In this document: positions 1 through 41,329 of the stretch, piece by piece
Position numbering within the stretch: position 1 is the first letter of the stretch
Layout of the letters: every line of letters starts with the position of its first letter
DNA from: Chrysochromulina tobinii
Lineage: Eukaryota
DNA length: 41,329 nucleotides
Assembly: GCA_001275005.1 (NCBI GenBank)
Contig: JWZX01001780.1
Coordinates: 1 to 41,329 of the forward strand
Reading direction: 5' to 3'
Program-made: the position numbers and the translations under genes
The notes under the pieces: model-generated
What the model saw: the letters and a program-made list of their open reading frames with translations, nothing else
The model's database searches: none
Told to the model about the DNA's origin: nothing

Positions 1-96
1 GGCCTCAGTGCGCGGACAGCGTGCGTCGCCAGGGCGTCGCCAGGGCGACCCTGTGGGATCCACCACGCCCAAAACGCCGCCTCCCCCAGAAGATCC

Positions 97-1877
97 ATGG
101 ATTTGCTACGGCCTTCCGCGAAGCGCAGTCGGTGGCTCTTCCTTCCGGCGGCGATGCTTGTCTGCTGCATGCTTGGCCACGTCACTGCCGAGCTGTCGTC
201 GCCGCAATGGAACGAGGGCTGCCTCTGCGAGCTCAAGCCGACGCCCGCGGCTTCATCCTCGAGCCTCGCAATGCACACGATCTTTGGCCAGCGCTACTTC
301 CGCAAGAATGGGCGCGTCTCGCGGTTCTGCCCGTGCTCTGTCGAGACTGTGCAGCAGCTCAACCAAGAGCTTATCGCGCCGCTCCTCTTCCCGCTGCTGA
401 ACAGCACGTACTTCCGCTACGTCAAGCTCTCGCTCGAGCGGACATGCCCATTCTGGGACGACGGGCACGGCATGTGCGCGCTGCGCGACTGCGCCGTCGA
501 AGCGTGCAGCGCGGACGAGGAGCGGCGGCTGGACCAGTGCGGTGAGGAGCTCGGCGACGACCAGCTCGGGGATGTGCAGCGCACGGACGCCGCGACGCTC
601 GGCGAGCAAGCTCCGTCCTGGGACCTTGCTGCTTCCCGGTGGACAGACCAGCTCGAAGTGGACAACGACGGCGGCGCCGAGTACGTGGATCTCGTGGACA
701 ACCCGGAGCAGTACACGGGGTACAGCGCCGCCGCGGGCGCCTCGCGCATCTGGGACGAGCTCCACACGCACAACTCGTTCGCTGAGCACGGCGCCGACGA
801 TGCGCGCCACGCGGCGCCGATGGCGGTGGAGCAGCGGCTATTCGCGCGGCTGCTCTCGGGTCTGCATGCATCGGTCTCGTCGCACATTGCGATCCACTAC
901 CTGCTCGACCGGCGCAACGGCACCTGGGGGCTCGAGCTCGACGAGTACGCTAGACGGTTAGGTGAGCACTTAATAGACGGTTACGCTAGTCGAGTACCGG
1001 TCGCCGGAGAGGCTGCATCCCTCGATGATGCTCGATTGCCTTTGATTGCCGCTGATGATGAGTGATCATGCTTGGTTAGGTAACCACCCGGAGAGGCTGC
1101 ACCATCTGCACCTGACGTACCTGACGGTCCTGCGGGCGCTCGAGCTGGCGGCGTCGCACCTGAGCGAGCGCTTTGCGTTCTCGACAGGCATGCCCCGAGA
1201 GGACGCGCGAGTCGCGCGCGAGGTGCGCGCCCTCCTCGCCTCCCGCCCCGAGTGGCCTCTCACGTTTGAGGAGCAACGCGCCTTCGTGGGCGTACGATGC
1301 GCCTCGACGCTGGTCGCCTCGGCCGAGCAGATGTCCAAATTAGGCAGCTCGGACGACACAAATACTGGATGCCATCACGGCGCCGAGGAGGAGCTGCTCG
1401 CTGCGCGCACGCAACTGCTCGGCGAGTACCGCTCGCGACTGCAGAACATCTCGAAGCTCATGGACTGTGTGGGGTGCGGCCGCTGCCGGCTGTGGGGAAA
1501 GCTGCAGGTGCACGGTCTCGCGACGGCGCTCTCGCCCAGCATACCAGTGCTCACCACGGCGCGTGCTCCCTGCTCCACAGGTGCACGGTCTCGCGACGGC
1601 GCTCCGTATCCTATACGCTCCCCACCGTCAGCTTGTGCTTCACTCGCTGCAGAGGCCCGACGTCGTCGCGCTGTTCAACCTCCTCGGCCGTCTTGCCCAC
1701 TCGGTCGAGGTGGCGCGCGTCGTCGTGCCGCTGCTCGGCGGGTCTCCGCATTCGAAGTGCTCGCCGCGCGGGTGCAAGGCGTCCGAGTGGATCTCGGGCG
1801 ATGGCGACGATGAGACCAGCACGGTCCACCCCGATGGGCTTTTTGGCGCCGCCATGGGCGCCTCTCTCTTTAGTTGA
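97..1877 (+). CDS. ERO1: ER oxidoreductin 1 (ERO1); exons 97-961, 1080-1507, 1581-1877
   Basis: Signal-peptide-like N-terminus; CPFW...CALRDC shuttle cysteines; YVDLVDNPEQYTGY; LLSGLHASVSSHI; C-terminal MDCVGCGRCRLWGKLQ (CxxCxxC). GT-AG introns restore RLGNHPERL and KLQVHGLATALRILY. Confidence 0.93.
962..1079 (+). other. Intron (118 nt), ERO1 intron 1; motif-A-like 3' half plus patchwork copies of flanking exon
   Basis: GTGAGC...TTAG; GGTTAGGT at both junctions (956-963, 1074-1081); GATTGCC/CTGATGA repeats. Confidence 0.85.
1508..1580 (+). mobile_element. Introner-like intron (73 nt), motif B, 27-nt perfect flanking duplication
   Basis: CAGGTGCACGGTCTCGCGACGGCGCTC at 1505-1531 and 1578-1604; internal AGTGCTCACCACGGCGC; ends CCACAG. 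Confidence 0.85.
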
Positions 1878-1950
1878 GGGGTGGCGCCGTCATGGGCGCC
1901 TCTCTCTTTAGTTGAGGGGTGGCTCCGTCATGGGCGCTTTAGTTGAGGGG
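1844..1950 (+). repeat. 38-bp tandem repeat (~2.7 copies) overlapping the ERO1 stop codon
   Basis: TGGCGCCGYCATGGGCGCCTCTCTCTTTAGTTGAGGGG starting at 1844, 1882 and 1920 (third copy internally deleted). Confidence 0.9.
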
Positions 1951-2531
1951 CAGTTGCTGAGAGATGCGAGTGGCTCATCATTCCACAGAACCTCGGGGCT
2001 CGAGCATAACGAACCATTGGTACCGTAGTATGGCGCAGAGTTCAGAGCCCGTGAGCCCCACACAGCCGCGGGGACATCTTCCCCATAGAGATACCGTAGT
2101 AGAGACGGAGATAACGAGTCGTGGGCCAACGTCATTCATCCCACATAATCCTTGGACAGCGGCCGCAGAACACACCCTACGTTGAATTGGCCAACGCGGT
2201 TCTCGAGTTCGATGCCGCGTCAACCGCACTGACTGGACGGACTTAGGACGGACTGCTCCATGGACTGCCCTCACGCCTCACGTCGCTTTAAGTCAACAGG
2301 CTGCCCACTCGTCTCGCTTCTTGCAAGACGGCGCGCAAAATAGTATCTGCATGCGAACCGCAGTTGTGTTGGGTGTTGAATCAGAAACATTGACTGTGAA
2401 GTGTGAATGCATGCACACTTGTCTTTGGATTAGGATTGTGTGCGATACAAAATTGAGAGCTACATCTGAACAGGTCTCCCATCCGCCCCGGCTGAACCCT
2501 GTGTTTCCAGAGAGCAGAGCCCACAAGCAAT

Positions 2532-5348
<2,817 letters not shown>

Positions 5349-5566
5349 GCTCAAGGAGCACGTGGAGCAGGCATCGAGCATACGAACCATTTGTAAACGA
5401 GGAGCAAAAATTGCTGCTGCAAATAAGGGTGGCGCGCGCCCTATTCAGAGAGGCGGTCGGAGCGGTGCGTGTGCTGCTCCCCCCCCTCAAGCTCGGGGCG
5501 GTTCTATGAATAAGTCATCGTAGGAATGATGAATAAGCCATCCTACCAGTACTGTTTCCCCTCTGC

Positions 5567-5908
5567 AATCACTCAGTTTGTAATCAGGGTATGTGAGGAA
5601 GGGGTGCAAATCCATATCCCTCCCCTACCCCCTCGTGGGTAAATCACTCAGTTTGTAATCAGGGTATGTGAGGAAGGGGTGCAAATCCAGATATTAATCC
5701 CTCCCCTTACCCCTACCCCCTCGTGGGTAAATCACTCAGTTTGTAATCAGGGTATGAGGAAGGGGTGCAAATCCAGATATTAATCCCTCCCCTACCCCCT
5801 CGTGGGTAAATCACTCAGTTTGTAATCAGGGTATGAGGAAGGGGTGCAAATCCAGATATTAATCGATATTATTAATCCCTCCCCTTACCGCCTACCCCCT
5901 TGGGTAAA
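5567..5908. repeat. Minisatellite, 4 copies of a ~75-100 bp unit
   Basis: AATCACTCAGTTTGTAATCAGGGTATG...GGAAGGGGTGCAAATCC...CCCCTCGTGGGTA starting at 5567, 5642, 5730, 5809. Confidence 0.93.
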
Positions 5909-6333
5909 ACAGTCTCCGACGCGTGGGTCGCGGGCTTGCTTTTGCCCGCGTGAGAGAGCGTGGCCTGCGGTGTTGACCGACCCGCAAGCAATGTTACCGG
6001 TAGCTGATTGACAGACCAATCTGTCTCGAACGAAACGCTATTCACGCGAGCTCTTTCTATTTCCTCCCCTGTACCCATTCTCGATTCTGCAGAGCTTGGC
6101 GGTGGGATGCGCGACCCGTGGCCAATAACGGATGAAATACGCATGTTCTCATGAACCTCATCGGTCCATAGCTTGTGGCGAGATGCCTCCGAGAGGAGCC
6201 GTAAGTGCCGGTTTGATGATCATTGTGCCGTGAGGCTTGGGATCTGCTGAATTCATGTAAATCTCGCCTTGCCTCGCTGTTGAAGGCTGTTGTTCGGAGA
6301 GCTACCCTTGCTTTGCTTTTCAGGTAGGGATTC

Positions 6334-7422
6334 CTACTCAACGCAAGTCTCTCCGTCCTCTGCACGGTGCCATGGATGCTCACGATTCACGAGCCCGGCC
6401 GCGTGCGACCGACACACGGCGAAGCCCTTTGATGTGATGGGCAGCGCAGCAATGAACACCCCGTGGTCTAGAGCCCACTCGACGAGCATACGCTCGTTTC
6501 GCATGCAGCCCATGGCAACGTGGTCTTGCACGTACCTCCTAGAGAGGCAGCGCTGCCAGTTGCACGGCGCCTCGTCCATGCGCGCCAGGATAGCGGCTGC
6601 AGGTCGCGTGGCCACCCAGAACCAATCAAGTTGTCCATAGCAGCGTCCGGCGTACCACGGTTGCACGAAGGCCATGTTCGTCACAGCACGCCCCTGGGGA
6701 TGTAGCGCCCTGAAAGCCAGGAGCGTCGCCTCAGACGAGCCCCCAAAGATGGGCGACGCCACCGGCTGGTAGTCGTCGCGGAGCTTGATGACAAAGTCGT
6801 ACGGTCGTCCGACGAATGTGTTTTCGTGGCGCACCAGCTGTTCGAAGGCTCTTGCCCATTTGTGCACTTGCTCCCACCACGAGGGGTACGAGGCTGAGCA
6901 TGAGCAGTTCCGCGCCAGGCAAAAGCAGCGCGTCTCGTTAGCGATGGTAAAGGATGTGGGTCTGAGCATCTGAAGCATAGGCTCCAACTGTCTTTCTAAC
7001 ACCGGAAGAGAGCTCGCCTTAGGACAATTGCCGTCCCAAACGAGTTGTGCCCTTGTGATTCTCAGATCCAGGTGAAGAAAGAGGTCGCTCCGTGCTCCAC
7101 TGGAAGTCAGCTCCGCCAGGTATTTGCTGATAGCCATGTAAGTACGAGCATCTGTAATTGGAAAGCGGTGCTTGAAGTCCCCGTGGGATGCGCTGCCTGT
7201 GACCATCACCCCAACGAGCCACGTCGAAGATGTCTCCGTTATGGCCACCGAGCGTGCCGAAGTTGCCCGTTCGATCAACTTTGTGGGAGAGCAGGTGGCA
7301 TTACCGAGGAGAGCGATGCCCATGCGCCATGGCGAGTCCGTCCATGGGGAATTTAGGGAGGTCCTCTCTCTCGGTCCGGCAGCGAGGCCTGCAGTAACGT
7401 CCATGCATGCAAAGATTGACAT
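6334..7422 (-). CDS. Hypothetical protein, possibly glycosyltransferase-like
   Basis: 362-aa intronless ORF; YDFVIKLRDD, DWFWV and NERMLVEW resemble the YDxVxRxRxD motif of GT-like algal proteins. Start uncertain. Confidence 0.55.
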   Translation of the reverse strand: MSIFACMDVTAGLAAGPRERTSLNSPWTDSPWRMGIALLGNATCSPTKLIERATSARSVAITETSSTWLVGVMVTGSASHGDFKHRFPITDARTYMAISKYLAELTSSGARSDLFLHLDLRITRAQLVWDGNCPKASSLPVLERQLEPMLQMLRPTSFTIANETRCFCLARNCSCSASYPSWWEQVHKWARAFEQLVRHENTFVGRPYDFVIKLRDDYQPVASPIFGGSSEATLLAFRALHPQGRAVTNMAFVQPWYAGRCYGQLDWFWVATRPAAAILARMDEAPCNWQRCLSRRYVQDHVAMGCMRNERMLVEWALDHGVFIAALPITSKGFAVCRSHAAGLVNREHPWHRAEDGETCVE

Positions 7423-7591
7423 GCCGATGCAACCCCAAAATCGCGCTTTTCGATTCCTTCACTTTCCACAGGCCGACTCGCCGAAACATTGGGCTTTCTT
7501 GTTAACAGTGATTCGTTCGTGTGAATAAAACAGCCCCCACGAAACCCGAATCTTCATGCAGTTTCTCCACTTGGGCTTGGGCGGTTGGTCA

Positions 7592-8240
7592 ATGACGTCC
7601 AAAAATGCAAGATCGGGCGGTGGATCCGCAGCCAAAGGGGGAGCAAGGGGCGGCAAGGCGTCCGGTATTGGCAAGGCGGCTGGGTCTGCAGAGCGCGGAG
7701 GCGGAAGCTGGAATGCTCATGGGTCTGCCGCAATGAAGGCAAAGGGAGCCAAGACGCTGTGCCTCTACGTGCTGCTGCCACTTATGCTTTTAGCTTTTGG
7801 CATCGCTGTCATCACCGCCTACACGATGCCCCCGTTGCCAATGATGAAGAAGCGCCCGAAAATCCCAACCTATTGAAAGGTCGGCTTGTCGTCATCTCGG
7901 CAGAGTCGGGCACAGCCGGGCGCCACTCTTCACACGATGTTCTCCGCTGCGTCGGCAGTGTTGCTCCGCCGCGCCACAATCTTGCGTCGAAAGCGCGGCA
8001 CGCTACGAGCCGGCAGCCTCATCGTGTGTGCCAGACACCACTGGCGGCATCGTCATCGGCATGAGATGTGGCCACGGGAGCGTTGGGCAGGGCATGCAGA
8101 GCGCCGACTGCCGCCGATGGTGCCTCCAATTGATGCTGACGGAGCGCAAGCGCGGCTTTTCGGCCATGTATCCCGACGCCAAGGCCGCACTCGGCGGCGA
8201 CGCGACGAAGATGGTCGATCTGTGCCTCACGATGGGCTGA
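7592..8240 (+). CDS. Small single-pass membrane protein; probable intron 7880-8034 and apparent 1-nt frameshift at C-run 7829-7833
   Basis: Gly/Lys-rich N-terminus and TM helix LCLYVLLPLMLLAFGIAVITAY. One extra C gives MPPVANDEEAPENPNLLK, which splices (AAAG|GT..CCAG|AC) into DTTGGIVIGMRCGHG...LCLTMG. Confidence 0.5.
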
Positions 8241-8634
8241 GGGCTGTTCGGCCACGCCTTGTGCGATGTGCGTTAGTGAGGTGGCGCTGCCACACGACAA
8301 GGCGAAGCCGCTACCCTTATCCCTTTAGAGAACGGCGCTGTAGAAAGGCGAGATGACCGACGCGAAGGGACGTTGCGCGCTCGGCTATGCTCGGGGCCGA
8401 CGTGGTAGCCCGGCGTGCGCGGGTTGCGGTATCTCGCCGCCGCCGCGGGCGCCGCCCTAATGCTAATCCGACCGTACAACCTAGGCGGCGACCGGCGTCG
8501 TTTAATTACGACGTTATCCGATCGAGGTCGGCGTAAATGTCGGTCGGCGTAAACAACGTCTCTAAGAAAAAGTATGCACCGCTCGCGTCGATAAGTCTTT
8601 CAGGATTTGTCCACGCGTGGGGCCTCGGATCTCG

Positions 8635-11600
8635 TCATCCGCGGGGACTGCCGCTCGGCGGCCTCGGGATCGCATAATGACCATCACCGGTAGCCGCCGC
8701 CCGCACCAGCGACGCCGGCGGCCCACCGGCCACGCCGCTAGGCGGCGTCCAAACGCGCTCCATCTTATGTGGAATGAGCCCAGTGGCTACTTGGCCAGAG
8801 GGGCGCGCGGGCATGAGTGAGCCCGTGGAGCGCCGTCCCGGCGTGGGGGGACGACCGAGCGCGAGCGGCGTGTTGAGCGCATTCTCGAGCGGGGTACGCG
8901 GGCGTGCCGAGGAGGCGGGCGGCGCGAGCGGCGAGGTCGCGAGCGCGGACCTCGGCGCGAGGGGCGTCGTGGTGAGGGCGGCGATCTTGGAGTTTGGCAG
9001 AGGCGCAGGGTCTGCAAGCGTGTAGATCAGGCTGTTGAGCGCCGAGGGCGTCAGCGCGGCCGACCTTGCCGTCGAGCCCACGACGGCGCCACCTGCACCA
9101 CTTGCTGGCGACGTAAGAGGCAGCGGCAGCCTTCCCGAGGCATGGAGCTTCGACATGGGGTCGGTGAGCGTTGTGACCGTCGCGGCGCGAGGCGGTACGC
9201 GCGGCACGGAGGCGGAGGGGCGCAGCCCTCGTCGAGGTGTATCGCTTTCGGCCGCTCGCATGTGCCGCTCGAGCATCCCTGCATCGGGCAGCGAGGGCCT
9301 CGCGCTCCGCTCGCGCCTCCGCCGCCTCGCGCAGGCTCTTGTGGGACAACTCAATCGCAGCCTGCGTCGCGGCAGCCGCCTCGGCGGCCGCGGTCTTGGC
9401 GCGGAGACGCAGCTCGTCAGGGTCGATCCCGGCATGCCCACGCGCCGTCTCGAGCGCCTCGTCGGCGTTCTTGGCGCGCGCCTGCTCGAGATAGAGCTGC
9501 TCGCGAAGCTTGGCCTCGGTCTCTGCGGCCTGCGCGATCTCCCACCGAGCTCGCTGCAGCTCGGCACGGAGCTTGTCGGCCACGTCCTTGGACTGCTGTG
9601 CTTCGGCCACCTCTCGCTGCACGTACGCGTCGAGCTCGTTCATCTTGAGGTACGCTTCGCGCGCCGTCATCACGAGACTCCCCTCTTGCTTGCGCAGCGC
9701 AGCGACCGACTCGCTCGCCTGCGAGAGCGCCGTGCTGAGCAGTTGCGTCTTCTCCATCTCGTCGTCGAGCTTGTTCGAGATCGCATCGCGCTCCTCGAGC
9801 GCCTTGTCGACGGCCTTGCGGCTCGCCTGCTCGGTCGCGACGCCCAAGACGACGCGTCAGCTCGCCATCAGTTTCCATCAGGGCCACTCATAGGCAATCA
9901 GAGGTCATCAGCTCACCTGCTCGGTAGCGACGCTCTCGCAGCGCACGTCCTCGGCATCGGCCTCCGCGTCACGCAGAGCCTTTCTCCGCAGGCCGAGCGT
10001 AACCGTCAGGCGCGAACACTGCCAGCGCAGCCGCGCGCGTGGTACCGAGCGTTGCAAGCGGGCCGCCATATCCTCCGCCGAGTCTTGCAGCAGCGCGAGC
10101 GCGCGTACGGTGTCTGCATGCACGGCACGCGTCTCATCGAGCGCGGCGCTCTTCTCTGCCATGAGCCGCTGCAGCCTCAAGACTTCCTGCATCACATCCG
10201 TCAGCGTGGGCGCGCGCTCGGTGGTGAGCACTTGCATGCAAGGCAGGCCATCAGCATGCAATCAACGTACCTGCATCACATCCGTCAGCGTGAGCGCGCG
10301 CTCGAGCTCGTCGGCCCTCGCCTGAAGCGCCTTCAGCTCGGCTTGCAGTTTGGCCGTCGCCTTCTCGAGCTTCGCCTTCTCGAGCTTCATGAAGACATTC
10401 TCACTGGTGAGAGCGGTGTTCTTCACGAGAAGGTCCGCCTTCTCCTTGAGCGCCCGCTTGAGCAGCATGTCCAGATTCGTCTTCTTGTGCAGCTGGTCCT
10501 CGAGATCCAGCTGCACCTGCATCGCCTTCTCCTTCTCGCGCCGCACTCGCTCCCTGTAGATGATCTCGACGTGCTTCGCAGAGTATTCCGAGTCGGTTTC
10601 ACGCAGCATCGAACCCGCGGCCTCGTCGATGGCTTTGTTGTCCGCCGACGTGGCCGCGATCCCGAGCAGCTTGTACAGCCTCATCGCGAGCAGCCCTTGG
10701 CTGCTGCTGCTGCTCCCGCCACCGCCACCGCTATCCTTGTCCTTGCTGCCGCTGCTGCCGCTGCTGTCCTTGCCACCCTTGCCGCCACCCTTGCCGCCGC
10801 CCTTGAATGAGCCGCCCTTGAATGAGCCGTCCTTGGCGCCGCTAGGCTCATTCAGCTCGCTCAAGTCGAGGTTGAGCATGCCGATGACGCCCCCCGAAGG
10901 ACCACCCACGACGTTGGCGGGCAGCGGGTGCCCCGAGAGCACCTCGTACTCACCCACAAAGTCTCCTGGCTGCGCGGTCTTCTTGTGTGCAAAGCCCTGC
11001 TCGACCGAGCCGTGAAGCACGATGCCAAAGTGCCCAAGCGTATGCTCACGCAGCATGATGGTCTGCCCGGCATGGAACTGGAGGATACGCATCCCGTCGA
11101 AGAGCATGCTCACCTCTTCCGCCGACAGCCCACGCTTCTCGAGCGCTGCCCGCGCCTTGTCGAAACGCGACTGCTTAGCGTCGGTGGCGCCGGCCCCGGC
11201 GCCGGCGCCTCCTCGGAAGCTCCCGACTGCCATGGCGAGGCGCAGCACCGCCTCAGAGGTTCGCGGGATGATCTCCTGGATCTGCTCCATCTTGCGCACG
11301 GCGGCGCGTCCCATGGCGCGCACCAGCGTCGTCGCGGTCGTCGCCGACTTTTCGAACAGTCGAGGCATGCTCCCAAACTGCACAGCCGCAACGGTGCCGG
11401 CTGAGATGCCGATCATCGAGGCGCCGCGCTTGCCGCCGCGGAAGAAGGCCATTTCGCCGACTATTCGTCCAGGCGTCAGCGTGGCGAGCACGTGCGACCC
11501 GTGCCGCACCTCGAGCTGGCCGCCGAGCAGCAACCCAAACCACGAGGCGTCCTCGCCTTGCGTGACAATCTCCTGGCCCTCGGAGAAGTCGATAAAGTCC

Positions 11601-11713
11601 AGAAAGGGCAGCAGCTCGTCGAGCTGCGACTCCGTGAACCCACGGAAGTCCTGCGACACGCACTGGATGGCCGAGAGCGCCGCACGGTGCTCTTCGTGCA
11701 TTTCTCCTGGCAT
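8635..11713 (-). CDS. Tandem cyclic-nucleotide-binding domain + long coiled-coil protein; introns 10187-10270 and 9827-9916; apparent frameshift near 9277-9279
   Basis: FSEGQEIVTQGEDASWFGLLLGGQLEV...PGRIVGEMAFF...RGAS (cNMP domain); second degenerate copy (PGDFVGE); heptad-rich middle; Pro/Ser-rich tail. Confidence 0.78.
9827..9916 (-). mobile_element. Introner-like intron (90 nt), motif A, 23-nt flanking duplication at the 3' end
   Basis: GTGAGCTGATGACCTCTGATTGCC...; 9821-9843 vs 9911-9933 21/23 identical; splicing gives VATEQ|ASRK. Confidence 0.85.
10187..10270 (-). mobile_element. Introner-like intron (84 nt), motifs A+B, 35-nt flanking duplication at the 3' end
   Basis: GTACGTTGATTGCATGCTGATGGCCTGCCTTGCATGCAAGTGCTCACCAC followed by a copy of the upstream exon (10186-10220 vs 10270-10304, 1 mismatch). 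Confidence 0.88.
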
Positions 11714-11925
11714 TGTGCGGCCGACTGAAACGAAGTATTTTTGTGCAATATTTCTGACGACTCTTTGGTTTTTACGGCGGTTGATGTGATCGCTGTCACC
11801 TTACGACGGTACTGTTACATGAAGTCCTGAGGTCTTCAGCTCGCGTGATCTCCGTTTCCAAAAGAATCCGGCGTCAATCCGGCAATGAATCCGGCAAAGA
11901 ACCTTTTCGCGTGAGAGGGTTGCCT

Positions 11926-14289
11926 ATGCCCTCGCAGTCCTCGCAGCCCGACCCGCCGCCGGCGGCGGCGCCCATGCGGCTCAACTTTGGTACGGGCAAC
12001 GCCTCGCCTCGCGCCGCCGCCCTGCTTCGCGTGCCGATGCTCTCGGGCTCCAACCAGCACGGCGCAGTCCGTGTCCACGAGACGAGCTCAAAGAAGAAGA
12101 AGCACCTCTCCGCGTGGGCTGTCTTCAAGATGCTGCCAAAGGAAGTGTACATCGTCCTGCTCATCGACCTGCTCAACTCGTACCGCTCTTTCGGCTTCCG
12201 CTCCGTCCAGTACATCTACCTCGTCAACGAGTTTGGCGTCTCCGATCTGGACGCAGGCAAATTGCTCGGCGTGCAGGCGTGGCTCATGGTGGTCTTCGGC
12301 ATGCTCGGTGCGATGCTCGTGGACTCGTGGGGCGTGCGCAACACCGCCATCACCGCCCTATCGGTCGCCGCCGTCAGCCGCGGCCTGCTCGCCTTTGGAC
12401 AGGAGCGTAACACCATGGTCTTCGCACTGATCGCGCTCGCGCCTTTCGGCGAGGCGGTTCTCTCGACCGGCATCTACACGGTGGCGCTTAAGAAGCTGAC
12501 GACGCCCACGACGCGCGGCCTCGCCTTCGGCGTCCAGTATGGCGTCTTCAACCTCGCGGGCGCCCTCGCCGATGTGGCCGCCGACACGTTGCGTAAGTCG
12601 GACATTATGCTGCCGCGCTGGCTGCCTTGGCTCGGCGGTACGTACTGGTCGGGCCTGCGCGTGCACGTGTTCTTCACGTGGCTGGCGGTGCTCGCCGCGC
12701 TCGCCGTCTCCGTCGCGTGCCTGTACGATACCGTCCTCGTCCCTCTCGATGAGGACGAGCGCGAGGCTGCCAAGGGCTCAGCCTCGCCCGGCCCTGTCAC
12801 TTCCCCACTGCTCGCTGAGCTTCGTCATTCCGCCAACGCGGCGGAGCGTGCTCGCGGGTACGCGGTGCGCATCGCGCCCAAGACGGCGGCCGCGCAGCCG
12901 CCGCCGCTGCCAACGGCCAGCGAAAGTGAGGACGAGGACGAGGACGATCAGGATGAGGCCTCCAACTACGAGGCTTTCGAAGAGCGCAGCAGCGCCGCCG
13001 CCAGCGGCGGCAGCAAGGGCGGCGGCGGCGGTGCCGGCGCCGCGCCTCAGCGACAGCGGCGGCGGCGGCGAGCGACGGCGCTCACGGCGGCGCGTCGGCT
13101 CGTCGCGTCATGGCTGCGCCTCGCCCAGGAGCACGCGAGCAGCGCGGGCAAGTCGTTGCTCGAGCTACTCGGGATGCGAGCCTTCTGGCGCGCGCTCTGG
13201 CTCTCGTGCTGCCTGCTCTTTGTGTCCAAGCAGGTGCTTGCCTGTGCTTGCCTGTGCTTGCCTGCGAGTACCTGTGATTACCTGTGGTTACCTATGGTTG
13301 CCTGTGATTGCCTGTGCTTCTTTGTGCCCACTGAGTGCCACTGATCGCCACTGATCGCCACCGATTGCACCCGAGCAGTGGGGAGATATGGACCAGCTGC
13401 TGCCGCCCTTTTTGGAGCGTAACTACGGTGAGGACGTGCCCATCTTCTTAATCCACTCGTTGAACATGTGGATTGGCATGTTCGGCCCGTCGCTCGCGGC
13501 CGCGCTCACCATGCACCTCGAGGCGTTCGAGGTGATGCTGCCTGGATTGTGGGTGATGGCGCTCTCGCCTGCGTGGCTCGCCTTCGACCCGAGCGTAGAA
13601 GCAGTCGTGTGCTGGATTGTCTTCCTCTCGCTCGGCGAAGTGCTCTGGTCGCCGCGCCTCTCCGCGTGGATCGCGTCGGTGCGTCTCTGATGGCCGATGC
13701 TGAGCTCTGATTGCGTCCCTCATCTGATTGTCGCTCTGAGTGCGCCTGATGACCTTCGATTGCCTCCCTCATCAGGTGGCGCCCGAAGGACGGGAGGGTG
13801 CCTTCCTCGCGCTGCTCTCAATGAAGAGCCTCATCACCACCATCCCGTCGACCGCGCTTAACGGCTGGATGAACGCGGTATTCATCGCCCAACTGCCCTA
13901 CCTGCCGTCTGATCGCTGCTGATGACCTCTGATTAACATTGATGACCTCTGATGGTCCCCCTCATCAGGTGCTCAACCCCAACTGCCCTAGCTGCCGCGA
14001 CGAGCGTACCGGCCACTTCTGCTCTGAGCTTGTGCGGCTCAACGGCACCTTTGACGGGTGCAGTCCTCCCGGGCTCGGGATCCATCACGCGTGCGTGGGC
14101 GACGAGCATAGCGGCTCGATGGTGGCTCGTCGGTACGCGGACGGGAGCGGTCTCGAATGCCCCTCGACTTGCCAGCAGTGCCCGGGATGGGAGGGCGACG
14201 CGAAGCTGATGTGGACGATCGTGCTGCTCTCTTCCATCTCAAGCCCTGTGATGGTCCAGCTCTCGCTCAAGTACCTGCGCGACAGCTGA
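11926..14289 (+). CDS. MFS transporter, POT/PTR-like; exons 11926-13233, 13379-13678, 13776-13877, 13969-14289
   Basis: Multiple TM helices; GAMLVDSWGVR (MFS motif-A-like); RGLAFGVQYGVFNLAGA; SLGEVLWSPRL..VAPEGREG; long acidic central loop. Confidence 0.85.
13234..13378 (+). other. Intron (145 nt) composed almost wholly of 10-mer tandem repeats
   Basis: CAG|GTGCTT...GAGCAG|TGG; CCTGTGCTTG-type units grading into CTGATCGCCA units; restores SKQWGDMDQ. Confidence 0.85.
13679..13775 (+). mobile_element. Introner-like intron (97 nt), motif A
   Basis: Degenerate CTGAT repeats; ends CTGATGACCTTCGATTGCCTCCCTCATCAG; restores IASVAPEG. No clear long duplication. Confidence 0.82.
13878..13968 (+). mobile_element. 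Introner-like intron (91 nt), motif A, ~29-nt degenerate flanking duplication
   Basis: Starts GTATTCATCGCCCAACTGCCCTACCTGCCG versus exon GTGCTCAACCCCAACTGCCCTAGCTGCCG; CTGATGACCT repeats; ends CCCCTCATCAG. Confidence 0.85.
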
Positions 14290-15642
14290 TCCTCATCTTG
14301 GAGATGTCATCTGGAAACTGAGCCGCCGACATGGGCACCCCGTCACCCGCCGCAGCGAGCGAGCGTGCACTTAAGCGTGCACACAAAAATATACTTGATC
14401 TACTGTATGGATCCATGACTAAAGTTCGTAGTTCGGTCTACGATCTTACTGAGCTGTGGTGAGTGCAGCCACCATGGCAGGAGCCACGTTTCGGCGCACT
14501 GCGGTCACGCCGCCGGTCCGCCCGGGCGGCCGGGGCGGCGCTGGAGGCCCGGACAACGACACCCCGCGGTTAGAGACGCACCGAGACGCCGACCCGCGGG
14601 AGAGCGAGAGCGAGCCCGAGCCGCGACCGCGAGAGAGAGCGCAGTAGAGCGAGCAGCCAGTGCTGAGAGGCTGAGAGCACGCAGCAGTCTCGCGCCTAAC
14701 TCGTTCTACGATTCGCCGCCACCCGACCTCCGACCGTCGCGCACGCGTCGGACGTTTTGAAACTCAGTGCCGAGAGCGGAGAGGCCTTGGAGTTGCACTT
14801 TTGCGCAGTCGTGTGGGGGATCTCTCGAAGACTACCGGCACGGCTCACAGGAACCGAGTCGAAGCCCTGCCGAACACACACAGGTCTGAGGTCACACAGG
14901 TCGTCTTTTACGTCAGCACGGCACCAACCCAGCATGTGCGGCTCAGCGGCAATTTAAATGAAGTGCGGTCCTTCACCGCGTCTCGCACGGCTGATTCCCA
15001 TGCACCTCCCAGGTTGTGGCGCTGGAGGCTGAGGTTGCTTCTTGGCCAGCACACCGTGCTGAAGTTGACCAGTCCAGAGAGGACGAGCACGCCGGAGACC
15101 CCAACTTCCATTGCCGACCAGATACAGCTCAGTCAACAGTCTGCGCGTCTGTGTGAATTCGAAGGCTGGCCAGCGCACTCTGGTGCTGCTGTGCGCTTGC
15201 GCGCTATCTTGACGAGTTTGACCTGGTGGACGGGCTTATACGCGCGCAGGCGATGTGCCGGCGCCAGCGGGCCGTGGTCGTGCCGTGGTAGGGCGCCAGC
15301 CGTAACAACTCGATCGCAGGTCCCGATTCGGCGGCGGCTCGGACGGCGCCCTTGATGCCGACGTTGAAATTATTCTTGTGGCATGAGCTGCGGAGAGCAT
15401 GAGAGACCCTCGTGAGAGCAGATGTGTCAGGACGAGGCTCTCACATCAAGAAAGACGAGCTACCGGTATCTTATTCTGTTCGTCACACACTTCTCCCTGT
15501 GGAACGCGTGCGCTCGCTTTCAGTAAATTTTTCAGCACACTATTGAAGACGCCTTTTTAAGGCAGCTTCCAAATTAGTAAATAACTTCACAGAACACAAA
15601 ACAGCGATCCACACATGTTCACAGTGCTCGCACAATCATTTT

Positions 15643-18210
15643 CTACAGCTCCAACTTCACAAATCCACTCCGGCCCTTCACCGCATCTAGCACCGCTTTT
15701 TCCCCTGCGTCTCCCATCATGTCATTGGCCGAGATGTCCAGTTCGGTCAGGACCGCATTGACCTTGAGCACCTCCGCGATCGCCTTGGCACCGTCAACGC
15801 CGATGTTGTTGTCTTTGAGCGACAGCGTGGTCAAGACCGCGTTGACCTTCAGCGCCTCCGCGATCGCGATGGCACCCTCATCCCCGATGGTCGAGTTGAA
15901 AAAGGAGTTGTACCCGAGGTTGAGGGTGGTCAAGACCGCGTTGACCTTCAGCGCCTCCGCGATCGCCTTGGCACCCTCGTCCCCGATGCTGTTGGCTCCG
16001 AGGTTGAGGGTGGTCATCACCACGTTGACCTTCAGCGCCTCCGCGATCGCGATGGCACCCTGTGGACCGATTTGGTTGTCCCAGAGGCTCAGCTCGGTCA
16101 GGACGGCGCTGAACTTAATCAGCTCGGCAAGCACGATGCCCTCGGTCGACCCTAGGCTTGACCCTAGGCAGTTCAAGCTCAGGTTGAGCTCTGTCAGCTT
16201 GTCCTCGCGCAGCTCCTTGATCGGCACCCCAGAGAGCACCTTGAGCGACAAGCTGCCCAATGCTGCCGCCGCAAGCTGCTGCGCCGCCTCTCCGACAATG
16301 TTGCGGTTGTTGGCGACAGATAGATTTTTCATCACCGCGTTGACCTTCAGCGCCTCCGCGATTGCGATGGCTCCCGCACCCCCGATCCTGTTGCCGTACA
16401 ACTCCAGCTTGGTCAGGACCGCGTTGACCTTCAGCGCCTCCGCGATCGCCTTGGCACCGTCGTCGCCGATGGAGTTGGCCCAGAGGTCCACTGAGGTCAA
16501 TACCGCGTTGACCTTCAGCGCCTCCGCGATCGCCTTGGCACCCTCAACCCCGATGGAGTTGTACCCGAGGTTGAGGGTGGTCAAGACCGCGTTGACCTTC
16601 AGCGCCTCCGCGATCGCCTTGGCACCATCGTCACCGATGGAGTTGAACCGGAGGTCCACCGAGGTCAACCCCGCCATCAACTTCAGGTCCGACACGATCA
16701 GGATTGTGTCGGCGTCTTCGAGGCCCTCGTCCAAGAAGTTGGCCTCCGTCTGGTCGCGCGTCATGCCCGAGAGCATGATACCCTTCTCCGCGCCGATCTT
16801 GGCAAGCATCGTGGCTGACTCAATGTTGAGCCCCTTCTTGAGCACATCGACCTTGGCGCCACAGTCCAGGAGCGCCCGCGCCACCTCTTGCTTGTTCTCC
16901 CTGATCGCATAGTCCAGAGCGCTCACCCCATGATCGTCCCGGCAGGTAACGTCCGCCCCGCGCTCGAGGAGCATTGTGACGACTGCAGCATGCCCTCCGT
17001 GCGCCGCGGCCATGAGCGCAGTCATGCCGCGGTCGTTGGCATGGTCGATAACCTCCGGCGTGTTGTCGAGGAGCGCTCGAAGCTCGTCGATCCGCCCAAA
17101 CTGCGCCGCTTGCACGTGCGGTACAGCCTCGAGCATGCCTCCCACTGACGGCTCCGCGGTCGGGAAGGGCCACAGCCGAATCTCGCTGTCGGCGAGATTC
17201 CGCGCACAGAGGCGCAAGGCCTCCTCCCGCAAGGCCTCCTTTCGCTTGGACGCGATCACCACCGCGAGCTTCGGCGCCTCGGCCTCCTCATCCGTCTGCG
17301 CCGCCTCGCTCGCTACCGGCTGCTGCCCGAGCTTGACTAGCCTCGCCTTCTCCTTGCGCTTCAGACGGCGCTTTGCGCTCTTGCTCAGACCCTCCGTCGA
17401 GGGCGTGCCACCGCCGGCGCCACCCGCCGCCGCCGCCGCCGCCGCCGTGCGCTTCCCAAACGCGCGCTGCAACACCCCGGCGACCTGGCGCCATCGGAGC
17501 CGCCGATGCCATTGGTTCACGACGGTTCTCGGCGGAAAGTATCCACCGTGCACCGTGCGGCAGTGAGGGTGCGCATCGCGGCCGCAGGGCTGAAAGCACA
17601 GCCAGCAGAACGCCACGTCGCAGCTGCTGCACTTCATCGCGATGCAACCGTCTGGATCCGGGTCGCAGAACACCTCGCAAGATGGGCAGCCGAGGTTCAG
17701 GGCCTCGTGGAGCTCTGTCTGTATCGACTCGGGGGTGCACGGCACTTTTCCCCCGCCCGGCGTCTCCGTCGTCTCCGGCGTCTCCGACGTCTCCGGCGTC
17801 TCCATCGTCTCGAGGTAGAGCCGCAGCGCATCTCCAAAGAGGAGGGGCTCGACCATGCTGCGGCCAAAGGGGAACGCCTGCTGGTGGGCGCCGAGGCAGT
17901 CGAGGGCGCCATTTGAGCTGCGCAACTTTGCCGAGCCAGCGAGGCTGCAGATGTACCTTTGAAGGCATGCCGAGCAGATTAGGTGGCCCTCGGGGCAGGC
18001 GATTCCGCGGAGCGTGCTGACCTCCTCGAGGCAGATGAGGCACAGTGCTCGCGTGGCGGCCGCTCCATCGTGCGACAGCGTGACCTCCTCTCCGTCTCGC
18101 GCTCGCACGCAGATTTGCTCATCATCACGTGTGACCTTCATCGCCGCGGGCGCCTCTTCCTGCTCCTCGGCCGGCGATCCAGCGACGATCGTCTTGCCCG
18201 AGAGGCTCAT
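15643..18210 (-). CDS. RING + IBR/RING2-like + ankyrin + RI-type LRR (NLRC3-like repeats) protein, putative E3 ligase
   Basis: CLIC..CPEGHLICSAC RING; CPSC..DGCIAMKCSSCDVAFCWLC..H.H; ankyrin GMTALMAAAHGGH and GVSALDYA; ~10 LRRs of LxxNxIGxxGAxAIAEALKVNAVLT. Confidence 0.88.
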   Translation of the reverse strand: MSLSGKTIVAGSPAEEQEEAPAAMKVTRDDEQICVRARDGEEVTLSHDGAAATRALCLICLEEVSTLRGIACPEGHLICSACLQRYICSLAGSAKLRSSNGALDCLGAHQQAFPFGRSMVEPLLFGDALRLYLETMETPETSETPETTETPGGGKVPCTPESIQTELHEALNLGCPSCEVFCDPDPDGCIAMKCSSCDVAFCWLCFQPCGRDAHPHCRTVHGGYFPPRTVVNQWHRRLRWRQVAGVLQRAFGKRTAAAAAAAGGAGGGTPSTEGLSKSAKRRLKRKEKARLVKLGQQPVASEAAQTDEEAEAPKLAVVIASKRKEALREEALRLCARNLADSEIRLWPFPTAEPSVGGMLEAVPHVQAAQFGRIDELRALLDNTPEVIDHANDRGMTALMAAAHGGHAAVVTMLLERGADVTCRDDHGVSALDYAIRENKQEVARALLDCGAKVDVLKKGLNIESATMLAKIGAEKGIMLSGMTRDQTEANFLDEGLEDADTILIVSDLKLMAGLTSVDLRFNSIGDDGAKAIAEALKVNAVLTTLNLGYNSIGVEGAKAIAEALKVNAVLTSVDLWANSIGDDGAKAIAEALKVNAVLTKLELYGNRIGGAGAIAIAEALKVNAVMKNLSVANNRNIVGEAAQQLAAAALGSLSLKVLSGVPIKELREDKLTELNLSLNCLGSSLGSTEGIVLAELIKFSAVLTELSLWDNQIGPQGAIAIAEALKVNVVMTTLNLGANSIGDEGAKAIAEALKVNAVLTTLNLGYNSFFNSTIGDEGAIAIAEALKVNAVLTTLSLKDNNIGVDGAKAIAEVLKVNAVLTELDISANDMMGDAGEKAVLDAVKGRSGFVKLEL
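15700..16680 (-). repeat. Near-identical ~84-bp (28-aa) LRR-coding repeats in two blocks
   Basis: Recurring ACCGCGTTGACCTTCAGCGCCTCCGCGATCGC on the + strand. Confidence 0.9.
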
Positions 18211-18297
18211 CGTGCGCACACACTCCTACAGGCCGCGCGCTCTCGCGCTCTTTCGCACGTGGTGAGCGGCCGGCGCTGCAAAGTGTGAACAATTGGC

Positions 18298-18350
18298 TGT
18301 GCATGGTGCAAGCGGAACTGATGTGCATGGTGCAAGCGGAACTGATGTGC
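18298..18350. repeat. 24-bp perfect tandem duplication upstream of the LRR gene
   Basis: TGTGCATGGTGCAAGCGGAACTGA x2.2. Confidence 0.85.
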
Positions 18351-18633
18351 GAGTCGTCTTAATAAGAGTCGTCGGTAGCAGTCGAGTACGAGCACAGTAG
18401 TTGCTAGTTCGCCCCAACCAAGTAACCAACCCCAACCCCCATGCTTGTGGACGCGGTTGTTCCTCGACCGCTCGTGCTTCCACACGCACTCGGCACTGAC
18501 ACTCACTTAGACTCACACGTTACGGACGCGAGGGTCTCGTCTAGAGGCGCTCGTAAGTCGTATCGGGCCCAACGCTTATCATTGTTTTGTCACCGACTAC
18601 CACCCTATGTCAGTATGTCTGTTTCACGCCGTT

Positions 18634-21353
18634 TCAGATCTGTTTCAACCCCTCGAGCCGCGCGTGGCGCGCCGCAGCTACGTGCATAGCGCCGACGAGG
18701 GCGCCGAGCAGTCCAAGGTCTGAAATGGGCCGCGCGTGCGAGAGCAGCAGCGGCACCGAGTTGATCGGGATGCAGCACGGGACGAGCAGCCCAGGCCGCT
18801 GGCGCCCGCCCCATAGAAAGCGGCAGCCGAGCGTGAGCGACGGCACGGAGCATCCCGCGAGAAGCACGCCACGCGCCACCACGTGCATCGGCATCGCCTG
18901 CCAGACGCGCCGAACGATTTCAGCCGCGGCCGCGGCGCCCAAGGCGAGCGTGGCCGCGCTCACGACGGGCGCGTACCGGTTGGCCGCATGCAGGCGCTCA
19001 AAGGGCGGCGAATACGGGTGCAGCAGTAGCATCAGCGGGGCGAGAGGCAGCGCGCCGCGCGCGGTGCCGTCGAAGACGACGACGTGGAGCGCGAGGAGGA
19101 GCACAAAGGCGGCGAGCGTGCACAGGTTGCCAACACTCGCCAGCCAGTCGAGCCCGGCACGGCGCGCGAGCTGCTGCCGCGCGAAGGCCTCGGCGCGTAG
19201 TCCCACGCCCGTGCTCGCCGCAGCGCTCGCTACAGCGCTCCCCAGCCACCTGTGCCGAGGGGAGCGTCCGCCCTCGACGACGCCGCCCGCGACGACGCCG
19301 TCGATGCCCGCGACGGTGCTGACGTGCGACTGCGCGCCGATGACGGAGGCGCTGAGGAGCCGAGCGAGCAGCGCGCCCACGCCGCAGACACCCGCGTAAA
19401 GCGCCAGCCAGGCGGCACGGTAGCGCGGTAGCGCTCCGTAGGCACGCGCGGCGGCCGAGTGCTCGAGCAATGCATGCTGAGCGGCGAGACTGATCGGCAA
19501 CAGGGCGAGGAAGAGGGCGAGGAGGGCGGGCGGCGCGCGCGCGGAGCGTACGAGCGCGCGAGGCCATACGAGCATCGCGAGGAAAGCGGCCCCCAGAGCA
19601 CATGCGGCCGCAGCGAGTAAGAAGAGGGCGCGCTCGAGCGGCAGTACGGCACCGAAGCCGGTCAGCCCGGCGGCCGCGCCGAGGAGGCCGATGGCGCCGA
19701 GTTGGGCGGCAGGTGGCAGCACGCCGATCGGCACGAGGCGGAGCGCTGCGGCGAGCGCCCCGAGGCACAGGAGGTAGAGCGCCCACGGCGGCCAGAGCAG
19801 CAGCCGCGGCGTACCTCCGAAACTCAGGGAGGCCGTCGGGTGGACGAGCGTCCATATTAGGGACTCGAGGAGGAGCGCCATGTCGGGCACCGGCTGCAGC
19901 GCACCGAAGAGCACGCCGGCCGCGAGCAGCCATGCGCACACCCGTACCGCGGGCGCGCGCGCGGGCGCGGGCAGCTGCATTGCGAGCAGATGCATGCCGC
20001 TCGCGAGCACCGCTAGGCTGCCACCCACGACAAGGGGCCCTGGCGGCGCACCGACGCACAGAGGAGCGAGCAGACGAGGGAGAAGGGACACGTGCGCGCG
20101 TGCGGCGCCTATGATGACAAGGCCGACGCGCATGCTCCCCTCGATGGGCCCGCCGATGTGCCCGTGGGTGGCGGTGGCCTTCGGCACGCCGGCTAGGCAC
20201 TGCCGGCGCTCGTGGAGCCGCATCGGGAGCACCTGGGTGAGAGCGCCCACGAGGAGAGCGCCGTCGAGCCACAAGCGCACGGCATCCACGCCAGCCACGT
20301 CGCTGTTGCCGCCGTTGCCGCCGTTGCCGTTGCCGTTGCCGTTGCCGCCGCCGCCGCTGCCGCCGCCGCCGCCCGCGCCGCCGCCGTCGACCCCCGTGTT
20401 GAGGAGAAGTGCCGCCCGACCGCCGTGCGCGGCGAGGAGCAGCCACCAAAGAGTGGGCGGGGTGGGGGCATGCGCTCCGCCTGTGGTGTACCGGTCGCAC
20501 GCATTGTACCGGTCGCACGCGGCAAGTCGCTCGCAGAGCAGCAGCCCCGCTCCGATGGAAGCGAGGAGCACCAACGGAGGGTACACGGGCGGTTCGGAGG
20601 GCGTGGCGGGCGGCTCGTTCGTGAGAACTGCCTCAACGAGCGCGAGGAGCACTGCGTGGCCTAGCAGGCAGAGCGCGCGCACGCCCGGCAGGACCTGCAG
20701 GTGCGTCAGGCCCGCCGCACAGAATGCGAGCGCCCCCATAACGACCAGAGCGCTGCAGATGGTGCTGAGCGAGACGCCGAGTACGAAGAAGGTGTGAATG
20801 ACGAACCCCGTCGCTTGCTCGAGCACCCCGCGCAAGAGGACGCTGAGTCCGATGACGCACGCAATCGTCGAGACCACTGTCAGCGCCGACCGTCGCCGCG
20901 GCGCGCTCGCCCGAGCTGCTGCCGCGTGTGCACCGGCGAGCGCCGCGAGAGCCCCCGAGGCGCGGTACGTCGGCGGCAGGGAGAGGAGGAGCGACCCCCA
21001 CTCGAGAAGTGGTGCACGCGCGCCGAGCACCAGTCCAGCGCCGCCCAGGAGCAGGAGGAGCGGGCGCACCCTCCCGAGCGAGCGCGTGAGCGGCGAGGGT
21101 CGCACGTGCTCGCCATGACGCTCGGCGGAAGGCATCGCCACGACCAGCAGACCCGCACTCACCAGTGTGCGTGCCTCGAGCCACAGCTGACGCGACGTAT
21201 CGGGCACACCGCTCCGTAAGAGCACGCTCGGCAGGTGCAGCATCGGCCGGTGCAGCACCAGGTGCACGAGTGCCGGCAGCAGCAGCACGCATGCCGCGAG
21301 CGCCGCCGCCGCCTCGCCATCACCCGCAGTCGGGCGGCCAGTAGCCACCCCAT

Positions 21354-21398
<45 letters not shown>

Positions 21399-22062
21399 CG
21401 TCGCCGCCGCCGCCGCCGCCGTCGCCGTTGTCACCCCCGGCGGCGCCGAACTCGCGACGGCGGCGCCGCGGCGCGCAGCGGCTCGACTCATCGGATGCGG
21501 ACTCACTGAACGAAGCGGGGTGCTCGAGGCCCAGCAGCAGGTACGACGCGCCGAGCGCGGCGAGGAGCACGGCGGGTGTGTCCTCGGCACCCCATGCGAC
21601 GCTCGCCGCCCACGTGACGATGCTTGCCGCAGGCAGTGGCGCGACGTTGAACAGTAGCCGCTCGAAGAGCAGCGCGAGCTCCGGCTGGTCGAGTGGCAGC
21701 CACGGGAACTGCAGCGAGAACCACGCACCGACAAGGACTGCTTGCAGCGCGACGAGCACGATGAGGCCGAGGCCACGCGCGCCGAAGCCAAAGGTGTAGA
21801 AGGCGGAGCCGGCATGGCCGATGGCCTCGAGCAGCACGGTGGCCCACAGCACTGTGAAGCATGACTGGTCGAGGCGTGCCGCGTGCAAGAGGTAGACAAG
21901 CATGACGCCGAGCGCAGCGAGCCCTTGCAGCGTGCCACCCCCAAAGTCTAGAAGGATCACACTCGGCAAGAATAGCACGGCGAGGGTGCGCACGGAGTAT
22001 TTGAAGCTCGGCGGTCGGCGTCCCAGCATGGAGCTCCATGCGGCTCCATGCGAGAGCTCCAT
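18634..22062 (-). CDS. NEF1: Polytopic membrane protein homologous to plant NO EXINE FORMATION 1
   Basis: PPSFKY..LLDFGG, GAWFSLQFPWLPLDQPELALLFERLLF and C-terminal VGNLCT..LAPLMLLL..RYAPV match NEF1 family motifs as I recall them; 1142 aa, intronless. Confidence 0.75.
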
Positions 22063-22517
22063 GTGTCGTCTTGCCGATTGTGCGGCCGTCGCGCGAGTCT
22101 CGGGCCTGCAAACTTACTGCACAAACTTACCAAAAAAGCATTGACAGAGGAGAAAACATTATCCGACCGTCAGTCAGTTTCGCAGCGCCGGCCTAGTCTC
22201 AAGCCTACCGGTTGGGTAGTGTGTGGCATTCGGTCCGTCCCACAGGGTCTTAACAGGGTCTCACGGACGGCTCCGCACCCCGCTCGGTCAACTCAAGTAC
22301 TGAGTACTCGCTATCTCGGGCTGCTCAAACTAACCCTATACACCTAAATCCTAAACTACCTTGCCTACCATCCTGACACGCTAGCCCTTTATTATGTTGT
22401 TATCGTGTTATATACGCCGTTTACCTTCTTTTTATTCGCGATTCGACGACGATTCGACAGAGATCCGATTCGAATCTATCTGACAATCTAACTGAGTAGG
22501 AACCTAAAGAGAGCTAA

Positions 22518-23465
22518 CTATAGTTTTGTCATCTTCTGATCGGCATCCTTTGTTCTCTTTCTGGATAAAACGAGGCCGCGTTGCTCTCGCACGAGGTCCG
22601 CCTTCGACTTGTTCTGCGTGTACGGAGAGGCCTGGACGTCGTTGGCGTACACCGCGAAGGCGACGCCCTCTTGGAAGAAGTCAATGTGGCGCACGCCCGG
22701 GAACGGCACATAGCCCTGCAGCATGTCTCGCTGCCAGTCGATGACCTTCGCAAAGAAGGTGGCGTTGCCGTTACGGTCAAGCAGGCAGCTCGAACCGCGC
22801 CCTGACAGACATGAGCCCCCAGTGTCCTCCACTATGTACACGCCGCCGGGCGCCACCCATCGCTGCCCCAAGGCGTGCTGCAACGACACGAGCTGATCCT
22901 GAGGTCTGTGAGAGCCGTCGTCAGCCAACACGTCGAATGGCAACGCGCCCGACGCCGTGTACAGCTGGTCGAGGTCAGCCAGTGACGATTGGCTGCCCAC
23001 GTGGACTATGGCACGCGAGCTGTGTGCTGCTGCCCAATCGTCAGAACACTGCCTGTCGAGCTCGAGGATGTGCAACTCTAATTTGAGCGGCGGTCGAAAC
23101 AGGGCATGCCACATCTCGACGCTTGCGCCCGGGCCCCATGACATGCCGCATCCCAGTCCAATCTCAAAGAACCGGATGGGCTTGCACTCCGATGTCGTCG
23201 TGCGTGCAGCGTCCTTGTTTGTAAGGCAGTCGCACGCGCGGAGTGCAATTGGCGCCAGATAGCGATGGTAGAGGTACTCGTACGAGTGAGCGCGAGCTTT
23301 GTCAGTCTTGCTGCTGCTGCGCATGATGAATGCAAGGTTCTCCACGCTCTCGGTCCATCGCAGCGCCTGAGTGGAGCACCCGTCGCTGACCAGCATGTTT
23401 TTGATTTGACACAGAGCTCTGGCACCAGCGGCACCGACCGGTTCTGCAAGCACCTCGGGGTACAA
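22518..23465 (-). CDS. Class I SAM-dependent methyltransferase-like protein (5' end uncertain)
   Basis: TDK..HSYEYLYHRYL, FFEIGLG, GASVEMW, GSQS, FDVLADDGSH, PGGVYIVED. Confidence 0.75.
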   Translation of the reverse strand: MYPEVLAEPVGAAGARALCQIKNMLVSDGCSTQALRWTESVENLAFIMRSSSKTDKARAHSYEYLYHRYLAPIALRACDCLTNKDAARTTTSECKPIRFFEIGLGCGMSWGPGASVEMWHALFRPPLKLELHILELDRQCSDDWAAAHSSRAIVHVGSQSSLADLDQLYTASGALPFDVLADDGSHRPQDQLVSLQHALGQRWVAPGGVYIVEDTGGSCLSGRGSSCLLDRNGNATFFAKVIDWQRDMLQGYVPFPGVRHIDFFQEGVAFAVYANDVQASPYTQNKSKADLVREQRGLVLSRKRTKDADQKMTKL

Positions 23466-23712
23466 TACATGTAGTACAGGACACTGTTTCGTTACTTTAG
23501 CAAACTAACGAAAGCAAACTTTAACCAAAAAAGCAATTAAGGGAGGGGGGAGGGGGGGGGAAGTAGGACCTTTTTCGCATGTTAATGTTTAGAGTGCTAC
23601 CGCCGGCTTCCCCACCCCCGTTTGTCGTTTCTCATTTCGGGGGTGTGTAGCCATGGTGAGTAGCTCTTACCTTAGTTATCTGCTGGTCACACACACCTTG
23701 CTATTGGACCGG

Positions 23713-24840
23713 TCACATTCTAATTCTTTGGCGCGGATGCGGGCGCGACACACTAACAGGTGTCCTATAACAGGGACACGGTACTACACGCCTGGAAAAC
23801 TGCGAGCAAGTAGGGTGCCGTGAGTTGCACCGCAGCAGAGCAGTGAGCATCTCATTGTAGCACGTCATGCGCGAGTTGGCGCATAGCAGCAGCCTGAATA
23901 CGTCGAGAATCTTTCGCATCATGTGCTCCTCCTTGCTTGCCACTAACTGGCTCAGATCTGCCTGGTCCAGCGCCTCCAGCTTCTGCTTCACCTCAGCCCA
24001 CTCCGGCCTGTTGAACTCGTCGCGCACCACCTGGTTGCCTCTGACACGTGGCCACTGGACACTGGCTGTGACTCCATCATGAAGTCTCATCTTGCCGTTG
24101 TCAGACACGTCAACACGGAGTTGCGCTCCGTCGTACGCATTGACGGCGATGAAGCCTTGCGCGTCGCGCTCCTCGCGCATCGACATGGGCCCGGCACTGG
24201 AACGCCAGGGTTCTTGCCCGGGACAAGGAACCCTGGCTGACGCCTGACCGGTCACCGCCGTCGAATACCCCCAGCTGCCCGGCGCCGAGTGGGCATGAGA
24301 ACATTGGTGAGCGGAGCCTGGTCCCTGGTGGCCAGGGAGCAGCGAAAACGCGCACGTATGTGGGCACGTTTCGCGCTTTGTGCCCACACATTCCGCCGCC
24401 TCCGGCTGGACAAGTGCAGCGAGCATCGTGCCAGCAGCGAGCATGCGCAGCACAAAGGTGGCTGGCTCCCGATCGGTTGCGCTGACCACAGTCGGTGGAA
24501 ACGCGACGCTCGTGCCAAATGTGCAAGGAGGGCCTCTTGTGCAAGGAGGTCCGGCCCGATGGTGATGCCGCCGTATTCCTTGAAGGAGAGGATAGCGGTG
24601 AGAGCATAGCCAATGCGTGCGGTGATTGGCATGTTTGTCTCGAGTACAAGGGCTCGAGTACAGGTACTCAGGTAGTTGGTAAGGTAGTTGGACTGTGTTC
24701 CTTGCTCTCGTTATGCTCAAGGGTTTCATAGAGCACCATACCTGACTGTTGAAGAAGGTGGCCATTCTGTTCTCCAAGGTCATGACGCCATACGTTTCAG
24801 CGTCCAATCGATCCTCGTGCGTTATTAGGTAGACACGCAC
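23713..24840 (-). pseudogene. Degenerate coding remnant, possibly Helitron Rep-like fragment
   Basis: ANSRMTCYNEMLTALLRCN resembles the YN..L....CN motif of Helitron Rep proteins; patchy frames; no helicase motifs seen. Confidence 0.3.
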
Positions 24841-25016
24841 AAACGCACAATAACATCAGGTCGCGCCACCTCGAGGCACACAACACGTAAGCAGCACAAC
24901 CGTGAAAACAATACAGGACTTTCCTTCCTTTCACAGATTCCATGAGTGTGAACGACGTTCTTGGAACTTGCCAAAACAAGACTTGACTTTTGACGAGCCT
25001 CTCTTTCTTGGGCAAT

Positions 25017-25964
25017 ATGAGCGCGGGATCAAGGCGAGTGGCGGGAGGCAGCCAGGACGTGGTGGCGGGCGCACGCGTGTACATTTCTGGTTTGGTGCGA
25101 CGTACTGACCTGAATGGCTGCGTGGCCGAGGTTGGCAGCTGGCTCGAGTCCGAAGGGCGTTGGAGCGTCACCTGCGCCGGAGCAGTCATTGCAGTCAAGG
25201 AATCGCATCTGACAGCAGCATCGCATGCCGGCCCGTGCGGAGCCTTAGGTCGATGGTATGAGGTTTATCTCAACCACGCCGCGGCCGAAGCCGCCACCTG
25301 TGCCGCGGATGCTCTTGCCGATTCGAACTCGATCTTGGTACAGGGCAACGTCGCAAGCCCGGCCGAGTGTGAAGTCCTAAAGGCGTTCGCGGCTTCAAAC
25401 TACGACAAGCTTTACGGCAATTCCTCACCTGCATCCTGGGCTGGACCCGGAGGAGCCTCGGGCACGGGGCGTGCGCGCATGGCCCTCGCACGTATGGGTA
25501 GCACCAGTTTCATCGATGCCGAAGGACAGCTGCTGTGCGAAACTCTGCTCGTACGCTCTCTCAAGCTCCTCGATGCGCAGCTACCAACGCTTCACAAACG
25601 TCTCTTTTGCGCGTGCCCACAGACGTGCGTGGCCAACGCGAAGCTCACGTTTTCGCAAGGGGAGCCTGCCATCAACATTTACGATCGAGGCGGGGCATTC
25701 GACGCGCACACGGATAAGCAAGCGCTGACCATCTTGATCGGGCTCTCTGAGGGCGATGAATTTGAAGGCGGGGGCACCGCGTTCTATGCAAATGACCGTG
25801 TGGCGAGCGACCAATCTAACTTGGCCGAGCTCGATCGTACCGAACCCTCCCTTATACTACGTCCACCCGCTGGCTGCGCTCTGTGCTTCGGCGGGCAGGC
25901 GGTTCATCGCGCCATTCGGGTGGAGTCGGGACGGAGAATCATGTTAGTCGCGAGCTTCACATGA
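25017..25964 (+). CDS. 2OG-Fe(II) oxygenase (prolyl-4-hydroxylase-like) with N-terminal SH3/KOW-like module
   Basis: INIYDRGGAFDAHTD (HxD), FEGGGTAF, H..RVESGRRIMLVASF; N-terminal GARVYISGL...LNG...GRWSV...KESHL. Confidence 0.85.
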   Translation: MSAGSRRVAGGSQDVVAGARVYISGLVRRTDLNGCVAEVGSWLESEGRWSVTCAGAVIAVKESHLTAASHAGPCGALGRWYEVYLNHAAAEAATCAADALADSNSILVQGNVASPAECEVLKAFAASNYDKLYGNSSPASWAGPGGASGTGRARMALARMGSTSFIDAEGQLLCETLLVRSLKLLDAQLPTLHKRLFCACPQTCVANAKLTFSQGEPAINIYDRGGAFDAHTDKQALTILIGLSEGDEFEGGGTAFYANDRVASDQSNLAELDRTEPSLILRPPAGCALCFGGQAVHRAIRVESGRRIMLVASFT

Positions 25965-26028
25965 CCGCTCATGAATTGAGGCACGATGCTCCCTTTTAAG
26001 TAGACTAACTTGGCGTCACGCGCGCAAA

Positions 26029-26937
26029 CTATAGCCGCGGGTATTCAATGGACAACACCGTGCTCAGTGAAAGCCCGACGCTACCGGCCCCGCCGGATGT
26101 TGTTCCATCGAGGCCAACTAGGCGCATGTGCCATTGCCGTTCGCCGTGGCTCGGCTCGGGTTGGGGTTCAGGACGCGGCGGCGGCGGTGCGGGCGCCAGC
26201 GCTGGCGGGGTGGGGCGCGGCGGGAAAGATGCACTTCGGTAGCTCACGCCGCATGCACGGCTCCCAAACACATCGCTCTGATTCACAGCGATCGTGCCCC
26301 ATCCGCTGTGCACGGGTCGTGCGACGAATGCTCGCCGAGCACTGGATCGCCGACGCGGCGCAGCAAGGCCAGGATTGCCGCCAGCCTTTGCACGGAGGGG
26401 CGTTGTCTGATCCATACGATTGTGCTTCACATAGGCTGCTGGGCTCACACAGTGACGGCCATCTGTACGCTCGGCGTGCCAGTGTGGGTTCGTGTGCGAA
26501 CCACCAGCTTCCCGACCCGTGTCCGCCATCTCAATCTCTTCCATTTCATCAGCATCGGCTGTCGAAGTCACGACAAGGGGCAACTGGTTCACTCCTTTGC
26601 CCGCGGGGTCGAACCGGTACCAAAGTCCCTTGTACTGCAGCCCAATCGCGGGTCTGATAGAGCTTGACGGCATCTGAAGGCGGCGGGCAACTGGTATGCT
26701 TCGAGTTGGTGGTCGGCTGGGCGTTCTCATGACGGTGGCAGGTGCTTTTCGGGGTTCATCGGTCAGGGTAGCTGGTTGCCATGAATGGCGGAGGTCCCTA
26801 TGTAAGCCCCATTGTACGTACGTGCCTTCGACTCGGCCTAGCAGAGGTGGTATTGGGTCTGCAGCACGAATGGGCTTCTTAGCGAGCGTGGCAGACGGAG
26901 CCTCAGCGACTCGGACGATTGGAGGGTCGGACTCCAT
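26029..26937 (-). CDS. Hypothetical protein (302 aa)
   Basis: ATG-initiated ORF filling the gap between two genes, divergent from TTLL; no recognisable domain. Confidence 0.5.
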   Translation of the reverse strand: MESDPPIVRVAEAPSATLAKKPIRAADPIPPLLGRVEGTYVQWGLHRDLRHSWQPATLTDEPRKAPATVMRTPSRPPTRSIPVARRLQMPSSSIRPAIGLQYKGLWYRFDPAGKGVNQLPLVVTSTADADEMEEIEMADTGREAGGSHTNPHWHAERTDGRHCVSPAAYVKHNRMDQTTPLRAKAGGNPGLAAPRRRSSARRAFVARPVHSGWGTIAVNQSDVFGSRACGVSYRSASFPPRPTPPALAPAPPPPRPEPQPEPSHGERQWHMRLVGLDGTTSGGAGSVGLSLSTVLSIEYPRL

Positions 26938-27009
26938 TTACCGGTACATGTTCTCCCGGCGTCTCGTTACCGTTCAGCGGAAAATGGGTGTGATGTGTCC
27001 CGTGTTGTT

Positions 27010-29444
27010 ATGATGTGTCTCGTGTGTGCACCGGCTCCCAACGGTGTTTTTGCACGAGGTCAGTACGGGTTCCGGGAACTTTGTCTCAAGTGCTACGGGT
27101 ACATGGACGACCGGCTGGGTGTGACCCGCTCCCGGCAAACCGCCCGCGCGGTCATCGCTCGCGTCAATCCGGCCAAGGGCATGACGTTCGACGCCTCAAT
27201 GTGCAAGTACCGGGCCGTGCCGGCGGTGGCCGCTGCGCTCGGCTATACGGTGTTGACTGCGGAGGATGAGCGGGATCCCAATGCGCCGCCGGGCTGGAAC
27301 CTCTTCTGGACAGACCTTTCGGTCAGCCACCAGCGCGTTGCTGCGCTGCTCCCGCTGCAGAAAGTCAATCATTTCGCGGACATGACGACCTTGTGCAACA
27401 AGGCAACGTGCGCCAGCGTACTCAAGCGCGTGAGCCGCTCCTTCCCGCTCGAGTACAACTTCTACCCGCGGAGCTGGAAGCTGCCCAAGGAGGCGGCGGC
27501 GCTCCGCAAGCTCATGCTCAGCCCTGAGGCGCCGCGCGTGCTCATTGTCAAGCCCAACCGCGGTTGTCAGGGCGTCGACATCTCCATCTGCTGCACGAAC
27601 GACGAGCTCGACACAGCGCGTCAGGAGATGGGCCAGCAGTGCGTGGCGCAGGAGTACGTGGACAAGCCGCTGCTGCTCGACGGGTACAAGTTCGACCTGC
27701 GCATCTACGTGTGCGTCACGTGCTGCTCGCCCCTGCGCGTGCACTTGTATCGCGAGGGCATCGCGCGCCTGTGCACCGAAAAGTACGAGGCGCCCTCGGC
27801 GGGAGGACCGGCCATGATGGCGCCGCCGGCTGCCGCTGCGAGCCAATCTCCGCGTAGCTCGGCCAGTCGGCCAATGTCGGCGATCTCGGCCGCCAGGGCG
27901 GCGGGCAGGGTGGCTGCCAAGGCGACTGGTAAGGCGGACGCCAAGGGCAGTGCCAGCAGCAGCAGCGGCAGTGGCGCGAGCAACAGCAGAAATGAAAGCG
28001 GCTCGTCAACGGTCGCCCAGGCGGGGATGGAGGGAGTGTCCCCGTCAGGCAGCACCGCCGCGGGTGCCCCGGGAGCCGCAGCGTCGGATGGCGCGAGCTC
28101 GAGCGGCGCAGGCGTGCGCGCGCCCAAGACGGCGTCCAAGGTGACGGCGGCGGCGGCGGCGACTGACTGGCGCTACCGGCATCTGACGAACTATGCGATC
28201 AACAAGACGCATCCCGACTTCGTTGTGGGTGGTGAGGACGGCTCCTCGAAGCGGCTGCTCACCGAGCTGCTCGACACGCTCCGCCGCGACGGCTTCGACG
28301 TGGACATGCTCTGGGGGGAAGTACAGCAGCTGGTGGTCAAGACGCTGATCGCCGTGCAGCCGCACATAGCGCATTCGTATACGAGCTGTCGGCCCGCGAC
28401 GGACACGCACCCGTTCTCGTGCTTCGAGCTCCTGGGCCTCGACCTGCTCATTGATGAGAGTGGGCGCCCGTGGCTGCTCGAGGTGAACCACTCGCCCTCG
28501 CTCGAGCGCTGTGTGCTGATGACCGATGATGACCACTGATGACCAATGATTGCTTCCCTCATCAGGTGAACCACTCGCCCTCGCTCGCGACCGACACGCC
28601 CCTCGACCGCGAGCTCAAATCTCGTCTGCTCTCGGATACGATTCGACTCTGCTCCTTCTCGGCCGCCGAGGCGCGCTTGGTAGCACGCGCGGCGGAGCGG
28701 CGCGACGCGGCGCCCGCCGCGATCCCGAAGCTGCGCCCCATCGCCGAGCCGGGCTCCTCGGAGCGCTCACGGCGGCTCAGTGCTGACGGCGGCATCTCGA
28801 CGCTGCGTGCACGCCTAGAGGTCGCGCGTGAGCGTTCGAGGAGCGCTACGAGCGCTACGAGCGGCTTCAGCTCGGTCGCGGCGTCCTTTGGCTTCGGCGC
28901 GCGCGGGCTGGAAACACGACTCGGGATGCCCGGCGTCAAGCAGCAGCTCGTGCAGCAAGGCCTCGCGGAGCGCCGCCAGCAAGCAGAGCTGACCCAGGCG
29001 GAGCTGCTACGGTTGCGGGAAGAATATGAGGCGGCCAATTCGAGCTCATTCGAGCTCGTCTTCCCGGCGCCACATGAGAAGCTCCAGTCTCTCTATGAGA
29101 TGCTGCTCAACGCGTCGCTGCGCGCGTACATCGAGGAGTCCCCCGTCAACTTCAACGGCGGTGCGCGCGTGCCCATCCCGCCGCTGCTGCCACCCGACGC
29201 TGGTGCCGACTGGTGGTCGATGATCAAGCTCGGGCGCGTGGGCGAGCGCATCCTGCAGATGGGCAGTGACGCACCCAGCGCCATCGCGCGCTCGGCACAG
29301 CGCGACGCGGTCGCTTCGCGTACGGCGCGTCCGGGGGGGGAGCGCGAGCACTGCCGACCGACGGGCGCGCCGCCGGCCGACGAGGAGGACGGCGTCGACG
29401 GCGACGACGCCTCCGCTGGCCACTGTGTGACCTCGGAGATGTGA
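27010..29444 (+). CDS. Tubulin-tyrosine-ligase-like polyglutamylase (TTLL6/7/11/13-like); intron 28483-28565
   Basis: WNLFWTD, QKVNHF, FYPRSW, IVKPNRGCQG, QEYVDKPLLLDGYKFDLRIYV, HLTNYAINK, CFELLGLD, PWLLEVNHSPSL..DTPLD. Confidence 0.92.
28483..28565 (+). mobile_element. Introner-like intron (83 nt), motif A, 24-nt perfect flanking duplication
   Basis: AGGTGAACCACTCGCCCTCGCTCG at 28481-28504 and 28564-28587; TGATGACC(A/G) 10-mers; ends GATTGCTTCCCTCATCAG. Confidence 0.9.
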
Positions 29445-29983
29445 TCTCGGAGTGATCTCGGCCAGCAGGCGTCGTGCTGGGCGATTCGGAGCTGCCACCG
29501 TCCATGATGGTTGATGTACGGTAGAGGCGGCTGCTCCATGTATTCGTGGACGGAGGGAAATGCAGGATCAACTGGGCGGCATCGAAGATATGGGGCCCGG
29601 CCATTCAAAGCTGAGAGCTGTATTGCATCGTTGGCAATCGTTCGAGACGTTCGATCGGATCGTTGATCGTCGTCACGGGAAGCTCGGTGCGTGCCCGGGT
29701 ACCGACTTATCTTCACCACTTCAGTAACTTTAGTCTGTACATCCGCTAAGTACCGTATCCCACAATCGATCAAGAACCGCCCGTGGCCGTGCCGACTTAC
29801 ACATGCGCGATGCTCGAACCAAATTCGATTGTTCATCCGCGCCCCCCTCGCGGCCGGCCGGACTTTATTCGGTTGGCGTCGACAATGATCGGACTTGCCG
29901 TGGCCCCGTGGCTGCACAGGACGCCGAATGGACCACGTAATTACGTTCTACCGCTCCACCGGCGCACCGCCGACCCAACGGCA

Positions 29984-32900
29984 TTATGGATTCGCCGCCT
30001 GGGCGCTCAGCCACTGGGCCAGTGACTGGGCGCCAAGCCGATACCTCGACCCCGTCTCCGTCCACACGCACGAGGCAGGGTAGTCACGACGCTCGGGCGG
30101 CACAAAGCTCGTAGTCACCCACTTGCCGTCACCCACGCCCGGCTTGCCGTACACGCGCCCTCGGAAGCGACCGTCCGCAGTCAGGCTCCACTCCTCGAGC
30201 AGAGGGGCAGCGCTCGGGGCAGCGCTCGGAGGACGCACCACCTCGGAAGACGATGAGGCAACGGAGGTGGGTCCCGCGCCAGTCGCAGGCACGGCAGCCG
30301 TGACACCAGCCCTCGTGGCAGCGGAGGCCGATGCGCTGGCTGACGCGGCGGCCGGAGCAGCGCGCAGGGCCGCCTTACCCTTGGGTGGTGGTGCGCCGAG
30401 CGGTGGAGGCGCCGTGTCGAGCGGTGGAGGCGCCATGCCGCGCGGTGGAGGCGCCATTGACAGCTGCGGCGCCATTCGTGGCGCCTTGGAGGCAGGAGCC
30501 GCATCCACGGCTCCCGTCACGGCGCCACTCGTAGCACCTCCATCCCTGGCGGCAGCCACGGCAACGCGCTTCTTCCCAGCGCTCGGGGCAGGTGTGCCTT
30601 CGCCCGGCGCGACGCCACCAGGCGGTAGCGACGGTGGTCCGGTTCCAGCACTCGCACCGGAGTCGAGACAGCACCAACGGCCGTACTTGATCGGAACGGG
30701 TACGTGCGGAGCGGGTGGAGGCGCAGAGTCCGCCCTCGGTGCGCTGAGGTGGGCACTCGCGCCGTAGTGAGCACTTGCATGCGAGCCGGCCCTGGGTGCG
30801 CCGGCGGAGGCCTCGTTGCTCGCGTCGGTGTCGGCTATGCGTTTGTCTCGGCGTGAGGGCAGGCGGGCAATGAGCGGGGCGGGTGCGACGAGTGGCGCCG
30901 AACCCGCCGACCCTGCCGAGCGGTCGACACACTGCGGACCATCTCCAAGCTTGCTGACCATTCCCATGCCTGCCGTTACAGCCGCCGATGAAGATGCCAC
31001 ACTCTTCTTGCCCGCGGCCGCCGTCACCGTCGCCGCCGGCGGCGGCGGCCTTGCTGCGCCCACAGCGGCCGCGCCCGCGCCCTTGGGTGCGCCGCGGCCG
31101 GAGGTGGCTGTAGGGGCGGCGGGCGGCTCGACGAAGGTTGGGCTCTCCGGCTGCGGCGGCCGCGGTCGCTTGCTTGAGAGCTCGCCGTCGAAGGAGCCGT
31201 CTAATGAGAGTCCATCGACAGAAGCGTGATCGACCTCGTGACGAGATTGTCGAGATTGACGAGACTGATCGGCCTCGCGACGACGGCGCTCGGACGCACG
31301 GCGCTCCGCCTCGCGCGGCGGCGGCGGCTGCGGCGGCGGCGGCGGCGGCTGCAGCTGCGGCGGCGGCTGCTGTCTCTTCTCCACTCGCTTCGCCTTGCGC
31401 GCCGAGTCCTTCTCGGCCTCGACCTCGCGCTTGAGCCGCTGCGCCTCGGCTCGCTCCTTGTCGCGCGCTTGCTGCTGCCGGCGCTGCTGCATCTGCTGGA
31501 ACTTGGCCCAAAAGTCGGGGTCGTCGAGTGGCAACTCCTCTCCGTCTCCAACGGCCGCCCGAAACGAGGCGCGTGCAAACAGCGACGAGCCGCCGCTGCC
31601 ACCTCCGAGGCCGCCGCCGCCGCTGCCGATCACGCCACCGCCGCCCATACCGGCCGAAGAGCCTTTAGAGGTCGATGTGGCAGCATCGGCCGCTGCTTCC
31701 CTCTCTGCGGCATCGAGCATCTCGTCAAGGTCTTCCTCTCCGTACCCCGGGTCGTCCGCGTCCGAGCGGAGCAATCCATAGGCGCCCCAGCGCAACAGGT
31801 CCTCGATTTCGGCGCGGCTCAGCCCGCTGCGCTCGCTTGCGCCCCGGGAGAGCGGACGCGCCGCGCCGCCGCCGCCTTCAGCGGGCACGGCGACAAGGTC
31901 GGCATCCACCAGGTCGCCGTCCACCAGGTCGGCATCCACCTTCGCATCCGCTACCTCCGCATCGTCGGCCTCGCCGCCCTCGCCGTCGGCGCTCTCGCCC
32001 ATCAAATCGAGCTTCGGGGGCCGACGCGGGTGCGTCTCGGCCTTCGCCGTTGCAGCTGGCCCGACGTCAACAAGCACCTCGTGCGCCGCGCCGAAATCTC
32101 CCCCTTGGAGCAGCGCGTGGTCAAGGGAGAGCTTCTTCATGGCCCGATCGAGCATGCGCTCCTCGTACGTGCCACGCGTCACGAGCCGGTAGACTTGCAC
32201 AGGCCGCTCCTGCCCAATGCGGTGCGCGCGCGCCTGGCCCTGCATATCGCCTTGTGGGTTCCAATCGGAGTCGAAGATGATGACTGTGTCGGCCGCCGTC
32301 AGGTTGATGCCCTGTCCGCCCGCGCGCGTCGTGAGCAAGAAGACGAAGCAGGCCGCGTCGGATTGGAACCGATCGATGGCCCTCTGGCGCGCGTCCCCCT
32401 TGACGGTGCCGTCGACGCGCTCGTAGTCGCCGAGCACCGGTGCACGCAGCTCAAGGTAATCTTCGAGTAAGTCGAGCATGATCGCAAACTGCGAGAAGAG
32501 GAGCACCTTGTGCCCGCGCGCCTTGAGGCGTGGCAACAGCTTGTCGAGCAGAACCATCTTGCCTGAGGAGTCGACGAGGGTCCGTACACCCTGCTCCACC
32601 GTCGCGCTCAGCCTCGATCGACGCTCCTCGAGACCCAAGTTGAGCGCCGAGTTGAGCGCCGGGTTGAGCGCCGAGTTGAGCGCCGAGTTGAGCGCCAAGT
32701 TGAGCGCCGAGTTGAGCGCCGGGTTGAGCGCCGGGTTGAGCGCCTCGCTCGCCGACGCCGCAGTCGAGGCTCGAGCGATGCGGGGTCGGTTGCCTGCCGT
32801 GGCCTTGGCATCAAGCTTGACGCTCGCCGGCAACGCGGGCGCGGGCGTGGGCGCAGGGGCGACAGGTGCCGGCGGGGGTAGCTGGCAGAGCTGCTCGGCG

Positions 32901-34346
32901 GCGAGCTGCGCACTCACGAGGGCAGCCTGCTCGCCCTCCGTGCCTCTCTCTAGGAGCATCGGGTGGTTACAGGCCTTGCGCAGCTGCATGAACACGTTGC
33001 GCAGCGACGAGCGCGGGTTTTGGATGTGCTCCACCGAGCAGTCCATCAGAGCGCGGTACACGCGCATCTGCGAGGGCGTGAGAGACACCTTGAGCAGTGT
33101 CTCTCTCTTCGTAGGAAGTGGCTGAGTGAGCTCGGCCTTGGTGCGACGCAGCACGTACGGGCGTAGCATCTGCTGCAGCTCCACTACCTGCTCCGGTCGC
33201 CGCAGGTCACCGTACCGGCTGAGTAGCTCGGGACGACGCGCCTCCCCGAAAGCCTCCTCGTCCAAAAAGGACATCAGACCGAGGAGCTCTGGTACGTCAT
33301 TTTGCACTGGCGTGCCCGTGAGCAACGTGCAGTGCGGCACCTGCAGCGCGCGCAGCGACGCGGCGAATTTGGTGCGTGGGTTCTTGAGCCGGTGCGCCTC
33401 GTCGACGATCAGATACTGCCATGGGATGGCCGAGATCGCTGCGAGCTCAGCCGTGAGCCCCTCGGGCGCCGTAATGAGCACATGGTACCGCCGGCAGCCG
33501 GTGCGCCGCTGGCGCGCATCCGTGTGGTGCTCCTCGTTCGCAAGCAGCGAGTGGCGCGCCTCGGCGGGGCCGGTGAGCACCACGCCGCTCAGAGAGGTCC
33601 AGGCGCGCACCTGAGGAGGGAGGCAATCATTGGTCATCAGTGGTCATCAGTGGTCATCAGTGGAAGAGGGCCGCATGCAGCGACGTCCAGGCACGCACCT
33701 CACGCTCCCAGTGTGCGAGCGTCGAGACGGGCGCGACGACCAAAAAGGGACCTTGCACGTTCCGATGGCGGCTCAGCCATTCGAGCGTGAGCAGCAGCTG
33801 GCATGTCTTACCCAGCCCCATCTCGTCCGCCAGGATGGCGGAACGGCCCGCGTGCCAGCATGCCAGCAACCAATTAATGCCCTCGAGCTGGTAGCCACGC
33901 AGCGCACGCCCCGGAGGCAGCTGCAGCTCCGGCTCGGTCTGGGGTCGGAAGGGTCGGCTCCTCTCAACAGCCCGCATCTCATCGGAGGGCGCAGGCAGAG
34001 GTGGGCGCACCAGCAGCGCGTGGCAGCGGCGCCATGCCTCAGCGGCGCCACATAGCCGGCGCGCGCGCGCCCACGGTAGCCAGGAGAGCTGCGCATAGTC
34101 AAGGCCACGCCACTTGATCAGCACTAACGAGCGCCGGCGAGGCGGCGTTTGTGCGGCAGCAGCGGCAGCAGCGGCAGCAGCGGCAGCAGCGGCAGCAGCG
34201 GCAGCAGCGGCAGCGGTCGATGGCACTCGCCCGGCCTCTGCCGCTGGACCGGCAGAGCAACCCCCGCTCGGGCGCCCTTCTGGCGCGCCCTCCCGATGAC
34301 GAAAGGGCGTGTCGTTGTCGCCGCCGCCGCCGCCGCCGCCGCCGCT

Positions 34347-34386
<40 letters not shown>

Positions 34387-36857
34387 GAGCCAGAGCCAGC
34401 GCCAGCACAGCGGCCGGGTTGGCTGGCTCGACGGCGGACAGCGCTGCGCCGCCCGTGGCGCGGCTTGACAGAGATGATGCGCTCGATCATGAGGATCTCG
34501 GCCAGCTCAGGCAGCACGAACTCGCACACGCACGCCCCACCACCACCCCCGCATGTACCGTCGCTGCCCTCGCACATGCGGATGCCGCGGCCCGCCGCCC
34601 GCACTGCCTCCTCCTCGATGTCCTCTTCCGCCGCCGCCACGGCATCGCCGCCGTCCTGGGCGCCCCACTCGGCGCGCCATCGGCTCAATTGGCGCTGCGC
34701 ACCAGCCGCGATGAGCTCGTCTTCTCGAACCCATGAGCACAAGCTTGGGCACATGTCGCGCCAGCGCACCAGGAACAGCTCGCCACGGCGCTCGACGGTC
34801 GAGGAGCCTCGACCGTCCACTGATGCGGACGAAGCAATTGACGAAGCAATTGACGAAGCCAAGGCTGCCGAGGCGGCCGCCGCGCAGCTTGCGCCCTTGG
34901 TGCCTTTGCCCAACGTGCCGCTCGGCGCGCCCTCGAAGGCGAGCCGGCGCCAGCCGTAGATGCGCTCGACACGTGCGCCACGCAGGACGCCTTTCCCAAA
35001 GTGCACGCCAAGCCGTCGCTCGAGCGGCGGAGCGGCGGTGGACGACGCAGGCGCTCCTCCTGTCGCTGCTGCCACAGCCTCCTGCACCTCGCTCTCCTCG
35101 TCCTCGTCCTCCGAGGACGACTCAGAAGATGAGGCGGCCGCGGCCGCAGCGGCGGCGGCGGCGGCGGCGCTGCGCGCGTGCACGTGCACGGCGGCGCAGC
35201 GCACCCGCGACAGATCGCCCCGAGACTCTCTGAACGACGTCGCGCCGCGCCCACGCTTAGCACCTGTCGAGGCGGCTGCGGATGCGGAGCGGGACGTCGA
35301 GGGCACGGGCGATGGCGATCGGTCATTGCCGCGCACAAACTTTGCTCCATCGCTCCCCGGCGCTCCGGCCGTTTCAAACTCGCCCTCCTCCTCCTCCTCC
35401 TCGTCGTCGTCGTTGTCGATCCTGTCCGTGTACGAGATACGAGCCACGCCAAGCAGCCGGTCGCTCCGTCGGCCAGCGTCGCCACCTCGTCGACTGCGCG
35501 GCCGCACGGCCCTATCCTCATCGTCGCTGCCGCTGCCGCTGCCGCTGCCGCTGCCGCTGCCGCTGCCACCATCGCTTCCGCTGCCGCTTCCGCTGCCGCT
35601 TCCGCTGCCGCTTCCGCTTCCGCTGCCGCTGCCGCTGCCGCTGCCGCTCGCGCCGCTGTTGCCACGGCCTCGATCGCGACGTCTAACCCCAGCCTTGCTC
35701 GACGACGTGTTCACCGGCACTCGCGCCTTGCCTTTCGACCGAGCGCCGTCCCGAGCGTCGTCTGCGCTGCCCTCGTCGTCGTCATCCGAGTTCGCACCGA
35801 TGGCGTCGTCGTAGGCCACCCGAGAATTCGTACGCGGCCGCAGCGCGCGCGAACCCGCCCGCGACGGCGCCGATGGCCGCGCCTCGGGGCCGCGAGCGCC
35901 TACGAGCACGCCGTCGCCACGCACGAGCCGCCCGCTGCTGTGCTCAGGACGACGCGACGACTCGAGGACGCCACCACCACCACCACCACCACCACCACCA
36001 CGAGATGCGAGGCCGCAGCGACGGCCGCCGCCGCCGTGTTCGGGTTCACCCTCGTCGCCGGCGAGCGGCACGCGACGCAGTTGCCGGGCGAGGGGCGCAA
36101 GCGCACGACGGAGCTGCGTCGCGTCGGTCGCCCGGCGCAAACGGGCGAGCCAACGTGCACGTCCCTCGCGCCATTCGGTACCCAGGGCGAGCGGCGCCAT
36201 CCCCTGCTGCTCCAGATACTCGACCATCTTGGCCAGCGCCTCGACCGTCTCGTGCTGGGCCACGCGAAAGCGCCACGTCTCGCGAAACTGCGCCCAGCTG
36301 CGTTGGTGCGAGGCCATCGGCATCGCCGCCTCCACCTCAAGCAGCTCGCGCTTCAGCGCCTTGAGGTCGGAAGTGCCCGCGCCGCCAGCCGCAGCTTCAT
36401 CGGTATGCGGCTCCTCCGTCTCGGGTGGCATCGGCGGCGCGTCGGCTGCACGGGCTGGGATGGCGGCTTGCGCTGTTCCACTCGCTGCGAGCGCGATGGG
36501 TGGGATGGCCTCGTCATCGCTGTCGTCAGCTGCCGCAGGCGCCACCGCCGCCTCCGCATCGCCGTCCTCGGACAAGTCGGAGACCTCGTCCTCAGACACA
36601 ATCCTGCCCGGCGGGAGGACTTGCGATGGGGCGCCACGGACGAGCCGTCGCAGCGTGGAATGGCTGGCCGGCCGTGGCGGCGCATCTGGGCCTCGCACGA
36701 CCTTGTTGAGTGGTACGGTCCTGCCGCGCACGGGCAGCACCTCATCATCCCAGAGCTCGTCGTCGCTCTCGATCTTCTGGATGGGCGCCTTCCGTAGGAG
36801 CGAGGGTGCAGGCGCCGGCGGTCTTGCAAGCGAAGGCAGGCGACCAGCTGTCGACAT
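29984..36857 (-). CDS. CHD-family SNF2 chromatin remodeler (tandem chromodomains + helicase); intron 33611-33698
   Basis: FLVRWRDM..CSW and LIKWRGLDYAQLSW chromodomains; LRGYQLEGINWL, ILADEMGLGKT, VDEAHRLKN, LLTGTPVQN, QLRKACNHP, SGKMVLLDKLL, DSDWNPQGD, RAHRIGQ. Confidence 0.92.
30744..30801 (-). mobile_element. Exonic in-frame (57-nt period) copy of the motif-B element with 19-nt duplication
   Basis: GCATGCAAGTGCTCACTACGGCGC (23/24 to the bromodomain intron) between GCGCACCCAGGGCCGGCTC and GCGCACCGAGGGCGGACTC. Confidence 0.8.
32637..32744 (-). repeat. Coding 12-bp minisatellite, 9 copies (ALN[P/S/L])
   Basis: GCGCTCAACYYG x9 within the CHD helicase region. Confidence 0.9.
33611..33698 (-). 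mobile_element. Introner-like intron (88 nt), motif A, 23-nt flanking duplication
   Basis: 33590-33612 vs 33678-33700 20/23 identical; CTGATGACCA x3; ends GATTGCCTCCCTCCTCAG. Confidence 0.88.
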
Positions 36858-36924
36858 GTGGCGGATTCGGAAGACGCGCTTCGCCGTGTGAACGTTAACA
36901 CGACCTCCGCGACAACCTGGTAGT

Positions 36925-36995
36925 TGTGTATCCCGGCTCCCCCGGTGTTTTTGTACCGGTGTGTGTCCCGGCTCCCCCCGGTGTCTTTTTACCGG
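36925..36995. repeat. ~35-bp tandem duplication in the divergent CHD/ART intergenic region
   Basis: TGTGT(A/G)TCCCGGCTCCCCC(C)GGTGT...TACCGG twice. Confidence 0.8.
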
Positions 36996-37059
36996 TAAAC
37001 ACTATTATTGCCGTGCGTCTTTTGGGTGTGAGGTCGAGGCGCTCTCTCGAGCGCAAGCC

Positions 37060-39318
37060 ATGCCTGACATGGAGGCTGTCGAGGCAGCCGCCAATGCTGG
37101 CGTGGCATCGCGCTTGCTCGAACTCGAAGAGGAGAACCTGACATTGCAACGGACCTGTCGAATGCAGCAGGATGAGATCGATCAATTGAGTGACGAGATC
37201 TATGATCTGCGCTGCGCCCAGGACAGCAGCGCAGCCAACGAAGAAGATGTTGCTGCCGCGCCAGCGGCACCACCAGCAGAGTCGCTAGCGCTCGCCACCG
37301 TAGAGATTCGCAAGGCCCGACAGCACACCGTCGCTATGCTGCGAGCGATCCGCACGCTCCAGGCCGCGGCCGGACTGCCCGCTGAAACGGACCCCACAAC
37401 CATGGGTGCAGGCCTCCGCAACATGGCTGTCGCCGAGCTTCGCCACCTAATGCGCCTGACCGAGGACGTGGTGCGCCACTCCCAGAGCGCCGTGGAGGCC
37501 CTGTCGATCGGCCGGCCTTTGACCTCGCGCGCACGCTACCTGCAGCCGCTAGCGGAGCTCATCGGTCCACCGCCGGCTACACGCACCTGGGAGGACGAGT
37601 GGATCGCCCTGAACGTGGAGGCCTTCGCGATCGCCGGCCGGATGGAGTGCGCCAACGAATTTCACGTCAAAATGCACGACACACCAGAGAGACTGCGAAC
37701 CAACTTTAGCCCAACCATCGACGACCTGCTCCGCTCACCCTCGTGGACGCGTGAGCGTGCGGAGCTGTACGTGTTGCTCGGAACCGCGGCAGGATCCATC
37801 AGCCGCGCGCTGCGCGGCCGCGATTCGTGCTACGTGGCCAGCACGTACGCGCTTTGCGAAGCTCTGTTTGAATCGCGCCCCGACTCGAGGAGCAAGCTAC
37901 CACCGCGGATGTTCCGCAACATGCTCGGCGAGTGCAGCCTCACCGAGGCGGAGCCGAACTGGAAGCAGCTCGAACAACCGGACGAGACGGGCTTCTGCGG
38001 CCTCACGAGCATGGCACTCACGCTCGTCGACTGCATGCCGCAGAGTTTCACCGAAACCGGCTTCGCTGTGCGCGTGGCAGCCAAGCACCGCGTTGAACAC
38101 AAGCCGGCTCCAGGAGACGTGGTTGCCTTCGACTCAGCGCCCGATGACGAACACGGCGCCCACACCGCCATCATTACTACCTCCAACAGACAGGCGTGCT
38201 TCCCGCCGAACACGCAATTCCGCCTCAAGGAAGTGTTCGGTGCTGGCGAATGGGAGGCGCCTGGAGGCAAGTTCCCACAGCAGCGTCTCCTTGTCGTGAC
38301 CGCCACTTACCATCCGCCTCGCTCGGATGTGGTGGGCAAGTTCTCGCAGCTCTTTGCCGACCAGCAGCCGAAGCTCTGCGGCAGTCGTGAAGCACTCATC
38401 TTCGGGCGGCCCGAGGCGTGCGCGCTAGGCCTCGACGGCCTAGCTGACAACCCAATGCTCTCCATGGCGGATGAGTTTGCGCGCGACCTCGAGTGGACGA
38501 CGTGGGAGGGCGCCAAATACACGCTCCGAAGCGAGTACGAATATGTTACGGGGTCGGCCGTGTCGGCGCCCTGCGGTGCGTCCGGCACACGAGACGAGGC
38601 GAATGACGGTAAGACGCTTGCCGACTTTCAGGCAGCTGCCAACGCGTGGATCGCCGACCGCCGGCGTAAGGGTCTCGGCACAATACCCGGAGAGAGCGCC
38701 CTGTTGACGCGTGACGAAGTGCTCGCCGTGCGACTGATCACGGGGCCCGCCCACCATCCGATCAACGGGTTCCTTCGCCAGACTTCAAAGGTCGTTGGCG
38801 AGCACCGGCGCATTCTAGCGCAGCACCCGAGCCTCACCTTTGCCGCGACCGTCGGCCACGTGTGCCGCGCCCTCCGCAAGCTCGCTGATGTGGCATCGGA
38901 GGAGGAGATCAGCACTCCCCTGTGGAGAGGCATGCGTGGAGCGGTGCCGAGCAGCTTCTGGGAGGAGGACTCGGGATTCATACCCACCTCGGCACGGCAG
39001 GGAGTAGTCGTCGAGCCTGCCTTTATGTCCACGTCGCGTCTAGAGCAGGCATGCATCGATTTCATGCAAGCCGATGGCCCCAATGTGCTGTGGGTGATCC
39101 AGCCACAGCCGGCGACAGGGGGCGTCGATTGCGCCTTCCACAGCGGGGCGAGTGTGAGCATACTTTCGCAGTTTGCCCACGAAGATGAAGTGCTCTTTGC
39201 GCCAGGAACGATGCTGCGTGCCACACCTGAGTCCACCACCGCGAGGGCGAGCGCTCCCTTCGAGGAGGCGGGTAAGAAGAGGTATCGCATGATCAAGGTC
39301 GTGCCCTCGGTGTTTTGA
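37060..39318 (+). CDS. Coiled-coil + ADP-ribosyltransferase (R-S-E type) domain protein, with a degenerate first ART-like domain
   Basis: EVLAVRLITGP..INGFLR, LWRGMRG (R), FMSTS (S-T-S), SQFAHEDEVLF (E-x-E); upstream echo MFRNMLG..LTS..FPPNTQFRL. Confidence 0.8.
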   Translation: MPDMEAVEAAANAGVASRLLELEEENLTLQRTCRMQQDEIDQLSDEIYDLRCAQDSSAANEEDVAAAPAAPPAESLALATVEIRKARQHTVAMLRAIRTLQAAAGLPAETDPTTMGAGLRNMAVAELRHLMRLTEDVVRHSQSAVEALSIGRPLTSRARYLQPLAELIGPPPATRTWEDEWIALNVEAFAIAGRMECANEFHVKMHDTPERLRTNFSPTIDDLLRSPSWTRERAELYVLLGTAAGSISRALRGRDSCYVASTYALCEALFESRPDSRSKLPPRMFRNMLGECSLTEAEPNWKQLEQPDETGFCGLTSMALTLVDCMPQSFTETGFAVRVAAKHRVEHKPAPGDVVAFDSAPDDEHGAHTAIITTSNRQACFPPNTQFRLKEVFGAGEWEAPGGKFPQQRLLVVTATYHPPRSDVVGKFSQLFADQQPKLCGSREALIFGRPEACALGLDGLADNPMLSMADEFARDLEWTTWEGAKYTLRSEYEYVTGSAVSAPCGASGTRDEANDGKTLADFQAAANAWIADRRRKGLGTIPGESALLTRDEVLAVRLITGPAHHPINGFLRQTSKVVGEHRRILAQHPSLTFAATVGHVCRALRKLADVASEEEISTPLWRGMRGAVPSSFWEEDSGFIPTSARQGVVVEPAFMSTSRLEQACIDFMQADGPNVLWVIQPQPATGGVDCAFHSGASVSILSQFAHEDEVLFAPGTMLRATPESTTARASAPFEEAGKKRYRMIKVVPSVF

Positions 39319-40110
39319 AAGTTGACACTAAGTTGACACGGGGGCGGGGTCTCTGACTCTCTGTCGAGTGCCGAGTGCCTCGGCCCCGCGAGCCGTGCAG
39401 CGTGTTCGGTACGGACGTACGGTAGACGGTGTACGGCTAGTACGGGCGCCCCGCGCGCACCGCACACGACAATCAGCACCGGGATACGATACAGCTTACT
39501 AGCAATCACCGGTCCGCGCGTGGCGTGTCGCGGGCGTGAACTGATCGCGGGCGTGATCGCCAGCCGTGTATTCCCCGCCGAGCCGCTGAATCACCGCTCG
39601 CTCGCTACCGCGCGCCGCCAGATGAAGCGAAGTGAAATTGGTACATTAACCATCATGGTTCGACGAGTCCCCGTTATACCGGTCGATCGCGGGACGCCGT
39701 AATCATGGTGATCGGAACGATCGTCCGTCCGGGTATTCGTCGGCGCGGCGAAGCGTGGACGCCAGGACGGTCCGCGGCGTCCACCGGCGAGTTCGCACGG
39801 AGCTGGGCCGGGTAAATCGTTCGATGAGCGCGTCACCGCGTCTATTTTTACGCGCGCCCGACCGCACTACGAGTACTAATTTCCGCGCGCCTCGCCCGGC
39901 CGCACGTGTTACTCGAAAGCGATCGTACACCAACGAGAGACCGCTGCCCATTTAATAGCCCGCCCGCGCCGCACGCGCACGACTGTGTGCGCGGCGAGTT
40001 GGCGTCATGAAGCGCATGCTGCAGCTCCCGTTCGCACGGGGATCCCGCTCCGCGGCTAAAGCGATGCGTGGCCCGTGTGCTCGTGCCCTATCCACCGGTG
40101 CCGTTAGGCC

Positions 40111-40157
40111 AGGTCATCTGTGAAGGTCATCTGTGAAGGTCATCTGTGAAGGGCATC
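40111..40157. repeat. 13-bp tandem repeat (~3.5 copies)
   Basis: AGGTCATCTGTGA repeated, downstream of the bromodomain gene. Confidence 0.8.
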
Positions 40158-40332
40158 CGCTTCACAGGCGCAAGGACCTGCGGCGGACCGCTACCTGGAC
40201 CTCTGCTCCATCCCCAGCTCCTCCTGGGACGTCTTCGGGGCGCCGACTTAGGCGCTTACCGGCGCTCGTGGCAGCTCCTGGGCTTCCGCTGCCCCGCCCT
40301 GCTTTGCTCATACGCCGTCGATTCGTCGCACC

Positions 40333-41113
40333 TCATGGCGCACCCCCTGTGAGTGAGATGGTGGCTGCAAGCAGCGAGCGCACGTGCATGTCGAGCCGGA
40401 TGAAGGTCTTGGGCTCGAGCGCGTCCACGTCAATCTTGATTTCGCGCCCGTCGGCGCACGTCTCGACCGCATGCGACGAGAACGCCTCGGCGAGCCGCCC
40501 GATCTGCACTCGCTGGTCGTCGCTCAGCTTGACGACGTTGTCAAGAAGCTGGTGGCGCATCTGCGGCGTGATGAAGAAGGGCGCTCCGCTCTGCACAGGC
40601 ACGTTGCCCACACCACGAATGGACAGAGGCGGCGCGCGCGTCACGCCGGACGGCTTGCGTGCGAGGCCAGGAGGACGAGATTCGGCCTCCGAGAACTTCT
40701 TGGACGCAATCGAGCGCATCTCGTCAATGTACTTTTTGATCCACGAGTTCGGGCCGTTGTAGGTGAGTGCGTTCTGCCAGACGAGGTCGACGTCCGCGCG
40801 CAGCGCCGCCACAGTCTCGTACTCTAGGCTCTCGAGCTTTCGAAGGATGGTGCTCAAATCCATCGGATGCTCGATCACCTGTGGGGAAGGGGGGGGCGCC
40901 GTGGTGAGCACTTGCATGCAGGGCCGGTGGAGCTCAAATCCATCGGATGCTCGATCACCTCGAGGTAGTTCCACAACTGCAATTTCTGCCAGTCGACCGG
41001 GTCCTTGAAGTATTTGGCCGACGGCTGCTGACGCAAGAGCCTGATCACCTTGTGGTACCTGCTCGCTACCTCCTCGCGCCCCTCGAGGTACCTGGCACCG
41101 CCGCCGCCGCCGC

Positions 41114-41154
<41 letters not shown>

Positions 41155-41329
41155 TCGTGGCCGTTCGAGGCGCCGCCCAACACGACGCTCCTGCTGTTCC
41201 CGCCCGCGCCCGGCGCAGCGCTCACTGGCGGAGCGGCCCTGTAGGAGGACGGGGCCGGCGCCGGCGCCGGCGCCGGCGCGGGCGCGGGCTCCAGCTTTGC
41301 GGCCGGTGGTGGCCGCGGCTTGGCGGCTG
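40333..41329 (-). CDS. Bromodomain + ET domain (BET/GTE-like) protein, 5'-truncated by the window edge; intron 40879-40958
   Basis: FKDPVD..LWNYLE|VIEHPMDLSTI..DVDLVWQNALTYN; ET-like EIKIDVDALEPKTFIRL; frame open to the window end. Confidence 0.9.
40879..40958 (-). mobile_element. Introner-like intron (80 nt), motif B, 29-nt perfect flanking duplication
   Basis: 40852-40880 = 40932-40960; internal TGCATGCAAGTGCTCACCACGGCGCCCCCCCCTTCCCCACAG. Confidence 0.9.

What the first reader, a model, noticed from the sequence alone, without database searches (positions are those of the whole stretch)
942..1101. ERO1 intron 1 is a patchwork of flank-templated snippets, resembling end-joining scars
Seen: the intron's 5' half strings together TAGACGGTTA (974-983 = 951-960), TACGCTAG (982-989 = 946-953), CGAGTAC (991-997 = 942-948) and CCGGAGAGGCTGCA (1004-1017 = downstream exon 1088-1101). 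Motif-A-like repeats follow, and GGTTAGGT sits at both junctions. Known: iterative templated insertions from break-proximal DNA are a hallmark of polymerase-theta-mediated end joining. Inference: these introns may arise during double-strand-break repair with template switching rather than by classical transposition.
Basis: partly seen in the sequence, partly recalled or inferred. Interest (0 to 1): 0.78.

Follow-up and report, generated by a model that had tools for sequence, protein, structure and literature searches.

The report
Repair scar inside a young intron
An intron in an algal ERO1 gene contains short exact copies of the gene's own neighbouring sequence; three of them likely form a small DNA-repair scar added after the intron arose, while the intron itself likely belongs to a widespread family made by inserting a short splice-signal cassette between two 10-45 base copies of the target site.

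Summary
All four snippets are exact, and RNA contigs support the 118-nt intron 962-1079. Snippet cover exceeds every shuffle (0 of 1500). The three upstream snippets step back by exactly 13 nt at microhomologies, like loop-out SD-MMEJ/TMEJ. They are probably not the intron's birth. Of 21 near-identical alleles seen as read-through proteins, 10 carry the patch, 6 keep the intron about 29 nt shorter without it, and 5 stop too early to tell. No other clean three-step patchwork appeared in 676 kb. What is common is one colinear 10-45 nt copy of the flanking exon beside a shared cassette (85 of 112 cores vs 31 of 1120 controls), with no TIRs or fixed TSD. The ERO1 intron fits that family: the 14-nt exon-2 match is likely the remnant target-site copy. 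The scan found this family before on other DNA (e1-2577349). A published Introner screen lists C. tobinii with zero families. POLQ presence, allele DNA and insertion-versus-deletion polarity were not testable. Verdict: partly supported; new variant of a known kind.

The parts
97..961 (+). ERO1 exon 1, ends ...CGGTTAG
   Evidence: Pfam ERO1 2-196; RNA joint
940..960 (+). template block for the three upstream snippets; 938-950 and 951-963 form a 13-nt quasi-repeat (8/13)
956..963 (+). GGTTAG|GT, first copy, supplies the donor
962..1079 (+). ERO1 intron 1, 118 nt, GT..AG
   Evidence: joint skipping 118 nt in 2 of 3 RNA runs
962..969 (+). intron start, 6/8 like the exon-2 start; likely the first part of a diverged target-site copy
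970..997 (+). 28-nt templated patch (start could lie anywhere from 963 to 970); likely a secondary insertion
   Evidence: removing 28 nt gives the GEYRS or GEHRS starts seen in sister alleles
974..983 (+). snippet 1 = 951-960 (offset 23)
982..989 (+). snippet 2 = 946-953 (offset 36), 2-nt TA overlap with snippet 1
990..990 (+). T that interrupts the templated run; 10 of 10 patch-bearing alleles read Arg where the window reads Ser, compatible with A here and a 4-nt GACG microhomology
   Evidence: AGA is one of three single-base options
991..997 (+). snippet 3 = 942-948 (offset 49)
1004..1017 (+). 14-nt copy of exon 2 (1088-1101); likely remnant of the family's target-site copy; its reading (RRGCIPR*) is also present in patch-free alleles
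1033..1059 (+). motif-A array shared with many other introns
1074..1081 (+). GGTTAG|GT, second copy, supplies the acceptor; weak wider likeness to the exon-1 end
   Evidence: 88 of 3000 controls as good
1080..1507 (+). ERO1 exon 2
   Evidence: Pfam ERO1 198-306
1508..1580 (+). ERO1 intron 2, 73 nt, typical family member: 24-nt perfect copy of the exon-3 start plus a motif-B cassette
   Evidence: joint in 3 of 3 RNA runs
1581..1877 (+). ERO1 exon 3
   Evidence: RNA contigs; C-terminus of P0026 and P0030

Best explanation
The 118-nt ERO1 intron is spliced and holds four exact copies of flanking exon sequence that likely come from two events: the intron was likely born as a shared splice-signal cassette inserted between two copies of a roughly 20-40 nt target site, and the three upstream snippets (28 nt) were likely added later by microhomology-primed template switching next to the existing donor. 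Step 1 (family anatomy shown, chemistry inferred): staggered cuts or nicks duplicate 10-45 nt, and a short cassette copied from elsewhere (motif-A array or motif-B core) is placed between the copies. Splice sites come from the cassette or from the duplicate; here both likely come from a duplicated GGTTAG|GT. I put retro-type insertion at staggered nicks and capture during break repair about level. Step 2 (pattern shown, enzyme inferred): a 3' end near 963-970 copied 951-960, re-primed 13 nt back on TA, re-primed 13 nt back on GACG, and rejoined the old intron on GAG(C/T)AC. Loop-out SD-MMEJ by polymerase theta is the most likely agent. The scar survived because it fell in intron sequence.
For: Allele read-throughs: of 27 cluster members listed (101 exist), 21 read into the intron. 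10 have the patch, 6 read EYRSRRGCIPR*, 2 EHR*, 3 EYR*. RRGCIPR* is window 1005-1028, so those 6 keep the intron about 29 nt shorter. Patch-free starts occur in two exon-1 haplotype groups, and outgroup residues lean to the patch-free group as basal (weak). The intron start without the patch aligns to exon 2 (0 of 3000 controls). Family: anchored exon copies at 38 of 89 motif-A and 72 of 123 motif-B acceptors vs 2 of 445 and 0 of 615 controls; 10 of 16 5'-cassette introns vs 2 of 160; 85 of 112 cores vs 31 of 1120. Both-sided duplicates like ERO1's were seen by eye at L036, L070, L113. Two predicted intron lengths (101, 76 nt) appeared as RNA joints. Secondary events that put upstream-exon copies inside an existing intron: L053 vs L009 and L044:8791-8904. 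Family introns have median 80 nt; 2 of 81 reach 118.
Against: Alleles were seen only as proteins, not DNA. The 6 short alleles need a second 1-nt change besides the 28 nt. EHR* could also arise by a 14-nt loss from the patch allele. Loss of the patch by microhomology deletion fits as well, so polarity is inferred. The likeness of the intron's 3' end to exon 1 is weak (88 of 3000), and the intron lacks the family's usual CTCATCAG or CCCACAG end. The family sample was picked by a motif-B search, mixes strains, and calls most introns by motif rather than RNA. No mobilising enzyme was found: none of 31 candidate ORFs had an RT or transposase hit. POLQ was not testable.
Confidence: 0.6

Rival explanations
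1. One reading: the whole intron, patch included, was written in one TMEJ-type repair event with several template switches; shorter alleles lost the patch later by microhomology deletion.
For: All snippets lie within about 30 nt of the junctions, with microhomology at the switches. GAG/GAGYAC repeats flank the patch and could drive deletion. DSB repair is a proposed intron-gain route (PMC3443670, passages).
Against: The patch matches its template perfectly while the exon-2 copy has diverged. Patch-free starts occur in two haplotype groups. The structure was the only clean case in 676 kb. The shared cassette is not flank-derived.
Confidence: 0.2
2. Same two-step history, but the patch came from serial replication slippage between the flank's 13-nt quasi-repeats, with no break and no polymerase theta.
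For: Both jumps are exactly 13 nt and the flank is 8/13 self-similar at that period. Tandem repeats of intron units are common in these loci.
Against: Each snippet starts further upstream, so the product is not a simple tandem array. Yu and McVey note loop-out SD-MMEJ resembles slippage but needs no repetitive sequence (PMC2943611, passages).
Confidence: 0.14
3. The intron is an ordinary MITE-type Introner with a short TSD, and the snippets are chance or decay.
For: Marine Chrysochromulina MAGs carry Introners, one with a 4-bp TSD (PMC9860276, passages and supplement rows). An 8-nt direct repeat brackets this intron.
Against: Snippet cover is beyond all shuffles. Family repeats run 10-45 nt with no modal length and no TIRs.
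Confidence: 0.04
4. Assembly or library artefact.
For: The DNA run laid may be the source of the window.
Against: RNA contigs of three runs carry the same sequence, and 10 other protein records read the same patch.
Confidence: 0.02

Closest known systems
Loop-out SD-MMEJ / polymerase-theta-mediated end joining templated insertions (PMC2943611, PMC2895639, PMC7407515; passages read)
   Same: Short direct-orientation copies of near-junction DNA, iterative, primed on 2-4 nt repeats.
   Different: Here it is a natural allele difference inside an intron; no break or enzyme is shown; the runs are 7-11 nt against the 3-8 nt cited for Drosophila.
Introners / Introner-like elements (PMC9860276; PMC12130899; bioRxiv 10.1101/2020.10.14.339549 parts 1-2 of 4)
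   Same: Shared internal sequence in many introns; one or both splice sites recruited from a duplicated target; presence/absence between relatives.
   Different: Published TSDs in the passages read are fixed and 3-9 bp. Here they are variable, 10-45 nt, make up about a third of the intron, and there are no TIRs. The 2025 supplement lists C. tobinii with 0 families.
Intron gain by tandem genomic duplication of an AGGT-bearing segment (PMC3443670, passages)
   Same: A duplicated AG|GT supplies donor and acceptor, as at 956-963 and 1074-1081.
   Different: A foreign, genome-wide shared cassette lies between the copies.
Small tandem duplications from fill-in of 3'-overhang breaks (PMC8355091, abstract only)
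   Same: Staggered ends give short duplications.
   Different: The abstract describes no captured cassette and no intron.

Membership tests
SD-MMEJ/TMEJ scar (28-nt patch) | insertion templated from DNA close to the junction | tested here: met
   23 of 28 nt covered by 7-nt-or-longer matches to the 30 nt upstream; 0 of 5000 shuffles
SD-MMEJ/TMEJ scar (28-nt patch) | microhomology at each template switch | tested here: inconclusive
   TA at switch 1 is shown; GACG at switch 2 needs 990=A, inferred from Arg in 10 of 10 alleles
SD-MMEJ/TMEJ scar (28-nt patch) | an insertion relative to the ancestral allele | tested here: inconclusive
   patch-free alleles exist, polarity only weakly rooted
SD-MMEJ/TMEJ scar (28-nt patch) | dependence on POLQ; POLQ/Ku/Lig4 present in the genome | not testable with these tools
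   no genome held; paper searches gave nothing on haptophyte POLQ at listing level
Intron birth by patchwork end joining | multi-snippet flank patchwork is general among these introns | tested here: not met
   11 of 81 vs 72 of 810; 1 clean three-step chain in 676 kb
DNA-transposon (MITE) Introner | fixed short TSD (3-9 bp) | tested here: not met
   10-45 nt, median 24, n=81; the detection floor was 10
DNA-transposon (MITE) Introner | terminal inverted repeats | tested here: not met
   longest end-to-end inverted match 2-7 nt, mode 3, n=81
Introner, broad sense | shared sequence across many introns | tested here: met
   24-nt core 94% mean identity, 26 of 55 identical, though selected by motif; motif-A array in this intron
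Introner, broad sense | splice site recruited from the duplicated target | tested here: met
   92 of 110 anchored copies begin with GT
Introner, broad sense | recent gain or presence/absence between relatives | tested here: met
   78-nt intron in L035 absent from L038; 10 distant ERO1 homologues read through the site, some being transcripts
Non-LTR (TPRT) mobilised element | autonomous RT partner or characteristic 3' tail | tested here: inconclusive
   no RT or transposase among 31 ORFs from a small sample; the defining features are recalled
Pure tandem genomic duplication | nothing but duplicated exon between the splice sites | tested here: not met
   motif-A array 1033-1059

The most novel reading that the evidence does not exclude
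In this haptophyte lineage thousands of introns are made not by a transposase but by break repair: staggered breaks duplicate 10-45 nt of exon and the repair polymerase switches template to copy a splice-signal cassette from another intron, so introns propagate through end-joining, and the ERO1 patch is a fresh footprint of the same template-switching enzyme.
Probability: 0.3. Interest if true: 0.85.

Novelty: new variant of a known kind. Interest (0 to 1): 0.52.

Why it matters
How new spliceosomal introns arise is still open, and few DSB-repair gains are documented. This lineage has many young introns whose anatomy (long variable target duplication plus a short cassette, no TIRs) fits neither MITE Introners nor plain duplication, and a published screen scored the species as Introner-free. 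Segregating alleles, including four forms of this one intron, make the order of events testable from existing sequence. The single ERO1 scar is modest by itself; it matters as a pointer to an active template-switching repair route.

Tried and rejected
No genome was held, so no POLQ/Ku/Lig4 search and no true genome-wide count. Records behind L081, L116 and L117 were not held. Scans for allele DNA in genome contigs and viral contigs found 0. A short-protein search for more alleles found none, and a second cluster look-up added no new member. Hairpin priming: no fold better than shuffles for 4 of 4 stretches. A long palindromic cassette parent: arms of 3-7 nt only in 176 cores. Alternative boundaries 957-1074 fail (no AG). 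Two-step chains: 43 hits vs 2-8 in shuffles, nearly all tandem repeats by eye, no second clean intronic patch. Retained-intron contigs were deeper than joined ones (7.6 vs 3; 9.1 vs 2.4), and 2025-4048 had no RNA cover, but contigs cannot give levels, so poor splicing is only a hint. One search timed out and was redone. Two look-ups of earlier findings returned nothing.

Full report
Observation. The four matches are exact at the stated places, and GGTTAGGT occurs only at 956 and 1074. The gene is ERO1: Pfam positions 2-196 lie before the intron and 198-306 after it. RNA contigs skip 118 nt with GT..AG ends in 2 of 3 RNA runs, fixing the intron at 962-1079; the retained form is in all 3, and intron 2 (1508-1580) is joined in 3 of 3. 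Matches of 7 nt or more to 30-nt flanks cover 37 nt; 0 of 1500 shuffles and 0 of 1500 real flanks reach this, though 15 and 21 of 1500 reach the count of 4. Cluster names place the organism with Chrysochromulina tobinii/parva.

Anatomy. The three upstream snippets sit at offsets 23, 36 and 49. The flank is 8/13 self-similar at period 13; switch 1 overlaps by TA and switch 2 would overlap by GACG if 990 were A. All 10 patch-bearing alleles read Arg where the window reads Ser, compatible with that A, though two other single changes also give Arg. No notable hairpin was found. This matches loop-out SD-MMEJ as described in passages of PMC2943611, PMC2895639 and PMC7407515.

Alleles. Two clusters hold 101 members; 27 were listed, and 21 of these read from exon 1 into the intron. 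Ten match the window's patch, six read EYRSRRGCIPR*, two EHR* and three EYR*. RRGCIPR* is window 1005-1028 in another frame. Removing 28 nt at 963-970 gives GEYRS or GEHRS, and one more base is needed for the six-record form. So at least six records keep the intron without the patch. The five short ones are ambiguous; EHR* also follows from a 14-nt loss. EY starts fall in two exon-1 haplotype groups, and a few outgroup residues favour the patch-free group as basal; this rooting is weak. Without the patch the intron start aligns to exon 2 (0 of 3000 controls); the 3' end resembles exon 1 only weakly (88 of 3000). Ten distant homologues (53-67% identity, plus P0018) read through the site, some of them transcripts, so the intron is likely a lineage-specific gain.

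Family. A motif scan gave 132 loci, 732 kb. I dropped 19 redundant or off-composition loci (676 kb left with the window), and 3 more allele duplicates for the anchor counts (667 kb). An anchored copy of the downstream exon lies upstream of 38 of 89 motif-A and 72 of 123 motif-B acceptors, against 2 of 445 and 0 of 615 mismatched controls; 92 of 110 start with GT. The mirror form, a 5' cassette plus an upstream-exon copy, holds for 10 of 16 against 2 of 160. 85 of 112 cores are bracketed by a repeat of 10 nt or more against 31 of 1120; by eye about 9 of the 85 lack splice sites and 3 are duplicated on both sides like ERO1. In 81 filtered introns the copies run 10-45 nt, median 24, with no TIRs and median intron length 80. 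RNA joints on L044 confirmed two predicted lengths (101 and 76 nt) and showed four more introns, three without a flank copy of 7 nt or more. L035 has a 78-nt member absent from L038, and L053 has a doubled 81-nt insertion at an existing donor absent from L009. Long direct repeats also allow clean loss, so these show turnover, not direction. The sample is motif-biased, mixes strains and is mostly not RNA-verified.

Is the patchwork general? No. Extra upstream snippets of 8 nt or more occur in 11 of 81 introns against 72 of 810 controls; off-diagonal downstream matches are enriched (14 of 81 vs 34 of 810) but by eye mostly continue the single copy after an indel. That set was chosen for a clear anchored copy, so I also ran a donor-free scan: 7 strand hits at 5 places, of which only ERO1 is clean, against 0 and 1 in shuffles. 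A two-step scan added no clean intronic case.

Mechanism. Shown: the intron, the snippets, the allele classes at protein level and the family anatomy. Inferred: birth by cassette insertion with a long target duplication; later addition of the patch by microhomology-primed template switching; polymerase theta as the enzyme. No RT or transposase appeared in 31 candidate ORFs, and POLQ could not be searched. Confidence in the two-step reading is 0.6; birth with the patch 0.2; slippage without a break 0.14.

Comparison and novelty. Introners in the passages read have fixed 3-9 bp TSDs; marine Chrysochromulina MAGs have Introners, one with a 4-bp TSD. The 2025 supplement lists C. tobinii with 0 families (12 of 14 files searched). 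The species' genome paper mentions 'intron' once and not these repeats (passages). Ten paper searches listed nothing describing this family or patch, judged from listings; the library lacks most subscription papers. The finding is real and half right: a true templated scar, probably secondary, in a member of an unusual intron family.

Noticed in passing
window 945-1062: The gene model P0026 reads ELDDDHAWLG, which corresponds to a different 118-nt in-frame junction (945-1062); RNA and model P0030 support 962-1079.
   Followed up: partly
window 962-1079 vs 1508-1580: Intron 1 appears retained in all 3 RNA runs while intron 2 is joined in all 3; retention would truncate ERO1 at 1063-1065. Contigs cannot give levels.
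   Followed up: partly
window 4688-4786, 10187-10270(-), 13879-13968, 28483-28565, 33612-33698(-), 40879-40958(-): Further candidate introns with flank copies of 8-27 nt exact plus motif cassettes; not RNA-verified, some boundaries off by a base or so.
   Followed up: partly
window 1848-1950: Degenerate triplication of about 36 nt spanning the ERO1 stop codon.
   Followed up: no
window 5567-5870: Tandem array of 75-88 nt units, near-identical, downstream of the gene ending at about 5348.
   Followed up: no
L006, L011, L014, L017, L022, L033, L041, L127, L128: Motif-B cores bracketed by 10-24 nt exact repeats with no evident splice sites, suggesting insertion independent of splicing.
   Followed up: partly
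L034:1497-1680, L042:4360-4550, L066:9348-9640, L009:6050-6180: Whole intron-plus-duplicate units repeated in tandem, with copy number differing between relatives; unequal crossover or assembly error.
   Followed up: no
motif-B cores, 176 copies: 40 of 176 begin with a 12-nt or longer palindrome centred on the sharp 5' boundary.
   Followed up: partly
L133:3001-3060: A motif-B cassette sits at the end of a viral-collection contig next to a 687-aa ORF with no Pfam hit; chimeric join or integrated phage-like DNA.
   Followed up: no

What the first reader, a model, noticed from the sequence alone, without database searches (positions are those of the whole stretch)
9821..10304. Two mirror-image solutions: the insert supplies either the acceptor or the donor
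Seen: in six introns (ERO1 i2, GMD, MFS i3, TTLL, CHD, BET) the intron starts with a copy of the downstream exon, whose GT acts as donor, and the insert ends in ...CCCTCATCAG or ...CCACAG. In both cNMP introns the intron starts with GTACG/GTGAG plus insert and ends in a copy of the upstream exon, whose CAG is the acceptor. At 9915 a C/T difference (exon GCGAGC vs intron GTGAGC) gives the GT. Motifs are always in the gene's sense orientation, on both strands. Inference: different sub-segments of one template are captured and survive when the flank completes the missing site. The strict orientation implies either selection or an RNA-based step.
Basis: partly seen in the sequence, partly recalled or inferred. 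Interest (0 to 1): 0.8.

Follow-up and report, generated by a model that had tools for sequence, protein, structure and literature searches.

The report
Introns that copy themselves into exons
In a freshwater alga, many short introns consist of a duplicated piece of the gene's own exon plus a piece shared with other introns, several are missing from other alleles, and they likely arise when DNA repair copies part of an existing, often nearby, intron into a new spot without any transposon.

Summary
The mirror pattern is real and general. Of 129 single copies of one intron motif (126 in related metagenome contigs, 3 in the window), acceptor-carrying pieces go with a downstream-exon copy (50 against 1) and donor-carrying pieces with an upstream-exon copy (7 against 0; p=3e-8). 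Duplications are 13-52 nt. ORF calls from other alleles read cleanly through both cNMP sites, ERO1 i2, TTLL and MFS i2, so these introns are presence/absence variants. Corrections: the donor at 9915 is an exon copy (GC in 9 of 13 alleles, GT in 4), not insert; there is no single template; orientation is strongly but not strictly sense (one antisense copy survives in frame). New: two introns carry exon scraps of a neighbour 2-2.5 kb away, joined at 5-nt microhomologies, which names their donors. Best reading: microhomology-guided template switching during repair copies part of an existing intron and duplicates the target; selection keeps spliceable products (0.55). No inverted ends, fixed duplication length or poly(A), so not a classical introner; a published screen lists C. 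tobinii with 0 families. No RNA-seq check was possible. The scan noted this family once before on another piece of this genome.

The parts
10187..10270 (-). cNMP gene intron 1 (84 nt, in-frame stop): donor-carrying type
   Evidence: absent from P0007, P0010, P0001, P0013-15; same structure in allele L114
10221..10270 (-). Insert of intron 1: donor cassette plus family-2 core with branch-point-like CTCAC
   Evidence: branch-point role inferred from consensus
10187..10220 (-). 34-nt copy of the upstream exon end (10271-10304); supplies the CAG acceptor
9827..9916 (-). cNMP gene intron 2 (90 nt, in-frame stop): both splice sites from the exon duplication; acceptor could be 9830
   Evidence: absent from P0001, P0013-15
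9911..9916 (-). 6-nt copy of the downstream exon start; donor is GC in 9 and GT in 4 of 13 informative alleles
9844..9910 (-). 67-nt insert of family-1 units (CTGATGACC/GATTGCC type), no splice site of its own
9827..9843 (-). 17-nt copy of the upstream exon end (9917-9933); supplies the acceptor
8635..11713 (-). Host gene: cyclic-nucleotide-binding domain plus coiled coil, about 960 aa
   Evidence: PF00027 on P0001
1508..1580 (+). ERO1 intron 2: acceptor-carrying type, 24-nt downstream copy, family 2
   Evidence: absent from P0030 and P0022
962..1079 (+). ERO1 intron 1: older compound intron with scraps of both flanking exons; a shorter allele exists
4688..4786 (+). GMD intron: acceptor-carrying type, 17-nt downstream copy, family 1
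   Evidence: no empty allele among those listed
13234..13378 (+). MFS intron 1: 10-nt repeat array, only a 5-nt shared end; content varies between alleles
13679..13775 (+). MFS intron 2: family-1 cassette, no long duplication
   Evidence: absent from P0161, which keeps intron 3
13878..13968 (+). MFS intron 3: acceptor-carrying type with a decayed 30-nt downstream copy
   Evidence: other alleles are closer to the exon
28483..28565 (+). TTLL intron: acceptor-carrying type, 22-nt downstream copy, family 1
   Evidence: absent from P0098 and P0091
33611..33698 (-). CHD/SNF2 intron: acceptor-carrying type, 21-nt downstream copy; shares a 13-nt variant with the TTLL intron found nowhere else in the held DNA
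40879..40958 (-). BET intron: acceptor-carrying type, 31-nt downstream copy, family 2
30744..30801 (-). Family-2 copy with a short flanking repeat, read in frame in the CHD ORF (19 codons); probably not spliced
   Evidence: present in 9 of 9 proteins that cover it, several without the AG

Best explanation
These introns consist of a 13-52 nt duplication of the host exon plus a piece shared with other introns, and they likely arise when a repair or replication polymerase switches template at a short microhomology, copies part of an existing intron, and returns to the gene upstream of where it left. Shown: the anatomy, the side-to-cassette rule, clean empty sites in other alleles, donors identified 2-2.5 kb away in two cases, later tandem expansion of the [exon copy + cassette] unit. 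Inferred: the DNA template, the polymerase (a Pol-theta-like or break-induced switch), and selection. A piece that runs to the acceptor survives when the duplicated exon begins with GT or GC; a piece that starts at the donor survives when the duplicated exon ends in AG; a middle piece survives when the duplication holds AG|GY or keeps the frame. Each new acceptor-type intron is followed by GT and each donor-type intron is preceded by AG, so it would offer the microhomology that makes the next copy scarless; the two types then breed true, as their diagnostic base suggests. Sense bias would come from direct copying within a gene plus selection for branch point and splice sites.
For: Side rule: 50:1 against 0:7, p=2.7e-8; independent family-1 acceptors 40 of 87 with a downstream copy (random AG 29 of 300), donor cassettes 18 of 35 with an upstream copy (random GT 24 of 300). 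Empty sites. A further intron about 36 nt upstream of cNMP i1 in 1 of 15 listed cluster members (P0005, inferred from protein). Tracers: the L108 intron holds about 20 nt of the exon beside the L106 intron and the whole compound intron, joined at a 5-nt match; the L123 intron holds 7 nt from L122's exon copy and junction after a 5-nt match. Private upstream sequence of 8 nt or more is shared by 11 of 261 same-contig pairs against 8 of 25,772 others; best match is local for 21.8 of 159 copies against 2.3 expected. Antisense copy L031:6347 lies in the same ORF as sense introns and its best match is a copy on the other strand. Direct joins overlap by 2 nt or more in 8 of 11 against 26% in the null (p=0.008). 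No inverted ends or poly(A) in 69 inserts. Templated insertions with patchwork segments are the known Pol-theta signature (PMC12426944, passages).
Against: The 11 local pairs collapse to three clusters. 86% of copies have no local best match (flanks were only 0.3-4 kb), and donor cassettes are nearly identical across many unrelated contigs, which needs long-range copying or a master source. Family-1 cassettes show no significant local similarity (p=0.15). 39 of 50 acceptor-type copies have a 1-46 nt spacer whose source is mostly not found, so the microhomology test rests on 11 joins, one a 10-nt outlier. Among in-frame copies without an acceptor cassette, 10 are sense and 1 antisense (p=0.03 against 60%), which an RNA template would also give. 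Pol-theta insertions are generally under 25 bp; these inserts are mostly 34-69 nt. No case proves that bases outside the donor intron were carried, so an excised-intron RNA is not excluded. Local similarity could partly be gene conversion. Empty sites are read from proteins, not DNA, and could be precise losses.
Confidence: 0.55

Rival explanations
1. RNA-templated version: the piece is copied from pre-mRNA, an excised intron or its cDNA (same transcript, or in trans by a retroelement enzyme) at a staggered nick, which duplicates the target.
For: Strong sense bias, 102 against 4 confident calls, also among in-frame survivors (10:1); pieces end exactly at the acceptor or start exactly at the donor; the L106-to-L108 copy runs from donor to acceptor; variable duplication length is typical of target-primed reverse transcription (recalled).
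Against: Antisense in-frame copy matched to the opposite strand of its own gene; TTLL (+) and CHD (-) share a private variant across strands; tandem duplications across existing junctions give the same units (L080, L076, L128); donor-type pieces are cut at the 3' end, the reverse of retro-truncation; no poly(A) in 69 inserts.
Confidence: 0.25
2. A non-autonomous mobile element (introner) with two subfamilies and sloppy ends, moved by an unknown transposase that makes variable duplications, as Replitron-1 does.
For: Near-identical 30-nt donor cassettes in many contigs; two sub-lineages; Replitron-1 gives variable duplications and ends derived from the parent copy's flank, and one Replitron protein is reported in C. 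tobinii (PMC10288648, passages); introner families without inverted ends occur in a marine Chrysochromulina MAG.
Against: No fixed ends, no inverted or direct terminal repeat, duplications of 13-52 nt against 2-8 nt in the introner passages read, middle-only pieces, and donors that are neighbours carrying host exon scraps.
Confidence: 0.1
3. Remodelling, not gain: whole introns were there first; tandem duplication across a junction or partial conversion by spliced cDNA replaced one half with exon sequence, and empty alleles are precise losses; similarity between neighbours is gene conversion.
For: Units duplicated across existing junctions are seen (L080, L076, L128; L017/L077 and L052/L130); MFS i2 is a whole cassette that is also missing in one allele.
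Against: A sister lineage lacks all cNMP introns; one intron is private to 1 of 15 members; tracer fragments moved to new positions; in-frame copies sit where no junction is; no listed allele shows a donor cassette at the start of an intron that is acceptor-type in the window.
Confidence: 0.08
4. Assembly artefact.
For: Repeats of this size can be mis-assembled; the host gene has a one-base frameshift near 9280.
Against: The same structure is in independent assemblies (L114, 99.7% identical) and in dozens of ORF calls with allelic variation.
Confidence: 0.02

Closest known systems
Intron gain by repair of staggered double-strand breaks in Daphnia pulex (PMC4202315, passages)
   Same: Presence/absence introns, a repeat of the adjacent exon end at the far end of the new intron, later internal duplications
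   Different: Daphnia repeats are 4-12 bp and the source of most inserts is unknown; here repeats are 13-52 nt, the insert is a ready splice cassette, and donors can be named
Introners that carry one splice site and take the other from the target-site duplication (Symbiodinium, Polarella, Aureococcus; marine Chrysochromulina MAG family 5)
   Same: Shared intron sequence at unrelated sites; one site carried, one co-opted; both directions known
   Different: Those have a fixed unit and short fixed duplications (4 or 8 nt in the passages read), often inverted ends; here no fixed ends, long variable duplications, and both mirror forms come from one sequence family. Homology to the MAG families was not testable
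Intron gain by tandem genomic duplication of an AGGT-bearing exon segment (PMC3443670, passages)
   Same: cNMP i2 and the 24 of 52 acceptor-side introns whose upstream exon ends in AG use duplicated proto-splice sites
   Different: Here a foreign piece with a branch-point-like motif and pyrimidine tract lies between the copies, so 13-52 nt of duplication is enough
Intron transposition by reverse splicing (Oikopleura, fungal ILEs, Micromonas R-loop model)
   Same: New introns homologous to existing introns, sense orientation
   Different: Reverse splicing inserts a whole intron cleanly; it gives no long exon duplication, no half introns and no antisense copy
Pol-theta templated insertions (PMC12426944, passages) and Replitron-1 insertions (PMC10288648)
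   Same: Microhomology joins, patchwork inserts from nearby sequence; variable duplications and parent-derived ends in Replitron-1
   Different: Not described as an intron source in the passages read; inserts here are longer than the usual under-25-bp Pol-theta class; no enzyme was identified here

Membership tests
Introner (transposon-derived intron family) | Repeated intron sequence at unrelated loci | tested here: met
Introner (transposon-derived intron family) | Similarity extends to both exon-intron boundaries (criterion of PMC12130899) | tested here: not met
   One end is a local exon copy in most copies; C. tobinii is listed with 0 families in that paper's dataset
Introner (transposon-derived intron family) | Recent insertion, empty sites in relatives | tested here: met
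   Read-through ORFs at 5 window sites and at L034; inferred from proteins, DNA not seen
DNA-transposon (MITE) introner | Terminal inverted repeats | tested here: not met
   0-2 nt in 68 of 69 inserts, 4 nt in one; folding no better than shuffles in 5 of 5 introns
DNA-transposon (MITE) introner | Fixed short target-site duplication | tested here: not met
   13-52 nt, median 26, in 95 copies; repeats scoring under 12 were not counted
SINE / non-LTR retrocopy | Fixed 3' end with poly(A) or simple tail, 5' truncation | tested here: not met
   No poly(A)-like tail in 69 inserts; donor-type copies keep the 5' end and lose the 3' end
SINE / non-LTR retrocopy | Derived from a known structural RNA | tested here: not met
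   No Rfam match at gathering score in 6 of 141 loci searched
SINE / non-LTR retrocopy | Partner autonomous element | not testable with these tools
   No genome held
Repair-templated insertion (Pol-theta type) | Microhomology at joins | tested here: inconclusive
   8 of 11 direct joins with 2 nt or more (p=0.008), 39 of 50 joins not scorable; 5-nt matches in both tracer cases
Repair-templated insertion (Pol-theta type) | Insert copied from nearby sequence, either strand | tested here: met
   true for a minority of copies, donors at 2-2.5 kb
Repair-templated insertion (Pol-theta type) | Depends on Pol theta | not testable with these tools
   Needs genetics
Spliceosomal intron | Removed from mRNA at the stated sites | not testable with these tools
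   No reads obtained; indirect: in-frame stops or frameshifts, exact read-through alleles, public models agree at ERO1 i2, CHD, cNMP i1

The most novel reading that the evidence does not exclude
Freshwater Chrysochromulina is gaining introns now through an element-free chain reaction: DNA repair copies halves of existing introns into exons, each new intron is pre-fitted with the microhomology that makes the next copy scarless, and two mirror lineages breed true. It would be a mass source of introns that needs no transposon or reverse splicing, is invisible to current introner screens, and leaves donor-to-recipient pedigrees in the sequence.
Probability: 0.45. Interest if true: 0.88.

Novelty: new variant of a known kind. 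Interest (0 to 1): 0.76.

Why it matters
Where new intron sequence comes from is an open question: repair-based gains (Daphnia) lack a source, and bursts of gain are credited to transposons. Here the source can be read off: pieces of existing introns, sometimes the neighbour, with the old host's exon scrap still attached. The gains are polymorphic in a culturable alga, so mechanism, rate and selection can be tested directly. It also shows a blind spot in introner screens and explains broken gene models in this genus.

Tried and rejected
Whole-genome classification: no genome held; record behind L114 not held. RNA-seq check: no runs were obtained, so splice sites are indirect. Rfam on 6 loci: nothing at gathering score. 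Folding of 5 introns: z from -1.1 to +0.5. Viral contigs: 2 matches to the core, one host-like and one chance; 0 to the family-1 end; prokaryote genomes 0. First orientation pass gave 105 of 128 sense, but most of the 23 'antisense' calls were noise from neighbouring introns; redone with both flanks. Test for drift of the exon copy toward a better donor: no enrichment of mismatches at +1 to +6 in 50 copies, although single cases exist (cNMP i2). Local similarity for family 1: not significant. Empty allele for the antisense copy: none among 3 proteins that cover it; two hold a doubled unit. 4 of 10 and 1 of 10 ORF look-ups were not in the collection. In one search, copies in tandem arrays, near-duplicates and copies with under 130 nt of flank were dropped before counting; allelic or overlapping loci were dropped.

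Full report
Setting. The window is GC-rich eukaryotic DNA. Its proteins fall in 90%-identity clusters with Chrysochromulina tobinii and C. parva entries, so it is a freshwater Chrysochromulina haptophyte. Pfam confirms the gene labels cNMP-binding, ERO1, GDP-mannose dehydratase, MFS, TTL, SNF2 and bromodomain. No genome was held and no sequencing reads were obtained, so I used metagenome contigs and protein clusters.

The observation. Frame tests and exact alignment give eleven motif-bearing introns. Six start with a copy of the downstream exon (17-31 nt; the MFS i3 copy is decayed). cNMP i1 (10270-10187, minus) starts with an insert-borne donor and ends in a 34-nt copy of the upstream exon. 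Of 13 informative allele ORFs that run into this intron, 9 end A-S-stop (GC donor, exact exon copy) and 4 end V-S-stop (GT). The T at 9915 is therefore most simply a later change to a GC donor that already worked. In ERO1 i2, TTLL, CHD and BET the upstream exon ends in AG, so the repeat includes AG|GT and the insert's real contribution is the branch-point-like motif and pyrimidine tract (the motif lies 22-34 nt before the acceptor in 50 of 52 acceptor-side copies; its role is inferred).

The mirror rule outside the window. Of 129 single copies with enough flank (3 of them from the window), 95 have a flanking direct repeat (random positions 16 of 150), 13-52 nt long, median 26. Removing insert plus one copy restores the site through a GT-AG intron in 63 and a GC-AG intron in 6 of the 95, against 10 on the opposite strand. 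Acceptor-cassette-only copies (88): 50 downstream, 1 upstream, 3 spanning, 16 without a gap-free solution, 18 without a long repeat. Donor-cassette copies (19): 7 upstream, 0 downstream, 4 unresolved, 8 without. Neither cassette (22): mixed. Fisher p=2.7e-8 on the resolved cells; the acceptor class is partly circular because both definitions need the AG, the donor class is not. The second family, not selected by the scan, agrees: 40 of 87 acceptors have a downstream copy (9 of these are repeats of the cassette itself; random AG 29 of 300), and 18 of 35 donor cassettes have an upstream copy, 16 ending in AG (random GT 24 of 300). 29 of 39 family-1 acceptors without a visible repeat are still followed by GT, against 5% after CAG in the window, as expected if many are decayed products of the same process.

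They are recent and variable. Unspliced ORF calls from other alleles (inferred to be DNA calls because their siblings stop inside introns; the DNA was not seen) read exactly through the sites. cNMP cluster, 15 of 80 members listed: 8 stop in intron 1; P0007 and P0010 lack intron 1 but stop in intron 2; four 954-958-aa proteins of a sister lineage on 5-12 kb contigs lack both; P0005 has its own acceptor-type intron about 36 nt upstream, with a GC start, the family-2 cassette read as protein and the exon then shifted by one base. ERO1 i2 is absent from P0030, which begins inside intron 1, and from P0022, present in 12; the TTLL intron is absent from P0098 (31.8-kb contig) and P0091, present in 12. 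MFS i2 is absent from P0161, which keeps intron 3, present in 6; the L034 intron is absent from three proteins. GMD, CHD, BET and MFS i1 showed no empty allele among those listed. Units also expand in tandem between alleles.

The template is a population of introns, often close by. Whole donor-to-acceptor copies exist and align with both halves, but donor-type and acceptor-type copies differ at one core base (A in 12 of 19 against 2 of 88, p=2.6e-10 on A/G). Two cases name a donor. An intron in L108 is a copy of the compound intron in L106, 2 kb away, and carries about 20 nt of the exon next to the L106 intron; the two exon ends share 5 nt. The L123 intron carries 7 nt from L122's exon copy and junction, 2.5 kb away, after a 5-nt match. 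Overall, 11 of 261 same-contig pairs share 8 nt or more of private upstream sequence against 8 of 25,772 other pairs, though the 11 are three clusters; the best match is local for 21.8 of 159 copies against 2.3 expected; family-2 copies are more alike within contigs (p=0.0005) but family-1 cassettes are not (p=0.15). In the window the TTLL and CHD introns, 5 kb apart on opposite strands, share a 13-nt variant found nowhere else in about 0.5 Mb held. Against a purely local story, donor cassettes are almost identical across unrelated contigs.

Orientation. A codon model (85 of 90 window test pieces on the right strand; training not fully independent) sense and 12 antisense of the 141 of 198 copies whose flanks agree, 102 against 4 with margins. 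By eye most antisense calls are noise; L031:6347 is clear, L057 and L134 are probable. L031:6347 adds 23 codons in frame, between 19-nt repeats, to the same 826-codon ORF that runs into a sense intron; its best match among 229 copies is on the other strand of that gene. The window holds a sense counterpart read in frame in CHD (30744-30801). In-frame copies without an acceptor cassette are 10 sense to 1 antisense, so selection on splicing is not the whole cause; direct copying within a gene, or an RNA template, would add the rest.

Mechanism. Shown: anatomy, side rule, empty sites, named donors, inverted copies, tandem expansion. Inferred: a strand leaves the exon after copying segment X, anneals by a few bases to an existing intron, copies to or from a splice site, and re-anneals at the start of X. 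Direct joins overlap by 2 nt or more in 8 of 11 (null 26%, p=0.008); 39 of 50 have spacers that in the tracer cases are remnants of the donor's own exon copy. I put 0.55 on a DNA template switch of the Pol-theta or break-induced kind, 0.25 on an RNA template, 0.10 on an unrecognised mobile element, 0.08 on remodelling of older introns, 0.02 on artefact.

Comparison. It works like Daphnia break-repair gains (PMC4202315, passages) and like introners that take one splice site from the duplication (bioRxiv 2022.06.06.494994, passages and part 2 of 5; bioRxiv 2020.10.14.339549, part 1 of 4), but fails the element tests: no inverted ends, no tail, no fixed length. The 2025 introner survey requires similarity up to both intron boundaries (PMC12130899, passages) and lists C. 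tobinii with 0 families (supplement row; files 13-14 not searched). The C. tobin genome paper mentions introns once, as about one per gene (PMC4580454). Reviews read as passages: PMC3443670, PMC12426944, PMC10288648, PMC4540971, PMC4122922. Paper searches (listings only, open-access library) showed no description of this family or of this route; subscription papers were not searched.

Verdict. A real, active and unusual route of intron gain; new variant of repair-associated gain, with a fair chance of being a distinct self-propagating mechanism. Interest 0.76.

Noticed in passing
window about 9277-9283 (-): One extra base shifts the cNMP gene's frame relative to P0001; assembly error or real frameshift.
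   Followed up: partly
window 2532-4703 (+): One 724-codon ORF joins a glycosyltransferase-61-like stretch to the N-terminal half of GDP-mannose dehydratase; a fusion or hidden introns.
   Followed up: partly
window 31230-31285 (-): A third short repeat family (ATCTCG-type units) between short direct repeats, read in frame in CHD and present in 7 of 7 proteins that cover it.
   Followed up: partly
window 29425-29470 (+): The TTLL stop region differs between alleles (at least four endings) around an ATCTCGG-type repeat.
   Followed up: partly
window 40108-40160 (-): Three 13-nt units resembling family 1 downstream of the BET stop, in gene sense.
   Followed up: no
window 5567-5900: Intergenic tandem array of 75-88 nt units, near-identical, less GC-rich.
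   Followed up: no
window 1850-1950 (+): Tandem duplications of 31-38 nt over the ERO1 stop codon, without a cassette.
   Followed up: no
window 15640-18212 (-): Gene with 84-nt repeats (leucine-rich-repeat look, recalled) and a paralogue in L069.
   Followed up: no
window 37061-39319 (+): Long ORF whose end looks like an ADP-ribosyltransferase domain (recalled motif, not tested).
   Followed up: no
L001:301-350: A host-type family-2 intron in a 4.5-kb IMG/VR contig, probably algal DNA filed as viral.
   Followed up: partly
P0047, P0086, P0182, P0023: Public gene models stop inside or mis-splice several of these introns (GMD, MFS i1, cNMP exon 2, ERO1 i1), so annotation of this genus likely undercounts introns.
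   Followed up: partly

Follow-up and report, generated by a model that had tools for sequence, protein, structure and literature searches.

Exon copies and shared splice-signal cassettes in introns of Chrysochromulina tobinii: a possible origin in break repair

Described systems of intron gain

Introners that take one splice site from a target duplication have been described as classes 4/5 and 6/8/10 of Polarella and as the ILEs of Symbiodinium (bioRxiv 10.1101/2020.10.14.339549), and family 5 of a marine Chrysochromulina sp. MAG is of the same kind (10.1101/2022.06.06.494994; PMC9860276 supplement). As far as the available parts of these sources describe them, such elements form short introns repeated genome-wide, with a strong G at exon position +1 and an excess of phase 0, and carry one splice site while the duplicated exon supplies the other. 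The introns of Chrysochromulina tobinii, an alga in culture whose genome, in the available part of its description (PMC4580454), is 59 Mb and probably haploid, have all of this in common with them. Those introners, however, make a fixed duplication of 3-8 nt (4 nt in the Chrysochromulina family) and are conserved from end to end, whereas in C. tobinii, with the marine families compared by their description, the duplication spans 2-55 nt, only one half is common, the junctions are microhomologous and the sources often local. A 2025 introner screen gives C. tobinii 0 families in its supplement file 7 (PMC12130899).

In Daphnia pulex, introns have been gained through double-strand-break repair (PMC4202315), and in what that source sets out, polymorphic new introns, terminal bases of the adjacent exon that recur at the opposite intron end and later internal repeats all resemble the situation in C. 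tobinii. The exon-intron repeats in Daphnia are 4-12 bp (33 of 90 introns), against up to 55 nt here, and what fills the introns of C. tobinii, unlike those of Daphnia, is a splice cassette that recurs and comes from other introns by copying. Tandem genomic duplication, where the splice site comes from a duplicated exon and the protein stays unaltered, and intron transposition, which brings whole introns to new sites, are represented by 14 events listed for Mycosphaerella and Oikopleura in the accessible text (PMC3443670); C. tobinii would join both in one event at genome scale, the duplication providing a splice site at one end, and a partly copied intron the other site together with a candidate branch motif. 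Templated insertion by SD-MMEJ and Pol theta shares the 1-4-nt microhomologies, the templates near the break, the several rounds and the direct-repeat scars, but the account available, unlike C. tobinii, makes no tie to splice signals (PMC7407515). The open full-text literature, subscription papers being outside the scope, yielded no account of such intron anatomy in haptophytes.

Anatomy of the introns

The window analysed is a 41,329-nucleotide stretch (contig JWZX01001780.1, assembly GCA_001275005.1). On sequence comparison, many C. tobinii introns are built from two parts, a brief copy of the exon next to them and a splice-signal cassette that they share. In one form a copy of the start of the next exon, which supplies the GT donor, is followed by a 3' cassette, while in the mirror form a 5' cassette is followed by a copy of the end of the previous exon; whole introns are occasionally copied too. 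Since the missing splice site comes from the duplicated exon piece, the mRNA is unchanged. The initial annotation, which had concentrated on one cassette, motif A, overlooked the exon duplication, the mirror form, a second cassette family (family B, which also has mirror forms), the copying from intron to intron and the allelic presence and absence.

The 83-nt, phase-0 intron of the TTLL gene (28483..28565, forward strand) opens with an exact 22-nt copy (28483..28504) of the downstream exon start at 28566-28587, giving the GT donor, and closes with a motif-A cassette (28516..28565) of 10-nt units and a CCCTCATCAG acceptor, a candidate branch-point A lying at 28549. In the 88-nt, phase-0 CHD/SNF2 intron on the reverse strand (33611..33698), which all nine informative DNA gene calls listed contain, a 21-nt copy with three mismatches (33678..33698) of the downstream exon 33610-33590 precedes a motif-A cassette (33611..33660) ending in CCCTCCTCAG, with the candidate branch A at 33627. 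Both intron calls are based on homologues reading LLEVNHSPSLATDTP and on the NCBI model KOO32417.1, which joins WERE to VRAWT. A further 57 nt at the CHD C-terminus (30744..30800, reverse strand), an exon-start copy with a family-B cassette, are crossed gap-free by RNA contigs from two runs and occur in 9 of 9 informative alleles; this in-frame insert begins with CG, thus has no donor and remains coding, a misfire.

Elsewhere in the window, ERO1 intron 2 (1508..1580, forward), spliced and missing in two alleles, combines a 24-nt exon-start copy with a family-B cassette, and the equally spliced intron 1 (962..1079, forward) is made of scrambled pieces of both flanking exons and of units, a shorter allele having no upstream-exon pieces. 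The GMD intron (4688..4786, forward) has an imperfect exon-start copy, GAGTGCCACC units and again CCCTCATCAG. Two introns of the cNMP gene on the reverse strand take the mirror form: at 10187..10270 a donor-type element precedes 34 nt copied from the end of the upstream exon, in an intron missing from two 99% alleles, and at 9827..9916 units precede 17 nt of such a copy, in an intron that is spliced. MFS intron 1 (13234..13378, forward) holds long arrays of 10-nt units that differ among alleles; introns 2 (13679..13775) and 3 (13878..13968) of the same gene and strand carry motif A and are spliced, the former being missing in one of seven cluster members. A bromodomain-like gene, so labelled from sequence and with an exon 1 that has no Pfam match, contains an intron (40879..40958, reverse) of a 31-nt exon-start copy and a family-B cassette. 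RNA contigs contain the GT..AG junctions of five of the eight introns defined in 1-14500.

In related DNA similar introns occur in many unrelated genes, with at least 167 non-redundant acceptors at no fewer than 133 loci. An exon-start copy of 11-55 nt accompanies 78 of 167 motif-A acceptors among the matches listed, against 1 of 167 and 0.6% of 827 controls; the other 89 have no long copy, and shorter ones extend the series (at least 5 nt in 19 of 73, 8% expected). The acceptors were gathered by a 19-nt pattern and the set is therefore biased, an exon copy being found also in 25 of 60 acceptors that the pattern did not match. The downstream exon starts with G in 159 of the 167 (among matches listed), phase 0 is in excess (79/128), and 25 of the 78 copies lie within longer introns, arrays of copy plus cassette being common. 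Similarity does not run to both intron ends, as the filter of a 2022 introner screen demands; apart from one whole-intron copy, one half is common and the rest local exon. Where the donor of donor-type copies could be located, seven of nine end in an upstream-exon copy of 6-32 nt, the remaining two being one tandem copy and one with no upstream-exon copy, and a diagnostic base distinguishes donor-type from acceptor-type elements (8/10 versus 1/58); a single full-length master intron with both splice sites was dropped as a source, given these endings and the donor-type elements' own diagnostic base. Mismatches in the exon copies are spread evenly over codon positions (9/8/11) and comprise 18 non-synonymous and 10 synonymous changes in 30 introns, so that the synonymous-only pattern of the CHD copy is a matter of chance, and an allelic or paralogous source for it was abandoned after this tally.

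Of the interpretation first given to motif A, a part is borne out. The last 39 nt of the TTLL and CHD introns, 10-nt units followed by CCCTC(A/C)TCAG, are on realignment identical at 37 positions, an identity that just 80 out of 13,861 pairs reach when related intron ends among the matches listed are compared, which makes this pair unusually close even inside the family. TRF reports period 10 at 28517-28550 and 33626-33663, and within the window CCCTCMTCAG occurs five times (0.20 expected) and TGATKRCCWC nine times (0.62 expected), counts reached in none of 100 shuffles. The unit variants assigned to GMD and MFS intron 1 are present where they had been placed, the periodicity extends beyond the window (lag-10 identity 0.43 over the 167 acceptors listed, against 0.25 in shuffled sequence and 0.28 in exons), and a pre-made cassette of branch-point-like motif, pyrimidine tract and AG, as proposed, is common across the genome. 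Slippage of units, likewise suggested earlier, agrees with identical units making up 22.5% of pairs within introns against 6.6% between introns, and wild alleles differ in unit number by 80 nt and 10 nt. A candidate branch point within the units is plausible: among 60 acceptors outside the search matches, 93% have A at -17, with T at -16 (93%) and C at -13 (90%) equally constant. The self-complementary end holds in that CTGATGA and TCATCAG are reverse complements; TCCTCAG at the end of the CHD intron, however, breaks the complementarity in one of the two introns named. Introns of Emiliania are said, in its 2013 genome paper, to hold 10-11-bp repeats.

Sources, junctions and alleles

Copying from intron to intron is seen at a locus (L034) whose intron occupies two non-homologous sites: a whole intron of 101 nt was copied at 96 of 100 positions to a site 2,868 nt away, together with the exon copy of the donor site. 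Three AAA repeats have 0 of 15 intron positions in common. Closely related ends fall in one locus in four of nine pairs against 1.9% expected, including pairs on opposite strands and in different genes, two of the four local pairs sharing the introns of a single locus and two of 11 pairs having been excluded as paralogue artefacts. Cassettes resemble nearby introns above chance, the 3-10 kb distance bin not being significant (p 0.14), and distant sharing also occurs (L006/L011); the clustering of introns inside loci is weak (gaps below 600 nt in 29% of 97 versus 21%). At the 22 of 78 junctions that could be scored, microhomology averages 2.0 nt against 0.7 under the null, a mean lifted by one 11-nt outlier, and is at least 2 nt long at 12 of the 22 (null 17%). 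An anchored search for foreign exon copies, whose filter missed L034, returned a single pair among 817 from the same locus and two among 8,224 sampled across loci, which look like chance. In viral contigs the motif matched 0, 1 and 0 times, the lone match, at a contig end, probably being host DNA, and five single 19-mer matches in GTDB were treated as chance or contamination.

Judging by protein gene calls, several introns appear to be carried by some strains and not by others. Four window introns, that of TTLL among them, are missing in the gene calls of 98-99%-identical alleles, the other three of them in alleles that retain a neighbouring intron. The TTLL exon is unbroken in P0247 (98.7%, on a 31.8-kb contig) and P0122, in 14 of 15 sister-cluster members listed and in both calls at 62%, and its absence from near-identical alleles as well as sister lineages argues for a recent gain. 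These calls are not aligned DNA and some unbroken ones could be transcripts, while direct repeats ease precise loss, so that some of the polymorphism may be loss. Among the related loci collected, neither an intron-less allele nor an intron-less paralogue was found, paralogue pairs giving no intron comparison, and L050/L106, which resembled a presence/absence pair, have upstream sequences that do not align.

Repair copying and its rivals

On balance we lean towards a self-propagating Chrysochromulina intron family of which motif A is the half with the branch-point-like motif and the acceptor, and in which new introns arise by break-repair copying of intron halves with a target duplication of 2-55 nt. 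After a break in an exon, the nascent DNA end would switch to a donor intron, often nearby, at 1-4 nt of microhomology, copy through the donor's splice junction and so acquire one splice-site-bearing half, and return to its own locus slightly upstream at a G|GT-like match, thereby duplicating the target. Repair of this type would resemble alt-EJ or SD-MMEJ, and junction microhomologies of 1-4 nt and templates near the break, as expected of these, are found. Selection would retain spliceable inserts of about 65-100 nt, the 10-nt units may later be multiplied by slippage, and unequal exchange between the flanking repeats could produce the copy-plus-cassette arrays and also excise an intron precisely.

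The end products of such repair also fit an RNA template. A reverse transcriptase, belonging to a non-LTR element that works in trans or else being a repair polymerase, would prime at a staggered nick, partly copy an excised or nascent intron RNA and leave a long, variable target duplication, which we regard as an unlikely alternative. One of the two ends always coincides exactly with a splice site, cassettes are sense to coding DNA in 128 of 167 listed matches and antisense in 17 (random DNA gives 266 versus 328 of 1000), terminal inverted repeats are absent, and donor-type copies stop a few bases past the candidate branch motif, like a trimmed lariat. Yet precise ends and orientation alike follow from selection for splicing, local copies are found across genes and strands, and scrambled flank pieces and exon-spanning tandem arrays are DNA-level events. 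As for non-LTR elements and SINEs (TPRT), variable target duplication with truncation is seen; in the mirror copies it is the 3' end that is cut short, and there is no poly(A) in the ends listed. That no introns are new, tandem duplications spanning a splice junction and then precise deletions having reshaped old ones and the polymorphism being loss, is improbable and already largely refuted by the sister and outgroup calls that have no TTLL intron, an 84% lineage with neither cNMP intron, the L034 intron at its two sites and the AAA repeats; remodelling clearly does happen as a later step, as the copies inside longer introns, the arrays and the internal variation of ERO1 intron 1 and MFS intron 1 between alleles indicate.

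We give very little credence to an introner of the classical type, in which a non-autonomous DNA transposon (MITE) would carry CTGATGA...TCATCAG inverted repeats at its ends. Such a 7-nt repeat does bound the TTLL cassette, one splice site is co-opted from the target duplication as in described introners, and one DNA run has very high depth over the motifs, depth ratios not being used as copy numbers. The duplications, however, are 2-55 nt and not a fixed 3-8 nt (11-55 nt in 78 cases, the shorter ones continuous with these), the inner boundary varies by more than 30 nt, no more than 71 of 210 ends have the inverted 7-mer within 100 nt, such a repeat is missing from family B and antisense insertions are practically absent. 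Least probable of all is the telomerase-like enzyme of the initial annotation, reiterating a short RNA template to build cassettes whose hairpin would aid mobilisation or splicing. The strong 10-nt period and the limited set of core units, three of which account for 254 of 703, would suit it, but the 703 units comprise 173 variants, homogenised inside introns, and lengths change between alleles. Neither fold nor covariation points to a functional hairpin (0 of 13 folds with z below -1.9, the CHD cassette at +1.2; a compensating inverted copy in 1 of 17 variant ends). Rfam returned nothing at gathering score in the window and five loci, with two weak matches at E>3, and no U2 gene in the sequences scanned. 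Exon copies and family B would be left unexplained.

Under repair copying, new introns are likely still arising as one intron end is copied into a DNA break, probably with no transposon involved. Tentatively, the process may amount to a self-seeding factory, in which nearly every intron of the lineage stems from repair that copied half a neighbouring intron, each new intron becomes a template, G|GT microhomology reinforces itself, and gain and precise loss go on in populations today, to which standard introner screens would be blind.

The origin of introns outside transposon bursts has been a long-standing question, mainly since sources and intermediates are seldom caught. C. tobinii displays the source of the copies and the direction in which they were made, along with misfires, the two mirror products and segregating alleles, which makes the choice between repair and reverse transcription directly testable, and the zero scored by this alga in the supplement of the 2025 screen suggests that surveys demanding similarity at both intron ends may undercount ongoing intron gain.

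The acceptor cassette and the exon copy

Eleven introns were defined in the window, and those of the TTLL gene (28483-28565) and the CHD gene (33611-33698, minus strand) both close with the motif-A cassette of period 10, for which the initial annotation holds good: 37 of their last 39 bases are identical, and motif counts exceed those of all 100 shuffles. Their joints follow from protein continuity, the RNA rows listed being without them, while GT..AG joints are seen in RNA contigs for five of the eight introns within 1-14500. The annotation had recognized this acceptor side and missed the exon duplication at the other end: the first 22 nt of the TTLL intron exactly repeat the beginning of the exon downstream, the CHD intron opens with a 21-nt repeat of this kind carrying three mismatches, and a flank copy scoring at least 10 is found in 7 of the 11 introns, five times at the intron start and twice at the end.

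Family statistics comprise at least 133 loci, retrieved from metagenomes of cultures and lakes by means of an acceptor pattern of 19 nt. Where loci of separate data sets overlap, their exons agree to 96-100%, so that these represent the same or sister species. Among the matches listed, 306 acceptor sites yielded 167 non-redundant terminal ones, 78 of which have, 50-264 nt upstream, an anchored 11-55-nt copy of the start of the following exon, as against 1/167 when exon sequence from 60 nt downstream is taken instead, and 0.6% in 827 permutations. This start copy opens the intron in 53 cases, is internal in 25 and absent in 89; the exon after the 167 listed acceptors begins with G in 159, with GT in 123 and with GC in 23. 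Acceptors lacking a long copy match over at least 5 nt in 19/73 cases versus 8% expected, so that duplication length forms a continuum, and since longer copies go with shorter remainders (rho -0.69, n=31; -0.55, n=28), introns stay near 65-100 nt. Two to five copies, many in tandem arrays of copy plus cassette, occur in 17 of the 53 copy-first introns. In L017 (10019-10283), L014, L011 and L057, as many as six identical acceptors stand in an array, each with an exon-start copy after it, which makes these arrays candidate sites of recursive splicing or of selection of the last AG; elsewhere, in L047 (about 717-959) and the window (4688-4786 and 13878-13968), unit-like or donor-like bases patchily overwrite exon copies within introns, as if these were converted toward the cassette vocabulary.

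The 703 units, spaced by 10 nt in 232 cases, fall into 173 distinct sequences, are more alike within than between introns and differ between alleles by whole units. Of the reiterative copying proposed earlier, slippage accords with this pattern; a fixed template does not, given so many distinct, locally similar units and their allelic changes. Likewise, no convincing fold was found for the suggested hairpin. An A at -17, present in 93% of 60 unascertained acceptors, is compatible with a branch point, and stops in all three frames (37/53 introns versus 28% of shuffles) could possibly be of benefit upon intron retention.

The CHD cassette has a bin depth of 9,964 in one DNA run, and position 40894 one of 43,163, compared with 29-38 on single-copy contigs, which indicates a very abundant family, depth not being a copy number. 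A 36-nt intergenic repeat in two copies upstream of CHD (36925-36997) has the highest DNA-run depth of the stretch (231,000) and is a separate very high-copy element. The RNA contig matching the GMD intron at 4748-4776 (depth 62 in one run, 12 in another) carries further GAGTGCC-type units and is a unit-rich transcript of another locus. Outside introns, many short tandem duplications (12-79 nt; 5567-5854, 1844-1937, 18298-18350, 32638-32744, 40111-40157) indicate that local duplication is generally frequent in this genome. A 752-aa ORF (37060-39315) matches the ADP-ribosyltransferase family PF01129 weakly and below the cutoff (E 0.005), and two stretches of lower GC (54-60%; 2532-7422 and 22518-25964) contain ORFs and few family motifs, their genes being possibly acquired.

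Sources of the copied sequence

The cassettes derive from other introns, often close by. Eleven end-anchored pairs share at least five rare 10-mers, and after removal of two paralogue artefacts, four of the remaining nine lie in the same locus versus 1.9% expected (p 1.4e-5, two of the four not being independent). One such pair is TTLL/CHD, on opposite strands 5,045 nt apart, whose 13-nt signature occurs four times in 691 kb. By distance, cassettes are more similar than expected when less than 1 kb apart (p 0.003), at 1-3 kb (p 0.02) and beyond 10 kb (p 0.01, n=10), and not at 3-10 kb (p 0.14). L034 contains two 101-nt GC-AG introns that agree at 96/100 positions. They lie 2,868 nt from each other, at sites without homology but with TCG|GCAA shared by their flanks; both carry the exon copy proper to the downstream site, and the copying was therefore directional. 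The AAA-ATPase gene of this locus (7300-10900) harbours 15 family introns in 3.6 kb, several multi-kb window genes having none or one; none of the 15 hand-placed positions is common to its three AAA repeats, and 667 residues are open. Microhomology is apparent where copy meets array, with a mean overlap of 2.0 nt versus 0.7 (22 of 78 scorable), and the upstream exon ends in AG in 22/53 cases versus 6% of random G[TC] sites.

In a second cassette family, B, a CTCAC motif precedes the AG, mostly by 22-33 nt. This family behaves as motif A does: 135 loose matches comprise 44 start copies, some of them tandem cassette repeats, 9 end copies, 48 without a copy and 34 without a nearby AG. Two motif-A units and a family-B core together make up a donor-type element of about 54 nt (reference L009 9391-9464, minus strand), which is present from its GT onward in 7/68 core matches, in most cases precedes a copy of the end of the upstream exon, and is separated from the acceptor type by a diagnostic base (8/10 versus 1/58, p 5e-8). 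Mirror forms, in which the cassette accompanies a copy of the previous exon's end, are also built of units alone. Within CHD, a 57-nt insert of copy plus cassette begins with CG and so lacks a donor; it remains in frame, is spanned by RNA contigs from two runs and is present in 9/9 informative alleles. C-starting inserts comparable to this misfire are found at L020 +3252 (57 nt), L006 +14601 (57 nt) and L043 +7970 (66 nt), all multiples of three in length.

Presence and absence among alleles

Prokaryote-style gene calls are interrupted where an intron is present and continuous where it is absent, so that presence was scored at the protein level, with part of each cluster listed and some unbroken calls possibly being transcripts. 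The clusters of window genes include KOO32417.1 and KOO32419.1 (cluster look-up), and the best named relative of TTLL is from Prymnesium parvum. Among the 15 of 73 TTLL cluster members listed, 12 are broken pieces (both halves of one gene counted), two are unbroken and one is uninformative. P0247, which lies on a contig of 31,806 nt and is 98.7% identical, has TTLL unbroken; a CHD call from a contig equally long keeps the CHD intron. Unbroken too are P0122 (98.0%), 14 of the 15 listed members of a 94.5% cluster and both 62% relatives. For the cNMP gene, nine of the 15 calls listed contain the intron 10187-10270 and five lack it; two of these five, alleles 99% identical, still break at the next intron and hence are DNA. 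ERO1 intron 2 is missing from P0291 and P0299, of which P0299 keeps intron 1, and MFS intron 2 from one of seven members, which keeps intron 3. The CHD intron is kept in all nine informative DNA calls listed, two of which read DCF, as TTLL does. At this protein level, where some unbroken calls may be transcripts, the introns polymorphic among alleles are likely recent gains. Calls of TTLL relatives at 53-65% (P0124, P0129-P0134) are interrupted a few codons ahead of the TTLL intron site of the window, ending before the stop in LTASDCF or VRSPLMGLDCL, which resemble translated motif-A units; more distant relatives thus probably carry similar introns at other sites.

Origin of the introns

As in introners, a splice site is borrowed from a target duplication; unlike introners, the family shows neither conserved ends nor a fixed duplication nor bounding inverted repeats. 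Described introner duplications are of 3-8 nt (10.1101/2020.10.14.339549) and, in a marine Chrysochromulina, of 4 nt (10.1101/2022.06.06.494994), and the repeats of repair-born Daphnia introns are of 4-12 bp (PMC4202315), whereas the copies described here reach 55 nt. In the searched portion of the 2022 introner-screen supplement, C. tobinii appears in the input table only; the 2025 screen (PMC12130899, supplement file 7) gives 0 families for it, and a term search of the main texts of PMC11282704 and PMC12130899 returned no haptophyte passage. Full-text searches of open-access papers found no description of a copy joined to a half-intron cassette.

We lean, with some reserve, toward copying during break repair, in which a DNA end in an exon would prime on a nearby intron, the nascent end would copy the splice-site-bearing half of this donor, and its return upstream at a G|GT-like match would duplicate the interval. 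An RNA template copied by a reverse transcriptase would yield identical products, and we consider this rather unlikely. That old introns were merely remodelled, with no new ones arising, is highly improbable as the full account: remodelling does happen as a later step, but leaves the gains unexplained. The motif-A feature is real, and it likely reflects a route, still active, by which introns are gained when parts of existing ones are copied.

What the first reader, a model, noticed from the sequence alone, without database searches (positions are those of the whole stretch)
30726..30801. A 'failed intron': the same element retained in frame inside a CHD exon
Seen: motif B (23/24 identical to the bromodomain intron) plus an acceptor-like CCCACCTCAG, flanked by a 16/19 duplication with a 57-nt period and no stop (adds GAPRAGSHASAHYGASAHL). 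A frame-preserving 57-nt intron would have to start with CG. The adjacent GC would give 58 nt and frameshift away the structured C-terminal domain (LEEWSLTADG...TGSRYRLG). All 11 family introns are non-3n or contain an in-frame stop. Inference: insertion does not depend on splicing, and selection keeps copies that are spliceable or harmless in frame. The element therefore also donates protein sequence.
Basis: partly seen in the sequence, partly recalled or inferred. Interest (0 to 1): 0.82.

Follow-up and report, generated by a model that had tools for sequence, protein, structure and literature searches.

The report
Would-be intron kept as protein code
In a haptophyte alga, a short sequence shared with three predicted introns nearby sits inside a chromatin-remodeller gene and stays in the assembled RNA, so it likely adds 19 amino acids to a predicted floppy linker, which suggests that the insertion process making this alga's introns also leaves unspliced copies that become protein.

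Summary
In detail: a 24-nt motif (23/24 to the bromodomain intron) lies between two 19-nt repeats (16/19, period 57), stop-free, in exon 2 of a CHD-type gene. Retention is supported: 4 of 4 RNA runs laid have a gap-free contig across it and none skips it, while two neighbouring introns are spliced, each in 2 of 4 runs (contigs only, depth 2.5-4.3). All 13 protein rows covering the site carry the 19 aa; no empty site was found. Corrections: the 'acceptor' AG needs a Ser codon seen in only 4 of 13 rows; 9 of 13, including all 3 rows of the divergent clade, have Gly, which completes a 7-codon duplication, so the AG is probably younger than the insertion. '11 of 11 introns non-3n or with stop' is true but expected by chance (P 0.46), and only 3 carry this motif. 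The site is a predicted disordered linker of a gene with 10 other in-frame length polymorphisms. Verdict: a real, likely neutral exonic copy of a duplication-plus-filler intron-forming element. One case; splicing-independent insertion is inferred, not shown.

The parts
30783..30801 (-). First copy of the 19-nt duplication (likely duplicated target site); begins with the GC that would be the donor of a 58-nt intron
   Evidence: 7-codon protein repeat is perfect in P0011 and P0017-P0019
30759..30782 (-). Motif B, 24 nt, with a branch-point-like CTCAC 24 nt before the AG; stop-free in all three sense frames
30745..30758 (-). Rest of the 38-nt core: short, weak pyrimidine tract (0.58 against 0.73 and 0.93 in two motif-B introns) with an earlier AG 12 nt after the branch-point-like A
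30744..30745 (-). The 'acceptor' AG; part of a Ser codon present in 4 of 13 homologous protein rows, Gly in 9 of 13
30726..30744 (-). Second copy of the 19-nt duplication
29984..33610 (-). Exon 2 of the CHD-type gene (SNF2-related and Helicase_C domains, long low-complexity tail, C-terminal domain)
30026..30208 (-). Conserved, confidently folded C-terminal beta domain downstream of the element; weak SANTA-like resemblance
33611..33698 (-). CHD intron 1, 88 nt GT-AG, 23-nt duplication, motif A; spliced in RNA (internal control)
28483..28565 (+). Intron of the neighbouring gene, 83 nt, 24-nt perfect duplication, motif A; spliced in RNA (control)
40879..40958 (-). Motif-B intron in the bromodomain gene, 80 nt, 33-nt duplication; predicted from frame, not examined in RNA
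10187..10270 (-). Motif-B intron, 84 nt, with stop, 35-nt duplication of the upstream exon; predicted, not examined in RNA
1508..1580 (+). Motif-B intron (2 mismatches in the 16-mer), 73 nt, 27-nt perfect duplication; predicted, not examined in RNA

Best explanation
The 57 bases stay in the RNA contigs and in frame, and are likely an insertion of the same duplication-plus-filler kind that likely made many of this alga's introns, which would here have landed without a usable splice-site pair and been tolerated as 19 extra residues in a predicted disordered linker. Steps: (1) a 36-38-nt filler carrying motif B entered the exon and 19-21 nt of target were duplicated (inferred from the footprint; no empty site seen); (2) in the introns the duplicated target supplies a GT donor, or the AG, and the filler supplies a branch point and often the acceptor (shown in sequence for 7 of 11 introns; splicing shown for 2); (3) here the duplicated target begins with a weak GC, the total is 3n, motif B has no stop in any sense frame, and the AG probably arose later by one substitution in part of the population (inferred by parsimony from protein rows); (4) the copy is read through (shown at RNA-contig level; translation inferred) and was fixed, likely by drift, before the two sampled lineages split. 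The most likely mover is a DNA-level process that repairs or integrates at staggered cuts of variable length (inferred; no enzyme identified).
For: Gap-free contigs across the site in 4 of 4 RNA runs laid (X13 30579-30997, X14 30378-30979, X15 30339-30880, X16 30371-30939), no joint skipping it; the same gene's intron is bridged in spliced form at like depth in X15 and X16 (4.09, 3.85 against 3.8, 3.5). Motif enrichment. 17-35-nt duplications at 7 of 11 introns. P0017 reads GAPRADSHASAHYGVSAHLGAPRADS: perfect 7-codon repeat; Gly in 9 of 13 rows, clades split at 100/100. All candidate acceptors near the element score -6 to -12 on a matrix from the 11 introns, the 39-nt option has the worst donor (-4.1) and is about half the shortest intron (73 nt). 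Element region pLDDT 44-47, no secondary structure. 10 other in-frame indel blocks among 7 near-full-length rows.
Against: No motif-B intron was examined in RNA. No empty-site homolog. The allele evidence is protein predicted from DNA, so the Leu codon before Gly was not seen. The core's last bases resemble the element-borne acceptors of motif-A introns, and in 3 introns the AG is clearly element-borne, which favours an original AG; parsimony prefers Gly by one step only. The matrix is weak: a likely real motif-B acceptor scores -10.6 in leave-one-out.
Confidence: 0.68

Rival explanations
1. Once a real intron: a clean 58-nt GC-AG intron (donor from the duplicated target at 30801, acceptor from the filler, as in the window's other introns) was poorly spliced and later became exon when one base was lost at its 3' end, restoring the frame.
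For: The geometry is that of the family: the duplication starts exactly at the would-be donor as in 5 of the introns, branch-point spacing is 24 nt against 26-27, and the core ends like motif-A acceptors. Both the Ser and the Gly forms are one base from such an intron.
Against: Needs two events against one; all 11 window introns use GT; the 15 Chrysochromulina introner family rows I saw in PMC9860276 Table 6 list no GC donors; no frameshifted or 58-nt allele among 13 rows, though such an allele would be missed by a protein search.
Confidence: 0.15
2. Mostly retained but spliced at low level or under some conditions, as a 39-nt in-frame GC-AG intron (30782-30744) or a 58-nt frameshifting one whose product is degraded.
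For: The window allele has a branch-point-like motif and an AG at family spacing; contigs hide minor forms.
Against: No joint in 4 of 4 runs; weak donors; AG absent by inference in 9 of 13 rows.
Confidence: 0.08
3. The segment is normally spliced and the spanning contigs come from DNA carry-over or unspliced precursor.
For: No silent-stretch control; contigs cross the space between two genes; other motif-bearing loci appear unspliced in the same runs (loose ends at 30759-30783).
Against: The same gene's intron is bridged as spliced in unbroken contigs at the same depth; no frame-preserving 57-nt intron exists; the frame is open in 13 of 13 rows.
Confidence: 0.04
4. No mobile element: an ordinary tandem duplication in a repeat-rich linker, with the motif copied in from an intron by local repair or gene conversion, or present by chance.
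For: The gene is full of in-frame duplications; the core holds an internal imperfect repeat; identity among copies is limited to 16-24 nt.
Against: Chance is excluded for the motif; the same motif plus long duplication recurs at 4 of 4 copies in unrelated genes.
Confidence: 0.05

Closest known systems
Introners (Gozashti et al. 2022, bioRxiv 10.1101/2022.06.06.494994 passages; PMC9860276 supplement rows)
   Same: Repeated short intron-forming sequences that take one splice site from a target-site duplication; reported in marine Chrysochromulina MAGs; Aureococcus introners add 4 amino acids to the host protein.
   Different: Duplications here are 17-35 nt and variable (4 nt in their Chrysochromulina example); similarity between copies covers 16-24 nt, not the whole intron; this copy is not spliced at all. 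'tobin' occurs once in the stored supplement, in the list of screened genomes (file cut when stored).
Introner-like elements of Symbiodinium and Polarella glacialis (Roy et al., bioRxiv 10.1101/2020.10.14.339549, parts 1-2 of 4 read)
   Same: Donor recruited from the 5' end of the duplication and acceptor carried by the element (classes 4, 5); several frames of splice-site recruitment; GC donors used.
   Different: Fixed 3-8-nt duplications; the parts read describe spliced copies only.
Intron gain by tandem genomic duplication of AG|GT and by staggered double-strand-break repair (review PMC3443670 passages; Drosophila Bap170 case, PMC2809761 passages)
   Same: Direct repeats at the junctions; imprecise events add codons (Bap170: 16/18-bp repeat, 12 bp kept in the mRNA).
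   Different: The filler here recurs across unrelated genes, which neither model predicts.
Replitron-1 of Chlamydomonas (PMC10288648 passages)
   Same: Variable-length target-site duplications; one Replitron locus is reported in C. tobinii.
   Different: Elements are 0.9-3.6 kb with terminal direct repeats; no link to motif B was tested or seen.

Membership tests
Introner (this copy) | Spliced out of the transcript as an intron | tested here: not met
   Gap-free contigs across it in 4 of 4 RNA runs laid, no joint
Introner (family) | Sequence-similar copies in unrelated genes | tested here: met
   4 copies in 4 genes, 0.04 expected; similarity limited to 16-24 nt
Introner (family) | Similarity along the whole intron | tested here: not met
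   Outside the motif the three motif-B introns are made of local exon duplicates and different tracts
Introner (family) | Motif-B introns are spliced | not tested
   Only two motif-A introns lay in the stretch examined in RNA; motif-B introns rest on frame restoration
DNA-transposon-type introner | Target-site duplication of short fixed length | tested here: not met
   Duplications of 17-35 nt, variable, at 7 of 11 introns and 19 nt here
DNA-transposon-type introner | Terminal inverted repeats | tested here: inconclusive
   None evident in the printed cores; one search showed only the 25 longest inverted repeats of the window
Transposable element | Empty-site allele or ortholog | tested here: inconclusive
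   13 of 13 rows carry the 19 aa; more distant hits match only the C-terminal domain
Transposable element | Autonomous partner encoding the mobilising enzyme | not testable with these tools
   No genome held for the window
Tandem genomic duplication intron (AG|GT model) | Duplicated segment contains AG followed by GT | tested here: not met
   Not in this copy; met at 4 of 11 introns where the duplication spans AG|GT over 23 nt or more
Exonised element | Peptide is translated | not testable with these tools
   Open frame in 13 of 13 rows and retention in RNA; no proteomic or ribosome data

The most novel reading that the evidence does not exclude
This alga has an active, undescribed insertion process that drops short branch-point-bearing fillers into genes with 17-35-nt target duplications, blind to splicing; copies that hit a splice-compatible target become introns and stop-free 3n copies become new peptide, so the genome holds many such exonic copies and the same mutational source builds both introns and disordered protein linkers.
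Probability: 0.3. Interest if true: 0.75.

Novelty: new variant of a known kind. Interest (0 to 1): 0.45.

Why it matters
Intron-forming elements are nearly always found by looking at introns, so the copies that failed are invisible and the debate between DNA-level insertion and reverse splicing is hard to test. An unspliced, in-frame copy with the same footprint is the missing class. If many exist, their orientation, target sequence and length modulo 3 give the insertion spectrum before selection for splicing, and they show a route by which such elements add residues to disordered regions. As a single, probably neutral 19-aa addition in a linker that tolerates many indels, this copy is modest.

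Tried and rejected
Empty-site ortholog: two word-indexed searches (each scored only about 7,990 candidates within a length band) and one full HMMER scan gave two clusters covering the site, both with the insertion; the 140 other hits gave no linker match better than E 0.5; P0017 found nothing in viral contigs. HASAH-like peptides: none in those 140 hits; no proteome-wide search was possible. More motif-B copies: no genome; the 39-nt metagenome scan gave 3 loci whose central 240 nt are identical to the window, so not independent; viral scans gave one locus with the 24-nt motif and otherwise short matches without flanking duplication; prokaryote genomes 0; motif A gave one viral locus that looks unrelated. 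The joints from 30782 to 33599/33633 have sides of 23-24 nt and foreign letters between, and were rejected as other motif-bearing loci. My early idea that the AG always comes from the duplicated target was rejected: in 3 introns the upstream exon does not end in AG. The 11-of-11 pattern was rejected as evidence of selection. Synonymous-only differences between the repeat copies (2 of the 3 mismatches, the third polymorphic) are too few to count. Weak likeness of the linker to domain-bearing hits (E 2-3 in a small set) was dropped. Six protein rows that do not cover the site (P0006, P0009, P0010, P0012, P0013, P0015) were left out of the allele count; 4 of 19 cluster members were not listed. 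Literature searches showed no description of this family or of an unspliced in-frame copy in haptophytes; bioRxiv supplements and the cut part of the PNAS supplement were not seen.

Full report
Setting. The segment lies on the minus strand in exon 2 (33610-29984) of a gene with a chromo domain in exon 1 and SNF2-related and Helicase_C domains. A named record in the protein's cluster, KOO32417.1 of Chrysochromulina tobinii, lies on a contig of 41,329 nt, the window's length; that annotated protein is partial and stops before the site. No whole genome was held.

Observation. All sequence statements check out. The 24-nt motif matches the bromodomain intron at 23 of 24 positions; the flanking 19-mers match at 16 of 19 with period 57; no GT or GC donor gives a 57-nt intron, the GC at 30801 gives 58 nt and the GC at 30782 gives 39 nt. 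The 16-nt motif occurs 4 times in the window against 0.04 expected. A repeat this good and this close brackets 1.0% of window positions and 1.4-2.3% of positions in this exon.

Is it retained? Six RNA runs hold part of the gene; four were laid on 28300-33800. Each has one contig crossing the element with no gap and no other letter, with at least 79 nt on both sides, and no joint skips it. Two introns in the same stretch are bridged in spliced form: 28483-28565 in 2 of 4 runs and CHD intron 1 in 2 of 4, the latter at depths 4.09 and 3.85 against 3.8 and 3.5 for the contigs over the element in the same runs. Limits: these are contigs, which drop rare forms; depth is 2.5-4.3; the runs may be one campaign; table 8 was cut; no silent stretch and no motif-B intron was examined in RNA, so DNA carry-over is argued against only by the internal control.

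Homologs. Two clusters cover the site. Of 19 protein rows then held, 13 cover it (11 distinct over the aligned part; P0007 is probably the window's own strain) and all 13 carry the 19 residues. The divergent clade (P0017-P0019, 74-87% identity, split 100/100) reads GAPRADSHASAHYGVSAHLGAPRADS, a perfect 7-codon repeat around 12 codons. The Ser whose codon makes the window's AG is in 4 of 13 rows; 9 of 13 have Gly, which lengthens the repeat. Parsimony makes Gly ancestral by one step (inference; allele DNA not seen; a G-to-A change at a CpG would be a common mutation, recalled, not tested). Either way the acceptor is not conserved. These rows are predictions from DNA: they show an open frame, not translation.

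Protein context. In a model of the last 328 residues the element region has pLDDT 44-47 and no secondary structure, while the C-terminal domain has 86-98. Ten other in-frame indel blocks segregate among 7 near-full-length rows. The linker takes insertions easily, so drift is enough to explain survival.

The family. I delimited 11 introns from frames; all are GT-AG, 73-145 nt; 7 of 11 have a 17-35-nt duplication across the junctions. Either the downstream exon is copied into the intron's start and gives the GT, or the upstream exon is copied into its end and gives the AG. Fillers carry motif A (TGA-rich ~10-nt units) or motif B (3 of 11). In three introns the AG is element-borne. The useful point is different: motif B is stop-free in all three sense frames, so motif-B copies are the ones that can survive as exon. 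An earlier AI note on another piece of this genome (e1-2577349) describes the same footprint at a 66-nt intron; I confirmed the footprint here but not its count of relatives, and it is not independent support.

Mechanism. Most likely (0.68) a filler entered with a 19-21-nt target duplication, met no GT and probably no AG in the right register, was 3n and stop-free, and has been read through since before the two lineages split. The main rival (0.15) is a 58-nt GC-AG intron that became exon by losing one base; its geometry fits the family well but it costs one more event and GC donors were seen neither in the window nor in the 15 Chrysochromulina family rows read. Low-level splicing (0.08), DNA carry-over (0.04) and no element (0.05) remain. 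Shown: motif, duplication, open frame, retention in contigs. Inferred: insertion, its order of events, its enzyme, translation, neutrality. One sense-oriented copy cannot prove that insertion ignores splicing.

Comparison. It works like an introner that recruits a splice site from its target duplication (passages of bioRxiv 10.1101/2022.06.06.494994; parts 1-2 of 4 of bioRxiv 10.1101/2020.10.14.339549), but this copy fails the defining test of being spliced, and the family differs in long variable duplications and in sharing only short motifs. Codon gain at such insertions is known: 4 residues in Aureococcus and 12 bp at Drosophila Bap170 (passages of PMC2809761). Duplication and break-repair models (passages of PMC3443670) explain the repeats but not a recurring filler. 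Replitron-1 makes variable duplications (passages of PMC10288648), a lead only. Passages of PMC12130899 and of the C. tobin genome paper PMC4580454 did not mention the family; seven searches (listings only) showed no description of it. Unseen supplements may bear on this.

Verdict. Real and retained; a new variant of a known kind; interest 0.45. Its value lies in pointing to the class of failed copies, which a genome-wide count would turn into a direct test of how these introns are inserted.

Noticed in passing
window 30026-30208 (-): The CHD protein ends in a ~55-residue beta domain shared with about 140 clusters; no Pfam hit on the window copy, but the best fold match is the M18BP1 SANTA domain (E 0.022, probability 1.00, below the E threshold) and one homolog has a sub-threshold SANTA hit (E 0.0024). 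A CHD remodeller with a SANTA-like tail would be unusual.
   Followed up: partly
window about 30000-30034 (-): A second in-frame addition near the stop: 27 nt (9 residues) absent from the divergent clade, made of an 8-nt duplication around a filler that folds into a hairpin (-13.1 kcal/mol with flanks). Here the empty site is seen.
   Followed up: partly
window 962-972 (+): The first intron of the left-most gene begins with the reverse complement of the motif-B core, so the branch-point-like motif reads as a GT donor on the other strand.
   Followed up: no
window 33611-33698 (-): The duplicated exon copy at the start of CHD intron 1 differs from the exon at three third-codon positions and reads on in frame for several plausible residues before the motif-A repeats.
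   Followed up: no
window 40111-40144 (-): A 13-nt motif-A-like unit repeated three times lies downstream of the bromodomain gene's stop, outside any predicted intron.
   Followed up: no
L004 401-460 / L014: The last 60 bases of an IMG/VR contig that otherwise encodes a phage-like primase carry the full 24-nt motif, a pyrimidine tract and CAG; possibly a chimeric contig end.
   Followed up: partly
P0002, P0003, P0011, P0014, P0016 at P0001 position 501: A perfect 10-residue tandem duplication just after the helicase domain is present in 5 of 7 near-full-length rows and absent from the window allele.
   Followed up: no
window 5567-5880: Four copies of a 75-88-nt AT-richer unit between two genes.
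   Followed up: no
window 29343-30310: RNA contigs cross the space between the two convergent genes in 3 of 4 runs: overlapping 3' UTRs or DNA carry-over.
   Followed up: no
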